Of a DNA stretch of 64,000 nucleotides, positions 1-64,000 are shown in pieces. Made by a program: the position numbers and the translations under genes. The DNA lies in assembly GCA_008632985.1 (NCBI GenBank), contig QPGO01000004.1, forward strand, positions 1 to 64,000. The letters are read 5' to 3'. The stretch is from Psammoneis japonica. Taxonomy: Eukaryota. The notes under the pieces are model-generated. The model was not told the DNA's origin and did no database searches. It saw only the letters and a program-made list of their open reading frames with translations. How positions within the stretch are numbered: position 1 is the first letter of the stretch; each line of letters opens with the position of its first letter.

Positions 1-2285
1 AGTCCGGCAGTCGGTCTGGTTGTCTGTCTGAATTTGAAAGTGTGTCCCTTGGATTTTGGAATGGCACATGGGTTGTTTGGCATGAGTGAACTCATTTTCT
101 GTTGGCGATCATTGACATTTTAATTGCCGCACAATTTTGCTGCGGAGCTCGCACGTAGAAGTCTACAGGCCCAATGTCACACGGATTCCCACCTGCGTCT
201 GGAACGCATCTGGAGACTTCCCCCAATGCGATCCCCAATGCATCATAAAATGCAGTGCAGCTGTTTCTCCCACACAATTTTTTTGTTGCCAAGCGGCTGT
301 CGACAATGGCCCCAACAAGTCAGAACCAGCCACAACAGAGAAAAGGGTTGCATGCATGGCACTGGTTCCAGATCTGTTAGAAAGAAAGACAGAGCAACTG
401 CTCAGAAAGCAAAAAAAGATGCAAGGTCAACAGCAGAACCCAAAACAAAAGGAAAAAAATGATGAGCCACCTCTGAATGATGCCGCCAACATGCATGTCA
501 TTGACGCTGTTCAAAAAGACACTGCACAAAAACATCCAGAGGACAAAGAAAGTCATCACCAGTGCAAAACAACTGATTTGAACAAGTCTGCAATGTTGGG
601 AAAGCGCGCTGATTGTGAGTCCAAAATGCTTCAAAACCTTGCACAAATCTTTGGAGCAGATTCTGCCGGCTTGACAACAAGGTCAATTTGTTCAATTGCT
701 TGCCAACTGACAGCATGCTTTTTCTAACTTCTCATGTGTTGATGGCATCAAAGCAAGCGCCATTGGGTGCAGTGCATTTGTGGATGAAGGCGGTGCTGTG
801 GTCGTGAAAGGAAGAAAAAACACTTGCGTCACAACGGAGAACATGAAAAGTCAAAACAACAGGAATGGTTTGCACTTGCCAAACAACACACTGTTCCAAG
901 GGAGACATTCTTGAACATCATTGGAGGCATCACAACAGCAACTGGGAATGCTGGATTGGTGGACAAAAGGGGTGCTGCAGCCGGGAAAGGTCACCAGATT
1001 TGGAAGCAGCAGCAACAAGATTTGCCCGGATGTTGAATTTTCGAGGAGCAGCAACATGAAGTGTGCAAGGCTTGGAGACAAAGCCACTGTTCAGAAGAAA
1101 ATGAAGCTGCAAACAAATTCACAAAGAACCAACAGAGCCAGAAGCCCACTGCAGAACAAAAGAGAAAGGCAGAAGAAAAATGTCAGTGACAAAGGATGAC
1201 AACAAGGTAAAAAGAGACTGGTTTGCATTGCCAACGCACCAATGAAGAGTCACAAGTCATTGGCATGCCAGCATTTGGCTTGCCGCCAGCAAAAAAAAAG
1301 GACTTTTGGTTTAAAAAAAATGGGTGGGGGGCCCTGCTGCAATGCTCTGCCCACTGAGACATGACAAACCCTCAGATGATGGCAATTTTGCTTTGCCCAG
1401 CTGTGCACACTGAGTTTGCTGCCTGAAGAGCCAGGGGTGTGTGTGTGTGTGGGGGGGGGGGGGGTGACCGGCTTGCCATGGGCGCATGGTGAGCTCAGAT
1501 TCACGAGGATGCCATGAGCCAAGACTGTGCATGGCCTCTTGCACGTGGCAGCACAGCATTGCCAACACACACCTGGGAAGCACAGCCACAGGAGGGCATG
1601 GCTCCATGTCTCAGACAATCTAGAAGGATGCTAAGAGAGCACCCGTGAAAAGCACTCTAACCTGTTGTCTGGCCCACAACAGCAGTGTGATTCCACACGA
1701 TGACATCTCTCGCACACAGCGCGTGATGGTGTGATTCACACGATCCATGATGCAAGCGCATGATCGATTGGCACAATCCAAAATGCAAACAAACAGGAAT
1801 TTGGCAAGATTCCCTGTTCACATGATTCCATTTCTCTGCACATGAACCAGCTCACAATTGACACATCTGCATTTTTCGTCGCCCGCTGCATGCGCACAGG
1901 GGGCACAGCAAGTCTCAATCCAGGGGGTCGCAAGTTGCTTGGTTGCTCAACTTTTTTGCCAAAGCTGAGACTTTCTTGTCCCACAGCCAGGGCATGGGCC
2001 AAGTCATTGGTGTGGCACACAGGAGGAGATGGGACCATGTGGTTGCTGTTCTCTGCATTGCCACATCTTGGGGGGGGGGGACAATTTGCGCAGGGTTGTT
2101 CAGCCAGAATCTTCCAACATTCAAGGTTTCCATTGATGGTGACAAAATCCCACATCTCATTTTCTTTGCTGAAAGCATCGGAAGGTTTGGACTCGATTCA
2201 TCGTTGTGCGTTTGCGTTGCTTGTGACGAGACTGCCATTGAAATTCTTTTTCGAGGGTTGGCACATTGGCACGCGTTGAGTGTGT
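1..2285. mobile_element. Degenerate repeat/TE relic block (family not identifiable)
   Basis: TpA nearly absent, CpG low, CA/TG rich; only spurious Cys/His/Gln-rich ORFs; same composition as identified TE relics elsewhere in the window. Confidence 0.55.
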
Positions 2286-2703
2286 GCTGCTATGGGTGGG
2301 GACGCCGTAGAAATCACGTAGATGCTATTTTTTTAGAAAAATCAACCTCTTTGCCCAGATGGACCATGGCGGTCGTCGACGTCGTGACAAAAAAAAAGTG
2401 TCATCATCACGATTCATAAGACTCAACGTGCGGTCACAACGCGCAAGGCCGGGCTTCCAACTCCCGCCACACAGCGCCACAGCCTTCGCTAAGCGACAAC
2501 CAAATCAACCTACAATTTCTCACCAAATGGCTTTCGTACCCTCAGGATCATTATAAAAAGTTGTACTTTTGTTACCATAGTGTCCGCCGTCATCGAATTA
2601 GGCGGGGTGGTCAGAAGTACAACTTTTGACGGCAATCTCATCGAGTATTTTTGAAGTTTCCACGATCACCCACATGTCGCGTCCGAGTTTGGTGTAGGAG
2701 ACA

Positions 2704-2860
2704 ATGGCGCCTTTTGTAACTTTCAGTGTGGGTGGTATGGAGTATCAGACGTCTCCGATGGAGTGCTTGGATACATTGAAGCAAAGAACGGTGAGCCCTT
2801 TCTCAAGATTGGCGTTGGAGTGCTGGAAAAAGGAAGCGCTACGAATGCGATTCTTCTGAG
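2704..2860 (+). pseudogene. BTB/POZ (KCTD-like) gene fragment inside the TIR element
   Basis: Manual translation MAPFVTFSVGGMEYQTS...FSRLALECWKK resembles the VxFNVGGxxY...LARL start of BTB/T1 domains; then stops. Confidence 0.45.
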
Positions 2861-4287
2861 GATTATAAATTCAATTCTCCGTATGCTGTTGCAGAAGAGC
2901 CAATCTGGACCATAGAGCAGGCGGGCAGTTCTGTATTAATGCGTCTGGACAAAATGACGATCAACTGGAGGAAGTTTATGCGGACGAAGGCTACTGTCAC
3001 CGACATTATCTTGGTGTTCAAGAACCTATTCACCACAGAGCAGAGCGATGGGCTGGGAATGAAATGAGCATACCCAGTGACCTCAAACCGTCACCGTCAT
3101 TGGAGGAAATCTAAGATATTATTGATGCTGATAATATAGTGGTAAGGAGACGATGCAACTAATCTGAAAAGTGTGCCACCTTTCAGCTCACCACCGTCTC
3201 CGCATTACCGCTCTCGACTCAAATGCAGATTTCAAGATGATAAAGACGCGAGATTGGCCGAGGAACTTAGTGATATCTTGTCTGACTTGCTGGAGCTCGA
3301 CTACTGGTCAAAGGAAACATTGAGCACTGTAGTTGATGTGCTCACTTCAGCAAATAGTACCGATATCGGGCTCTCCAGGTGTGTAGAGCTTTGAATGGGC
3401 TTGTGCGAAGTTTATGTTTGACAGTGTGCCTTGATTGACTACCAATATTATTTCTAACCTCAGGTGATCTCAATATCTCTAGTAATGCCAATGAGGGGTA
3501 TCCCGTTTATCTACCGGAAAGAGATGATGCTACCTTCTGGATAGACAAACTGGGTGACAGAAGTTTTCCCAATGTTTAAAAGCTTTGGAACAGATTTAGT
3601 ATGCCCATCTGGAAATGCCCTAAAATTAGAATGCTACGGTAAGACTAGGGCCTACTCGTACCACCAACAAAAATACAGAACAAGCAGCTGGTAAATTCAA
3701 AATTGGAGATTCTTCTGCTTAGTGTAATTAGTACGGTATGGTCGGTAGACTACAGAGTACTAGTCTCGCTAGTAGGTACTACTCTACTCAGCGATCGAGA
3801 GAAGGAGGAAGGAGAAGAATGGTTTTTGAATTTGGTACTCTATCTCTACTGTACTGTAGAGTAGTAGTGTAGTAGGAACTACCGTACCACTCTGTGGCCG
3901 GCTCGGATTGGAAAGAGCAATCTTTCGGAGCAAAACGTGGAAGACTTGAATGAAGAGCAAATCCTCCATTTGTTTGTAAAGGTTTATGTGCAGACGTACC
4001 TTGAAGAGAAGCGTGAGGCAAATAAAAAGTCTGCTACATTCATTTGACACGCCAATGCAGTCGCCCGTGGCTTTCTTGGCGAAAAGCAAGGAAAACGCAA
4101 CAGCCGATGTCGCGGAGAGACCAGGAGGAGGATTCAGACTTTGAAATTGAAGAGGATGAATGGGAAGAGTCAGACTATTACTCTAGGCAGTATTGTAGAA
4201 AGGAGAAAGACTGTATAGAGTCGAATATGTTTGTAAATGGGACTTAGTATCCGCAAAATAGGCGTGTAATTTGTGCTCGGCAGATTT

Positions 4288-4720
4288 TTACACGGTGAAG
4301 TACGGCGAAAGAGAGAAAGATACTATTGATCGTTCTCTGCAACTGGAGAGACAGCTGAAGTGGTAGATACATTATTAGAGACGTGATTGATTCTACTTTT
4401 GATATCGGTCACTTTTGGTATCATAATAGCCGCAATATCATTCCAAAACTACAAACGAGACATCAAGGATTTTCAGTCGTGATTACACGGTGAAGTACGG
4501 CAAAAGCAACAAAAGTACTATTTCACGTTCTTTCCAACTACGGAGTCAGGTGACTTGGTAGATACATTATTAGAGACGCAAGAGCCTCTACTTTTGACAT
4601 TGGCCAGTATTGACGTCATAAAAGCTGCACTAACATTCCAAAACTACAAACAAGTAACGGTAGGATTTTCGAAAAATCGAAATATTTTCAGTCGTGATTA
4701 CACGGCAAAGTACGGGAAAA
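4288..4720. repeat. Subterminal tandem repeat, ~195-215 bp unit, 2 full copies plus a partial third
   Basis: ttacacgg...aagtacgg recurs at 4288, 4483 and 4698; shared blocks tggtagatacattattagagacg and ttccaaaactacaaac. Confidence 0.85.
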
Positions 4721-5078
4721 TGGCGGTCACTTCATCGCCATCAATGTCGACGAATACAAGGCCAATGAAAAAGTTACCCCCCATTCTAAGCACCTCTGAA
4801 CACCCTCTATCGACTAAGGTAACTCTCGTTTCGATCCAAGGAAATTCGTTTCTACGTGATTTCTACGGCGTCCCCTCCCATAGCTGCCGACTGTTGCGAC
4901 TGATTATTGATGGATGGACAGACTGACTTAGAGAAACATGGTGCGTGACGTGATAATACCAAGGAAACCGTAGAACCTACGCCAGAGCAAAAACGCATGC
5001 AAAGTTCTGCATGAAAGATGCAGATGGGCTTCGCACTGTCAATGATGCTCTCGCTGCTTGTTTCACGAATAACGCACA

Positions 5079-6974
5079 ATGAGTCGTTACCACAGCGGAC
5101 CACCGACCATGGCAGAAGATGATGGCGACGACATGTGTGACAGACGTGGCAAGAAGGACAAACGAACTGTTGAAGAAGCAGTGATGGATCAAGCGGCTCA
5201 AGATCATCAAGCTCGCAGATGGCAGAGAAAGCTTCGTCAACAGCAGCTTCGTCAAGAACGATCTCATCCCCAACTAGTAGATGTGTCGGACCTAGAAGAG
5301 AGTATTGATGTGCCAGTCTCTGCCATGTCTGGTGCTTTTGCAGTCTATGATGAAGGGGACGTTCGACGACGTGGGCGAAACGATGACTTGACTGTCGTTT
5401 CTGGTGTGGAGTCTGATCAATTGGATTCTGTCATGCCACCGCCAGAGCAAAACGACAGCACTCTACATGTTGAGGACGCTCAACCAACAGGCGATTTCGT
5501 TGGTCGTTTTCGACAAGGTGAAATCAGTCGAATGGTTCAGGAGGAGAATGCTCGCCTTCAACAATCCCTTGCCCATGCTGAGGTTGCTCAAGCTGTCCCG
5601 GTATCCACGAACGACAATGATCAAAACGATGAGGAAAGGATAGAAGAAAAGAGAGAAAGACGGAAACGCTATCTTATTTATGGAATTGTAATGCTGGTGA
5701 TTGTTCTGGTTGCAGCAGTCGCGATTGGAGTTCCAGTTGCAATCATGAGCAACAACAAGAATGACACTCCTGCTCCCACTCCATCTCCGACTAGCTCTAT
5801 CGTTCCTCTCCCGAATACGCTGTGGCGACCCGTTGGTCAAGTTTTGAATGGGAGAGACTCGTTTGATTTCTTTGGGGAATCTGTAGCCTTATCGCACGAT
5901 GGCGGTGTTGTGGCTGTTGGGGCAGAGCAAGCTTCGGACCCAGGGTACGTTGCCGTGTTTCGATTGGATCGATCTAGACAAGAGTGGGCACAAATAGGTG
6001 AAGACTTGGTTGGAGAAGCTGATGGTGACGAATTTGGTGAATCGGTGGCATTGAATGGAGATGGCAATATAGTTGCGATTGGAGCTGACAACAATGGCAG
6101 CGGCGGGACAGGTTCTGGTCATGTTCGTGTTTACGGATACAACAACGCCTTCGACACTTGGACCCAAATAGGCAATGGCATTGATGGACTAGCAGCTGGC
6201 GATAGATTTGGCGCCTCTGTATCTCTTTCAGACTCGGGAACCATTCTTGCCGTTGGGGCTTCTGGTGAAGACACGGACGGTGGCGACAATTCTGGATCGG
6301 TTCGTATATTCAAATACGACGCAGGGTCATGGGAGCAACTCGGACAGGCACTCACCGGCCAATCTGTTAATGATCAAGTCGGCGTATCAGTTTCTTTGAG
6401 CAGCTCGGGGACAATAATTTGTGTTGGATCAAGTGGAAATGATGTGTCGGTGTACGAATACAATTCTGAATCGTCATTGTGGGATCCAAAAGGTAACTCA
6501 GCGAACGGAAGAATCAGTATCGATTCGTATGGGTCTGCTGTTTCTCTTGATGACAGCGGTTCCGTTATGGCCGTGGGATCACCTTTTAGCGGCGAAAGGG
6601 TGTTAATCTTTGCTTACGATCGTGCATCTTTGACGTGGAAACAAAGAGGTCAAACTCTAGAGACGCAACAGGAGGGCGATGCCTTTGGCTCTTCAGTGGC
6701 TTTGAGCGGAAACGGGCATGTCGTGGCAGTAGGAAGTTTTCGGTACAATATCAAAACTCGAGAAGACGTGGGCCAAGTTTCAGTCTTTCAGTTTGACACA
6801 AGCACAGAGAGCTGGGTTGAGGTGGGCAAACGATTAAATGGTGCCTCTAGGCGTGATACTTTTGGAAATTCCGTATCATTGTCTGTCGACGGCAGTGTGC
6901 TTGGAGTGGGAGCAAGGAATCGCGATCTAAACGGCGACGACAAAGGGTCCGCATATATTTTCACCGTCTTGTAG
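5079..6974 (+). CDS. Single-pass membrane protein with C-terminal FG-GAP-like beta-propeller
   Basis: 631-aa ORF (start may be the Met at 5109); TM YLIYGIVMLVIVLVAAVAIGVPVAI after a basic cluster; P/T stalk; ~7 repeats FGxSVxLSxDGxxxAVGA. Confidence 0.9.
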   Translation: MSRYHSGPPTMAEDDGDDMCDRRGKKDKRTVEEAVMDQAAQDHQARRWQRKLRQQQLRQERSHPQLVDVSDLEESIDVPVSAMSGAFAVYDEGDVRRRGRNDDLTVVSGVESDQLDSVMPPPEQNDSTLHVEDAQPTGDFVGRFRQGEISRMVQEENARLQQSLAHAEVAQAVPVSTNDNDQNDEERIEEKRERRKRYLIYGIVMLVIVLVAAVAIGVPVAIMSNNKNDTPAPTPSPTSSIVPLPNTLWRPVGQVLNGRDSFDFFGESVALSHDGGVVAVGAEQASDPGYVAVFRLDRSRQEWAQIGEDLVGEADGDEFGESVALNGDGNIVAIGADNNGSGGTGSGHVRVYGYNNAFDTWTQIGNGIDGLAAGDRFGASVSLSDSGTILAVGASGEDTDGGDNSGSVRIFKYDAGSWEQLGQALTGQSVNDQVGVSVSLSSSGTIICVGSSGNDVSVYEYNSESSLWDPKGNSANGRISIDSYGSAVSLDDSGSVMAVGSPFSGERVLIFAYDRASLTWKQRGQTLETQQEGDAFGSSVALSGNGHVVAVGSFRYNIKTREDVGQVSVFQFDTSTESWVEVGKRLNGASRRDTFGNSVSLSVDGSVLGVGARNRDLNGDDKGSAYIFTVL

Positions 6975-7489
6975 ATGCCTGTACCGTAAGGCAACACCAT
7001 ACAGTATGGCTTGGGTGCTGACAAGGACTTCGCGTCAGGTTTGTTGACGTCACGCGCTTGTTGCAAAAACAAAGTAACAAGGATATACAATTGCCGAACG
7101 GCAGCAAGCAGCAAAACAATAAACGTATCTTTTGGTGTCAAGCAACTGGACAAACTGTTGAAGTCGGACCAGACAAGGATGCCGCAACCTTGTACCGGCT
7201 CGTGCTGGATCCGACAAGTGAGAAACCCGTTCTCGCATTTGCTTGTCGCTCCAGAGAGAATATCTGTACTCCATAGAATCGAAATAGTAATGGACGGAAC
7301 AAATAGCTACAATACAATAGTAGCAAGTGCCTCGACTGACAAGAACTGCATTTCATCCTCGTGGATTCGAGCGTGCTTCCTATCTTGGGAGTCCAACAGT
7401 CAAGACGATCGCACGGTATCTTCACAGGTATGATGGCCGATCTCGAGCAGAGTGCGCGCTCTCTCCATTTTCATCCCATACACTCTCGC

Positions 7490-8368
7490 CTATGGCCACG
7501 TGACAATGACGGTGATATTGTCAAAACTTCCACGAATCAACGCCTCCTTACAAAGTTTGTGAGCAATCTCGTCTTTATCCATACCCTGAGCTTTCCAATT
7601 CCACACCAAATTGACAGCTTCTTGATCCTGCAAGACATCCCACAGTCCATCACAGGCAATAATCAAAAAGTCACTCTCGTCCTCTTCCCAGTCCCTCTGG
7701 GTATACGACACGAACGGCTTGGCAATGACAAATTTCTTCAATCCGTAGTCCCCCAAACTCCTCGCCACAGCCAGCACTCCCAAGACTCGTCCCTTCAATA
7801 CAAAACCACCCGCTTGCTCAATTCGTTTGACTTCATCCGTGTCGTCGGCACGGTGATCGTGTGTCAAGCGTTTGGCTCGGCCCGCACAACTCCCATACGT
7901 TATACGTGCGTCTCCGGCATTGGCGGAGTGAATGGCGGTGCACACAAATCTGGACTGCTCCTCATTCAGCTCGTATTCTAACAAACACAAGGCGACTGTT
8001 GCACCCGACGTTTCTATTCCAGCCTTGACATGACTGCAAATGTCGGTCAGCAAAAAACTGCGTTCGAGTTTTTCCTTCATGCTACTGTCATCATCATCGA
8101 CAGACAATTCTTGCTTGACGACGTGATGAAGGGTCGCGTGCAGGTAATCACAAATTTCACGTCCCCCGTGGCCGTCGTAAACTGCCAAGAGACTGTACTT
8201 TTTCGTAATGCCATTCTTATCCACAATCGTTACCAAGTCGGGTTGAATCATGTAGGCGTCCTCCATGGTGGAACGTTTGGTTGGATTCATTTCTTCTGCA
8301 ACCCCATACATCAACTCGGGCAGTGACGGCATTGACATTACTTCTGAAGACGTCGGAGATGACGACAT
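7490..8368 (-). CDS. Protein phosphatase 2C (PPM family)
   Basis: Motifs RSTMEDA, VYDGHGG, SGAT, ANAGDAR, DHRA, GVLAVARSLGD, IIACDGLWD, GSFDNITV; first in-frame ATG at 8368. Confidence 0.95.
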   Translation of the reverse strand: MSSSPTSSEVMSMPSLPELMYGVAEEMNPTKRSTMEDAYMIQPDLVTIVDKNGITKKYSLLAVYDGHGGREICDYLHATLHHVVKQELSVDDDDSSMKEKLERSFLLTDICSHVKAGIETSGATVALCLLEYELNEEQSRFVCTAIHSANAGDARITYGSCAGRAKRLTHDHRADDTDEVKRIEQAGGFVLKGRVLGVLAVARSLGDYGLKKFVIAKPFVSYTQRDWEEDESDFLIIACDGLWDVLQDQEAVNLVWNWKAQGMDKDEIAHKLCKEALIRGSFDNITVIVTWP

Positions 8369-8591
8369 TGATGATGACACAAGAATTATGACCGATTGAC
8401 TCAAGATGCTGATGAGGGTCGAAGGAGAGGAGATGGTATTTGTTTGGTACAGTAGAGCGACAGCAGCGGCGGTTTGTCTTTGTTGTTGTCTCTCGCTCTC
8501 TCTTCATCGTTTTTGGTGCGCTTCGAGGGTGGCGCGTCGCGGCGCGCGATTGGCGAAGATTCAAAAATTGCAACAATGACTGGGACATCTA

Positions 8592-8753
8592 TGCAGTGTC
8601 TCGCACCTTATTTTTCTGATATATAGTATTAATGAACCTATTAGATATAACGGAAGCCGTTGTAACGGGCGTCGCTGAAAGCGACCCTCGTTACCTCGGT
8701 CTTTCGCTCACAATTTTGTTATCACTGAAGTCTTTATCTCGTTAGACCTTGCA
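8592..8753 (+). repeat. 5' LTR
   Basis: Aligns without gaps to 13719-13880 with 19 substitutions. Confidence 0.97.
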
Positions 8754-8782
8754 CTGTAATTACAGTCGATTCAAAGAACTGA

Positions 8783-8998
8783 ATGGAGACTAGGAACAAT
8801 ACAAACAAATTAACTAAACGTGAGAAAAGAGAACTACGCACAAGAGCAGCAGTTTGGGCTGTTGAGCACCAGAAACAAGCACAACAACGTAAACGACACG
8901 AACAGAATTTGGCGAGCCGAGTGCATCATTTGGAGTCAAAGGTAGAGTCCCTGGAGAGGACTATTGAACAATTGTATTCCCTTTTTCATGATGAGTGA
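8783..8998 (+). CDS. Small coiled-coil ORF upstream of gag, inside the element
   Basis: 71-aa ORF with heptad-like C-terminus; overlaps the likely gag ATG (8988/8991). Confidence 0.4.
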   Translation: METRNNTNKLTKREKRELRTRAAVWAVEHQKQAQQRKRHEQNLASRVHHLESKVESLERTIEQLYSLFHDE

Positions 8999-10209
8999 AT
9001 CGTTGAAGGAGCCTTGCATTGGCCATGAAGCCAAATTTGAGCATTCTGACTTGGAGGAAGTGAAATTTGACCCAATCGCATGATGACGGTAGCACTCGTA
9101 CAAAAAAGTGTCCGCGTTTTGATGGCACTCATGGCATTGAAGCATTGTCATTCGTTGAGGATCGTTTTCGTAAAATTGCTGTGAAATTGGAGTGCACCAC
9201 TGGCGAGGAGTTGTTCGAAAATTTCGAGGAAGTGCTTGCGGATGCTGCAGAGGACAAGTGGGCGAACTTGACCAATGCAATTGACGATGCCGATAAAACT
9301 GTCGAGCGTTTTGATCAGGAAATCAATCGTTTTTACTTGTCTTATTGTGACAATGAAGCGCGTGATGCGATGATTGAACATTTGCCAACTTTGAAAAAAC
9401 CATTCAAATCTGAAGTGCAGGCGCATGCAGATCGCATGGAAACCTTGATTCGGTGCTCCAACAAACTTCCAGGAAACACTCCTCAAGTCAACGAAGCTCA
9501 GAAGAAAAAGATGATGTTCGACAGCTTTCCTCGTCCGTGGCGTGAGATGTGTGCTCGAGCAGGACGAGCGACAGCAAACGACACTCTCGCTGAGATCATC
9601 AGTTGCATGAACAACGAGAAATCTTTTGCTGATGAGAGCAGCAACAAGAAGCAGGACAAGAAGAGGAAAAGCAACAGTGCTTCGTCTCAAGCTTCAAGAC
9701 GCTCTCGTGGCAACAGTGGTGGAATGGATCCAGAATCTAGATGCCCGGTGCATGCGAATCACGACCACAAGTGGAAGGATTGCATTTTGAATCCAGAAAG
9801 CCAAAACTGTCGACCGAGGTCCGACCGTGGCGGTCGTAGCGGAGGTTGTGGTGGAGGCCGAGGAAACTGCCAAGGTGGAGGACCCCAAGGTCAAGGCGGT
9901 CGTGGCAACTTCCAAGGTCGAGGACGTGGCAATTGTGGCAATCAAGGAGGACATGGAGGCCGAGGTTACGGCGGTTGCAATGACTCCCAGAATTCTCAAG
10001 GGAATGGATCCCACCACCAAAATCAAAACGGCACCCAAGCCAACGGTGACACCCAAGGCTGTGGAAATCCGGCTGGAGCAGCTCCTCCTGGTGGTTGGCA
10101 AATGGAGTCGCACCATTTTGATCAAGGAGGGCCTCGTGAGATGCGAGGTGGAAATGGATGCGATCAGAACGGTCGCACCCATCAAGGCCAACGAAGTTGG
10201 CGTAATTGA
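8991..10209 (+). pseudogene. gag: gag (frameshift near 9065)
   Basis: CPVHxxxxHxWxxC zinc-knuckle-like motif, RGG-rich tail, position upstream of the protease. Confidence 0.8.
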
Positions 10210-13200
10210 CAAGGGACGGAAGTGCCCGAGTCAGAGCGTGTCGCTCAATCTTTTTATGTTTTGCGTGATCGTGAAGAAAACATGTGTTTTAATGTTGATG
10301 ACAATGTGGGAGACCTGATGGAATCTTGCGCTGTGAATGAAGAAAAATTGGGCGGCGTTTTGGAGTGCGCTGTGCCAACCCCCAAAACTGCGACTCCCAA
10401 ACCATTGAATGTGGTGCCAACGACGTTGATGGTGGCGCGTGCCATTCAAAATCAAGAGAGCAAGCGAGTGTCACGAGTGCCATTGGATTCAGGAGGTGCT
10501 GACACTCTTGTTCATTCTCGAGTTTTGCCGAAGGGAGCGAATCCAACCATGAACGATGAAGGACGGTTGAGCTTTCAGACGGTGGCCGGACGACATGAAT
10601 CCTCCCGATGCGTCATTATGAAGGACTTGACATTGCCAGAATTTGACAAGTCAAAACAAGTCAACAGCATTGCGGCTCAAGTTTTTGATGCCCCATGCAA
10701 GTGTGATTTAATTTTGGGACAAGACTTTTTGTCGAAAGCCGGAATCGTGCTTGATTTTCGATTTGGAATGATAAGTGGTTGGAAACATCAATCCCAATGA
10801 AGCAATCCAATCATTGGAACTCAGTTCAGAATTGGTTGGATGCACTGGAAGACGACGGAGAGGACGAAGACGATGAGGAAGCCTTCGGACAATCTTTTAT
10901 GATGGACGCCAAATGCGAGAAAGTGTCATCCGCGAAAGTGGCGCAAGCTCAAACTCACTTAACTCAAGAACAATGTGACAAGCTACAGGCTGTGCTTGAA
11001 AAGCATGAAACCCTCTTTGATGGAATGCTTGGCAAACATCCGCATGAGACTGTTCACTTGGAAGTTGATCCCAACGCTGTTCCCTTCCATTCCAAGGCTC
11101 ACGAAGCATCCAAGAGGGATGAAGCCGTTTTTAAGAAAGAACTGCAACATCTGTGTAATGTTGGCGCACTGGAACCAGTGGGACCAACTGAATGGGCAGC
11201 CGGAACTTTTGTAACTCCCAAAAAGGATGGACGAGTTCGATGGGCATCCGATTTTCGAGAGTTGAACAAGGTGCTCAAACAAAAGGTCTATCCTCTGCCG
11301 ATCATTCAAGACGTCACTCACCGACGCTCGGGATACAAGCACTTGACCAAGTTGGACCTCACCATGTTTTATTGTCATGTCGAGCTTGACGAAGAATCCA
11401 AGGATTTGTGTGCTGTTGTCACTCCGTTTGGAAAATTTCGACATTGTCGATTGGCCATGGGTTTGAAAACCTCTCCCGACATTGCTCAAGCCATCATTGA
11501 AAAAGTGACTAGAAGAGAACAATCTGAAAATTAACCCACTCAAGTGCGAATGGTGTGTCCAAGAGACGGATTTTTTAGGCCATTGGCTCACGCCTGCAGG
11601 AGTCCGACCGTGGAAGAAGAAAGTGGAAGCGGTGCTACGAATGCAACCACCTAAAACTGTGACGCAACTACGATCGTTTATCGGTGCGGTAACTTATTGT
11701 CGCAACATGTGGCCTCGTCGCTCACACGTGCTCGCTCCACTCACGAAGTTGACAGGCAAGAGCAAGTTGGAATGGACCCCTGAATGTCAACGAGCCTTTG
11801 AAGATATGAAAACCTTGATGCTGGACGACACCCTTTGGGTCTACCCGAATCATAACAAGCCATTCCACATTTGTGCTGACTCTTCGGACTATCAGATGGG
11901 AGCCGCAATTATGCAAGACGGGAAACCAGTGGCTTGCTGGTCCCGGAAACTCAGCGCAGCACAACAGAACTACTCTACGATTGAAAAAGAATTGTTGGCG
12001 GTGGTAATGTGCTTCAAAGAATTTCGAAGCATGTCATTTGGAGCTGACTGCACTGTTTTTACGGATCATAAAAAATCTCACCTTTCGCACGCTCAATTCT
12101 CAACGAGTTCTTAGGTGGCGACTCTTCTTGGAAGATTTTGCCCCAACTTTCGAATACGTTGATGGCAAAGATAATCTCTTGGCGGATTGTTTTTCAAGAT
12201 TGCTGCGTATGGACCCTCCTACGGAAGGGAAGTGTGCTCCTAACAAGGGCAAGCTGATTGATTTTAAGACGATCGACCCTGCTGTGCCACCGCATGAAGA
12301 AGAACTGGACGACCAAAACAGTGTGTCTCATTTTTCCTATCGTCGTGAAGAACCATCTCCATTTTATTCTTCTGTCGTGGACGACCCCGAATTGTGTGAA
12401 TCATTTTTGAACTATCCTTCTCTCGAGGAAATGCAAAACCCTGCAACTGTGCAACGAATTCAAGAATGCCAATTCGTCGACGTGGAGCTGAACAACATGC
12501 GACAACAACATCCAGAACGCTTCGTTGTGGAACATGTGAATCAGCGTCCTGTAATTTGTTGTCGTGCTTGACCGAATGATCCTCCGACTGCGTGGAAAAT
12601 TTGTGTTCCAACGGCGTTGCTGCATGACATCATACGATGGCATCGTGGGATTTTGGGACATGCAGGAGTGCACCGAATGCATTCCACTGTTGGCACACAT
12701 TTCTGTCATCCTGCCCTTCGTCAATCCTGTGAAAGATTTCATTGTGCTGATTGTCAACGTTTGAAAACTTTAGGCCCTGGACATGGGGACCCACCTGAAC
12801 GACAAGCGCCTTCATTGCCATGGACGGAAGTTGCGGTTGACCTCATCGGTCCCTGGAAAATTGAAATTCAAAACCATGAAATCGAATTCAACGCTTTGAC
12901 TTGCATTGATGCCGTTTCGAATGTGACTGAACTCATTCGCATCGACAACAAAACCTCGTCTCACATTGCTCAACAATTTGAAAATTGTTGGTTGTCTCGT
13001 CATCCTCGTCCCAGCCGGTGCATCCATGACAATGGTGGAGAATTCATTGGAGAGGACTTTCAATTGTTGTTGCAACGAGCAGGAGTGGAAGACGCTCCGA
13101 CTGCGTCGCGAAATCCACAAGCCAATGCGGCATGCGAGCGCATGCATCAAACTGTTGGAAATGTCTTACGCACTTTGCTTCATGTTTGTCCTCCACAGAA

Positions 13201-13606
13201 TGTTGAGCAGGCCAATCAACTGGTGGACAATGCATTGGCAACCGCCATGCATGCAATGCGATGTGCGGTTTCTCGTGCTCTCAAGATTTCACCCGGTGCC
13301 ATGGTTTTTCAACGTGACATGATTCTTGACTTGCCAGTCCCAGCCGATCTTGCCACCATTCAAGAACACCGACAAGCGATCATCAATGCGAATCTCCGTC
13401 GAGCCAACGCTGAACGCCGATCCTGCGATTTTCAAGTTGGCGGACAAGTTCCACTCAAGGCTGTCGACCCAACCAAGCTCGAGCCACGAGCTCACGGTCC
13501 ATGTCCTGTCATTCAAGCACACGCCAACGGTGCACTTGCGGTCCAACGTGCACCTCATGTAACAGAACGATTGAACACACGTCGCGTCGTGCCGCATCAC
13601 ACCTGA
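10210..13606 (+). pseudogene. pol: pol: aspartic protease, RT, RNase H, integrase (frameshifts, a stop, internal deletion)
   Basis: LDSG and DLILGQDFL (PR); PKKDGRVR..DFRELNK, VYPLP, TPFGKF (RT); [23 protein letters not shown] (RH); HHCC, VDLIGP, DNGGEF, NPQAN..ER (IN). Confidence 0.95.
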
Positions 13607-13718
13607 GGTTGAGGGTTTTCTCCCCAACATTTGGGTTTCCCTTCCATCCTCATCCATTGGAATTTAAATTTTTTGAGTCCCGCATGATTCTCGACACTCG
13701 AATCATGGAAGGGAAGAG

Positions 13719-13880
13719 TGCAGTGTCTCGCACCTCATTTTTCTGATGTGCAGTGTTGACGAACCTGTTGGATGTGACGGAAGCCGTTGCAACGGGCTTC
13801 GCTGAAAGCGACCCTCGTCACCTCGGTCTTTCACTCACAAATTTGTTGTCACTGAAGTCTTTGTCTCGTCAGACCTTGCA
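13719..13880 (+). repeat. 3' LTR (contains no TpA)
   Basis: Preceded by the PPT, followed by the TSD. Confidence 0.97.
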
Positions 13881-14899
13881 ATCTAGAGCAGAGGGCCACG
13901 TGCCTTTCTACATTCGTCTTTTCCACATTGAAATCACGTGGGGCCCCATGCTTGCAGAAGTGGCGGCATTTTGGAAAAATGCAAGACTGAAACGCATTTT
14001 GGAGTTGTCGGACGAACCACATTGGTGTGGTGTGATGTGTCCGTCATCATCACATTCACGAGAAATGTGCAAACAATGTGTTCCCTCAGCATGCAAAACC
14101 TTTGCGGTGATGACGGCATGCCACAGTGGAAAACCCACAGGCTCAGATGTTCAACCTGAGCCTGTGGAAAACCAACTGCAGTGCAGGACGCACTTGATTT
14201 TCTGGAGATGTGTGGGGGGGGGGTCTGACCCTGCTGAGCATGTTCCTGCTCAGCTTGTCCCAGCCTTGTTTGTGCAATCTTGCAAACACACAAATTGTGG
14301 ACAAAAGAGACATTGGTGCCTTCACAGCAAGCTCTCAAGCAGTGGAGTTTTGCCATTTTTAAAATGTCAGGTTCCCCTCTGCCTCTGTGTGTGTGTGCTC
14401 CAAAAAGTCAGCATGGCAAGCTCTTTTGCACACCTCCATTGCCCAGTGCATGCCTTGGCTCAATTGGGTGGAATGTTTCAGAGTGGACACCATGTGTGAC
14501 TGATCCCCTGGCATTGTGAAAAACACCAGTGGCTCCATGTTTGTCAACGTTCCTGACAATGACGTGCATGTTGAGCTGCGCACTTTGATTGTGTGGAGAA
14601 ACAAGGATGATCTGCTCCACCAGCCAAAGCCACTCTGCCGCCCCCAGCAGACAACATTGACTCCTGCAGCCTGTTTGACCCAGTCCAGTAGAATGGTCCT
14701 GGGCAGCAACTCACTTGGGAGTGCACATGGCCCCTTTGGCTCTCCAACTTTGCTTCTTCGAGTGTGCAGTGGACGCCACAATGTCATGTGCAGGAGAGGG
14801 CATGGCTTTTCACTGCTCTGCTTTGACCCACCAGTGCAACTCTTCATTGGCAACTCTCCAGATTGAGCAGAACAATTGAAAAGAAAAGAGGGGGGTGGC

Positions 14900-16500
14900 C
14901 CATCGGGATCTGTGCTGCCAACAGATTGTGAGCAACATTTTGGCTTTCATGGCTGCTGCCTCACACAAGATTGATCCAGGCAATCTGGCTTCAGTCTTTG
15001 TGGGGAGTTGTCAACACACACTGTTTTCTCAACCAATTTGTGTTTGTCAAATTTGGGCAGTGAGAATTGAACGGTGCATTGACCATCAGTGGCAAAGAGC
15101 CCACCCTTGGTTTCCCAAGTCTTGGTGGCAAATTTCTCATTTCTCGTGGTGTTCTGCTGTCAAGAAGGAAGTGCAGTGGCTTGCTTTTCTCCTTTTCCAA
15201 GGAAGCATTCATGCAAGCAATGACTGCTGGACTGGTGTGGATTGTTTTTGCCCTTTTTCCAGGCTTTCTAACATCCAGTGACACACAAGACTCCTCGAGC
15301 AGTGACAGTCATTCTTCGGAATCGATCTTCTCAAATTGACACCAGTTTTCCTCACTGAAGGCATCAGAGTCATGTTCCTTGCTGTTGCACTTTGAATTCT
15401 TTGCATTGGAAGTCATCTAAAGAGAATTGTTGACCACCTGTTTGATCATGGCATTCAATTCCTCTTGCTTTTGGAGTGGCATTTTCAGCATGGTGACAAG
15501 ACCACATGTGATTGCCGCTGGTGCATTGCCATTTCAAGTTGCGTTCAGCATTCTCTCAGTGTTCATTTGCCAGTCATTCAATGACCCAGCACTGATCTGT
15601 GTTGCAAGTGTTTTTCTTGAGATGATTGCACCCCTCATCAGATTCAGACACCATTTGGCGCCAGATGGATGACCACCATTTTTGGAGCTGTTTCTGGAGC
15701 CACTTTTGGTTTTGGAACCAGGCTTGCCTTCATTGTCATCCTTGACATAAATTTGGTTGAACATGTCCTCTGCAACCTCCAGACATTCCAAAAATTCAAC
15801 CAACTTGTCAAAGGCATGATCCACAATTTCAAAACCTTGTGGGGTTGACTGACGATGCCACTTGTGAGGTGCAAGGTTGCAGACAACATCCTTGAGCCCA
15901 TCTTTGTCCAGATTCTGGTCAGATTTGCAGGGAGGATAGAACTTGAAATCTTTGTTGACCTCCTGAGCCCATGCAGCAATTTCTCGGATCTTCGTTGAGT
16001 CTGGCTTCTTGAGATCATGACACAGGTGTTGTCTCTGATTCTGAAGTGCATTCTTTGGGAAAACACAAGTGGCTTGAGAGATGATGCAGGCACTTTTTTG
16101 AAGGCTCCTTCAGCTTCTTCTTCAATGTGCATTTCCTTGTTCTCAAAAAACTTGCAGAACATCTCCCTGCAACAACACATGCATCATGCGGAACTTGCCA
16201 GCTTGCTCCATGACATTCTGTCCAATCAAATTTTTGTGCAGTTCTTCAGAAATTTGATGCACTTTGGAACTCCCTGCTTGTTGCAGCACTTGATGTTGAT
16301 TGTGCAGGTGCAGCTCTTCTTGTCTCCAGGATGAAAACACTGCTCCATCTTCATGTGCTGGCTCAGTTTGAGAGTCTTTGGCTTGGAAATCAACTCCAGC
16401 GGTTGAGGTGCAATCTTGTCCTGCTTGACTGTGGACTTGCTGTTGGCTGCATGAGATGAAAGCTTCATTTTTGTGCTTTTGCCTTCTGTGGTGTGTGTGC
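14900..16500 (-). pseudogene. Degenerate gypsy-like gag/protease remnant
   Basis: DKLVEFLECLEVAE (gag-like) followed downstream by KPLHFLLDS (protease-like); heavily decayed. Confidence 0.45.
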
Positions 16501-16714
16501 ACAATGCACTGTGCTTGAAGAACAAGCACAAATGAAAGCAGAGCAAATCACAAAAAGTAGAAAATTGTGAGATTAGATTCTGTGCTGAGATTTTGGGATT
16601 CTCTGAAGGAGCCCTCGATGGCCTGAAGCCATCATGCTGCTCCTGCAGAGCAAAGACCGTGACAACAGATTGTCCAGATGTGATCAACATTGACATTTTG
16701 TGAGTCAACATCTT

Positions 16715-16985
16715 CTGTCAATTGCACCCGCAATTTTAGACTTCAGATCAATTCTGTGTGATCAATCTGACCGTCGCATGCATCCACAATTGTTGCGCAA
16801 TTGACACGTGCAACAATGTGCAATTGCAAACATGATGTGCAATTTTGTCTGCCAATTGCATCTGCAATTTTAGACTTCCGATCAATTCTGTGTGATTGAT
16901 CCAACCATCGTGTGCATCCACAATTGTTGCATGATTGACATTTGGAACAATCTGCAATTGTGAACATGCACAATTTTGTCTGCTT
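16715..16985. repeat. Tandem duplication, ~134-bp unit x2
   Basis: caattttagacttc.gatcaattctgtgtgat at 16731 and 16865. Confidence 0.85.
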
Positions 16986-19002
16986 GGCAATGCATGCTGC
17001 ACATGTGTGTGTGTGTGTGTGTGTGATCATTGTCACATTCACAAGAAATGTGTGCACAATGCATGCCCTCAGCATGCAAAACCTTTGTGGCAATGATGAT
17101 GAGACACCACAGAACTGCTCAAACCAAAACCAGCACTCTGTGGATGGCAAGTGTGGCATTTGATTTTCTTGTGTGTTGCCTGCTGGTTGTCTTTTGCCAA
17201 GGCAGGTTGCCACAGTCCAGACTCCAATGGGGTGGGGTGACCCACAACTGTGTGGCTGATCCCAGCAACACAGAAAACACCAGCACTGCCTTGTTTGTCA
17301 AAACACATCTGCCAATGTGCTTTGTGCTTGGGGCCGCTGCTTCTTTTGGCACAGGAATGATGGTGTGATCTCTGTCAAGGCCACTCACCCAGCAGGCAAA
17401 ATGCCAGTCATCAAGCAGCATTTTTGCCTCTGATGGCTTCCAGGCCCATCCACCTTCTTTTCTTGACTGTCTTTCCACATCTGCTTCTTGGAATGCACAA
17501 ACAATGGCACTGCCACAAGAATTTGTGCTGGAGGAGAGGGAGCACATTCCCAAATGATGAGGCTTGCTGGCACACTCTTTTTTGGACACACCAGCTGGGT
17601 GGGATGATGGCCTCATTGCTGTCCATTCAATGTGGCAGAGGGATGTGGCCATGGCATTGTCCCAGAGGAGCAATGCCAACTTGTGCCAACAAGCAATCAG
17701 TTGTTGAATCACAAGAGTGACCAATGCTGCAGGCAGGAACAGGTGCCTGTGATGACTTCCTTGATGGCTGTGGGCACAAGACCAAGAGAAGAGCAAGCAG
17801 GATGACAGCATGCAGCATCAAGCCATTCGTCATTTGCCCCAAGTGAACACTGATGAAAGAAACATGTCAAGGGTGATGAGCACACACTCTTGCATTTTGG
17901 TGGGATTCCAGGCATGGTGCATGGCCAAAAAAAAACTCACATTCATGGGTGCACTTGATGGACATGAAGAGGGATGCAGGACATGATGGAAAAGCACATT
18001 GGTCTGAATGAGTCCAACACTGTAGAACTGATCATCATCTTAGTTGCTTTTGTTGCGCTGACATTTCTGCTTGTTTGGGGGTCTGTTGCAGCAGCAGGTT
18101 CAGATCTGCTCTCCATCTCCCATCACACACTTGTTGTTGCTGCTCTGCTTTCACCAGCCACCAGCATGATCGTCCTTTGGCAACCCTCCACATTGAATGG
18201 CACATCATTGAAAAGAAGAAGAGGGGGAGGGCCCATTGGAACCTCTGCTGTCAACATGATTGTGGGCACCATTTTCAGCTTTCACGGTGGCTGTTTTGTT
18301 CATGATTGATCCAGGCATTGTCAATCCACCAGCTGTGGTCTTTGGTGGGAGCGATCAGCACAGTGAGGATTTTTGTGATGGACATTAACACTTTGTTGAA
18401 GGCTCTTCCACAGCATGCCTACGGACACTGCCACTCATTGCTGTCAGTGGTGTTGGCAGCAATTGTCGGTGGTGTTTGCTGCGTGTGGGCTGTTGTACGA
18501 AAGTGCAGTCATACCTGCCTCTTTGGACATTGCATTGCTCTAGCAGAGAGGTGGAGAGATCTAGTTACATTGTAGAGTGCGGCAGTAGCTGCAAAAGAAA
18601 TGCTCGGTTCGAATGTCATTTCGCTGCTCTAGAACAATGGGAAGAAAAGCGCAAATGTGTGATTTGAAATTCAAATTTTCAACCTAAGCAATGTGAAGAT
18701 ACTTCAATGCTCTCCACGAACTTGGTGGACCCTGATGGACCTGCCATTAACTATGATCTATGGGATGCGTTGCAACTATTAAATTGCTTCAAGTAGCGTG
18801 AGCAATGTTGTGACGATGCACTTCAACTCTATGTGAACATAAAGCGCTGGACTCACTTGTGGATTCTGTAGCATTTCTTGATAAAGCACGACTCTGCTAG
18901 AGAGCCGAAAGTGTCCATATTTGCATTGAGAACGCCGTTCAGAAGAGAATTTCAAACACGTTCCTAGCACTGAATGCACCGGCTACTTTTCCTGGTAACT
19001 GA

Positions 19003-20036
19003 CTAGAGTGGTTGTTTCAGCCTTCGCTTTTGGCTCTTAACTCTTCTTGCCACCCGATGAATTGCCGGTAGTCCCCGAGTGTGGTTAGCGGCAGCCTCGG
19101 CCATTATCTTATAGCTGGCACTAGCGGCACCGGCACTGGAATTCGCCATTGATGCTCTCTCCTGGTGCATGGAACGGAGTTCTGTGACTTCCGTTTTGAC
19201 AAATGGGTGTGCTGCCATCATGGCAGAGTCGTGTCGTTGTGTAGGATCCTTGTCACAACAACAGCGTACAAAGTCAAGCATTTCCGGAGACCACTCATCC
19301 GGGTCGGCCAGCGTCGTGATGGTTTGGTGGGAATGACGAAAATGGCACGGAGCGGGTTCAACTCTGAGTGCGGTGGCGCACCTTCAGCCATTTCTACAAC
19401 CGTGATACCCAAACTCCATACATCAGCACGTCCATCATAGTGCGACTCGCGAATGACTTCGGGCGCCATCCAGTATGAAGAGCCTGCAACTACATGTGGT
19501 GTGCTTGGCATTTCCGCTGCTCGACCGAAACCCGCCAGTTTAACGTATCCCTCGTTTGTCAACAATACATGCTGGCACCTAACATCACGGTGACAAACGT
19601 TCATCACACCATGCAAGTACTCTAATGCTAAGACAACGCTGGCGCAAACGGCCCTGATAAAGTCTTCTGGCAACATTGATTCCTTGTTGGCCTCGATCAG
19701 ATCCACCATACTTCCACCATCGCAGTGCTCCATAACAATCCACATTTCCTTGAGTTTGTTGAAACACTCCAAATACCGTATAATATATGGTGAATCACAT
19801 CGACTAAGAATCCTGACTTCACGCATGCTCTTTTCAATTTCGTCTGTCGTTTCATTAGGGATCACTTTAACCGCAACCGTGGCTCCGGTAGGCTTGTGAG
19901 TGGCTTGATAGAGCTTGTGGGTAGATGGGGGGAATTCAGTTTTCCCGAGGGGCCCAAAAGAGCCTTCTCCAAGCAGGGTGACGATATCAAGATCATCCGA
20001 ATTATCTTCTGAAACCTGATTCAAAACAAAGGGCAT
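19003..20036 (-). pseudogene. STE20/MST-like Ser/Thr kinase copy, catalytically degenerate and frameshifted
   Basis: LGEGSFG, VAVK, WIVMEHC, YWMAPE, DVWSLGIT, EMAEGAPP; HRDIKxxN reads HRDVRCQH and DFG reads GFG; 1-bp shift near 19318 restores TLADPDEWSPEMLDFV. Confidence 0.85.
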
Positions 20037-22659
20037 CGGTAATTTTCAGAAAAGCAGCACGGAACAAGATTGTCCGGATGGCGCACAAGGGAAAAATCGA
20101 GACGCAGCAATGGTGTTGGTAAGTGCGACATGCTTGGTGACAAGACATAGTGCAAATAGAGTTCACAGAAGAAGCGGAATGCACATAGTTCGTCGACAGA
20201 AATTTCGTTGTTGAAAACTTCAACGTTGCTCGTCGCTCGCCCTTCTCGTGTCACAGGCGTCGTTCAACCCAAAGCAATCCGGTTGTCTCACCGCATCCCT
20301 CCATCACCGGACGACGTCTAGCTGAAGCAAAGCATAATGTCGTGAGCGTGAAAAGAACGTACTTTTACCTCCATGGTCTTCCGTGGAACTTTCAGAGCTC
20401 TTGTTGGTGCTGTTTGAGTTTGTGGCTGGTTCTGGCGTCGCAGAGTGAGTGACCTAAGGGTGAGGAGATTGATTCAACCTACAAACACGTTGTTTTCGCC
20501 ACTCTTCAATATTTTCTTGCCTCAACTGCTTGTTCCCGGCGTCTGTTTTTGTTTTTTAAACTGCGACGAAAGGCGTTTACCAGGCCCTGAACATGAACCG
20601 CGTGTTGGTCTTGCAAGACTGACGAATCATCTGAGACGACTCCTCCAGACTATCCAAGACTGATTCTTGCTCGTTGTCCCCGCCCGCCCTCGTCGCGCTT
20701 TCACGCACGCGGGGCCCGCTACATTTTTCAGTTCACTTGTCCGTCGATTTTTTTAATTAGGGGACCTCCCTCCGAGGCTGAATCTTTCAATCCGCCGATT
20801 GCCGCCATGAGAACCGTGGAGCGCCACTGGCAAAAGATGCCACAGCCATGACGACGATGAACACCGGCATTGCAGTGACCCTCGGGCCTTCCGACTTCAT
20901 CGGCCGCATTGGATGGGGTGATGTTGAGTCTCGAGAAGTCAAGAAAGCCTTGGATGGGAGGAAGTTCACGACAGCAAAAAAGAAACAGCTTCTCATTCAA
21001 CCCAAATTGTGGCGGAACTTCGCACAGTCGCTTTGAGTTGACATCGGGCGAGGTTGATCCGCACATTGCTCAACCCGAGGAAGTGACAAAGGAAATGCCC
21101 AATCTCTCAAGAAGCAACATCAGTGGATCAATTTGCAGCGAATGGCAGACACATGAACGATTGCTCGTCGAAACAAAATCCAAAATGCACAACCACCTTT
21201 GAGTTGGCTTTGCCAATTTTCACACTGTTGCAAAAAATCCTCCAAGATGTTGGCGGGACAACGTGCGCATTCGTCCATGTCTCTGAAGGTCAGCTCTGTG
21301 GTGCGAATTGGTTGATTTTGAACGCAGAAGTTGGAAAGGTGCAAGGCGTTTTGTGTGCACGCAGTGAACAAAAACTCAAGCACCAACTCACCAGTTTGCT
21401 GTTGACTGTGCTCTTTTCTCTTTCTACGCTGATCACAGTCACACATGACTTTTGCTGCAAACTGCTCAAATTCCAGTGTCTCTTGAGTGGTGTCTTCGAG
21501 CACTCCAGTCCCATGGATGCCCTCAAAATTTCGGTGCCGGCCCTCTGGTGCTGGCATCTGGCAGAATTCGCTGCTCTGCACTGTGCTCTCCAATCTCCCC
21601 GCTGCCCTCTTTCAAGTCACCTGGGGCCCTGTCAGCGCAAGCTCATCATGAAGGCGCTCGCTCCCGCACTGTGTTTCCGTGTGTCGGCGTGGCTGTTGTT
21701 GTGCTGGGAGAGTCTCGTCCTCTGAAAAAGACAGAAAATCAAAGGATGCTGCTGCTCAGTCACTCAAGAAGGGATCAGTCACTGTGCTCTGGCATTCTGC
21801 GCAAAGAATTTGGATTGAACTCACTTGTGCTTCCAAAGCAAAACCAATGGAGAATGGAGAATGTGCATCTGGAGAAAAATGAGTGCATGGGGAGGACTGT
21901 CTCTATCCTGTTCCAAGCCAAACATGGAAAAGGAGCTTGGGAGGAGACCACAAGGACCCAAGGCCTGGTGCTTTTGTTGCCATGGGGTCAGAAGCAGCAG
22001 CCATGGCAATGATCAGTCCAAGTTGCCGTCGAAACAAGAGACCTTCCAACTGTTGGCATGAAAAGCCTCTTGGAGAATGTTTGCAGCTTGTGAGTTGTGT
22101 TCTTTGAGATCTGTTGTTCACAAGAAAACATGGGTGGCAAATGATGTCATGCAAGCACTCCTTCAACCTTTTCTAATCCAGTCACATTGGACAAGCTCCC
22201 GCCCTTGCAATGCATGGGCTCTTTTGTTGCCCGTGTGCCAACTCTCATGACAAGTGTTTTTTGCCAATTCCGCACGTGGTTTCTCCATCGACTGAGTGCC
22301 CGATCGGCCGGACACTGTTCAGTCTTTGTTGTTCTCTTGCCAACAACATTCATTCCCAGTGAGAAAACGTTGTGAACGAATCATTCACAAGTCTCTTGAG
22401 TGCGGAGCCCTCGGCTTCTCACAACTGCACCGCGTCGGTGCACGGTCGTTGCAGGGGGGCGCGTTCTTGCATCATTCTGCACTTTTCCATTCATTGTTCT
22501 TTGCAGCAGTGCTCCACATCATCATGTGCACCACTGCATCATGCGACACCAATGCCAAAGTGGCCAGTTTGCTCCACATGATGGCAGATGGGTGGTCATG
22601 GTGTGTTTTGCCGTGTGAATCTTGAATCTCACGTGGCTTGTCGGATTGAAACATTTCAA

Positions 22660-25600
22660 TTTAAAACAGAAAATTAAGAGAGCCCATGCAGAGTGGAAGG
22701 GAACAGCAGAGGGAGGCACGGAGGTGGCTGCAGTGACGGCAGAGTAGAAGGGCTGAAGGACACAGGATGAAGGGCGTTCAGAGGAAGGTGTGGGTGAGGA
22801 GGGAGCAGGGAGGGAGGAAGTGAATCGGAGGATGTGCGTAGAAAGGTGAAGAACGACGTTGCAGCCAAGGGTTTGGGTGGCCCACTGGGATGGGGAGGCT
22901 GTGCGGCAGGTGCTCCCAAAGCGATCGGCGGACAGGCGATGCCATGCGAAGTCAGCGGATGGAAGGATTGCAGATGGAGATGACAAAGCACAGAGGAAGG
23001 TGGAGCAGGAGGCAACGGAGTGACAAAAGTCAGAGGAAGAGGACCAGGGCGGCTTGGGCTGAGAGCAGATGGAAGAAGATGCAGGGCCAAAGAGCAAGTG
23101 GTGAGCAAAGCAGCCGAGACCACCAAGGTGATCAACGGTGAAGGGGAGCAGGAAGATGCCATCGTTGTCAAGCGAAGAAACAACAAGGGATCCATCAGCA
23201 AAGGAAGCAGAGGGGCCAAGGAACTTCAATCTCGCGCTCGAGTGGTGTGCCTCAGTTAAAATGGGAGAAGAGGGAGCAGGCAGACCTGGAGGAGGGCGAG
23301 AAGGAGCTTGAGGGACGGCAACGTCCACTGCAATGTAATGATGACGGGAAGGAGCAGAAAGGGAGGTGGGAGGGGGAATTATGTCAACTGGGGTGTCTGT
23401 GGGGTTGGCAGTTGTTGTGGTGGGGAAACAGGTGGTGGAGGAGGTGCGCGCAGTGCGCTGGGAGAGGGAGAGAAAAAGGGTTGGCCAAGGGTGCAGACAG
23501 ACGGTCGTGAGGAGGAGTTGGTGATGGTGGGATGGCAGAGGAGGAAAGCTTGACATGCAGAGAGATGGTTGGAGAGAGCAAAGCCAAAATTGAGGCTGAG
23601 GATTTGGGAAGCCCAGAGCAGGGGTGTTGCTGCATGACAGGAGGAGCCGAAGTGATCGGTGAAAGTTGTTTCCAGGCCGCATTGGATTGGGTGAGGAGGT
23701 TGGAAGGAGCTAAAAGGGAGTTTGTGCAGGCGGAGAAGGATGCGTGCTAGTTAGACAAAGAGGATGGGCTGGACCAGGGCGGTTTGGGAGGGAGGGGCGG
23801 GACGGAGGAAGAGGCAGTGATGGAAGCGCCAAAGAAAAAGACATGGAAGTGATGTCCAATGCCTCTGAGGTGGTCGAAGGTAAAAGGGAGGAGGAAGAGG
23901 CCTGCTTGGTTGATGGCATCAATGATGTCAGAACCGTGGGCAGAGGATGTAGAGCGGCCGAGGAGCTTGTCCCGAGTGCTGCTGAGGTGAGCCTTGTTGA
24001 GTGGGTTTTCAGGGACAGGCAAACCAGGTGCAGGAGGCGGGGGAGCGGGCGGTGCGGTGACATCAATTGCCAGGAATTGGTGGGTGGATGGAGCGTTTGG
24101 TGGTGTGGAGCCGGGAGTGAGTTGGACGCCGACGTTGGCGGGGCGTTTTAGAGGGTGGTTGGGTGGGAGTCCGGCAGGGTCGAGGCAGACTTGTTGGCTG
24201 GACCGGCAGAGACCGCACATGGGGCCGAGGGTTTCGATGACAGTGTGGATGGTGTCACGGATGTGGTTGGACAGAGGGCCTTTGTGCATTTTGGAGCAGG
24301 CAAAGGCATGATCGCCGTACAGGTCGGGGTGGGCGTGGCCACATGGGCAGTTGTGTTGGGAGAGGGTGGATGGGACAATGGGCAGGCGGAGCTTGTGCAG
24401 GAGGAGGATTGTGAAGAGGTGTGGCGGAAGGCGGTTGGAAGTGGGGGTGCGGGATAGGGAGTGAAGGCACAGGCTTGTGAGTGGGGACAATGGGGATGGG
24501 AGCACCGGTTGGATGGAAGGATCAGTGAGGAGCAGGGGAAGGGTGTTGTGTGCATGATGGTGGAGGTGAAGGCGCTGTGAGAGACCGCGTAGGGTGTGGT
24601 GTTTGACAGCGTGTGGAAGGGAGGTGAAAGAGGAAGAATCAAGTTTGAGAACGGTGGGAGCGCAGTGGCAAAAGATTTGGTAGAGGGAGAGAGCAGAGCG
24701 AGGGTTGGACCATGAACCAAGAGTGGCAGAGCGGCTTGAGGGAAGGTGGAAGATGGTGCCACCGGTGAGTGGGATGCCATGTTTGGTGCAACGGATGGAT
24801 CAGAGGAGGGAGGTGATTAGAGCGGGGACGGCAACTGTGGAGACATCTCAATGTCCGATGCCGCCCAAGGAGACGGGCAGGGTGGCAATGAGTTTGGAGG
24901 CGGATGGGAGCGGGTCGGCATGTTGGGTGAGGCAGGTGAGGAATCGGAGGGAGTGGCCGATGATTTGGTTGGTGAAGGGGGATGCCCATTGAAAAGGGGG
25001 TGGGAAGTCATCGGAGCGCAGAAGGTTGTGACATGTGTCGGCGGACAGCAGGTGGGTGATGGAAGGGATGGAGCACTTGCGGAAGAGGGTGCTTTGTGTT
25101 TGTTTGTCGGTGAGACGGACGGTGAGGCAATGAAGGTCGGTGGCAAAGGAGGTGGCCTTGTTGTGAAGGAAATCGAGGGCAAAAGCGGGCGAACCAATGG
25201 GGCGACCAAGGAAGCGGGTGCTGGTGGTGATCTCGGGCATGACATGGGGGCTGTTGTGGGGATTTAGGAAGGTCAAGGCTTCGGAGAGTGCGGCGGCGTT
25301 GGCAGGTGGGAGGCGGTTGATGGGAGAAGAGCCTGCAATGGATGTGAGAATTTGGGTCTTGGAGGTGTTGAGCTTGATGCCAAATTGGGGGCCGCAGGTG
25401 GAGAGTTGTTGGAGGAACCAAGGGAGCTGGGAGAAGGGAAGGAAGATGTGGGTGTCATCAATGCATGAAGAGGCAGCAGATTTGGAACGGGGAGGGAGTC
25501 GATGACACAGTTCGTTGTTGACGGGGTGGAATGCGTGAGCCAAAACAAGGCAGGAAAAGGCAGGGCTGAGGGGGCAGCCTTGAGCAAATCCCTCTGGTTG

Positions 25601-28600
25601 AGAGAAGGAGGACCATTGCAAGCGGTGGTCACGGTGCCAGCAGGTGTCAGGGTCTTGGCAGAGCAGGTCGAAGAAAGGCACAAGAGGGCGGCACTCGTCA
25701 GAGTTGTCGAGGGTGTGGCGACAGGCATCACGGGAGCATTCGTTGAAACAATTGGACAGGTCAAGGAGGAGGAGAGCTTTGGTTGGCGTGGAGTCTGGTT
25801 GAAAGTGTCGTTCGATGTTGGCACAGGTGGTGTCGACGAGGCAGTCGAGACCTCCTTTGACTCCGACTCCGAATTGGCCAGAGAGTGGGAGGTTGGCAGC
25901 AAAGGTGGCGGCAAAAAGGAACATGATGAGGGTGCCGACGATTCTGTGAAGGGCGGTTCCGACGCCGATGGGTCGAAGCTTGGATGGGTTGGATGAGTCT
26001 TTGTGGAGAGCGAGGAAGTGGTTGGAAGAAAAGACAGGTTTGATGGATGCAGGGATGTCCGCTGCAAGAATGAGATCGAGCAGATGTTTGAAGGTGAGCA
26101 AGTGGGGGCAGGAAGTGGATGTTGGCGTGGAATGGCGGTGGAGGGCGCAGGCCTTGAATGGGTCGGTGGAATCGGCAAAGGCGCCGGGTGCTTTGCCTGG
26201 TTGACATTTGGCAAGGGCTTTGCGGAGATCGTCGGTGGTGCAGTGCAGGGGGGAGGAAGCAGATCGTTGGTGTCGGGTGGAGGGGGGAGAAGGCAGCGGT
26301 GGGTGTTTCCAGGGCGGATAAAGTTGCTTGACAAGTTCCATGCGTTTGGGGGTGAGAGAGGCAACGGGAAGGGAGGAGGTGGCCCGGGCGCAGGTGGCAT
26401 GAAGGTTGTTGACGTTAGCGGCAATTTGGGCAGAGTGGGCGCAGGATGTGTTGTCAAAGTCGGGAGGTTCGTCAGACATGTCTGGGATGGGTGTTGAGCG
26501 AGATTGGTCATAGAGGGCACGGATGGAACCGTTGCGGAAGAGGAAAAGACGTTGTGTGATGGTGGTGGAGAGAGGGATGTTGGAGTTCTTGGGGCGTGGG
26601 TGGAGGATGAGAGATTCAAAGAGGAAGAGGAGCTTGAAGAAAGGGTCAGAGGCTGTTTGCCAAGAAGGGGGTGGGTCGTCGGCGGGGTCGAAAGGCTTGG
26701 AGGAGTCGACAGTCCATTGGATGAGATGATGGAGGGTGAGAAGGACCTGGAGGCGAGAGGAAGGGGGGAGTTTGTGCCAGATGGAGGCGCGGAAGGGCGG
26801 AGGCGACAGGGGCAGTGAGTGTAGCCACTGAAGGGAGGCTGTCCAATCAGCAAGCTCTTGACATGGGTGGGAGGATGCAACAAGCTGAAGATTGGCAGTT
26901 GTGCAGAATTGAAAATGGATGTCAGAAATGTGGGTGTGTGGGTGAGTGTCACGGAGGTACATCTTGGTGGTTCGTTGGCAATGTCGGCATGGGTGCAGGT
27001 CATGGAGCTCGAAAAAGGAGTCGGGGATGGCACGGAGGCTGCGGTGTTTGTGTGCAGAAGAGAGATGCATGCGCAGAAGCTTGGGCACTTGAGGCGGAGG
27101 AGCATTGGGTGGGAGGGAGAAGGAGCAGCCCTCGAAGGGGCAGGAGCAGTTGGCAACCCCTGGCGGGGTGCAGGTGCTGGAGGGTGGGGCAAAGTGTGTT
27201 GGGGTCTTGATTGGTGTCAGCAGCCTGTTGGGCGAGTGTGGTCCACTCAGCAAGGTGTGTGGGAGCAAAGGAGTGGACCCATTGGTCGAAGACATCGAGA
27301 AGCTCAAGGTCGCGTTGAGAGCACTCGATGTCCATGTCGGGTGGGTCGGGGTGTGGCGTGTGTTCCGTGGGTGTGGACGGGGCATTGCGTGTCAAGGTGG
27401 GAGTGTCGGTGGCGAAAGGGTCGGGGTCCATGGCAGCAGTTTCGGAGGAGAACGTGGAGCCGTCGAGGTCGGGAGGGTGTGAGCATTTCTTGCATTGTTG
27501 AGAAGGGGGTGTGCGGGTGCTGTCGCGTGTCAGTGCAATTGGGGACGGTGGCGTGGGTTCCCAGGAGGCTTCGAGGAAGGAGAGGGCTGTTTCGGACAGG
27601 GTGTCTTTTGAGAAGGTTGAGAGGTTGCTTGGGCAAAGGACGCAGATGTTCAGGCAGGGGAGGGAGGGGGGTGGCGGGGAGGGAGGTCCTTGAGGAGGTG
27701 TTTGGGGATGTTGGGACAGAGGTGGAGGGTGGCATCAGTGATGTCCATGACAAACGGGGTGGCAAAAAAAAGGAGCTTGTGTCGGACCGGGGTGTCACTG
27801 TGAGAGAAAAAAACAGGGATGAAACCAAAAAGGTCAGGGGTGGAGAGAAGTTCGTCGTAGTCGGAAGGCGCGGAGATGTTGAGGCGGCTCGTGATGATGG
27901 TAAAGCTGTCGGCTTGGCGTTTGTTAATGGCTTGTAGGCGCGTGGTGATGGGAAGGGTTTTGGGAAAGGAAGGGAAGGGGACAACCAAAAGGGAAAGGCC
28001 AAGGATGTGCATGATCGGAGGCGGCGTGTTGGAAGGGTTGACGACGGATAGAAAGGAGGTCCACATTTCGGGCGTGGAGGTGGTGAGAAAGTAAACGTCA
28101 GACTGGGGGATCTTGGCGGTTTGGGCGGAGAAAGTTGGGAAGTGGGAGGGGCGGACACCGACGTGATCAAGGAAGGTGCTGCACTCAGAGAAAAGAGAAA
28201 GGGTGGGGTCTGAGGGGTTGGCAGGTAAAAGGGATTTGACGTGAGTGTGCAGTTGTTGGAGAAGAAATTCGCAGGTGCGTCGAGATTGACCGTGGGTTTT
28301 GGGGTTGATGCTGGCGAGGATGCCGCAGGCTTGTTCAGTGAAGGAGTTGCAAGCAGGGATGAGAAAGGTGGTGTAGCGAGTCCAGGGGTTGGGAGATGCG
28401 GGGGTGTCTATGGCATCCGAGGGAAGGAAGTCAGGGGAGGTGGAGGAGGCGGAGTGGTGCTTGAATTGTGTGGGAGGGTGCAGGTGCCACTTTTGCACAG
28501 TGAAGCGGAGAACTTGGTCATGGAAAGGGAGGAAATCGAAGGGTTCGTGGGAGGAGACGGGAGCAAAAGTTAGTTCGAAATAGGAGGCCCATTGATTGTG

Positions 28601-30290
28601 GTGAGGGCGGGAGCGGTGCTTGGTTGCAGAAAAGGTGATGTTGGCAATGTCGAAGAGAAGGCGGGGTTCACGTGCAGCGTGTGTTCAGAGGGTGGTTTGG
28701 ACAATGGAGTGGACGCCGTCAACATCGATGGCGGGTTCGGGCTTGTCGGCAGGGTCGGATGGGTGCAAGAATTGAAGAAGGAGCTTGGCGGTGGTCGGAA
28801 GTGGGTTGGGATCGATGGTGTTGGTGGAGGCGTCAGGCTGCACATGAGTGTTGGAAGCATTGGGAATTTTGGCGGTGGGAGAAGGGGTGGCAGCAGCAGC
28901 GGAGATGGAAGAGGAGTCAAGGGATGGAGGGTGGGAAGGAGAAGTGACTGTGTGGACAGTTGGGGGCGGAGGCTGGGCTGGGGTCTTGGGTGGAGATGCA
29001 GGCGGGGAGTGGGGGTCGTGGGGGTCGCATGGTGGGGCAGTGGGGGTTGGAAGCAAGGGTTGAGATGTCTGGGAGTCTTGGGAGTTCTGGATGCTTTCTT
29101 GGAGGGAGGGCCAGTTGGAGTGGTCGTTGAGGGAGGACATGGCGGAGCGCAAAAGGGAGCGAAAGGCGGAGTCAAAGTCGAAGGCGGAATCGAGGGCAGA
29201 GTCGGAGGCGAGAGCGGAGTCGGGGGTGGAGTCGGAGGCGAGAGTGGAGTCGGGGTTGGAGTCACAGAGGTTGAAGTGTTGCGCAGGTTGTCCGTGCATT
29301 GTAGGAGATTTGACATGTTCAGAGTCGAGTGCAGGAAATTGGATGTGTTCAGAGTCGATGTGGTGCGTAGATTCCCCGTGTGTCGCAGGAAAGTTGATGT
29401 GTTCGGAGTTGAAGTCAAAAGCGGAATCAAAGTCAGAGTCGGAAACAAAAGCAGAGTTGTGGTCATTGATGTGTTGCGCAGATTTCTCGTGTGTCGCAGG
29501 AAAGTTGATGTGGTCAGGGTTGAAGCAAAAAGCGGAATTGAAGTCAGAGTCGGAAACGAAAGCAGAGTTGTGGCCGTTGATGTGGTGCGTGAATTTGTTG
29601 TGTGTCGAAGGAAAGTTTTTGTGTGCCGCAGGAAGGAAGAAGGTGTGAGCAGACACAAGAAGGAGGGCAGTTGGGGAGGGTGCACAAAATCGTGACTGAA
29701 GCAAAACTTTTTGATGGGGGGCCATTGAGGGTGTCATGGGGGGCACAAGAAGGGTTGGAGAAAGAGAATGAGGAGATGGGGTCAGAGGCCAGAACACGAC
29801 TGACAGTGCAGGGGTGATCATGGAGGAGGGCATGCGATGAGGGGGAGAGGGAGAGGGAGGGCTGTTGGGGGTGTCAGAAAGGGGTGATGGAGTGGGGCTG
29901 TGCGGTTGTTTGTGGGGGGTTGGAAAGAGGAAGGATGGAAGGGGGGTGATGGTGAGAGAGGGGGGCAACAGTGGGGAAGGGGTCGCAGGAGCAGCGCACG
30001 GGTTGAGGACGATGAGGAAAATGGCGAAAACCGAAATGACGCGGAGGAGGTGCCACAAAGCGAAAGGCCCAAGGAGTGGTGGTGGGTCGGGAGGCCATTT
30101 CGGAAGGTGCAGCGAAGCGCTGCTTGACTGGGAAGTGAACCCCGTCGGCGTTGTCAATGGGGCTTTCACAATCATCGTTGGACGGCAGCTAAGTTGCACG
30201 CATGTTGATTGAAATGCCGACATCGGCGGGACGGAGAAGCGGGCGGCAGGCTCGAGATGAACGTCATTGGGGGAGCGACAGAACTCTGCA
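22660..30290 (-). mobile_element. CRE-like (RLE-type) non-LTR retrotransposon, frameshifted
   Basis: RT in 24848-27385: LALHK..KLRPIGVG, QFGVG, LLDLSNCFN, GFAQGCPLSP, CIDD, GIKLNTSKT, FLGRPIG; C-terminal CxC...GDHAFAC...HIRD...RPAxV...AIDVT restriction-like endonuclease; N-terminal C2H2-like motifs. Confidence 0.9.
29260..29620 (-). repeat. In-frame 111-bp (37-aa) tandem repeat in the CRE-like N-terminal ORF
   Basis: gtgtgtcgcaggaaagttgatgtg at 29378 and 29489; peptide NSAFVSDSDF...HINFPATH repeated. Confidence 0.85.
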
Positions 30291-30562
30291 AGGGGTCAGG
30301 GAGGTCCCATAAATAAAAAAATCGACGGACAAGTGATCTGAAAAATGTAGCGGAACAACACGTAGAATTCTACACCCGTACATAAATAGGAACCACGATT
30401 CACACGACTCACCCGTGTCAGCAATTTTGAATCTTCACATGAACTCACATTTTAGAAAAAGCCTGGATGCGATTCCAGAGGAGTTCTCATTGTTATTTGC
30501 ATCAACCACAACAACTCGAAAAAGACAATAGTCGACCACATATTGTGTCAACAGATCCATCT

Positions 30563-30919
30563 ATGGCTGACGACGACATCAAAACGGACGTTGAAAAGCA
30601 AGAGGAGGCAGCGCTTGAGCCGGAAGGCGTGGAGGACCAAACCAACGACGAAACGACGGAAGAGAACAGTTTCAAGTCCAATTATTCATACCAGGCAAAT
30701 TACTCCGCCTTTTCCCTCTACGCGTCATTTTGCGTTGCCTGTTTTTTGAGCTTTATGGCTTTCGGAAGCATCGTAAGTTTCTTTTGTTGTACAGAACAGA
30801 TTTTCGAATGCTGGCATCTGTTGTTTATGGATGCGGCTACAACACAAGCAACCACTCACAACTCACCTTTCGCTCGTCCGCAGGGCGCCAGTTTCAGCGT
30901 TTTCTCTGTTGTAAGTTGA
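30563..30919 (+). CDS. Hypothetical small protein (acidic N-terminus); structure uncertain
   Basis: MADDDIKTDVEKQEE start after an A/C-rich leader; may be spliced or truncated. Confidence 0.35.
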   Translation: MADDDIKTDVEKQEEAALEPEGVEDQTNDETTEENSFKSNYSYQANYSAFSLYASFCVACFLSFMAFGSIVSFFCCTEQIFECWHLLFMDAATTQATTHNSPFARPQGASFSVFSVVS

Positions 30920-31612
30920 AAGAAAATTGTTGGAGGCAGTTGCGGAGTGCATTCCAAACAGTGCCGACCAACGATATTTGAGTGCTAACACTGCGTTCAT
31001 CTCCCTGTTTTGCTTTTAAAATTATACGAAAGGCATCCTTCTGTAGCTCCTTCTCCATCGCCAGCTCCTTTTCCAACTTTGCCATTTGCTGCTCCAGAGA
31101 ATCCTTCAAGATTTGTTGCTGAGTGGAACGAGTAATGGTGTTATTTGGACGCAAGAAGCGAATGCAACAAGGAGTGACATGCGAAAAATCAACACAGTAG
31201 AGGAAAGATACTCTCTGTGTATGTAGCGCAATCGTCATAAAATTTAGGATTTAGGCATTAAAAGCAATCTATTTTACATAAACTCGACTGAACGCACAGT
31301 CTTTGTGGTGCCCCTGGATTGTTGCCGTAATAACTGAATTGAAATGACAACATTGCATTGCTCTATACCGAGTACCGGTAGTGAGACTGGGTCGTGCCCG
31401 GCGGGTCGATCCGAACCCATCTGTTTTTTCGGACCCGGTACATCCAGTACATCTACTTTACCGGTACATATCGCGTAGAATTCTACGTAGAAAACCACGA
31501 TTCACATGAAACACAGACGCACCAGAATGGCTTCTCCCATTTCTCGCTATTTTCGAGTTTCGATTATCACCCAAGATAGAGCCCGCCGCTTCCTTGCAGC
31601 TAACACACAGCG

Positions 31613-31987
31613 ATGGTGGATGCGTTGATTTATGTCGGAGGCGCCCTTACGCTAGTCTGGGGACTCGCCCACTTGATTCCGACCAAGAATGTTGTCAGAG
31701 ACTTTGGTGAGATTGGTGACGACAACAAGAATATTATCACCATGGAGTGGATCAACGAGGGAATCACACTTATATTCTTTGGGGTGTACCCAATCGTAGT
31801 GACAACCATTGATTCCTCCACTGATGAAAGCCGGGCAGTCTATGTTATTACAAGTATTGGACTATTCGTACTAGCTGTGATTTCCCTCTTCACCGGATTC
31901 AGAGTGAACTTTCTCCCATTCCGACTCTGCCCGGTCATATTTACTCTATCGGCAATACTCATTCTCATTGGAGGACTTAACGAATGA
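31613..31987 (+). CDS. Small 4-TM hypothetical membrane protein, intronless
   Basis: 124-aa ORF with four hydrophobic segments and motifs WGxAHL.PT, TMEWI.EG, LPFRLCP. Confidence 0.8.
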   Translation: MVDALIYVGGALTLVWGLAHLIPTKNVVRDFGEIGDDNKNIITMEWINEGITLIFFGVYPIVVTTIDSSTDESRAVYVITSIGLFVLAVISLFTGFRVNFLPFRLCPVIFTLSAILILIGGLNE

Positions 31988-32249
31988 AAAAAAGGCCGAT
32001 TCTTGCCGAAAAACAAGCACCGAACCACTGGAGATCAATCACTAGCTACGGGTATCAACCTGCGCTTGGCTCCTTGTCGCATTCCTTGTCTTTGACAAGT
32101 ACACTACATAATGGAATCCACTGTCCCCTCTTCGTCGTGTGATTTCAACATTGAGCACAACTCAACGGTATATGTCTAGTAGACACGAATTTTATAAGAA
32201 GTGTGATACAACAAATTCTCACAGTACGAAAATAGATTCATCTATGAAT

Positions 32250-35200
32250 CTATTTCCTCCAGATTGTTCCATCCTCGTATTCGACTTCTAAGACTTTGCA
32301 GCCGGGCCCAGATTCAATCCCCTGCATGACGTGACGCTTGCAACCCTTTGTTACGGTGCTCGACTTCTTTTTTCCAGTTTGCTTTGCTTTGTGCGGATGA
32401 TTCTTGCTCCTCCAGACTGTTCCATCAGCGTACTCGACTTCGAGGACTTTGTAGCCCCGCCCAGTCTTCTTCTTTCCAGTCTGCTTTGCTTGGTGCGGAC
32501 TATTCTTGCTCTTCTTGGATTTGCTAGTAGGTAAACTACCTGGTGGCGACGCAAGCATGAGGGGGGCCACAGGTACGCTGTTCTTTCGCTGGTATCGAGC
32601 GAGTTTCTTCTTCATTTCGTTCGTCAGCATGTGGTCTCTGCATTGCTTGGGCGTTCTGGCTTGAACAAAACGTGCAGAAATGATTTCCCACTTGTGTAGT
32701 TCGTTCTTGTAATTCTCGAATCCTTCGAGCAAGAGAGATTCTTCCTGCTCTGTCCAAACGGTCGCAGTCACGATAGCGTTCGCGCCATTCGTACATGCAT
32801 AAGTGACGCTTCGCTCGTTTGGACGTTGAAAGAGAGCCAGCTTATGCTTCATGGTCTGGGTGTTCATGCGCTCTTTGCACTGCGAGGGAGTTCGAGTTTG
32901 AACAAAATTCGCCGAAATCGTCTCCCACTTACGCACTCGGTGCTTGCATTCGTCAAAGCCCTCAAGCAAACGGGCGTCCTCTTGTTCAGTCCAAAAGTTG
33001 GTCTCTGGGGGATTTCTCTCCCGAATGCCCTGAAAGAAACTCATGCCCTTCGCCGTCTGAGTACGGGCCCGCTTTCTGGGGAGGCTCGAGCCGCTATCAA
33101 AAGCATTTGCAGCCAAACTCGTGCTCGGCAAAGTACTCTCGACTGCCTGTTCCATCAAGCAATGAATCAAACTTCCACTCTCGCTCCTTGATACCGACTT
33201 TTCAGCTGCAAAAACCGCATTAGTGGTCGATCCCATTTTTGTCCATTGCGGTAAGCTTTGCTCCAGTCCTCCTCGTTCGCGCCTCCCCTCGAGTAGGGAA
33301 GAGGGAGTGAGAGACGCTAAAATTTCAGCAGTGGTGTTTACAAGACCAATGATGGAGGAAGAAGTTGGATTCGTGGGTTGATTAGCTTGCTGAATTGCTG
33401 GCACAGTTCCGTTGCTCCCTTGATGTTGAAAAGAACCGACTTTCTGCTTTATGGTTTTGGTGCGCATACGGTCTTTGCACTGCTTGGGTGTTCTTGTCTG
33501 GACCAAACTGGAGACTTTGTCCCAGCTCTCGATGTCGTCCTTGTATTTGTTGTAGCCTTCCAGTAAGAGGGCATCTTCGTGCTCGGTCCAAAGGCCTGTA
33601 ATGTTAAGCGATTTCTCGCCGGTAGAGGCCTTTTTTGCATCGGTAGTCGTGGAGAGTAGTGGCGATGCCAGAGAAGAAAACGCTGTGGCAGTAGTATCGG
33701 ACTGCTGATTATGTACCAGGGATGGAAAATCTCCGCTAGTCTCTGGAGGTTGCAACGAGGTTAGTTGAGTCTCGGAATGCTCTTGCGGTGTCAGGTCCAT
33801 TTCCTCGCGAACGCATTGAAAGAAAATAGAATCGTCTGCTGGAGGAGTACGTGCCCGTTTTCGTTTGGGACTTCTGACACTCTTCTTGCTTTCGTCCCTC
33901 GTCTTGCTGGAATCGAGCTTTCGCCGCATGGTTTGGGTGCGCGTGCGATCTTGGCACTGTTGGGGTGATTTTGACTGAACGTAGTGCTTCGAGATATTTG
34001 TCCAATTGTTCCCATAGCGATTGCACCCCTCAAGCAAGAGAGCATCTTCTTGCGCGGTCCAAGAAGTGGGGCACTTCCTCTTGCTACCACTGACTGCAGC
34101 AGAAGCTGAGAGCTCCTGCTGTGGTTCCTGTTCGTTCCGAAGGGCTTCTTCTTGATCCGTGCAGCGAGACGTTTGGAGGCTGTTTTGGGGTGCTTGGTCC
34201 TGCCTGTGATCAATGCTGTTACCTTCAATCTCGCCCGCTTTTTCTGGACTATACTTAGGAGGCGACGAGTTGTCGGTGACGGGCACAGATGCAGCAGCAG
34301 CGTTTATTACAATGGCTTCCTGATGCTCCAATCCCCTTGCGCTGCTCCCAACCATCTCACCCGGCGAGTCCGCGGGGGTTACTGCGGAATCAATATCTAC
34401 GGTCCGAATGCTTGTCGAGTTACTGCTGGTAGAGGAGACAGTGTTGAACTGTTGTGGTTGCTGCGGTGGTGGTGCAGGCGTGCAACTCTCAGTAATTTCC
34501 GACTGCTGCTCCAGCTCCTGCGGTGCCTGTTCCGTCTGACTCTTCAAAAAGGCAGAGACTTTCTCCTTCATTTTCTCGATCCTCATGTGCTCCTCGCATT
34601 GCTTTGCGGTTCTTGTTTGAACAAAGCTTGCCGAAATGGTTGGCCACTTCGGCCTTTTGTCCTTGCATTTGGTATAGCCTTCGATCAAACGGCTTTCCTC
34701 TTCTTCGGTCCAACGGCGAGACCTGGGCCTGCGTTCCGGTGCTTGGCCCTGTTTGTGCTCACTACCGTGAACGCTACTCTTGCCCGCTTGGTCAGGACTT
34801 TGATTGGAGGAGAACGACGGCTTGTCAGCGCCGGGTACGTGTACAGCACCATCATTTGATGATTCTTCTGAACGCCCCAATTCCTTCGTATTATTCCCAA
34901 TGCTATCGTCGCGCAAGTCCGCCGTGGGAACTGCGGTATCTTTGTCTGCAGTCCGGGTGTTTGTCGAGCTACTGCTGGTAGAGGAGGAAACAGTCGGGGA
35001 CTGTTGTTGCGGTTGTGGTGGTGCGGGCGTACGGGCCTCCTCAGAATTCGACTTCTTATCCTTCTGTGCCTGTTCGGCCAGGCTGGTCATAAAAAAAGAG
35101 AGCTTCTCCTTCACTTGCTTGGACGACGACGAGTTGTCAGCTTCGGGTACGTGTACAGCAGCTGCATTTGGTGCTGCTTCTGACTGCCCCAACCCCTTTG

Positions 35201-38200
35201 TGATATTCCCAACGCTATCGCCGGGCAAGTCCGCAGCAGGAACTGCAATATCCTTGTCTGCAGTCCCGGTGCTGCTGGTAGAGGAGGAATGTGCAGGCGT
35301 AGAACTCTCAGCAGAAATCGATTGCCCTTCCTGAGGTACCTGTTCGGTCTGGCTGGACATGAAAGCAGAGAGCTTCTCCTTCATTCCCTTGGTCCTCATG
35401 TGTTCTTCGCATTGCTTTGCGGTTCTTGTTGGAACGAACAAAATCGAAACGGCTAACCACTTTGGCCTTTCATCCTTGCACTTGACATAACCCTCAAGCA
35501 ACTTGCTTTCCTCTAGGTCGGTCCAACGAGGCCTATTGGGCTTGCGAGGCCTCTTGGACTTGCTTTCCGATGCTCGGTCCTGTTTGCTGTCCATGCCTTG
35601 AACGTCACTAATACCCTCTTGGCATGAACTCTGCTCGGAAGACAAAGCGTTCTCAGCGGCAGGTACACTAGGAACTTTTGAACGTGCTTCTTCTTGCTCC
35701 GAACTCCCTACGGAATTGTCGATCATCTCCTCCGACATTGGGACTGCGGTGGATGGTGTAGAATGCCTGTTTGCCATCTGCATAGTTTCCAAGCCGGGCT
35801 GGATTTGTGCTGGTGACGTTGGAAGAGACTCGCAAGTTCCAGCCGTTTCGAGCTCTTGTTGCTGCGGTAAACTTTCGAACTGGTTCTGTCGAGATAAACT
35901 TGCGGGCTGCTCCTGCTGCAGTGGCACCCTTTCTGAACGATCCTGCAGCAGCAGCTGCTGCATCGGTGCGGTTTCGGACTGGCATTCCTGCTGCTGCTGC
36001 TGCTGACCGCTTTCAGACGGATCTTGCTGCTGAGGTGCTTGTTCCAGCTGACTTGTTAGATAAGCAGCCAGTTTTTCTTTCATGCTTTTGCACTGCATGT
36101 GTTTCTTGCATTGCGAAGCGGTTCTTGTTTGAACAAAACGAGACGAAATATTGGCCCACTTTGGTGTCACGTCCCTGCATGCGACATAACCCTCGAGCAG
36201 CTGGGCCTCCTCTTTAGCTGTCCAGTATCTAGTTGCTGGCCTGTTGTCTTCGGTAGGGGGGCGACTGTCATTGGTGATAGACGCTTCTGGTGGTGGTGCC
36301 TCGGGTCCTGCAGTTTCGCCATTGCTACTGCCTTGACCGTCGTTCGGAGTAACCGGCTGCGTACTCGTCTCATCAGACGATGACGAGTCGGTGTTTGCTA
36401 TAGCGGCTGACGAGTTCAGCTCTAGTTCGCGACTGTCGCTCTTGCCGTCGTGTGACAAATCATAAGTGGGAACAGCAGTACTCTGCAATACTCCATCCAC
36501 CACGTGTTGGTCCAATTCATTCCTCTCACTTTTCGAGGAGGACGAGCTGTCCCCAGCAATCCGCGCAGCAGTACTCGTGGCTGCTACCTCCGCCACGTGT
36601 TGCCCCAATAATCCTTCCTTAGCACTCTGCTTGGACGAGTTGCCATCCATGGGTGCAGTAGAAGGACTCTTGGTTGCTTCTGCCGTCGCGGGTATTTCCG
36701 ATCCGTTCCTCATGTCCGCCGAGGACGAGGAGTCAGCAGTACTGGATACACTACTTTCGGTCGCACCCTCCACAACGCCTTGTTCCAATCCTTGTGTTTT
36801 CTCGTCTACAGGTAGCGAGTTGTGTTCCGACTGCTGCTCCGGTGCTGCTAGTGCGTTGTTGCTCGCAGTAAGCGGCTGATGAGCAGCGGATGGAGAGGCC
36901 TTGTCGCTGTTGAGAATACTAGCAATTTCGGACGCTTCTTGTGCCGACGAAACTACAGCTGTAGCATTTTGGGACGCGTCTTGTGTTGCCGTAGATTCAG
37001 TACTTGCCGATGATTCTGCTGAACGACAGAGTTTTTCCAACCTTTCCTTGATACGCTTGGTCTTCATGTGAGCCATGCACGACGCCGCAGAGCGAGTCTT
37101 GACATAGTCTTTTGAAATCACTGCCCATTTGCGACGGTTATTGTTCTTGTGTACCTGGTATCCCTCAAGCAAGCGATCCTCCTCTTGGCTGGTCCACCAA
37201 TGAACGACGCGTTTTGCAACAACACTCTGCTTTTCTTCGAGTGCTGCACCATCTTGTGGCTGATGAGTTGCTTCAGCACGGCCCATAGGAATTGGACTCT
37301 TGCCTGGCAATGCGACGTCCTTTCTTTGAGCCGCCGTATCTCCGGTTTCTTGCGTGACTTGCTGCTCGATCCGCGTCTCGGGTGACGTCGAGGTGGGTGC
37401 CGTGGATGCGTTCGCCGCGTCTTGCCCCTTGGTCGGCGTGGATACCTTATTTGATTCACCACTGGTCATTGCGGCTCGTGACTGTTCCGGCGCACCTCTG
37501 TCGGTCCGTAACTTTTCATCCTTGGTGTATGTCTCGCCCTGTGCTCTTGTTTCGGTCGCACCTGATGCAGTGCTTGATAACGACTTGTTCTCATTCACTA
37601 CTACTGCTTCCTGCAGAACTCCTTGCCCGCTCCCCGCGATCACCTTGGAAGAAGAGCCTCCGGTTTCTGCGTCGAATCTTGTAGCAGGCAATGACGAGTT
37701 GTCCTCGGCGGATGTTTCCATCACGTGCTGTCCTTTCGCTTTGGTCGCTGCGTTTGACAAAGAGCAAGTGGCTGCAGCAGTACTACTACTCTCGATGCTT
37801 GCTGCCTGCTGCTCCCTCGCACCTCTGTTGGGCAATGCCAACGGCACAGCGTTGACCTTGGGTGCTCCTGCTACTGCTTTCGTCTGTTGGTTCAATCCCT
37901 GACTTGTTGAGTCAGCGCGTACTTGTTGCTGTCCTTGTTCCAACCCTACCAACGCGTCGGATGTTTCTACCGCGCTTCTGTTGCTGCAGTAGCAGTAGTA
38001 GGCAGAATGACTGCTTGTTCTTGCTGGACTGGACGACACGACGATGATGCATGACTAGATGACAATGCTGCCAGTTGATCCAATGATTCAAATCCGTCAC
38101 GCCTCACTTGTGGTAGTGGAGGAGTGACTTGAGCAGCTGGAGGCTCTTTTCCCAGCACTTGTAAGGTAGGCGGTGACGGGGCTGAAGGCGGGAATGCCGA

Positions 38201-38506
38201 AACAAGAGCATTGCTGCTGCTCTGATAGTACTGCTGTAATCTTGACATGTTATTCCAAGCATGGTGACCGTGGTGATGTACTGCTTGTAATGCTTGTTGT
38301 TCTTCTGCAATGGCTCGTTGTAACTGTTCGTCGGCGAGCCTTCTTGCTTGTTCTGCCGCGGCGCGGGCTTGAATCGCTCGATCGAGTCGTTGTTGTTCTG
38401 CTGCATGACTGTTGTTTTGACTCAGACGCAACAACTCGATACAACATTCTTGTTCATCGAGCAGTTGTCGACTGTTGGTATCGTCCGGTGACGGCACCAT
38501 GGTCAT
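32250..38506 (-). CDS. Very large protein with eight dispersed Myb/SANT repeats
   Basis: 1929-aa ORF with 8 copies of WTxxEExxLxEG...W..I/VS...V.TR/K...C; upstream ORF from ATG 38506 appears to join through a frameshift (or intron) near 37970. Confidence 0.85.
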
Positions 38507-38699
38507 GGTGATGTGTGAAAATGCCTTTTTCTTGTGTGTGATGATGGGTGGTGGTGCGTGGCGTAAAAAAATGGCGAATGCAAGTGCCGCACCGAGAGTG
38601 CCGCAGGCAGTCCCAAGTCTCTGAGTCTTCGTCATGCGCAGACAAAAACTCACGGCGCGCCAACATTTTCATCAGGGCCAGCGTTGACTTGACGCACTG

Positions 38700-41600
38700 C
38701 CACACTCACACTGGCCATGAGCACTCCGAACAGAAAGAGCCCAGATTCTAATGTTGAAAGTGCTGGAACTTTGCACGGGGACTTCGAAGCGTCGCCATCG
38801 AACGTTCTTTTCATTTTCTTTTGAAGAACATCAACAGCAAAATTGTCAGACAGATTAAATGTGCCACAGTTTGATGCAGGGTGCCTCTGCTGCTGTTTGG
38901 TCGTCTTTTGTTCGATTTTTTCATCTCTGGGTTGCACAGTTGAGAGCCCACAAAGATGCCGCACCCTGGCCTTGGGGGTCATCAAGGAGCTGGCAGTCAA
39001 CCCAACAACAATGTGTCACCCTGTGCACCCAGTTCCACTGCTGCACAGGGTGCTGCCCCCAAGCCCCACCAGCCCCACAGGCTGCTCCACAAAAGCGCTT
39101 CCCCCCCCCCCAGCAACACAGAGCCACAGGTCATGCCCCTTTGAGCCCAGCCAGCAGCACCACAACAAGAGCTCCCAAGGGTGTCACAGCTGCACATGGC
39201 TCCAGGCTCACATGTTCCTTCAGCACTGCCACAAACACCCAGAATGAGCTTGGGCCCCTCTGCTGCACCTGTTGTCAAGACAAGAGGAGGTGACGATGTT
39301 GGGTTTTGCTGCCACAGGCTGCAAAGTGCCGCTGCTCTGTTCCACCTCATTCATTGCAAAATTTGCAGAACACATTGTGAGAGTGCAACACAGATGAACC
39401 AACACAACCCATGGGAACGGCAACACGGACTTGCCAGTGCATCCCGATGCCGCTGATTCTGGAGCAGGCAAGTTTGCAGCAGAAGTGCTGTTGCTCTCAT
39501 CCACCTTGTTCATTGCTGAAAAGCACAGAGCACATTTGTGAGAGTGCGACACATGTGAACTAACATGAACAGCAACACACACTTGCCGGTGCATCGGTGC
39601 ATCCCGGCAACGCTGATTCTGGAGCAACGTGGACACAGGTGTGCAGTGTAAAACGTCAAGCACCCAGCTCCACCCCTGCAACTCAAAGAAAACACACACA
39701 GAAAGAAAGCATGTGAGCAAGCAAAAAACATCTTAAGTGCCACAGAACACACTCACTAAGGTGGGTGTGGGAACAAGCACCACCCGCATGTGCACCACAC
39801 TGTGCAAGGCGCTGCGTGAATGACAATGTCATGTGGCAATGACTGAGTTCACCCCGCACCTCCTGTGCTGCAGATGGTTCATCAATGACATGTTTAGAGC
39901 ATGGACCAGGAACAGCAGAGAGACTTGGGAAGCCTTTGACAATGAGCCCAACAACTCAGGCAACCTCCAATGGGTTGCCTCCCCACTCTCTGCCTCCAAC
40001 TTAAGTGCTGAACACATCAAAAACCAATGAAGCTCTTTTTGTGCATGCCTTTTTTGAAGAGTGTCATGTGTGGCAAAGAACTTTTCATGTGTGTGATTCT
40101 GAGAGCTGCAGGAACAAGCACCGCCTGCAGTCTTGCCAGATCTGGACACAGAAATTGGAGAAGACGGATGTGTTGTTGGTGAGCATGTCAAAAACCAATG
40201 AGCTTCTTTTTGTGCATGCCTTGTTTGAAGAGTGTCATTTGTGGCAACTTGTCATGATTCTGGATGCAAAACTCTGACATGCGCAATTGCACCAATGCTG
40301 CAGAAAAGCAAATTTGTGACGTGAGTGCACACAACAACATGCCAGCAGCTCAGCATTCTGGACATGGCAGATTCGTGACAGCACACTCGCGATCACGAAA
40401 CTCAAGCTGCACCCAAATCAAAACCTGTCTTGACCAACCAGAAGGACAGCAGGTTTCGCCATGCATTGAGCTGCTGTCATTGGCCAATGGGGTGAAGTCT
40501 TTCACCGCCACATGGCCGGTTGTCGATTTGCAGATTTGCCACCAAACGTAGAATCCACGTGAATCACAACAGCACATGCTCTCACCTTTTGACTGGTGTG
40601 TCATTGTGAAGTGTGCAGAAAATTGCACACGTGAAAAAAAAACACTGAAAATGCCACAGACCAAGGGGCTGCAAAAATCTGAGAAGCATGAAGAGGAATT
40701 TAACATGGAGGGTGGGTCACGTGTGTGCGTGAAGTGGGCTGCACATGTGCAAACATGTGTGCGTGAGTTGAGGAGGGCCAAAGTGGAAACCAAGCTCAAA
40801 TTGATGACCATCAAAAGGAAACCAAACTGTGCATCACAAAACATGGATGTCAGCTCCAACCAAATTAAACATTGCATGCATTTGATTGAAGCTTGTGCAA
40901 GAAAAGATGATGAGACATCAGATGAAATGCAAAAAACAACTGCAATTTGTTGAGCACATTTTCAAATTTTGCTTGTCAACAATTTTGACAGCGCACATTT
41001 AAAAAATTACAAAGGAAAGTGAAAACCACTGCATTGCAACCTCTGATGCAGCTTCTGCCACCATGGCCATGTTTGGCAGCCATGCCACCTGAGACCAGAT
41101 GTGCTGCCACACAAAATGCATTGATGGGTGATGGCAAGCTCAAGGAGTTTTCTTTGAGATGCCAGCCTCTCTGTCAGTCTGGTTGCCAAGCTTTTGGTGC
41201 AGCGTGCCTTTGTGTAAGGCACAATCATGACAAGGAACTCATGCAAAGCCTTGCACCATTTGTGTTTGGCTTGGCTGTGCCCTGTCAAACACAGCAAATG
41301 ATGCATTGAAGAGCACTGGGCCAGCAGATTTTTCATGGCAGCAATGACAACCCCCAAGAACCCTTGCCAACACTGTGGTGGCTGTGGAGTCACCTGGTGA
41401 TGTGCAAGCAAAGAGGCTCTTGCCTCCATGCTGTGAGCTGCAAAGCTCTCATTGGGCAGGAAAAGAGCAGCACCAATGCTGGCTGTCCCAGGTGCATGGC
41501 AGCAAGTTGTCACCCAGTTGCTTGTGGAACCTTGGCAGCAGGTTGACCATGTCCATGCCAGCAATGTCTGGAAAATGTTTTTACTCTTCTTGCTCAGGTT

Positions 41601-42050
41601 TTGTGTGTGCTCAATGGTGCACTTCTTTGTGCTGGGCAACTGGCTCTTGTTTGCCATTGAATCAAAACATTCATGTCTTGAGTCATCAGCCAAAGTGGAA
41701 GAAATGCACCCAACAAACTTCTCTCTCATTTGCCTGCCCAAATGCCCAACAAGAACAATGGTGAGCCAGCTCTTGCTTGTCAATGGCAACAACACCCAAG
41801 TGCCAGCAAGCTGCCAGCCAAAGCAGGAGAAATTAAAGCCAAAGAATTTCACACTCATTTGCCCAGTTGCAAAACAACAATGGCTCACAACTCCTGGCTG
41901 CAAACTCATTCTTGGCAATTTTGTGCTTGTCGTTGTGCTTCACCAACCTGCTCTGTTTTGGCAATGCAAGAAATGCAGGTTGTCTTGAAAGTGATTGTCA
42001 CCAATGTGGGACATGATCTGTCCAGACAACAACGAAAACAACTGAGCGCA
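38700..42050. mobile_element. Old TE relic block, depleted in TpA and CpG
   Basis: Composition; internal ~58-bp direct repeat at 40018-40077 and 40189-40247. Confidence 0.7.
39833..40000 (+). pseudogene. Penelope-like RT fragment
   Basis: HLLCCRWFINDMFRAW...WEAFDNEPNNSGNLQW fits a decayed LLYYRRFIDDxFxxW...F..LNNFG.L.W. Confidence 0.55.
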
Positions 42051-42671
42051 GTGACGACTCTTCGCTTCTGGCCAAGTGTTTTTGAAATGTGGTGGTCTCG
42101 GATGGCTCCTACATTGCTACGTACATCATACCAGGACTACTTCAACATGTCACGACGTCGTGTTGATGGCGCGAAGAAGAGAAAAGGGACCACTAAATAC
42201 AGTCGCTGTCGCTTCTCAGTAAGGTTTAAAGGAGCTTTTGTGGGCTTGAACATTAACGGATCTGTCGTAGGGCCGCGTACTGCCGTCAAACAACTCGTTT
42301 TACAGAAAAGAAACTACCCCCAAAGAGATTCTCTTGTTGAGAAAGCCGTTCTCTGAAGGCAAGGTTACGATGATTGATGAGGTATGTCAGAAACTTGACA
42401 AGCTCAGCGAGGGCAAGACTGCGGAGCCTGATCCTTCAGAAAAAGTAAGAAGTGTCTTGCCAAGTCCGAAGCCGACAAGGTCGTAGAATCAGTCAACAAG
42501 GAATCCGACGTTGTTCAAGTTGGTCTACTGACTGGAGAGTTTCCCTACATGTTCACGATACGTGAGAAATGCGAGAGATGGTCGTTCTATATAATTGAAG
42601 TTAGATGTTAAATGAGCATGCTTCCGGCATGAACTACGTCCACAGCCTGGAGCTCTGTTTGAGAATATGAC

Positions 42672-43361
42672 TCAATCCTTGGAGATTTTAGCCTTTTGTG
42701 GTTGAAATGAACAAAAGGTCAAGTAGTTGCCAAGGAAGCAGAAGACAAAACCAATTGCCAGGTATATTGCCACACGAGCTCCAATGGCATATAGAAAGGG
42801 CCATGACCCCGAATTGATTTCAGTCCGCCCATAATGGAATAGCCCTGAAAAGGGATTACCGAGTAAAGAGCATGCTTCCAACGATGTCATTAGAAAGAAG
42901 AGATAGCTAACCAAATGGCAGCTGTGCCCTAACCTGGCTAGGTCGTCCTTCAAAAGCGAATGACACTGGACCCAATACCACAATGCAAAATAGGAAAATA
43001 CCAAAATGAAGCCACCAGCAACGGCAAACAGAGTAGGATGATATTCCATGGTACCGAATGGTCCGAGCATCGACAAAACACCGATTGTCACTGCGATACG
43101 AGGCAAGATATGTACTTCGTTTGCCCGGACCAAGGCACCTAGGAAGATCAGTAACAAGGAGAGTGGTGCACCCAAAGCAATGGCCATAAAGATGGGCCCA
43201 AAAGCAGCCCATGGAGTATTCTCAAACTCTTCCGCCGGTTTACTTAGCCACACAGGCGACGTGAACCACGGGGTAACCCAAGAAACTACCGACAGAGATG
43301 TCATGCCCGCAATGAAGCAAATGTTTGGAACGCTTAAATATGTTCTAGTCTTCATGTTCAT
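42672..43361 (-). CDS. Multi-pass hypothetical membrane protein, intronless
   Basis: ~229 aa from ATG 43361, about 6 hydrophobic helices, normal TpA/Tyr content, lies between two TE blocks. Confidence 0.75.
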   Translation of the reverse strand: MNMKTRTYLSVPNICFIAGMTSLSVVSWVTPWFTSPVWLSKPAEEFENTPWAAFGPIFMAIALGAPLSLLLIFLGALVRANEVHILPRIAVTIGVLSMLGPFGTMEYHPTLFAVAGGFILVFSYFALWYWVQCHSLLKDDLARLGHSCHLVSYLFFLMTSLEACSLLGNPFSGLFHYGRTEINSGSWPFLYAIGARVAIYLAIGFVFCFLGNYLTFCSFQPQKAKISKD

Positions 43362-43539
43362 CACTCGATCATAGTGCTGAGGAGAACAGGATGTACCCGG
43401 TGTGATGCAACTTCGTAATGGGATTAGATGCCCCAGAGACACAGAGATCCGAACCCTGTGATCACAATCACAAGAGGAGAGAAGGCTGATGGAAGTCACG
43501 ATTGATTTCATGGATCACGACTGAACACGTCATTTTTTA

Positions 43540-46500
43540 CCTCACCCCCGCCCATCGCTGCTGCTGTAGCTCACAAGACCGAACTCTGTTTGAACTCACT
43601 TTTCCGATCGAATCGCAATCTCCATGACGATCATGATCTTTCAGACTCTGTTGCTGACAACAAAGTCTTGCTCTCAGCACTGTTGCTGTCATCCAAACAT
43701 GTGGACTCCAGCAGCCCAAGCACGATGCTGCAGGAGGAGGGGCGCCGCTGCTTCTTGTGCCCGTGCCCAGCCATGCTTTGGCACAAATCTCTCTGCCTGG
43801 GCTGTCACTGAGAACAGCTTTTTTGAAGCAAACCTGGGAAACAAGTTGGCTCTGGTGCCACTCATCTCTTCTTCACATTGCCAACAAGACATCCTCATGC
43901 CATGTCGGAAGAGGAGCAGAAGAAGAGGAGGAGAAAAGCCAGCTGGTGCCCAGGCCCAGAAATCATTGCTGGCACAGCTCGTGAACCCTTTGAGCTGCTG
44001 CTGGAAGTGCAGGCCCACCAACTCCCACTCCACCCATTGGAGATGGGGCACATCACACCCACAGCATTTGCGCTGGCAGCTCTCTTTGGACAAAATGCGT
44101 GCACACAACTCCGCCAGAGACCCAGGGGCACTCACACTTGAAGCACTGCTCAAGGCAAGTTAAAAGCCCAAGCTTCCAGCATGGTGTGTTGCCTTTGCTG
44201 ACAATGCTGTTGAGTGGAATGACGGGGCAAGACTCATGAGTGGTGTGCAAAGTGCAAGGGAAAAGTCTCCAAGAAGCAGCACATCTCCTGCTCTGCCAGT
44301 GCCGCTGCACTGCTGGGCATCAAGACAATTTCAATCACCCAGAAGGGCACCAAAAAGAAGCATCTGGCAACCTTTGCCAGGTCTTGAGGACTCCAGCCAC
44401 AATGTCCCCATGGGCCCTCCCAAGCAGACTGTTTCATCCTCCTGCAAGCAGCCTGAACCATCCAGAGCGCCTGTTGCTGCTGCGTTGGTCACTCTGACCC
44501 CCCTTCTGTCAGCCACAGGGAAGACATCTAGGATGTGCACCACATTGATGCTTCAAGCTCAATGACCACCAACCCTGCCTCAACTTGGGTTGTGGTCAAA
44601 ACAGTTCACCCCAAAGACACCAATGATTTCTTCAAGTGCTCTGACACTTTCTGCACTCAAAAATGAACCTCTGGACACTGTGCAGTCAGACAAGGTGTTG
44701 GATGATCATGTTGTGGCAACCAGAAATTCAAATTTTGAAGGTGCACGCTGTGACTCACCTCCAAGCATTGCCTGTTGTGTCTTTAATTTCTGTGATCCTA
44801 AAGTCCCTGGCTTTGTCAATTGTCAGCAGCCAAATGTTGGAAATGAGATTTGCATGTGAGGCCCACCCTGTCAACCATCAAACTTTTCCAATCTGCACAT
44901 TTTCTGGCTCTCAGCCATGCTTCAGGAGACAGTGCTGTGCTCCTGTTTTTTGCCACCTCCATGCACCCCTTGGTGTCTGGTGTGCACCACACTGCCAATG
45001 TGAAATCCCGCCCTTCTTGCACTGCTTCCAGGCATTGTGGTTGGTGCTCTCTGCAGCCATCATGGTCTGGCCATCTGTCTGTGTTGGAAACCTGGCTCCA
45101 GCAGAGCATCCATTTGCCAGTGTGTCTGCCCACACCTGCAAGCAGTCATGAAAAAGCCAGACAACTGAGCCATGTCAGATTTGGGCAGTCTTTGTGAGTG
45201 CAACAAGGTTGAAAGTCAGCAGGTCTTGCCAAATTTGTCACACATCATCCCAGGCATTCATTGAGCAAGTGACTCAAGAGGGCACTCTGATGTGGTCATC
45301 TTCTGAGTCACCTGCCTGTGACTCCATCCTCCAACAATGTGCTGCTCAACAAGTCTTCCTTTTTCAATTCTTGTGAGCATGTTGAGCAAGCACCCACTGG
45401 TCAACCAAAAGCACTTTCTTGGTGCCATCAATGAACTGCCGCCCAATTTCTTCTGGTTTGGGCAGTGACGCATGTCTTCCACAGCACATTGTGGATGCTT
45501 CAATCTTTCATGGTTCTGTGCAGCTCTTTTGCAGGAAGCACACAAGAGGCCAGCAGTCTGCAACAAGGCCGCTGTCAAAATTCTTACAGAACAGCCCCAG
45601 TCCATGCACCTGGTGCAAAATCTGCAGCAAGCACTGATTGGATTGAAGTCAGACTGCATGCCCATCATCTCATGGATGCTTGCCACTGCAAACCATCCTC
45701 TGCAGCTTCTTCTTGGCATGGCAAACAGACTCAGAATTGTGGGTGCTGGACCTGTGTTGCAGGTGCCCCAAACACTGTGCAAGGTGCAAAGATCCAACTC
45801 TCAACACAACAGCATGCCATGTGCCCAAGGCAACAAGGAGATGACACCATCTGCTCTTTTCATGATGCCTGCACAGTCAAGAATGATGGCAAGCTGGCAT
45901 TTGTGGCAAGCACAAGGCAGTCGTGAGCAGTCATTTTGACTTGCCAGCACTGGTCATCAGGAGGCACTTTGGATGTGCTGCACAACTCAAAAAGTTGCTT
46001 GCACCTGTCACAGTCACCACCAAAGGGATTTTGGCAGCTCCCCAGGTGAGTCTGCAGGTTTTCAATAAAAAAAGCCAGAACTTTGGTTCAGGACAGAAAA
46101 GCTGAGTGATGAGGCCCTTTGAGCTGACCATCTGCAACTGGGTCAAGCTGCAAGTGTTGGCCATTTCAAATCTTGACTTCTGGATTGCACACCTGCAACT
46201 CACATGAGAAGGCTTTGTCCAAGCAGCTCAGGGGCAGATGTGCTTTCATCAGTCATGCCCCAGAGGATGCACCCAAGAAGTCAAGTTTCAGTTTGGGTTT
46301 TCAGCCACAAATGATGTGAGCAAAGCAATCAGTTTTGAGAAACATGTTCTCAATCATGGTGCATCACACAAGAGTTTCTTGCCAACAGCTGACAGCAGGG
46401 TCAGGGCCAACTCTTTTACCCAACATGCTCACCAACATGAGCAAGGGCTCCAGTTTTGCAGTGCCAGCACCACCCCACCATCAAAATGAGGCACTGCTGA

Positions 46501-49080
46501 GAATGTGACACCCTCGCTCAATCTCCTCCAATGAGCAGAGTGATCACCTCCATTTTGTGGAAAAAAAAAACATCAAACAACCAAGTGGATGGATGTGTTT
46601 CAATGATCACATCTCTCCATCAAACACCATCATCCGAACAAACCTTCAGTGTCTTGCCCCCCTTTTCACACACGAGGAATTTGGCTCTGCTGTTTGTTTT
46701 CTCTGACAACACGATTTGGGAAAACAGCCATTAAATTTGTCAGTGAATGCATGTTTTTAACAGTTTTTTCTCAAATCGCATTGTCAGAGAAAATGAACAG
46801 CAGAACCGAATTCCTCACACATGAAAAGGGGGGCAAGACACTGAGGGTTTGTTCGGATGACAGTGTTTGAGGGAGAGACATGATCATTGAAACACATCCA
46901 TCCACCAAATTGTTTGGCATTTTTTTTTTCTCACAAAATGGAGGTGATCACTGCTCATGTGGCAAGAGCAACAATTTTGCATGCACCAACTCATTGGAGG
47001 GGAGGCATCATTGACAGTTCACTGTGGCCCATGTGGCAGTTTTTTGTGCCATGTGTTTCTGCAACAACATGCTGAGTGCCTGTGGGCATTGCTCAGCAGA
47101 TGTTTTTGCCAGGCCCACAGTGCCTTGGCTGCTGCTGCTTGCAGCAGGATGTGCACGACACATGGGAATGCCCTGCCCATGTCTTTGATTCCATTCTTTT
47201 CTCCAGTCCGGCAAGAAGTTGCCTTGTTGGCCACCTCAATCTTGCATGGGCTGAATGTTGGCTTGAGCAGTGTTCACACTTGACTGCAAAATGCCTCTGT
47301 CAAACTGGAAGCCTTGCTCCTCAGCATCATGTGGCATGTGACAATCTTTTCACCACTGTGTTGCCAGCCAAGAGGGAGGGGGGGGGGGGGGGGGTGATCA
47401 ACAACCCCATCACTGGGAGAAACTGTGTTCTGAACAGACATTTTGCATTCCTTTGGAACAAGACCTCACTGTGATCCAGCAAAAACAGAGCATCAACACA
47501 AATGCTGCTGGTGGCTTGCCTTTTGGTGAACTGTTTGATTGTTGCTCTGTTGTGGGGGCACAAATGCACATGTGTGCTGTGCACCAATTTGCTCATTTTT
47601 CTGCCTGCACTCCATGTGCACCTCACACTGCAGCAGCAAAGCATGCATTCTTCATTGTCTCATGGCTGCTTGTGCCCAAGAGATCTCATTTTGATGCCAG
47701 TCAATGTGATGGTCAAGTTGATTGTTGTGTTGGCTCTCATTTTTGCAGGGCTTTTTGGAGTGGAAGACAGCCAAGACAACTCAGTTTCTGTCAAGTCTCA
47801 CATGTGACATCTTGCCCATCATGCTGGCTGTCCAATCATCTGAGTGTGCAAGAGCCACAGTCACTGGCCACACTTGTTTCTGCAATGCAGGCACAGAAGA
47901 ACATGTTGCACCATCATCTCAGAGGCTGTGTGCAACCTTGCCCTGTTTGCAAGATTCTCAAGGAGATTGACACCCACATTTTTGGGCAGTCTGACCATTG
48001 CAGTGCTGTTGATGCACACTCCAAGGCCTTCAACATTGCCAACCAGGGTGCCAACAAATCTCCTGTTGACAAACCAAAAAACCCTGCCAGCACCTGTCTT
48101 CCATGAAAACAGCCAGCACAAGTTTGTGCATCTCAAGCTTGCCAGTGTGCCCAAGCCACCTTTGTGAGCCAAGCATGTTGGTGTTCCACACCACTGTTTT
48201 TGTGCCAAGGTGGAGAATTTGGAGATGCAGATGCTCAGCTGGTCAGCGCTGCTGGGCAGCCAGCCGACGACCAGTTTGTGAGAGGGGGCTCCCTGTGGAA
48301 ATGTTCAGAATGGCTGAGAAGGTGCTCCCATGGGCTGGCAAACCCCCTCTTTCTCAGTTGGGAGAGAGAGTCACAATTGCTTGGCTGCCTTGATTGTGAA
48401 TCATGACTGAGTGTGTCATCTTCTGCTGCGCTGCTGTCGTCACACAGCACACCTGAGGAGCTCTGTTTGAGCTGTGCTGCTCACTTTTCTAATCAGGCCA
48501 CAACTCCAACCCCTGCAACAAGAATTGCAGTCTTTCAGACTCTGTGTTGCCAGCAATGCCCATGTTCCTCTTGCAACTGTTGCCATCATCCATCCTCTCC
48601 TGTCAAGGTGCAGACTCCAACAGCCCAAGCAGGCGCACCTCCAGAGCTGCCCCTTGTTGTTCTTGCTGGCAGATGATCAGGTGCAATGGGGTTAGTTGTG
48701 GTGGCCCAAAATGGGTCAACAGCACCAAAAATTTCCTGCTCAACCCAGCCCTCTGTTGTGTTGTTTGTGCACAGTGTGTTGGGGAAAAACAAAGAAACGG
48801 GCAGCACTGCATGTCTGCGCATTGCTTGCCCCCTCTCCCCTTCTGGAGAGGTGAGCCAGCAAAAAAGCAAGAGACCCCTCCAGGTGCCAGGACTCAGTGA
48901 TGACTCAAGCACTGGCAGAGAAGAGTCAGAAGATCTTGAGAGAGAGATCTGCCCAGCTCTGCTCAGCGGGGTCCCGGCCATCCTCATCTGTCTGGGCTCA
49001 CTTTTCCTGTGAAACAAAAGCAAGGCATGGAGTCAGCTGGGGAGAGAGACTTTGTCTGAAGTGCTGGCAAAGCCATCTTT
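43540..49080. mobile_element. Old TE relic block, depleted in TpA and CpG
   Basis: No TpA from 46760 to 48489; diverged direct repeat at ~43560-43700 and ~48430-48595. Confidence 0.75.
46531..46958. mobile_element. Foldback/MITE-like palindromic element (~200-bp arms)
   Basis: 46531-46735 aligns with the reverse complement of ~46755-46958 along its whole length. Confidence 0.9.
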
Positions 49081-49520
49081 GATTCTAGATGCCTCAGATA
49101 AACGAGAAAAGCGTCGATGGCCGCAACCTTGCACTGCCATTGCCATCCACAAGACCAACACAATCTCATGGCGCACGACATTTCTTTCTCACGCGGGCGG
49201 CAATGCGGCCACGTGATGATCACACTGCCAAACTTACATTGTACTCATGACCCATAAATCGACGGCTATCCCACCACTTTTCGACATACCGTGCACTTGA
49301 GTATTTATGATGAGTTGAAATTTTGTACGCACAGTTACCCCACATGCGATACATCGATGGAAAGCTGAGAGTCTGCTCATTCCGTGGGGGGGGAATGGGG
49401 GGGTAAGCTCTGGCGGTTTTTTCGGAAGATGAGGTATGAGTTTTGGGTGTGATCATTGAAATATATATAATTATTAAAATAATTAATGTTGTGCCTCATT
49501 TCTTTGATTGGCGAGCAACC

Positions 49521-49670
49521 GAAATTGTGGAACACTTTTGACATATGCTAAACACGACCTGATTTGGACCGTTGGTATTTTAATGCATTCTACAGACATG
49601 TGGGCGTGCATTAAAATAGGTCCGGGGGTCAAAAACTCCAAATCGCGACCCCCAAGTGTTCCACAGTTTC
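49521..49670. repeat. Nested inverted repeats (small MITE-like or structured element)
   Basis: gaaattgtggaacactt / aagtgttccacagtttc (16 of 17); inner tattttaatgca / tgcattaaaata; gggggtc / gaccccc. Confidence 0.7.
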
Positions 49671-49736
49671 AAAGTCATCGAAAATATCCAAAAACACGGT
49701 ACCGGTAGGGCCCTACCGGTAACAAAAAAAAGCACC

Positions 49737-52700
49737 ATGAGCCGCTTTTGGGCTGCCGGAAGCTCCTCTTCAGAGGAATCGGATTCCGATGATTCATATT
49801 CGTCCAGTGATGAGTCGGTAGGAAGAAAGCAGAACCAGTGGGTGGATTTGAGTGATTCTGGTAAGTCTAGATAAAAAGTGTGCGTCTGAGAATGCTGTTT
49901 TCGTCTCCGTTGTGCATCTCTTTTCTCATTGACTTGTGATGTCTCTCGCTCTCTCTAGAATCCGACGATGACGACGTGCGCGTCGTGAAATCCGCCAAGG
50001 ACCGTTCGCTCGAATCCTTTCAGTTGCACATTTCCAACATTCGCTCCGCCATGAAGACGTCTGATTTCAATACGATTCAGTCGGAATTTGACGACTTGCA
50101 AAAGGCTATGATCAAGGCCAAGAAATTGTTGTCGCAGGGCATTCCAAGACCACTTATTCGGTTGTTTTGTGATATGGACGATTACGTTCAGGCGAGTTTG
50201 GCGGACAAGGCCGCATTCAAAAAGCTGAGTGCCAGCAATGGGCGGGCCTTGAACCGGATGAAGTTGACCTTGCGTAAACACAACAAACCCTATCAGCCAC
50301 TCATGGATGAGTACCGCAAGAATCCAATTGTTTCGAGTAGTAGTAGCAGTAGCAGCGAAGAGTCATCATCCGATGAAGACAGTGATAGTGACAGTGATGA
50401 GTCGAGCAGTAGCAGCAGCAGCAGTAGCGACGACGATTCAGATGCCAAGCCCGTCGCCAAGAAGAAACCAGTCGTGTCGTCGTCCGATAGCAGCGATGAT
50501 AGTTCGGTAAGTCTATTTTTGTTGCAAGAGAATCAGTCACAAGGATGACCATTCACCTCTTTTTGAAAGGGGCTGAATTCCTCGTTTCCGATGCGCCTGG
50601 ATTTATATCCTACTCATACGTCACTGTCAAAGTGGCATTGAATTTTTGGAGAAAATCTTGGATGAGACAGAATGTGCCCTTGTGGCTTTTTGAGTGACTG
50701 GAGATGTTCTGATTGTTGTTGAAAGTATTGTTGGTTGTTGGAAATGAAGCAACTCTCACTTTTCTGTTGAATTTTGTTTTATGCAGGACGATTCATCCGA
50801 AGACGAAGACTCGGATGAAGAAGACTCGGATGAGTCGGAAGATTGGGGCAGCGATTCGGACGAGAGCACCAGTTCCGAAGAATCCGATGATGGTCTTGGT
50901 GAACTCAAGGGCCGTGCCCGTTGGTTGAAAAAGACGGTAGTCACCACGAAGAAGGTGAAAAAAACAAACAAGGACACCAAGCCAAAGCATCTAATTGAAG
51001 ATGAAGAAAAGAAGGAAATTGAAGTGGAAACCACAAATCGCTCATTCCCCAAGAAGACTTGACGGCGGCCGTGCTCAATCGCAAAGTGGCCGAAGTGGTG
51101 GCGTCGCGTGGACGCCGCGGTACCGACAATCGTGTCGTCTTGTTGCACTTGGAAACCATGTCGAGACTGGCGCTAGCCTTTGGACCGCGTGTCGAAATTC
51201 CCATTCTCATGCACGTTGTGACGGCACAGTTTGATTTGCAACGCACGCTTGACGATTACATGGAGACCAAAATGTGGAAGTCGTGTGCGTCCTATTTGGA
51301 TCGCATCACGTCGGTTTTGGATAATGGATGGACCTTGGGGTCAACCACGACAACGACGGACGAGGCGAGTGGTGGTACGCCCAAGAACAAAATGAAGGCG
51401 GCAGCAACGGCGGCGGCCGACGTTGGTGCCATGGCGGCAGTGGCGGCGGATGAGCAACTCATTAACCCGCATACGGTATGTTAGAGTTGATTGGTCTTTT
51501 TGCTTTTGCATTCATGAAACAATCTTGAAGCTTACACTCAATTGTTTCTTCTCTTTGTTGCATTGACAGAATGAACCCGAAACTGCCGATGAACGTGCCG
51601 AGCGCTTGCGTGTCGAAGCCGAAGCGAGCATGACGGACGAGGAGAAAAAGACCATTCCAGTCATGGGATCGTTGTCGCTCTTTTTGTCTCGTTTGGAGGA
51701 GGAATACACCAAGAGTCTTCAACGCATCTCTCCCCACACGACCGAGTATGTAGTACGCTTGCGGGATGAATCTAAACTCCTCGATTTGTTGGGACGAGTG
51801 CAAGCCTATTATGAACGCATTGGATCATCCAAGGAGGCTGCAACCATGGCACAGCTTCGTGTGGAGCACTTGTATTATCGCCACGACACAATTGCAGAAA
51901 AGGTGGACCGCGCAGCGGCGTTTGTGGACAAGTTTGGTGAAACGAGCATGCTGCACCCGGCGTGTGTTACCGAAAAGGGAGGAACCGATTTTAGTATAAC
52001 GCATCCAGCTGCCGTGTCGGGGAAACCGACTCTGGATGACGACGCTAGCGTCTCGGCAGCCGCCGTAGATTCGGCGGTGCTACTTTCCAAGCTGGCCACC
52101 TATGTTTACCAGCATGGTGACGACCGAGAAAAGACGCGTGCCATGATTTGTCACATTTTCCACCACGCCCTTCACAATCGCTTCCTCGAGGCGCGCGACT
52201 TGCTTCTCATGTCGCATCTCCAAGATTCGATTGGCACCATGGGTGATGTTTCAACCATGATTCTATTCAACCGCATGATGGTGACTCTTGGCATGTCTGC
52301 CTTTCGCTTGGGGCGTATTTGGGACGCTCATCAGTGTCTTGCCGAAATTTGTTCCGGTCGAGTTCGCGAACTCTTGGCACAGGGCGTCAGCACCGGCCGA
52401 TTCAATGACAAGAGTCCCGAACAAGAAAAGGCAGAAAAGCGTCGACAGGTCCCATACCATCAGCACATTAACCTCGACCTGTTGGAGGCTTGTCACTTGA
52501 TTAGTGCCATGCTTTTGGAAGTCCCCAACATGGCGGCTGCGCGTGTCGACGGCGATTCTGGCAGCACGCGTCGAGCTCGAGTCATCTCGCGGACCTTTCG
52601 CAAGCACCATGACATTTATGATCGTCAGGTGTTCACGGGTCCTCCCGAACAAACACGTGACTTTGTCATGCGAGCTTCCAAGGCGCTCATGAAGGGCGAC

Positions 52701-53285
52701 TGGAAGACGTGCTCGGACCTTCTCGTTAATCTTGATGTTTGGAAACTTGTTCCCGGAGAGAAGAGCGAAGAGCAGATTACCACCATGCTGACGCAGAAAA
52801 TCAAGTCGGAGGGCCTTCGCACCTACCTCTTTTCCTTCTCAGCGCAGTACGATTCTCTCTCGCTCACTCAGCTCTGTGCGCTATTTGATATGAGCAAGAA
52901 CGAGGTTCACAGTGTGGTTTCTAAAATGATGATTAACCGCGAGCTCTACGCAAGCTGGGATCAACCAACTGAAACCATTGTGTTGCAAAGGGTCGAGCCC
53001 ACCTCTCTTCAAGTCATGGCGTTGCAGTTTGCTGAAAAGGCGGCGACATTGGTGGAGGCGAATGAGCGGCTGTTGGACGCAAAGAGCGGAAGTTATGGTT
53101 ACAAGGACGATTACAATTGGAAGGGCGGCGACTCGTACCAGCGAAGTGGCGGATACCGCACGGGTGGCCGCGGTGGCGGTGGTCGAGGTATGGGAAGCCG
53201 CGTTGGCAGTCAGGGTAGTCGTGGTGGCGGCGGCCGCGGCTCTGGAGGCGGTCGAGGCTATCGTGGAAGCAGGAATCGTTATTAG
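49737..53285 (+). CDS. eIF3c: Translation initiation factor eIF3 subunit C; exons 49737-49860, 49959-50506, 50787-51475, 51570-53285
   Basis: MSRFW start, RVVKSAKDR, ASRGRRGTD, ISPHTTEYVVRL, ARDLLLMSHLQ, PYHQHINLDLLE, FTGPPE, PCI domain; three GT-AG introns in compatible phase; apparent 1-bp deletion near 51035. Confidence 0.95.
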
Positions 53286-53603
53286 CTTTCGTTCAGAGAT
53301 GCGGCGGCAGCAGGCGTCAGGGAGTGGTAAACCGGCTTTCGTAGCAGGTATCGAAAAAAAATTTGATCAGATGCAGAGATGCTTTATCACTCTAGACAAA
53401 CTGAATTGCGACTTCATTGTTCTTGTAACGAAATTAAATACAGTGTTAGATTAAGAATTATAAAGTGCTGCCGCGAACAATCAAAACACAAAATTGAAAA
53501 TGAACATCATGTAACGAATTTAGACAAGTTGCAAGCTGAGGATGGGCCCCAGCAAGGAAAACAACGACGATGAAGAAATTTCACAGTTGCGTGTGGCTTT
53601 GAA

Positions 53604-56047
53604 CTATTGCCGCACCGAGTAGACTCGTGCGTATCCACTTCCGTTGTCCGGGGCCCCAACTGCGAAATAAGAGCCATCGCCTGAAATACTGATCGAATCT
53701 CCGAACGTGTCACCCGTGCTGGCTCCTTGGAGCTGAGCAACCTTCTCCCATCGAGAAGTCCCACTGTTGTACCGAAATAGGTATGCTTCACCCCGATCAT
53801 TGTCCACGTGCTGAGCTCCTGCTGCGAGGAGGTTTCCGTCGTCAGATAACTTCACATGACCAGCGCCAAGCTGGCCGAAGCTTACTTGCCCAAGGATAGT
53901 GTTACCACGTTGCACCCAAGAGTTACCCGAAAGTTGATAAACCCGGATCATACCCGCATCGGAACCCGCTGTGTCATTTCCATCCGCTCCAATAGCCAGA
54001 ATCGAACCATCTGCAGACAATCCTACACTGGTACCTTGGAAATCTTCAAAAGCGTCCCCGTCTAATGGTTGCCCGACTGGGTTCCACCTCCCATTCTCGT
54101 AGTCATATACTCTCACGCGTCCTGCGCCATCCGCCCCATTCACGATACCGACGGCAATTCTGCGCCCGGCTGCATCAAGGGCAATGGATCTACCAAATGA
54201 TTCAAGTTCGTTTTCTCCCTGGAGGTCCTCGCCAAGAGGAATCCAAACATCAGACCATTGAAAAACCCTGACATATCCAGCGTTCAACCCTCCGCCAGGA
54301 GGATCACCTAGACGGGCTGATGCAGCTATGGTCCTGGGCAAGTGATAGCAAAGTTTTTTTTTTGTGAGTGTGTGTGAGTGTGAGTGAGTAGCTTTAAGTT
54401 TGATCGTACCTTCCGCTATCCGATATGGCCACATCCCACCCAAACTGATCCATTGAATCCCTCCCGTTGATTCGTGATCCCCGCGACACCCAATCGTTGT
54501 TGCTGTTTAGACGAAAGACTCGTACTTGACCTGCGTCACCTCCGTCTTCATGACTCCTTGCTCCGACAACCATCACGCTGCCGTCTTCACTCAGAGCAAC
54601 TCTGCCTCCAAAGGATCCGCTGCCCCTGAGAACTTGTCCGAGTCTGTTCCACTGTGAACCACTTCGCCGGTACGTAACAACGGTGTTCCTGTCGATGGCT
54701 CCGACAGCCAAAGTTCTACCATCTCCAGAGAGATCAACGTCAACACCAAATCTACTCAAGTCATCAAGGCCGCGAAAAGTCTGTAGAAAAGTCACAGCTG
54801 CCGGACCAAACGTAGGAGGCGGTGTCGTCGGACTTATAAAAGGAGTTGGCCGATTAGTGGCTGGTCTTGATGTTGGCGGAGGCGATGATACGGCGAAGGC
54901 GTGAAGTTCGGGTTGGGTGGAGGGGTGAACACCGGCGACATTGTCGGAGGAGGAGCACCATTCGGAGGCGGCGTTGGGTTCCCAGGGTCAGTTATAGGAT
55001 CCTCGCCTCCGCCACCACCACCGCCGCCGCCACCGTCGCCACCTGCACCAGCAACGAGCGCACCTACTACCCCTGCAATCGCTCCAACTATCAAGATAAT
55101 GGCGAGAACGATGAACCACTTGCTCATCCAAAAAGGCTTCTCGTCTTGGTCTCCTACCTCCTCTGAGCTGGGACGACTGTCGACAGGAGGTGCTGCACCA
55201 CTTTCAACGGCCACGGGTACCGCTTCTGCTGTGAGGACTCTCTGGTTCTGAAGGGCTTGGACTTCTTGCCTGATTTCGGAACGTAGCTCCTCACGAATCT
55301 CGTTGGCCAAGTCATCGTTTGTAACTGCTTGGGCAACAACTGTTTGTGGGCCAAGCGTCTGAGTATCATCGTGCGCGTCGACACGGAGAAACTCCTCAGC
55401 CTCTCTGTCTTGCTGCTCTTGGGAACTTGGTTCAACGGAGAATGCCCCAATCATAGCATTAGGAGGACTTGAAGGCGCCGCAGTATTTCCACCCCCTGCG
55501 TGTTCGCCAGAGGCGATTGCGTTGTTGAGGGTTCAGCGTTGGATACGGCGGACCTCTGTGGAGCAGCCAGCGACATAGAATCCATACCAGGATCGTCATC
55601 GATACCTCTTGTACGCGTAGAAGACCTCTGTGGGGCAGCCAAAGACGCGGAATCCTCGTCATCGACCCCCCTCAGACGCGTAGGAGGCCTGCGGGACATG
55701 TTCTGATTCTCGTGCCGCTTCTCCTCTTTCTGCCTTGCTTTTGCCGCTGTCATGTCGTCCGTTGACTGTTCTTGGTTGTGAAGGTTTTGCTCGTGCCTTC
55801 CAGTCCACGGTAAATCTCCTTCGAGCGACTTTAAGTCTCCCCCGTGTTCTTCGACATGAGGCTGAAGAACATCTGCGTTCTTCTTTGCGAGAACGGGATC
55901 ATCAGGTGGCGCCTCTTCTCCGTTGCAAATAGCCTCCACTGCTCTGTCTAAGTCTCCTCCATGACGCTTCAGAATAGAATCTAATTCGTCTATGGACTTG
56001 TCCTCGAAGAGCTCGACGAGCTGCAAAAGTTCTTGACTCGACGCCAT
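53604..56047 (-). CDS. Single-pass beta-propeller protein with N-terminal CUE/UBA-like domain; intron 54334-54409; apparent frameshifts near 55500 and 54890
   Basis: LLQLVELFEDKSIDELDSILKRHGGDLDRAVEAI; TM after KPFW; FG-GAP-like repeats; paralogous to the two downstream genes. Confidence 0.8.
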
Positions 56048-56751
56048 CGTGTCAACTCGTTCTTGTCACCAATTTTCGCTTGAAAACGCGGGAAGGCGGG
56101 AAGCATCATCAGTCGGTCATCAGCGTCCGCGAATTCGATGACGAAGAAATTCTGCTGTCAATTAGTGATAATGACGTCATGTATCTTGTTGCCTTTAAAC
56201 ACCTTTTGTCCGAACTTCAAGTGCGTGGAGCGAAAGATCGCAAAAGACCCGGATTTGCTCTAGCACATGCCGTACTGTTCATATCCCAACGGATTTGATC
56301 ATGCGTTGGGATTGAAATACTGTAATTGTAGCCCTCTACTCTCTAGAGTAGTAGTAGACTACTCTCAAAGTGTAGCTGCAGTATTTTGTCAATGCCCTAT
56401 GTACAGTCAGTAGAGAGTTCAGTTATTAGCCTTTCTTATTCTCTCTTTCCGGCTAGTTTACATATCAGGGAGTGTTTTAGAACGTTTGTGGGAAGTTGGT
56501 GTAGGGATTGCTGACGAGATCGCCTTGAAAGACCCAATGCCCGAAGTGGACTTCTGCAGCAACTACAGGTACCGGGTACCTTTAAATTTCAATGCTGACA
56601 TTGTTAGGTTACATAAAATAAAATGAGCAATGCTAACTATATACTCTCTACTAAGCAAGGTCGTCCAAAACGGCGAACCATCGCTGCTGAGACTGAATAG
56701 ATGTTCATCCAACAACCGAGCAGAAACAAACATTAAAGAAAAAACGAACAA

Positions 56752-58974
56752 TCACTCCACTTGGAAAACACGCACGTATCCTACACCAATGTCCGGAGCG
56801 CCAACAGCAAAGAATTGCCCATCGCCACTAAGGGAAACACACTCGCCAAAATCCTCGCCGGGACCATCTCCCTCAACTCGAGCAACCAGAGACCAGCGAG
56901 CCGTTTCAACGTTGTAGCGATACAGATAAGCTGCACCCAGTTCTTCGTTAAGATTCTGTGCCCCAACCGCAAGGAGATTCCCGTCATTGGTTAAACTCAA
57001 GTGTGTAGCGCCAAAATTTCCAAAGGGTCCTTCTCCAAGCATGCTCTGGCCACGCTGGATCCACGTGCCTTCGACAAGCTGATAGACACGGACCATACCA
57101 GCTCCAGAACCATTTCTGGCCGAGCCGTCAGCTCCGACTGCCAGAATGGATCCGTCCTCGGAGAACGTGACACTTGTTCCTTGAGAGTCCTCGAAAGCTT
57201 CTCCATCAAGATTCTGCCCGACCTGATTCCAAGCACTCCCGTCAAAGTCGAATACTCGTACTTGTCCATTGCCGCCGGCTGCAATGGTTGCGCCAACAGC
57301 AACTCTCCGACCGGTGGAATCCAATGATATAGTCCGACCAAACTGGTCGAGAGCAAGTTCACCTTCAATATCATTGCCTAGCTGCACCCAATCACCCGAG
57401 AATGTAAAGATCTGCGCATACCCGGCGTTCATTCTATCGGGAGAGGGATCACCAAGTCTGGATGTGACGGCAATGGTACGGCCGCTATCAGAAATGGAAA
57501 CGTCAAATCCAAATTGATCTTCGGCTGCTCTGCCATTAATGGGCGAGCCTTGAGGAACCCATGAATCCGTACTGAAGCGGAAGACTCGGACCTGACCAGC
57601 TTCCTCACCACCGTCATCGTTGCTCCTGGCTCCAATGACAATAGTATTACCAGACTCGGATAGGTCAATGCGGCCTCCAAACGATCCACTTCCCTTGAGA
57701 ACTTGTCCAAGACGAACCCACTGGTTACCATTTCGGCGATAAACAATGACAGTGCTTCTGTTGATGGCACCCACCGCCAATGTAGTACCATCTCGAGAGA
57801 GCTTGCAATCAACACCAAACCTGCCCCGCTCATCAATGCCTGGGACCGTCTGGAGAACAGTCAGGGCAGCTGGCGTAAAGGTGGGGAATGGCGTGGTTGT
57901 TGGTGCGCTGGTAGTGGGAGACATTGTGGGTGGACCAGTAGTGGGCGTCGCCGTGGGTGGTGCGGTCGTTGGTGTCATGGTCGGGGCCTTGGTTGGTGAG
58001 ACGGTTGGAACGGCGGCAAGGCCTTTTTCTCCTCCGCCATCGTTGCTACTACCGGCGACCACTCCTCCGACGATCCCTCCAATAGCCGCAAGAACCAAGA
58101 TAATTGCGACAACAATGAAGCACTTGCGCTTCCAGAAAGGTGTTTCATCTTCGGTGGTCTTCTTTGCGCCGTCGCTGAGATGCAAAGGCTCGGCAGAGAC
58201 GGGTGTGCCCTGAAGCGCTTCAACTTCTTGCCTGATTTCGGAACGCAGTTCTTCTCGGATTTCGTTTGCCAGATCCTCGTTTGTTACGGCTTGGGCTACA
58301 ACCGTTTGCTCATTGTTACCCGGCGAAGCGCCCGAACGGGGTTCCTGAAGTTGGCCGGGTCTGACGTTTGGAGGAGCAGCAGCGGCAGCAGCTGCTGCCA
58401 AGGCAATCGAGCCTCCAGCTATAGCGGCCGTCGCGTTGCCTCGAGAACCGTTTCTGTTGGCGGACTTTTGCGACGCAAGCAATGTTGAAACTTCATCTTC
58501 GGTCTCGACACCCTTTTTTGCTGGCATACCTTTGGGCTTCCGATCCATAAGCGCTTTCTCCTTTTCTTTTCGCATTTTCTCTATATAAGGATCGAGTTTG
58601 CCTTGCTCTTCATCGCCCGTATCAGTGCTGCGTGCAGCATAAGCCTTGGAATCCTGGCCATACTCATGGGAAACCCCCGCAACGCCATGTACAGAACCGG
58701 ATTCCGAGCCATATTCGCTCGTTCCGGTCCTTCGAGGCGCAGCGAGCGACGCAGCATCGTCTTCAAAATCAATTCCTCTTGAATGTGTAGACTTGAGATT
58801 TCCTTGTTCTTCGTCAGCTTCCGTCTTTGCACCCGCGGCTTGAAAAGCCTCCGTAGCAGGCCGTTGAGAAGAACCGGGAAAGCTTGCTGAGGGCCTTTGC
58901 GGTGCAGAGAGCGGCGCCAAGCCGTCCTCGTCCAGGCCACGTTCACGTGCAGACTCTTTTCCTTCCTTCATCAT
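56752..58974 (-). CDS. Single-pass FG-GAP-like beta-propeller protein
   Basis: Intact 740-aa ORF; TM after PFWKRK; PT-rich stalk; ~7 blades. Confidence 0.92.
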   Translation of the reverse strand: MMKEGKESARERGLDEDGLAPLSAPQRPSASFPGSSQRPATEAFQAAGAKTEADEEQGNLKSTHSRGIDFEDDAASLAAPRRTGTSEYGSESGSVHGVAGVSHEYGQDSKAYAARSTDTGDEEQGKLDPYIEKMRKEKEKALMDRKPKGMPAKKGVETEDEVSTLLASQKSANRNGSRGNATAAIAGGSIALAAAAAAAAPPNVRPGQLQEPRSGASPGNNEQTVVAQAVTNEDLANEIREELRSEIRQEVEALQGTPVSAEPLHLSDGAKKTTEDETPFWKRKCFIVVAIILVLAAIGGIVGGVVAGSSNDGGGEKGLAAVPTVSPTKAPTMTPTTAPPTATPTTGPPTMSPTTSAPTTTPFPTFTPAALTVLQTVPGIDERGRFGVDCKLSRDGTTLAVGAINRSTVIVYRRNGNQWVRLGQVLKGSGSFGGRIDLSESGNTIVIGARSNDDGGEEAGQVRVFRFSTDSWVPQGSPINGRAAEDQFGFDVSISDSGRTIAVTSRLGDPSPDRMNAGYAQIFTFSGDWVQLGNDIEGELALDQFGRTISLDSTGRRVAVGATIAAGGNGQVRVFDFDGSAWNQVGQNLDGEAFEDSQGTSVTFSEDGSILAVGADGSARNGSGAGMVRVYQLVEGTWIQRGQSMLGEGPFGNFGATHLSLTNDGNLLAVGAQNLNEELGAAYLYRYNVETARWSLVARVEGDGPGEDFGECVSLSGDGQFFAVGAPDIGVGYVRVFQVE

Positions 58975-59323
58975 GGCACGGATGTTCTTCTATATCTCAC
59001 ACTGTTTCTCAACAGCTGCACTCGGTCCCACTTGAAGAAGAATGAGAGAAGCGTGTCATGAAGATGCGCTTCTGCTCAGTCGCTTTGTCGTGGCGGCTTC
59101 CTGCCTGCGCCCGCCGCCAGCGCACTCGCACGATTGCCGAATTCGCGGCTTCTGCAAACTCCAAAACGCGCATCATCCAATGCGCGAGCAAGCGCGAGAG
59201 CTTTTTGAAATTTTGCGTGTCACGCACATTTTTCACAATCAGATTCTTTGACTTCCATCTTCAATCTTTGAACGAACACAACACTCAACATCGCAAGAAC
59301 CAAAAAGCAGGATCAGATAGACC

Positions 59324-60178
59324 ATGGACAAGGCCAAGCCAGGTCACACAGTAGAGTTTCACGGCCTCAAGGGAGCCGCACATCTCAATGGCACCAAGGG
59401 CACGCTGGTCAAGTTCCTCACGAAGGAGGGACGATGGGTGGTTCGATGCGAACTCGACCATAAAAAAGTGAATGCCAAACCAGAAAATTTAACTCTCCAA
59501 CGCAATCCCTCTCGGCCCGTGATTGGAGGTGATTTCACTGCATCACAGGCTGCCAGACATTTTCCACAAGCATCTCCTTCTCTTGCCTTCAATCCCTTCG
59601 CGACTGCTCCTCCTCCCTCGTTTGTTGGAGCAGGAGGTCCTCCGAACGATGCTTGGGCAAAGGGGCTCTCACAAGCAGACCAGTACGAGTGGTTTTCCAA
59701 TTGCTACCAAATGCGATGCGATGATGACTATCAGTGGGGCGGTTGTAATCTTCATGGTCCATACAATCCAGATGCGACGCCACAAACCATTGCAGACGAT
59801 TTCCTCGTCTTTTGCCTTTTGGCTCATAAATGCAAGGCGTTGCCCAATAATTGGGATTGGGTCTCCTTTCTAAAGGCTGCACCCCAGTTTGTTCCATATG
59901 CGTTTGAAAAATCCGATGCCAAGGAGCGATGGGGAAGCGAGAATGTCTTTGAAGTTCAAATGGGCGGACGTAGTCTTCGATACACTGGCATGCAAATCTA
60001 TGGTAGTCCGGTGGACCAACCCGGAGACAGTCGAGAACATCAAGCTGCAGAACGTAAAGTGAGATCCAACAGATTCGATGCACAGAAGCAAGTCGGTGGT
60101 GTGGAGGCTTGGGCGACATTTTTGGAGGATCTTGGCCAATCCCGTCGCTTTATAGACTTACAACCAAGGCCGCTTTGA
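59324..60178 (+). CDS. Hypothetical protein (N-terminal small beta-barrel-like motif, conserved-looking C-terminal domain)
   Basis: 284-aa ORF; GxxVxxHGLxxAxHLNGxxG..GRWxV motif; WAKGL..YEWF.NCYQMRCDDDY.WGG; FEKSDAKERWG. Confidence 0.85.
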   Translation: MDKAKPGHTVEFHGLKGAAHLNGTKGTLVKFLTKEGRWVVRCELDHKKVNAKPENLTLQRNPSRPVIGGDFTASQAARHFPQASPSLAFNPFATAPPPSFVGAGGPPNDAWAKGLSQADQYEWFSNCYQMRCDDDYQWGGCNLHGPYNPDATPQTIADDFLVFCLLAHKCKALPNNWDWVSFLKAAPQFVPYAFEKSDAKERWGSENVFEVQMGGRSLRYTGMQIYGSPVDQPGDSREHQAAERKVRSNRFDAQKQVGGVEAWATFLEDLGQSRRFIDLQPRPL

Positions 60179-60668
60179 AGGAACAGGAACAATCTAGGCA
60201 GTACCGTGTTTCGGTCTCGACTACGCCTTAGTCAACGCGCTTTACAATAATTCGCGATTTAATTCTCTTTGGATTAGCTCTTTCCATTGAACTGTAATGC
60301 TGATTACGACATGGCAAGGCATGACGACTAAAGATGTAGCCTGCTGTCGACTTGCGCTATTCACGGACGTATCTACTCCCGTCTTCACGTATCCGTAACA
60401 AGCGTGCAAGTTACCACACCTCTAATACCCACATTCTTCTCAGAAGGTATCGCACCTCTAATACCAACATTCTTCTCAGAAATATTGTACTACTGTACTC
60501 CATGGTTGCTCAACAAACACAATTGTCCTGTTTGTCGTGTGAAGAAGGTGTATGATGCGGTTTTTGAATCTGAAGCAACAGAACAATGCTACTCCATAAA
60601 CACAATACCAGTATTTAATTTATAGAATTGGGCTCTTTCTTTCCAATGAAACAAATGCATGATATCCT

Positions 60669-63434
60669 CTAGTCGAGTACGTAAACACGAACGTATCCCA
60701 CGCCGTTGTCCGGGGCTGAGACAGCGAAGAATCGACCTTCCCCGTCAAGACAAACCGATTCACCGAAATCATCACCTACACTGTCTCCATTGAACTCGGC
60801 AACCTGCATCCATTGGGATGTGCTAGTGGAGTACCGAAAAAGATAAGCGGCACCACGTTCGTCGTCAAGGTCTTGCGCACCGGCTGCAAGAAGAGTCCCA
60901 TCGTCCGACAAACTCACGTGTCCAGCTCCAAGCTGACCAAAACTTCCTCTCCCGAAAATAGTTTGACCACGTTGAATCCAAGTGCTCCCAGATAGCTCGT
61001 ACACTCGAACCATGCCGGAATCCGATCCCTTCGCGTCATTTCCATCGGCTCCAACAGCTAGAACAGAACCGTCTTTTGAGAGCGCGACACTTGTGCCTTG
61101 GAAGTCCTCAAACGAAACGCCATCGAGAGGCTGCCCCACCGTGCTCCAGTCTCCATTCAAGTAATCGTAGACTCTCACACGTCCCGCGCCACCAGCACCG
61201 TTCACGATACCGACGGCAACTCTACGCCCAGCGGAATCCAACGCAATGGCTCGTCCAAAGGAATCGAGCGCCACCTCGCCTCTCAAGTCTTGACCCAACT
61301 GAGACCAATCGCTATCATTCCATTTAAATATCCTTGCGTATCCTGCGTTGACTCTATCCCTTGATGGATCACCAAGACGGGCCGCTACGGCTATGGTAAG
61401 ACCATCATCGGAGGTCGACACGTCCCAACCAAATTGATCCCCAGCTGCCCGGCCATTGATTGGTGAACCACGGGAAATCCACGCGTCTTCACGAAGTATA
61501 AATGCTCGTGCTTGCCCAGCATCCTCACCGCCGACGTCAGTGCTTCTCGCACCAACAACCAGAATGGTGCCATCCCGACTCAAGTCCACTCTCCCACCAA
61601 AGGATCCGCTACCCCTGAGAACCTGTCCAAGTCTATTCCACTGACTGCCAACACGTCGATATGTAATGACGGTATTGCGATTGATCGCACCCACGGCCAT
61701 TGTTGTCCCGTCCCGTGAAATCGCAACGTCAACTCCGAACCTTCCTCCTTGGTCAAGTCCTCGTAATGTTTGCATGACGCTAACATCAACAGGTGTTGAT
61801 GGATCCACTACAGGCGTCAAAGTGGGTGCTTTGGTTGGAGGTGGCGTAAAGATCGACACGGAGAAGAGACCAACAGATCCAGCGGCATTGTCTGGAGCAC
61901 CTACGACAAAGACTGACCCATCGCCAGAAAGGTTTACAGATGCTCCATAGCCATCACCCTCATCATCACCGGCATATTCCGCGACTTGTTCCCACTGGGA
62001 GGTGACACCGCTGTATCGAAAAAGATAAGCTTCTCCGCGTTCGACATTAATGTTTTGTGCTCCTGCGGCGAGGAGATTTCCGTCATTGGATATACTAATG
62101 TGACCAGCCCCAAGCTGACCATTGCCTCCTTTTCCAAATATAGTCTGACCACGTTGGACCCATGTTCTGTCTAGAAGCTCGTATACACGCACAGCACCCG
62201 ACAGTGTACCAGTCGTGTCGTCGCCTTCCGCTCCAACAGCCAAGATAGAACCGTCCGAGGAAAGAGCGACACTAGAACCTTGGCCACCTTCGGGGGCTTC
62301 CCCATCAAGAGGTTGACCTACAGAGTTCCAGCTCCCGTCAAAGAAATCAAAGACTTTTGTGCGTCCGGTTCCACGTCCACCGTTCAGGATACCAACAGCA
62401 AGCCTCCGCCCAGCCGAGTCCAACGCAATGGACCGGCCAAACTGATCCATGGCAACATCTCCCTCCAACACTTGTCCAAGACCTATCCATCCACCGCTCC
62501 ATGTGAATACCCTAACGTATCCTGCATTTACTCTGTCACTCGAAGGATCGCCAAGCCTTGCAGAAACAGCCATTGTTCTTCCACTGTTGGACAGTGCCAC
62601 AGCCCAACCAAACTGATCTCCAGGAGCCAAGCCATTGATGGGTGACCCATGCGGTTTCCACTCATTGTTGGAGCTCATTCTAAATGTTTGGACTTGTCCA
62701 GCACTCTCGCCTCCATCACTGTTGCTCCTTGCACCAACAACCAGAATGGTGCCATCTTCACTCAGATCCAAACGACAACCAAAGGATCCGCTGCCTCTGA
62801 GAACTTGTTCAAGACGACTCCACTGGTTGTCGCCGCTTCTACGAAAGGTCGTGACGGTATTTACATTGATTGCACCCACCACCATTGTCTTGCCATCACC
62901 TGAAAGCACTGCAGAGACTCCAAACCTGCCTCCAATGTCGGTCCCGCGAAACGTCTCCAGAGCGGACACTTGAACTTGGCCCAATAAGCTGACGGTCGGA
63001 GAGAGCGTCGGAGTGCTGCCTACAGACGTTGGATTATTTGTCGATGGCCTGAGTGTCGGCTCGATAACTGGAGACATTGTTGGAACCCCAGATTCTGTGG
63101 CTGTTGGGCCTTTGCCAAGTCCTGTTGCTTTCTCGCCCCCGTTACCGTCGTTGCCGACGACAAGCACGCCAACAATAGCCGCAATAGCAGCAACAAACAA
63201 AAGGATTGCAAGAATCACGAACCATTTTCGTTTCCAAAAAGGAGGCTTTTCCGCTACAAAGTGAATGTTGTTTATATCGTCTAGAGGAATGGGTTGCCGA
63301 CTCCGAAGCGCTTCCACTTCTTGTCGGATTTCTGCGGGAAGATCTTCCTCCATTATTTCACTTGCAAGATCTTCGTTCGAAACGGTACCATGGGAGAAAA
63401 ACGAATTGTGGCCTTGAGACGTTCTCGAATCCAT
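60669..63434 (-). CDS. Single-pass protein with two tandem FG-GAP-like beta-propellers
   Basis: Intact 921-aa ORF; two homologous ~325-aa domains joined by a PT linker. Confidence 0.92.
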   Translation of the reverse strand: MDSRTSQGHNSFFSHGTVSNEDLASEIMEEDLPAEIRQEVEALRSRQPIPLDDINNIHFVAEKPPFWKRKWFVILAILLFVAAIAAIVGVLVVGNDGNGGEKATGLGKGPTATESGVPTMSPVIEPTLRPSTNNPTSVGSTPTLSPTVSLLGQVQVSALETFRGTDIGGRFGVSAVLSGDGKTMVVGAINVNTVTTFRRSGDNQWSRLEQVLRGSGSFGCRLDLSEDGTILVVGARSNSDGGESAGQVQTFRMSSNNEWKPHGSPINGLAPGDQFGWAVALSNSGRTMAVSARLGDPSSDRVNAGYVRVFTWSGGWIGLGQVLEGDVAMDQFGRSIALDSAGRRLAVGILNGGRGTGRTKVFDFFDGSWNSVGQPLDGEAPEGGQGSSVALSSDGSILAVGAEGDDTTGTLSGAVRVYELLDRTWVQRGQTIFGKGGNGQLGAGHISISNDGNLLAAGAQNINVERGEAYLFRYSGVTSQWEQVAEYAGDDEGDGYGASVNLSGDGSVFVVGAPDNAAGSVGLFSVSIFTPPPTKAPTLTPVVDPSTPVDVSVMQTLRGLDQGGRFGVDVAISRDGTTMAVGAINRNTVITYRRVGSQWNRLGQVLRGSGSFGGRVDLSRDGTILVVGARSTDVGGEDAGQARAFILREDAWISRGSPINGRAAGDQFGWDVSTSDDGLTIAVAARLGDPSRDRVNAGYARIFKWNDSDWSQLGQDLRGEVALDSFGRAIALDSAGRRVAVGIVNGAGGAGRVRVYDYLNGDWSTVGQPLDGVSFEDFQGTSVALSKDGSVLAVGADGNDAKGSDSGMVRVYELSGSTWIQRGQTIFGRGSFGQLGAGHVSLSDDGTLLAAGAQDLDDERGAAYLFRYSTSTSQWMQVAEFNGDSVGDDFGESVCLDGEGRFFAVSAPDNGVGYVRVYVLD

Positions 63435-64000
63435 TGTTGAGAATCTACACCAACCTTGTCACCTGCTGAATCATCAACCAAAGAAGAGTATCAACAAGAA
63501 GGCGGAAACGAAACAACATTGAACATGATGATCATCAGCGGAAGCATGATTCACATGATTCGCGGATCGCGGATTGTGCATGGGTGTCTGCGTGTCTGTG
63601 TGAGTGAATTGTCGGCGATCGCGAGAATAACTGGAAAATAGAAGTGGCCTAAAGTTCAAATCCTCAATTTCAACTCTTGCTAAATTGTCTAACAAGTTCA
63701 TCTTAACCTCTCGGATCGCAAGAAGGAATGCATTTGCTGTTGGTAGAGCCCTGCGCGAGAACCAGATTCCAGATAATTGACGACAGCGCACACCATTCCC
63801 GCTCAAACAGAACAATTTAGTGTAGACGCAGGCAAAGGTTAGGATACAATGGCATCAATAAGAAAGTTTAGGAGGACTAAAGAATATAGACCTAAGTTAT
63901 CTCCGCAACTATTGCGTATATATAGGAAAAATGCAAAATAACGCAACTCGCGAAACGCGTGTCCATCAACAAGACGCATACATGTAAGACTAAGCAAAAT

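Follow-up and report, generated by a model that had tools for sequence, protein, structure and literature searches.

The two long terminal repeats (LTRs) of a retrotransposon derive from a single template and match exactly when the element integrates. In the element considered here, from the diatom Psammoneis japonica, every TpA of the 5' LTR reads TpG or CpA in the 3' LTR. This raises the question of what removed TpA from one copy, when it acted and what it was directed to. We analysed the window, i.e. the whole 64-kb stretch of contig QPGO01000004.1 that opens above; all counts refer to this one window.

Structure of the retrotransposon and its LTR pair

The element and the adjoining host gene comprise the following features.

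7490..8503, minus strand: host PP2C phosphatase ORF with normal TpA (PP2C, E 3e-51); it is oriented with its 5' end toward the spared 5' LTR
8587..8591, plus strand: 5' target-site duplication ATCTA, read directly; the same five bases stand 3' of the 3' LTR
8592..8753, plus strand: 5' LTR, 162 bp, TG..CA, in the unmutated state with 15 TpA (direct repeat, alignment)
8592..9340, plus strand: spared 5' stretch of the element, rho TpA 0.52, rho CpG 1.10, adjoining the PP2C host gene at its 5' end
9109..9783, plus strand: gag-like region (tblastn with P0384, 22% identity, E 1e-10), a weak match to one homologous polyprotein in its N-terminal part; a Pfam search of this region gave no match
10255..10794, plus strand: protease-like region, to which tblastn aligned the N-terminal part of Pol homologues; the label comes from the homologues' precomputed Pfam annotation (P0358 carries PF00077), and a Pfam search of the window's own ORF did not confirm the domain here
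10755..11534, plus strand: reverse transcriptase (RVT_1, E 2e-10; tblastn)
11509..12249, plus strand: RNase H (RT_RNaseH_2, E 1e-27; tblastn), the centre of a less mutated patch
12572..13606, plus strand: integrase ORF, 344 codons open, without Tyr (Integrase_H2C2 and rve)
13707..13718, plus strand: polypurine tract GGAAGGGAAGAG, directly 5' of the 3' LTR (alignment)
13719..13880, plus strand: 3' LTR, 162 bp, no TpA, all 15 sites TG or CA (direct repeat, alignment)
13881..13885, plus strand: 3' target-site duplication ATCTA, read directly; its own TpA survives

Both LTR copies begin with TG and end with CA, and their outer flanks are identical copies of a 5-bp duplication. With this short duplication, the polypurine tract and the order reverse transcriptase - RNase H - integrase, the element is, judged by its sequence, a Ty3/gypsy LTR retrotransposon in a diatom nuclear genome. 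No primer-binding site was identified in it.

In a pairwise alignment the LTRs differed at 19 of 162 positions. Transitions of the type A to G or T to C accounted for 15 of the 19 differences and were scattered over positions 18-152: the 15 TpA of the 5' LTR corresponded without exception to TG (10 sites) or CA (5 sites), a CG product never occurred, and the 3' LTR held no TpA. The remaining four differences were TG/CG (position 42), CG/CA (position 115) and two transversions (positions 80 and 123). Outside TpA, A to G was found at 0 of 23 positions and T to C at 1 of 41, the sole case being a CpG-type site. Overall 15 of 30 positions within TpA were changed compared with 4 of 132 elsewhere (Fisher p = 7e-10).

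An earlier note on this DNA had given these LTR counts, with the two single-base CpG transitions, as well as the lack of A to G changes outside TpA, and we could reproduce all of them. Since LTRs are identical at integration yet differ here, the changes occurred after integration and in genomic DNA. The note had drawn the same conclusion, with which the identical target-site duplications agree. It had further taken the mixture of TG and CA as a sign that both strands were hit, against RNA editing; the ratio of 10 TG to 5 CA is matched in the coding region by 9 His and 7 Cys replacements (see below).

Direction of the change

In pol, 26 Tyr columns are conserved in 59 homologues. The element kept Tyr at 8 of these, all 8 within the less mutated patch (11289-12155), and carried His (CAY) at 9, Cys (TGY) at 7, Phe at 1 and Arg at 1, such that His and Cys made up 16 of the 18 changed columns. 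The integrase ORF contained no Tyr in 344 residues compared with 2.9% Tyr in 60 homologues, and its conserved Tyr columns read CAT. With His or Cys at 16 of 26 conserved Tyr columns and an integrase lacking Tyr, the TpA-free coding sequence is not ancestral. All five environmental (metagenome) relatives had a normal TpA content (rho 0.70-0.79). The public protein P0063 from the same clade carried 8 Cys and 5 His at 18 reference Tyr, and other public proteins of the element's clade shared this Tyr to Cys/His pattern.

As far as sequence comparison goes, the codons and relatives show a change from TpA to TpG or CpA, the opposite of RIP. This polarity had been assumed in the earlier note, which named a gain of TA by the 5' LTR as the finding that would overturn it; the Tyr to His/Cys replacements and the relatives with normal TpA speak against such a gain. 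For the 15 LTR sites themselves we infer the same polarity from the adjacent, polarised integrase and from the improbability of a TpA-free LTR.

TpA-poor blocks across the window

Six blocks (0.7-9.4 kb) that are almost without TpA take up approximately 30 kb of the window's 64 kb, and 1361 TpA are present compared with 3963 expected. As the earlier note had missed, the 3' LTR sits within one such tract (about 9341 to 18400), and there are five further blocks. The TpA-poor DNA outside the gypsy element includes the following stretches.

1..2300, unstranded: TpA-poor block, rho TpA 0.08, rho CpG 0.41 (dinucleotide composition)
13886..18400, unstranded: older flanking block, rho TpA 0.04, rho CpG 0.19, both TpA and CpG lost; no recognisable protein was found in it, and it is partly multi-copy (15020-17024), partly of single-copy depth in run X1
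20751..30190, unstranded: TpA-poor block, rho 0.07-0.10, containing a LINE-like element
about 22831-27145, minus strand: LINE-like reverse-transcriptase element inside the block 20751..30190
38561..42110, unstranded: TpA-poor block, rho TpA 0.07, rho CpG 0.31 (dinucleotide composition)
43568..49086, unstranded: TpA-poor block, rho TpA 0.03, rho CpG 0.12, with the longest TpA-free run (1732 bp, 46758-48490)

The blocks hold the Ty3/gypsy element, the LINE-like element and unrecognisable DNA, and just 1 of their 89 ORFs gave a Pfam match (a reverse transcriptase). The Pfam-recognised host genes (PP2C, kinase, Myb, eIF3c, FG-GAP) all lie within normal blocks, with a rho TpA of 0.52-0.66 for host genes versus 0.03-0.10 for the poor blocks. 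ORFs in the TpA-poor DNA stay open.

Per kb, TA fell from 35.7 in normal blocks to 5.1 in TpA-poor blocks and CG from 59.3 to 29.6, while TG rose from 76.6 to 106.5 (+29.9) and CA from 68.9 to 93.1 (+24.2). The gains in TG and CA offset the losses in TpA and CpG, with all YpR at 234.3 in the poor and 240.6 in the normal blocks. Repeat pairs within poor blocks showed 7 and 5 TG/CA double differences, control pairs 1 and 0. Such double differences can originate from an ancestral CpG as well as from TpA.

The residual TpA exhibited a flank preference (RTAY 7 versus 348, YTAR 64 versus 191), which was not mirrored in the strand choice within the LTR (5 of 8 informative sites, counted by hand from the contexts).

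The LINE-like element, which is unrelated to the gypsy element, displayed the same drift from Tyr to His and Cys: its Tyr content was 0.4% compared with 2.7% in homologues, with three Tyr to His and two Tyr to Cys replacements.

Timing and targeting

Public run X1, whose platform is not on record and which may be the sample behind the window's own assembly, yielded a contig that joins 8591 to 13890 without the element, i.e. the empty insertion site. The insertion is thus polymorphic and the process fast. In the empty-site contig the flank is also TpA-free. Between the window and the X1 contig, 10 differences in 1352 bases of the poor flank stand against 2 in 1592 bases of the normal flank.

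The gypsy element retained CpG (rho 0.92) at a rho TpA of 0.18, whereas the flank is depleted of both, and older blocks had a rho CpG of 0.12-0.58. Per site, TpA was lost at about ten times the rate at which CpG decayed in the same DNA. When this copy was compared with other family copies, 12 of the 40 differences listed were CpG-type, such that a second process is mixed in. Some changes were common to many family copies, and part of the mutation load may have been inherited through retrotransposition of already mutated copies.

Targeting by position or chromatin domain fits the data better than targeting by repetition, since only one of two identical LTRs was hit, the parts of the flank at single-copy depth in run X1 are TpA-free, and host tandem paralogues are untouched. 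Of the repeat-targeted, TpA-specific A:T to G:C process proposed in the earlier note, the TpA specificity stands, while the repeat targeting is the weaker fit on these three grounds.

Proposed process and alternatives

We assign a probability of about 0.8 to the following reading: a polymorphic gypsy insertion was followed by a genomic TpA to TpG/CpA process, specific for TpA and acting on both strands, that saturates non-genic blocks. Its dinucleotide specificity, polarity, strand symmetry, post-integration timing and confinement to non-genic blocks are established by the comparisons above. The Ty3/gypsy element would have inserted between the host PP2C gene and an old degraded block. After integration 5'-TpA-3' would have been converted to TpG or CpA, i.e. 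A:T to G:C at the A of either strand, in most of the element and the whole 3' LTR, sparing the 5' LTR and the first 750 bp beside the host gene. The same process would have emptied about 30 kb of the window, DNA that is transposon-derived or unrecognisable, leaving host genes untouched.

The process appears to target a chromatin domain that is silenced or methylated, and not repeats as such. For its chemistry, our leading guess is a putative deaminase that requires a 5' T and turns adenine into hypoxanthine in DNA. TadA and ADAT2 need a 5' U and act at U33-A34 of tRNA. As a genome defence, which it probably is, the process would kill proteins by missense (loss of all Tyr) without creating stop codons.

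The same changes could come from error-prone patch repair, Pol eta-like and with a WA motif, set off where methylated DNA carries T:G mismatches. Among WA sites TA is the one that Pol eta mutates most, and TpA loss coincides with CpG-depleted, presumably methylated blocks. Pol eta, however, should also mutate an A after A, whereas 0 of the 23 non-TpA A of the LTR changed and the poor blocks show no drop in rho ApA. The near-saturated TpA loss moreover occurs in an element whose CpG is hardly lost, such that many TpA errors would have to arise from every rare deamination. We consider this origin unlikely. Alternatively, silenced DNA could carry a modified adenine at TpA that miscodes or is prone to deaminate, as 5mC is at CpG, and the process could start from there. 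Like the sites of maintenance methylases, TpA is a palindrome, and two-strand symmetry and domain confinement would suit an epigenetic mark. Known eukaryotic 6mA, however, sits at ApT, not TpA, and ApT is not depleted (rho 0.78-0.96 versus 0.82-0.99), which leaves a modified adenine an improbable starting point.

ADAR-type A-to-I editing of the element RNA before reverse transcription would be limited to the transcribed strand and fixed before integration. We rejected it, as the LTRs differ at 15 sites, both strands were hit about equally and the tract extends into flank that is not part of the element and is TpA-free in the empty-site contig too. ADAR prefers a 3' G, yet TAG is relatively spared among the TpA contexts. 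Editing remains very unlikely even though changes common to many copies leave room for an inherited load and ADAR favours a 5' U, as stated in the text of a preprint on Bigelowiella natans (Mettrop et al., bioRxiv 10.64898/2026.01.13.699255).

In an assembly or base-calling artefact, modified bases of transposon DNA would have been miscalled as TG/CA. CpG and TpA both read as TG/CA, and the window has many small gaps against the X1 contigs (18 in 1352 bases), as might occur in a long-read assembly. The X1 k-mer contigs (depth 53-61) nevertheless repeat the flank free of TpA, differing by 1 substitution over 2134 bases (16867-19000), P0063 and other clade proteins show the same Tyr to Cys/His replacements, and the changes are heterogeneous among copies and between both LTRs, such that an artefact is hardly credible. 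That a RIP-like C to T change at CpA/TpG hit the 5' LTR, with TA derived and the TpA-free 3' LTR ancestral, can be practically dismissed: the LTR pair by itself gives no polarity and the 5' LTR is TpA-rich (15 in 162 bp), but the lost Tyr of pol and integrase, the relatives with normal TpA, the rho TpA of host genes versus poor blocks, and ORFs that are open where RIP would create stops all contradict it.

Comparison with known systems

The earlier note knew of no described system with this signature; the B. natans preprint describes exactly this one. According to its text, integrated DNA of NCLDV and virophages undergoes hypermutation restricted to TpA, in which A to G and T to C are the only changes and both strands are hit. 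Foreign or mobile DNA is targeted there while host sequence mutates at the normal rate, old clusters are TpA-poor, CpA+TpG-rich and mostly unannotated with reverse transcriptase domains enriched, and an ADAT2/TadA-like deaminase is proposed as well. Our window likewise exhibits transitions, restriction to TpA, both strands and multi-kb clusters that spare host genes. By its signature alone, the process here may be of the same kind as the TpA-only hypermutation of the B. natans mutation-accumulation lines.

The two cases differ in host, a chlorarachniophyte (Rhizaria) there and a diatom (stramenopile) here, and in target, integrated viruses there and LTR and LINE-like retrotransposons here. In the main text of the preprint, none of the words diatom, LTR, retrotransposon and trinucleotide appears. 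Depletion is near saturation here (rho TpA 0.03-0.10) compared with 0.45 in the NCLDV region as given in that text. The rate was measured there directly in mutation-accumulation lines, whereas here timing comes from the LTR pair and the empty-site allele, and CpG decay coincides. A literature search returned no report of the TpA to TpG/CpA signature in diatoms.

RIP of ascomycetes also ruins mobile DNA in place and in blocks by dinucleotide-specific transitions, leaving a compositional scar beside intact genes. However, fungal RIP changes C to T at CpA and produces a TpA excess, whereas here TpA is destroyed and the composite RIP index of the TpA-poor blocks is strongly negative. RIP further requires duplication and mutates both duplicates, whereas the 5' LTR keeps 15 of 15 TpA and the 3' LTR none, and DNA of single depth is affected. 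Finally, RIP yields stop codons; here none were made, and TAA and TAG were removed. On polarity and on the two-copy rule RIP was rejected. Deamination of 5mC at CpG yields TpG/CpA too and is seen alongside in the same blocks, but it acts on C, not A, which disqualifies it as the cause of TpA loss, and it is clearly slower in the gypsy element. ADAR and APOBEC resemble the present case in deaminase-driven clustered transitions in retroelements as a defence. They act on RNA or single-stranded cDNA, before integration and on one strand, whereas here both strands and the flank changed after integration.

Implications

To our knowledge, detailed accounts of mutational genome defence have up to now come from fungi (RIP, C to T). 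A TpA-restricted A:T to G:C process is on record since 2026 from one chlorarachniophyte preprint, for integrated viruses according to its text (bioRxiv 10.64898/2026.01.13.699255). Its signature at saturating strength in diatom retrotransposons means that the process is no quirk of one alga. New here are the timing, by LTR pair and empty-site allele, and the hint that position or chromatin counts over repetition.

Tentatively, and at less than even odds, diatoms and chlorarachniophytes may share an ancient, chromatin-domain-directed DNA adenine-deaminase defence that erases TpA from whatever DNA comes to lie in silenced domains. If so, there would be a second mutational genome defence beside RIP, mechanistically independent and spanning the SAR supergroup. 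Erasure would be quick enough to saturate a still polymorphic insertion, the one spared LTR beside an active gene would reflect targeting by position and not by homology, and, as no stops are made, crippled elements would remain open and partly mobile. The defence would be open to genetics in transformable diatoms; diatoms include genetically tractable species, which makes deaminase candidates accessible to knockout.

The process explains why annotation has failed in much 'dark' intergenic DNA of diatoms. It is also a warning that long ORFs free of TpA and Tyr are not genes: they are long because TAA and TAG have been removed. Beyond diatoms, the process may be widespread in marine protists.

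The gypsy element and its LTR pair

The element is bounded by a direct repeat that was found by repeat search and aligned with MAFFT:
8592-8753, 5' LTR, 162 bp
13719-13880, 3' LTR, 162 bp

Both copies start with TG and end with CA. ATCTA is found at both outer sides of the pair as a target site duplication (TSD), and the purine run GGAAGGGAAGAG lies directly 5' of the 3' LTR. Between the LTRs the Pfam domains RVT_1, RT_RNaseH_2, Integrase_H2C2 and rve follow each other in this order, and full-length homologues cover positions 9109-13600 (tblastn). The element is a Ty3/gypsy retrotransposon split over several reading frames. Its family is highly repeated, with a summed contig depth of 2000-4000 vs 53 in X1, the one public DNA run that covers the region (as Logan contigs; its platform is unrecorded and it may be the window's own sample).

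Between the two LTRs, 19 of 162 positions differ. Every one of the 15 TpA dinucleotides in the 5' LTR is altered in the 3' LTR, reading TG (10) or CA (5) there but never CG. Of the remaining four differences, two are transversions and the others one TG/CG and one CG/CA. None of 23 A outside TpA changed to G. Altered positions are thus concentrated within TpA (15/30 vs 4/132 elsewhere, Fisher p = 7e-10). Realignment reproduced the counts of the earlier note exactly. Both LTRs derive from a single template, which places the origin of the 15 differences after integration, i.e. in genomic DNA as had been claimed. The TSDs are identical, which speaks against recombination between two insertions.

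TpA-poor blocks across the window

The LTR pair is the edge of a far larger feature. The window contains 1361 TpA while 3963 are predicted from base composition, and its longest TpA-free runs reach 1732 bp. Six poor blocks with a rho TpA of 0.03-0.18 alternate with stretches at 0.52-0.66:
1-2300, poor block
about 9341-18400, poor block
20751-30190, poor block
38561-42110, poor block
43568-49086, poor block
58991-59700, small poor block between two FG-GAP genes (rho TpA 0.17, CpG normal at 0.90), possibly a recent transposon fragment or a solo LTR

The gypsy element straddles the border of the poor tract, as its 5' LTR and first 750 bp are outside and everything downstream, including the 3' LTR, is inside. 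The RT/RNase H part (10600-12700) is only about half depleted, with TA/(TA+TG+CA) of 0.08-0.18 vs 0.00-0.05 on either side; gene conversion, chromatin or episodic tracts are possible causes of this patchiness.

All ORFs with a host-type Pfam domain (PP2C, protein kinase, Myb, eIF3c and four FG-GAP) are located in normal stretches. Among the 89 poor-block ORFs of at least 110 aa, 88 had no Pfam match, the exception being:
24851-27391, minus strand, reverse transcriptase ORF

A tblastn search that used 10 Pol and LINE homologues from the retrieved set as queries revealed no elements beyond the two already known. The poor blocks hold many overlapping ORFs of 100-850 codons on both strands, in which only TGA stops are left. 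The process never creates stop codons but erases TAA and TAG, which accounts for these long ORFs; they are spurious and not genes.

Three further structures were seen. An inverted repeat in the most depleted block (46560-46930; 165-nt arms, 85% complementary, 41 nt apart) has TG/CA double differences at 14 of its 25 differing positions. The FG-GAP/beta-propeller family (5073-6974, 53604-63458) comprises at least four genes in the window, partly in tandem with segments 65-83% similar, all with normal TpA. A minus-strand open frame at 32250-38054 (1934 codons) encodes six or more Myb DNA-binding repeats and has several direct repeats within it.

Direction of the change

The LTR pair alone gives no direction, so that classical RIP (CpA to TpA) in the 5' LTR would produce the same difference. 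Coding sequence settles the matter, since TpA is part of either Tyr codon. In the integrase ORF (12572-13606), 344 codons are open without a single Tyr, compared to 2.9% Tyr in the 60 best of 120 listed homologues. For the whole Pol, 59 full-length homologues (the first 60 of 120 listed, minus one with <1.5% Tyr) were placed on the element by tblastn, giving 609 conserved columns at 486 of which the element is identical. At the 26 columns with a Tyr consensus it carries 8 Tyr, 9 His (CAY), 7 Cys (TGY), 1 Phe and 1 Arg, the retained Tyr codons all lying within 11289-12155. The further common replacements (Ile to Val 12, Leu to Ser 4, Val to Ala 4, Thr to Ala 4, Leu to Pro 3) would be expected from TpA to CpA/TpG changes within or across codons. 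Codon reversion of 37 integrase mismatches assigned 14 to the TA type, the top class, but the control classes overlap with it via shared base changes and the comparison carries little weight.

The unrelated LINE-like element behaves alike, with 0.4% Tyr vs 2.7% in 26 of 150 listed homologues, and Tyr replaced by His three times and by Cys twice. Five metagenome relatives of the gypsy element (all loci returned by the scan, at 49-50% protein identity and hence too distant for an LTR consensus) have a rho TpA of 0.70-0.79 and 11-55 TpA per 500 bp. Tyr loss in two elements together with normal TpA in relatives indicates that the TpA-free state is derived. The direction from TpA to TpG/CpA proposed in the earlier note therefore holds, and a gain of TA by RIP is contradicted by the Tyr to His/Cys columns, the Tyr-free integrase and the relatives alike. 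For the 15 LTR sites themselves we infer TA to TG/CA in the 3' LTR, because that LTR forms one tract with the polarised integrase, and a TpA-free native LTR of 162 bp would be very unlikely.

Some database homologues of both elements (public proteins P0063, P0359, P0321 and P0316) are nearly Tyr-free. Of 18 reference Tyr positions, P0063 carries Cys at 8 and His at 5; a control homologue retains 11 of 15 Tyr. This points to hypermutated copies predicted as proteins in public data, which may stem from the same species.

Empty site and timing

An X1 contig of 4474 bases (depth 53.5) joins 8591 to 13890 with two other letters at the joint and represents the empty site; the insertion is accordingly polymorphic or hemizygous. 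As the flank in this contig is TpA-poor too, the adjoining block was already depleted. Relative to the contig, the window has 10 differences over 1352 bases of poor flank vs 2 over 1592 bases of normal flank; four of the poor-flank differences are listed, being one TG/TA, one TA/TG and two of CpG type. Overall, window and X1 differ at 1059 places, of which 40 are listed, all outside both LTRs. A second X1 contig matches the TpA-free stretch 16867-19000 with one substitution, which argues against a base-calling artefact, though X1 may be the same sample.

Two short repeat pairs in poor blocks exhibit 7 (over 165 bp) and 5 (over 121 bp) TG/CA double differences. Another pair, of 111 bp, shows a single one, compared to 1 and 0 in two controls from normal DNA. 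Independent opposite-strand hits on an ancestral YpR would give such differences, TpA and CpG ancestry being indistinguishable there.

TpA loss and CpG decay

Poor blocks are deficient in TA and CG and enriched in TG and CA, which implies two sources of TG/CA, namely TpA loss and ordinary CpG decay.

Dinucleotide steps per kb in poor and normal blocks
Step, poor, normal
TA, 5.1, 35.7
CG, 29.6, 59.3
TG, 106.5, 76.6
CA, 93.1, 68.9
All four YpR steps, 234.3, 240.6

The two are separable. The gypsy interior retains CpG (rho 0.92) while most TpA is gone (rho 0.18), and both are lost in the flank from 13992, which puts the drop in CpG no more than about 110 bp from the gypsy 3' end. From the ratio of changed sites in the LTR pair (TpA 15/15 vs CpG 2/about 11), per-site TpA loss would be roughly an order of magnitude faster than CpG loss.

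At 22901-30190, G makes up 43.5% of the plus strand and C 14%, a GC skew of about +0.5. The LINE-like RT element lies here on the minus strand, with a very C-rich sense strand and, as in its homologues, few Glu, Gly, Lys and Val. A second, strand-specific mutation process for the G over C skew at 22.9-30.2 kb was rejected given the same amino acid composition in homologues, and the skew looks like a family trait instead.

Targeting and mechanism

The earlier note considered the process as repeat-targeted, which the data do not support. Only one LTR was altered though both were identical repeats. Parts of the TpA-free flank (13890-15019 and 17025-18400) have single-copy depth in X1 (80% likeness), and host tandem paralogues of 65-83% identity are untouched. 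In addition, the spared gypsy end is the one towards the PP2C gene and its 5' end, while the mutated end adjoins the old depleted block. This suggests that targeting follows position or chromatin domain, not repetition.

TpA surviving in poor blocks is strongly flank-biased compared to normal blocks (chi-square p = 1e-17).

Flanking bases of TpA (counts)
Context, poor, normal
RTAY, 7, 348
Mixed flanks, 80, 628
YTAR, 64, 191
TTAA (within YTAR), 27, 42

Since the 3' neighbour accounts for strand choice at just 5 of 8 informative LTR sites (counted by hand), and Tyr to His is as frequent as Tyr to Cys, a preference beyond the dinucleotide is tentative. Same-strand processivity gave no signal, as by hand count the 16 changed Tyr form 8 runs where about 9 would be expected.

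The data thus show a post-integration A:T to G:C change of TpA in DNA, which hits both strands and occurs in blocks. The most likely mechanism, to which we assign a probability slightly below one half (about 0.45), is a DNA adenine deaminase that requires a 5' T and would convert the A at TpA. TadA and ADAT2 act on tRNA A34, which follows the invariant U33. A modified adenine at TpA is a possible alternative. A Pol eta-type process acting on WA is disfavoured because A after A is untouched, and ADAR cannot have produced the LTR differences, in line with the argument against RNA editing made previously.

Comparison with Bigelowiella natans

The nearest matches of the eIF3c fragment (51567-53285) are diatom proteins (Nitzschia sp. 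69%, Epithemia 66%, Eucampia 65%, Thalassiosira 65%), and those Pol relatives that carry a species name belong to Cylindrotheca and Nitzschia. This places the host among the diatoms. The same signature, for which the earlier note knew of no described system, is reported in the main text of a 2026 preprint on B. natans (bioRxiv 10.64898/2026.01.13.699255). In mutation-accumulation lines 230 of 231 integrated-virus mutations were A to G or T to C (210/211 in the NCLDV region, 20/20 in the virophage region), all at TpA, at a rate of about 6e-7 per site per generation. The genome contains 124 clusters that are TpA-poor and CpA+TpG-rich, and an ADAT2-like deaminase was proposed (bioRxiv 10.64898/2026.01.13.699255). 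The words diatom, LTR, retrotransposon and trinucleotide are absent from this main text, and the openly accessible literature searched, full text included, held no diatom report.

The initial observation is thus confirmed and its reading essentially right, while the novelty is narrower than first thought. In B. natans the process acts on integrated viruses, whereas here it affects transposon-bearing blocks; the finding extends a process first reported in 2026 to a distant second lineage and to a new kind of target.

Follow-up and report, generated by a model that had tools for sequence, protein, structure and literature searches.

A TpA to TpG/CpA mutation signature in a Ty3/gypsy retrotransposon and other repeat blocks of the diatom Psammoneis japonica

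Introduction

De novo mutations in mutation-accumulation lines of the rhizarian Bigelowiella natans were reported as A>G or T>C in 210 of 211 and in 20 of 20 cases (Mettrop et al., bioRxiv 10.64898/2026.01.13.699255, 2026). The available passages of this preprint place the de novo mutations all at TpA, in integrated viral regions, and give a rate of de novo mutation about 1000-fold above background. They also describe viral regions that keep many TpA (Rho 0.45), TpA loss with CpA and TpG gain in clusters of 1-kb windows, and TpA-poor coding sequences that are rich in reverse-transcriptase and DDE domains (10.64898/2026.01.13.699255). The preprint makes no mention of the word 'diatom' (10.64898/2026.01.13.699255).

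RIP of Neurospora and other ascomycetes is a DNA-level dinucleotide transition mutator of repeats and foreign DNA that leaves compositional blocks; it acts on paired duplicated sequence and turns CpA/TpG into TpA, with stop codons as a result. APOBEC3 editing disables vertebrate retroviruses and LTR retrotransposons through context-specific transitions that are found in integrated copies. These are plus-strand G>A changes arising from C>U on the minus-strand cDNA before integration, and are strand-asymmetric and stop-generating (TGG>TAG/TGA). Deamination of 5-methylcytosine at CpG, in turn, yields TpG/CpA. According to the accessible part of one report, transposon methylation is documented in diatoms, and diatom DNMT4, with no function assigned there, is related to the RIP enzyme RID (PMC9998398). 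No repeat-directed point mutator or TpA signature in diatoms was found in the literature searched.

Here, we analyzed a window of 64,000 nts from the diatom Psammoneis japonica (assembly GCA_008632985.1, contig QPGO01000004.1, positions 1 to 64,000 of the forward strand), in which an earlier note, made from the sequence alone, had proposed that tyrosines were removed from a gypsy Gag-Pol by loss of TA.

Structure of the element

The element at 8592-13880 is a complete, full-length Ty3/gypsy (Metaviridae-type) LTR retrotransposon (Table 1). Self-BLAST and alignment revealed 162-bp LTRs with TG...CA ends, a target duplication (ATCTA) and a polypurine tract, and the matching duplications on both sides indicate a single insertion, located ~220 bp upstream of the first in-frame Met of a PP2C gene. 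Pfam domains occur in the Pol order RVT_1, RT_RNaseH_2 with RT_RNaseH, then Integrase_H2C2 with rve, and relatives of 1000-1300 aa align over all Pol pieces. The Gag frame matches the N-terminal parts of long relatives (e.g., P0122 at 7e-39, BLASTP), and the protease region has no Pfam match. For the integrase frame, the Pfam hits (rve, 2.4e-7; Integrase_H2C2, 1.5e-4) both lie slightly below the Pfam cut-offs, and 350 relatives were found at E<=1e-3 (best 8e-156).

This copy is dead, as seen from its frame changes, its in-frame TGA codons (at 10207 and 12569) and the replacement of 15 conserved Tyr. Three frame changes, near 10772, 11520 and 12070, have removed its autonomous coding capacity. 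In most family copies of the public run X1, one extra base is present behind 10772, where the first frameshift lies, and one base at 12070 is absent.

Table 1. Features of the element and its surroundings in the window
Feature	Positions	Strand	Basis
5' target-site duplication ATCTA	8587..8591		Identical 5 bases at 13881-13885
5' LTR, 162 bp, TG...CA, unmutated, 15 TA, TA o/e 1.14	8592..8753	+	Self-BLAST pair (88.3% identity), alignment
5' untranslated leader, spared in part (TA o/e 0.46)	8754..9063	+	Composition
Gag frame, RGG-rich tail, Tyr 0.8%, Cys 3.9%, TA o/e 0.14, terminal TGA	9064..10209	+	ORF; composition
Protease region, DSG motif PLDSG (L.DsG in relatives)	10210..10800	+	tblastn with P0001 covers 10255-10773
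Reverse transcriptase, frame differs from protease piece	10755..11534	+	Pfam RVT_1, 2.2e-10
RNase H, another frame change, least converted part, TA o/e 0.47	11509..12114	+	Pfam RT_RNaseH_2, 1.4e-27
Linker preceding integrase, ends in in-frame TGA	12008..12571	+	ORF, alignment
Integrase, zinc finger and core, 0 Tyr, TA o/e 0.06, CG o/e 1.01	12572..13606	+	Pfam, relatives
Polypurine tract GGAAGGGAAGAG, immediately 5' of 3' LTR	13707..13718	+	Read from sequence
3' LTR, 162 bp, 0 TA; all 15 TA of the 5' LTR are TG (10) or CA (5)	13719..13880	+	LTR comparison
3' target-site duplication ATCTA, own TA retained	13881..13885		Sequence
Older unrecognisable repeat relic, TA and CG nearly gone, also beside empty site	13886..18300		Composition, X1 contigs
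Second, unrelated retroelement in TA-poor block 20800-30200, Tyr 0.4%	22819..27067	-	Pfam RVT_1; tblastn extent

Loss of conserved tyrosines

The integrase frame contains 13 Cys, 22 His and no Tyr, and with a mean Tyr content of 3.55% in 120 relatives, the chance of finding 0 Tyr in 344 residues is 4e-6. Thus, the absence of Tyr described in the earlier note is confirmed, whereas its ORF length of 329 aa has to be corrected to 344 codons from stop to stop. We then considered 25 columns at which Tyr is present in >=60% of 70 intact relatives (one column, in the overlap of two frame pieces, is counted twice). In the window, 8 of these columns are still Tyr, while 8 are Cys (TGY in each case), 7 are His (CAY in each case) and 2 are Phe; at the 15 columns with Cys or His, Tyr is present in up to 99-100% of the relatives. 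In a leave-one-out control, in which each of the 70 relatives was scored against the other 69, Tyr>Cys/His replacements averaged 0.47 per relative (max 2), compared to 15 in the window. The observation that the earlier note had named as refuting its proposal, Cys/His at these positions in intact relatives, is not borne out: 143 of 144 relatives scored at 21 conserved Tyr columns lack Cys there altogether.

All of the quoted Pol motifs with Cys or His are present and align to Tyr in the majority of the 70 intact relatives: PVAY.SrKL in the majority line is PVACWSRKL in the window, iYTDASDYQ is ICADSSDYQ, PfGky.Y.RL is PFGKFRHCRL, WL.RYPrP is WLSRHPRP, GPy is GPC, and a further window motif aligns with AVnYYRdmWP. 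Similarly, the Pro of RVPLDSG (PLDSG vs L.DsG) and QVPLK (GQVPLK vs Gq.Vl.K) aligns to Leu in the majority, as had been suggested. GGCGG and GNCQ in the RGG tail of Gag, also listed in the earlier note, would on its reading derive from Tyr; in this part, the low-complexity tails of the relatives show no position-by-position alignment. The alignment check that the note had recommended bears out the excess it had predicted: replacements of TA type (Y>C/H, L>P/S, V>A, I>V/T/M, T>A, K>E, N>D, M>V) make up 44 of 113 mismatches in the window (mean 6.0 and max 12 per relative), whereas the reverse replacements number 8 in the window and 7.5 on average per relative.

LTR comparison and sequence context

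The two LTRs differ at 19 of 162 positions. At 15 of these, TA in the 5' LTR corresponds to TG (10) or CA (5) in the 3' LTR; the TA count is accordingly 15 against 0, and only 4 differences are of other kinds. In total, 16 of the 19 differences are A/G or T/C in the direction of TA loss, and the TA-bearing 5' LTR lies outside the depleted zone. These TA differences indicate that the change took place in DNA after integration and on both strands. Only the LTR changes are strictly bound to this site, and some of the internal changes could instead have come with a source copy in which they had arisen earlier. As an alternative for the intact 5' end, later gene conversion with an intact copy could also have produced it.

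The direction of change is from TA, in agreement with the proposal of the earlier note: Tyr of the relatives, encoded by TAY only, is TGY or CAY in the window, and 15 TA sites distinguish the two LTRs. The opposite, in which the ancestor was TA-poor and the TA of the 5' LTR arose by RIP-like C>T at CpA/TpG, is extremely improbable. The LTR comparison alone cannot be polarised and would leave room for it, but the TAY-encoded Tyr at 15 conserved columns, together with the leave-one-out control, refutes this direction for the coding region. Moreover, TA o/e is ordinary rather than enriched in the 5' LTR (1.14) and in relatives (0.45-0.99), and it is the element that is TA-poor (0.18).

The change is specific for the TpA dinucleotide. 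Among 77 unambiguous single-base paths at conserved columns, 26 are A>G (19 of them after T), 17 are T>C (16 before A), 9 are G>A (6 after C), and 25 are of all other kinds, so that A>G or T>C accounts for 43 of 77 over a divergence background of ~40%. After removal of the Tyr columns, T still stands before the changed base in 11 of 18 A>G paths (p 0.0012), and A still stands behind it in 9 of 10 T>C paths (p 6e-5). Seven of the 26 A>G paths do not follow T, which counts against a pure TpA reading. Both strands are affected, with 19 TA>TG and 16 TA>CA in the coding DNA, and 10 and 5 in the LTR.

Editing of the element RNA from A to I by an ADAR- or ADAT-like enzyme before reverse transcription, followed by integration of the edited copy, would draw on the fact that retroelements pass through RNA, and ADAT/TadA-type A-to-I editing enzymes are said to prefer a 5' U. 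This explanation is nevertheless very unlikely: the RNA segments copied are the same for both LTRs, which would then be expected to match at integration, yet they differ at 15 TA sites; sense editing gives only TA>TG, whereas TA>CA makes up 16 of 35 changes in the coding DNA and 5 of 15 in the LTR; and the depletion runs on into flanking DNA that does not belong to the element and is also present at the empty site. On the same LTR evidence, with both TG and CA among the 15 sites, pre-integration, strand-asymmetric hypermutation in general, whether of ADAR/ADAT or APOBEC type, was rejected.

Compositional blocks of the window

About 45% of the window lies in TA-poor blocks (1-2200, ~9000-18300, 20800-30200, 38600-42000 and 43600-49000), with edges sharp to ~200 bp, that hold retroelements or nothing recognisable. 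A comparison of the Pfam map with the block map places all recognisable host genes (FG-GAP, PP2C, kinase, Myb, eIF3c) in TA-normal DNA; the depletion is confined to repeat blocks. The second retroelement (Table 1) has 35 relatives with 0.3-3.8% Tyr and has kept 0 of 3 conserved Tyr (2 are His, CAC, and 1 is Cys, TGC). The relic beside the 3' LTR has 0-2 TA and 0-3 CG per 200 bp over most of its length, and no Pfam family was found in its 10 ORFs. The earlier note had also held that proteins are disabled by removing tyrosines rather than by creating stops, and stop codons behave as it implied: on both strands, TAA and TAG together number 1.8-6.9 per kb in TA-poor blocks vs 13.9-18.1 in TA-normal DNA, while TGA (17.5-25.7 per kb) is not reduced in TA-poor blocks. 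Fungal RIP was rejected as an explanation, since its direction is opposite and TAA and TAG are here depleted, not enriched. A Pfam scan of the ORFs in the window revealed no encoded deaminase family.

Over 9000-13880, TA o/e is 0.18, compared to a median of 0.77 (range 0.45-0.99) for 80 metagenome loci encoding relatives. None of these 80 environmental loci is hypermutated (min TA o/e 0.45), in a set that is ranked by similarity and favours intact copies; generality among diatoms is thus not established from those loci. Within the element, TA o/e from Gag to integrase is 0.14, 0.12, 0.21, 0.47, 0.30 and 0.06, i.e., patchy with no smooth gradient. CpG is not depleted in the element (CG o/e 0.94), as opposed to 0.38 at 13886-14400 and 0.03-0.23 per kb at 14001-18000, and the older blocks go down to 0 TA per kb and a CG o/e of 0.03. 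Decay by CpG deamination, whose products are also seen in these older blocks, acts on CpG, whereas the young element combines a CG o/e of 0.94 with a TA o/e of 0.18. Therefore, the two processes are separable, and the TpA process is the faster one here.

Slow neutral decay with GC-biased gene conversion, or a general avoidance of TA with no special mutator, would fit the mild under-representation of TA everywhere in the window (o/e about 0.5-0.9 in host-gene DNA). Such decay is nonetheless highly improbable as the cause. GC-biased conversion raises A/T>G/C in all contexts, but 35 of the 43 changes here are at TpA; AA, AT and TT are not depleted; the LTRs show 4 non-TA vs 15 TA differences; CpG is intact in the element; and the insertion is still polymorphic.

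Insertion polymorphism and comparison with run X1

A contig of run X1 joins 8591 to 13890 and represents the empty-site allele; thus, the insertion is polymorphic. Run X1 shows only the flank and other family copies. The window element's own copy is not among its contigs, and the letters of the element are without independent read support because this run carries the empty allele. The family is multi-copy in X1 (word depth about 1700-4000 vs 53 in the flank), and its copies differ from the window by 82 A>G, 56 T>C, 69 G>A, 76 C>T and 59 transversions. In the flank, X1 contigs match 13890-15241 with 10 other letters in 1352 and 16867-19000 with 1 other letter in 2134. The TA depletion of the flank is real sequence, as the X1 contigs reproduce the flank free of TA and CG.

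These data bear on the possibility of an assembly or base-calling artefact, in which a long-read caller misreads TA as TG/CA in densely modified silenced DNA. Long-read data are known to contain systematic errors at modified motifs, domains of modification could likewise have edges as sharp as those of the blocks, and the element's own copy was not seen in X1. However, a separate public run reproduces the TA/CG-free flank at 99.3-99.95%, most differences between the X1 family copies and the window are transitions that run both ways, and host genes in the same window are intact. An artefact is thus very improbable.

Discussion

The element is quite likely explained by a local, post-integration TpA>TpG/CpA mutator that is defence-like, active and targeted, and presumably of the B. 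natans kind. In this history, a Ty3/gypsy LTR retrotransposon inserted beside an old, already degraded repeat, upstream of the PP2C gene. After integration, a DNA-level process turned TpA into TpG or CpA across most of the element, with A becoming G after T on either strand (read on the other strand as T becoming C before A). Its action is local: all TA of the 3' LTR, nearly all of the integrase and about half in RT/RNase H are lost, the 5' LTR adjoining the host gene is left untouched, and the action extends into neighbouring repeats. Tyr codons are the only sense codons starting with TA, and hence Tyr becomes Cys or His. At ATA, CTA, TTA and GTA codons and at T|A junctions, the same change leads to Ile>Val/Thr/Met, Leu>Pro/Ser, Val>Ala, Thr>Ala and Lys>Glu. 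By TA>TG/CA, no TAA, TAG or new TGA can arise, and TAA and TAG are erased. With no stops made and missense changes only, the element is disabled while its frames still look open. The same process would mark every other repeat block, with CpG>TpG/CpA decay added in the older ones.

With regard to the chemistry, a tentative candidate is an enzyme that deaminates adenine within 5'-TA, so that the resulting inosine is read as G. A mutated thymine is a rather unlikely one: a modified T at TpA of silenced DNA (e.g., 5-hydroxymethyluracil or a similar base) might mispair with G or be misrepaired, giving T>C before A. 5-Hydroxymethyluracil is reported from dinoflagellates, where it takes the place of thymine with a preference for TpA and TpC. 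The outcome in sequence would be identical because TpA is its own reverse complement, and the data (16 T>C before A vs 19 A>G after T) are blind to which base of the palindrome is hit. Against this, nothing in the present data points to such a base in diatoms, and the B. natans group, the only one to have measured this signature, proposes, in the accessible passages, adenine deamination by a putative ADAT2-like enzyme (10.64898/2026.01.13.699255). In the available part of another report, amphioxus ADAT2 is described as having DNA A-to-I activity (PMC10354150).

The TpA>TpG/CpA signature itself has already been reported for B. natans, and the diatom case adds a second, distant lineage. The two share A>G and T>C at TpA on either strand, giving TpG or CpA by strand, in foreign DNA only, with host genes spared. 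As far as the accessible passages of the preprint go, there are also differences: the B. natans host is a rhizarian and the host here a diatom, in line with the best named matches of its eIF3c (Phaeodactylum 71%, Amphora 69% and Thalassiosira 68%); the B. natans case draws on de novo mutation in culture lines and the present one on historical traces, namely LTR asymmetry and Tyr columns; B. natans viral regions keep many TpA, whereas here one LTR retains 0 of 15 and older blocks reach 0 TA per kb; and those passages describe neither a link with CpG decay nor an LTR that was spared. Of a raised mutation rate as in B. natans, the signs here are indirect, namely a polymorphic insertion whose LTRs show 15 TA changes and 4 other differences. 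Unlike RIP, the change here runs from TpA to CpA/TpG without stops. RIP pairs duplicated sequence; all affected blocks here look repeat-derived, and two identical LTRs nevertheless had opposite fates, so homology alone is probably not the guide. Unlike APOBEC3 editing, A>G and T>C occur on both strands after integration.

The contrast between one mutated and one unmutated LTR serves as an internal clock that places the event in DNA after integration, and the mutation is separable from CpG decay, faster than it, and halts at a host promoter. LTR-divergence dating will be badly wrong in such genomes (here, the LTRs appear 12% diverged, with TA-specific change contributing 9%). As two of the three stop codons are lost, hypermutated elements retain long open frames, which gene callers will turn into spurious protein predictions; silenced DNA can be marked genome-wide in a simple way by TA-free blocks and by Pol proteins poor in Tyr and rich in Cys/His. 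Base-editing work would take an interest in the enzyme, should it prove to be a natural DNA adenine deaminase that prefers TA.

Diatoms are major marine primary producers and laboratory models for algal epigenetics. With a likelihood somewhat short of even, they may possess an active mutator, guided by chromatin, that acts on silenced foreign DNA by deaminating adenine or by rewriting TpA in some other way; it would be one system with that of the chlorarachniophyte Bigelowiella and an old defence common to the stramenopile-alveolate-rhizarian assemblage. If so, it would be the functional mirror image of fungal RIP, acting within the lifetime of an insertion polymorphism, outrunning CpG decay, and killing elements by missense with their reading frames left open.

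Element structure and genomic setting

The window is eukaryotic nuclear DNA, with host genes including FG-GAP, PP2C, protein kinase, Myb and eIF3c genes detected by a Pfam search. The best named relatives of eIF3c come from Phaeodactylum (71%), Amphora (69%) and Thalassiosira (68%), with 79% for the best match overall, and named matches to the Pol of the element are from Nitzschia; the host is therefore diatom-like. The element is a complete Ty3/gypsy LTR retrotransposon with the gene order Gag, protease, RT, RNase H and integrase; this copy is dead: its frame shifts at three points and is interrupted twice by TGA. The FG-GAP/beta-propeller copies are 63-70% identical to each other at the DNA level and are sited in TA-normal DNA. 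The internal repeats of the Myb ORF are approximately 68-70% identical, and this ORF shows a strong plus-strand AT skew (down to -0.29).

Features of the window, with observed/expected TA ratios (TA o/e) for the parts of the gypsy element
Feature	Position	Strand	TA o/e
FG-GAP/beta-propeller gene (same family as 53607-63458)	5073-6971	plus
PP2C phosphatase gene	7493-8503	minus
Target duplication ATCTA (5 bp), left	8587-8591
Gypsy element	8592-13880	plus	0.18 (9000-13880)
5' LTR (162 bp, TG...CA ends)	8592-8753	plus	1.14
Leader		plus	0.46
Gag		plus	0.14
Protease		plus	0.12
RT		plus	0.21
RNase H		plus	0.47
Linker		plus	0.30
Integrase		plus	0.06
Polypurine tract	13707-13718	plus
3' LTR (162 bp, TG...CA ends)	13719-13880	plus	0.00
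Target duplication ATCTA (5 bp), right	13881-13885
Second retroelement	22819-27067	minus
Myb ORF (1934 codons, six Myb repeats)	32253-38054	minus
FG-GAP/beta-propeller genes (tandem family)	53607-63458	minus
TA-poor blocks (sharply bounded)	1-2200, ~9000-18300, 20800-30200, 38600-42000, 43600-49000

Loss of tyrosine and the direction of change

The integrase frame covers 344 codons between its flanking stops. As the earlier note had reported, it contains no Tyr. Tyr averages 3.55% in 120 relatives, which gives a chance of 4e-6 for a frame of this kind to lack it altogether. We aligned the five Pol frame pieces of the window with 70 intact relatives (1000-1300 aa) and scored retention at columns in which one residue is shared by at least 60% of the relatives. 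Each of the 70 relatives was also scored against the other 69 as a control.

Retention of consensus residues in the Pol of the window
Consensus residue	Kept	Replacements
Gly	37/39
Pro	42/48
Arg	34/38
Tyr	8/25	8 Cys (all TGY), 7 His (all CAY), 2 Phe
Ile	14/33	mainly Val (12)
Thr	20/30	mainly Ala (6)

Changes from Tyr to Cys or His numbered 15 in the window against a control mean of 0.47 (maximum 2), and the whole class of TA-type replacements reached 44 against a mean of 6.0 (maximum 12). The reverse class was flat, with 8 replacements in the window and a control mean of 7.5. The excess of TA-type changes predicted in the earlier note was thus recovered, and each Pol motif that it had quoted lines up with Tyr or Leu in the relatives; the Tyr loss that it read in the RGG tail of Gag is a putative one, as the tails of the relatives do not align. 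Cys is absent from 21 strongly conserved Tyr columns in 143 of the 144 relatives scored, so that intact copies do not share the residues of the window. The TA o/e of the element lies below the values in 80 environmental loci encoding relatives (median 0.77, range 0.45-0.99). The Tyr columns of the relatives give the direction of change, and the interpretation of TA as the ancestral state holds.

The earlier proposal that proteins are disabled by removal of Tyr rather than by stops is also correct, since TA to TG or CA changes cannot create a stop codon and erase TAA and TAG. On both strands, TAA plus TAG occur at 1.8-6.9 per kb in TA-poor blocks versus 13.9-18.1 elsewhere, with TGA unchanged. 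This removal of TAA and TAG explains why long ORFs without meaning are numerous in each of the six frames of the TA-poor blocks, where gene callers would predict spurious proteins. TGA is nearly the sole stop left there, and ORFs of 130-800 codons are found on both strands; the overlapping ORF set at 23700-30300 is an example.

Dinucleotide specificity and strands

Base changes were counted where the step from consensus residue to window codon requires one unambiguous base change. Among 26 A>G changes, 19 follow T, and 16 of 17 T>C changes precede A. Six of nine G>A changes follow C, which represents CpG decay, and the remaining kinds together number 25. The specificity persists when Tyr is excluded (A>G after T, 11/18, p 0.0012; T>C before A, 9/10, p 6e-5). 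Because TG and CA outcomes are similar in number, both strands are hit. The base following 50 converted sites, a set chosen via amino-acid changes, is T in 21, C in 14, A in 10 and G in 5. Surviving TA in 9000-13880 stands in TTA/TAA contexts in 38% of cases versus 19% in TA-normal DNA, a small sample with a biased comparison set, and this excess may reflect context resistance to the TpA process.

LTR comparison and timing

Both LTRs of one insertion are identical at integration. In this element, 19 of the 162 positions distinguish them. At 15 of these, TA of the 5' LTR stands against TG (10) or CA (5) of the 3' LTR; among the remaining four, two are transitions at CpG and two are transversions. 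The 5' LTR retains 15 TA and the 3' LTR none. These differences, combined with the direction given by the Tyr columns, show that the 3' LTR lost all of its TA after integration and in DNA. RNA editing before reverse transcription, at least in its simple form, is ruled out by this post-integration change and by the two-strand pattern. Alternatively, mutation could have affected the element throughout, with its 5' end then converted back from an intact copy, which is less economical than post-integration loss that spared the 5' end.

Locality and separation from CpG decay

TA counts per 200 bp across the window delimited the TA-poor blocks, and every recognisable host gene sits in TA-normal DNA. 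The spared 5' end of the element is ~220 bp upstream of the PP2C ORF, measured from the first in-frame Met, and its sparing probably reflects promoter-proximal protection. Homology as the sole guide would not account for the opposite fates of the two identical LTRs. Host-gene repetition at the divergence of the FG-GAP family does not attract the TpA process.

The CG o/e is 0.94 in the element and 0.03-0.23 in an older neighbouring block. Since CpG is intact in the TA-depleted element, the TpA process is separable from CpG decay and faster. CpG is nearly gone in two further blocks too, with TG and CA at ~2x expectation. The stretches 17001-18000, 41001-42000 and 47001-48000 hold 0-4 TA per kb, a CG o/e of 0.03 and TG/CA at ~2x expected; the self-complementary steps TA and CG are both funnelled into TG/CA in them. 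The old TA/CG-free blocks have no match to either retroelement family or to any Pfam family.

Insertion polymorphism in a sequencing run

A contig of X1, the one public sequencing run found to cover this stretch, joins position 8591 to 13890 with a single ATCTA, representing the empty site; it has two other letters after ATCTA where the window has four (13886-13889). Two further runs, X2 and X3, contributed almost no sequence here. The gypsy insertion is therefore polymorphic. X1 contigs also match the TA/CG-free flank, departing from it at 10 letters in 13890-15241 and at one in 16867-19000, so the depletion is found in separate data and is not assembly-specific. The element's own copy was not seen in X1, and its letters rest on this assembly. 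Word depth in X1 is ~1700-4000 inside the element versus 53 in the flank, and numerous diverged family copies are present in this run. These differ from the window by 283 transitions, in both directions, and 59 transversions; the differences listed mix TA/TG/CA sites, CG/TG/CA sites and ordinary family variation. Single-copy allele differences in the TA/CG-poor flank, among those listed, are at 13940, 13964, 14580, 14690 and 18057, two being TA vs TG and three CG vs TG/CA. Flank allele differences hint that the TpA process and CpG decay are both still generating polymorphism.

The second retroelement and other relatives

The second, unrelated retroelement repeats the pattern of TA erasure. Its Tyr content is 0.4% (0.3-3.8% in 35 relatives), and it keeps none of three conserved Tyr, which are replaced by two His and one Cys. 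The region 22000-30200, which holds this Pro-rich, RT-bearing element on the minus strand, has ~44% G and ~13% C on the plus strand, a GC skew of up to +0.57 and A approximately equal to T. Transitions alone cannot produce such a skew; because the relatives are also Pro-rich, it is in part a family trait.

The Cys/His pattern was found in none of the 144 scored Pol relatives, a set ranked on its resemblance to intact profiles, with a bias against mutated copies. Similarly, no hypermutated locus was found among the 80 metagenome loci (lowest TA o/e 0.45), a ranking that favours intact copies. The gypsy Pol relative P0004 has one Cys and one His at nine covered Tyr columns and 1.5% Tyr overall, and two relatives of the second retroelement are low in Tyr (P0416, 0.8%; P0425, 0.3%). 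All three are metagenome- or run-derived, have raised Cys (3.3-3.6%) and are possible examples of hypermutation in other organisms.

Mechanism and relation to known systems

The process follows integration and acts on DNA. It produces TpA-specific transitions on both strands, and only within repeat blocks. We infer that an active, targeted mutator would act on these blocks. Adenine deamination to inosine in the 5'-TA context is the likeliest chemistry; the thymine side may instead be hit, through a modified T at TpA that gives the same sequence outcome. An ORF/Pfam search found no deaminase encoded in the 64 kb.

TpA hypermutation in Bigelowiella natans, as described in the accessible part of a preprint, is the closest match. 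In culture lines of this organism, two integrated viral regions acquire mutations at ~1000-fold the rate of the remaining genome. A>G and T>C account for 210/211 and 20/20 of their changes, every one of these at TpA. Other parts of that genome contain clusters poor in TpA and rich in CpA+TpG, as well as coding sequences that bear reverse transcriptase (bioRxiv 10.64898/2026.01.13.699255). Its authors proposed adenine deamination by an ADAT2-like enzyme, and diatoms are not mentioned in the accessible text of this 2026 preprint (bioRxiv 10.64898/2026.01.13.699255). Our literature search found no report of a TpA-erasing process in diatoms. In the accessible text of a diatom DNA methyltransferase analysis, RIP is raised only via the RID-related DNMT4, of unknown function (PMC9998398). 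Fungal RIP is a functional analogue that works in the opposite direction, and APOBEC editing is set apart by its base, its strand and its timing. The locus extends a kind of hypermutation first described only months earlier to a new lineage and to LTR retrotransposons, and it adds clean evidence for its post-integration timing, its locality and its independence from CpG decay.
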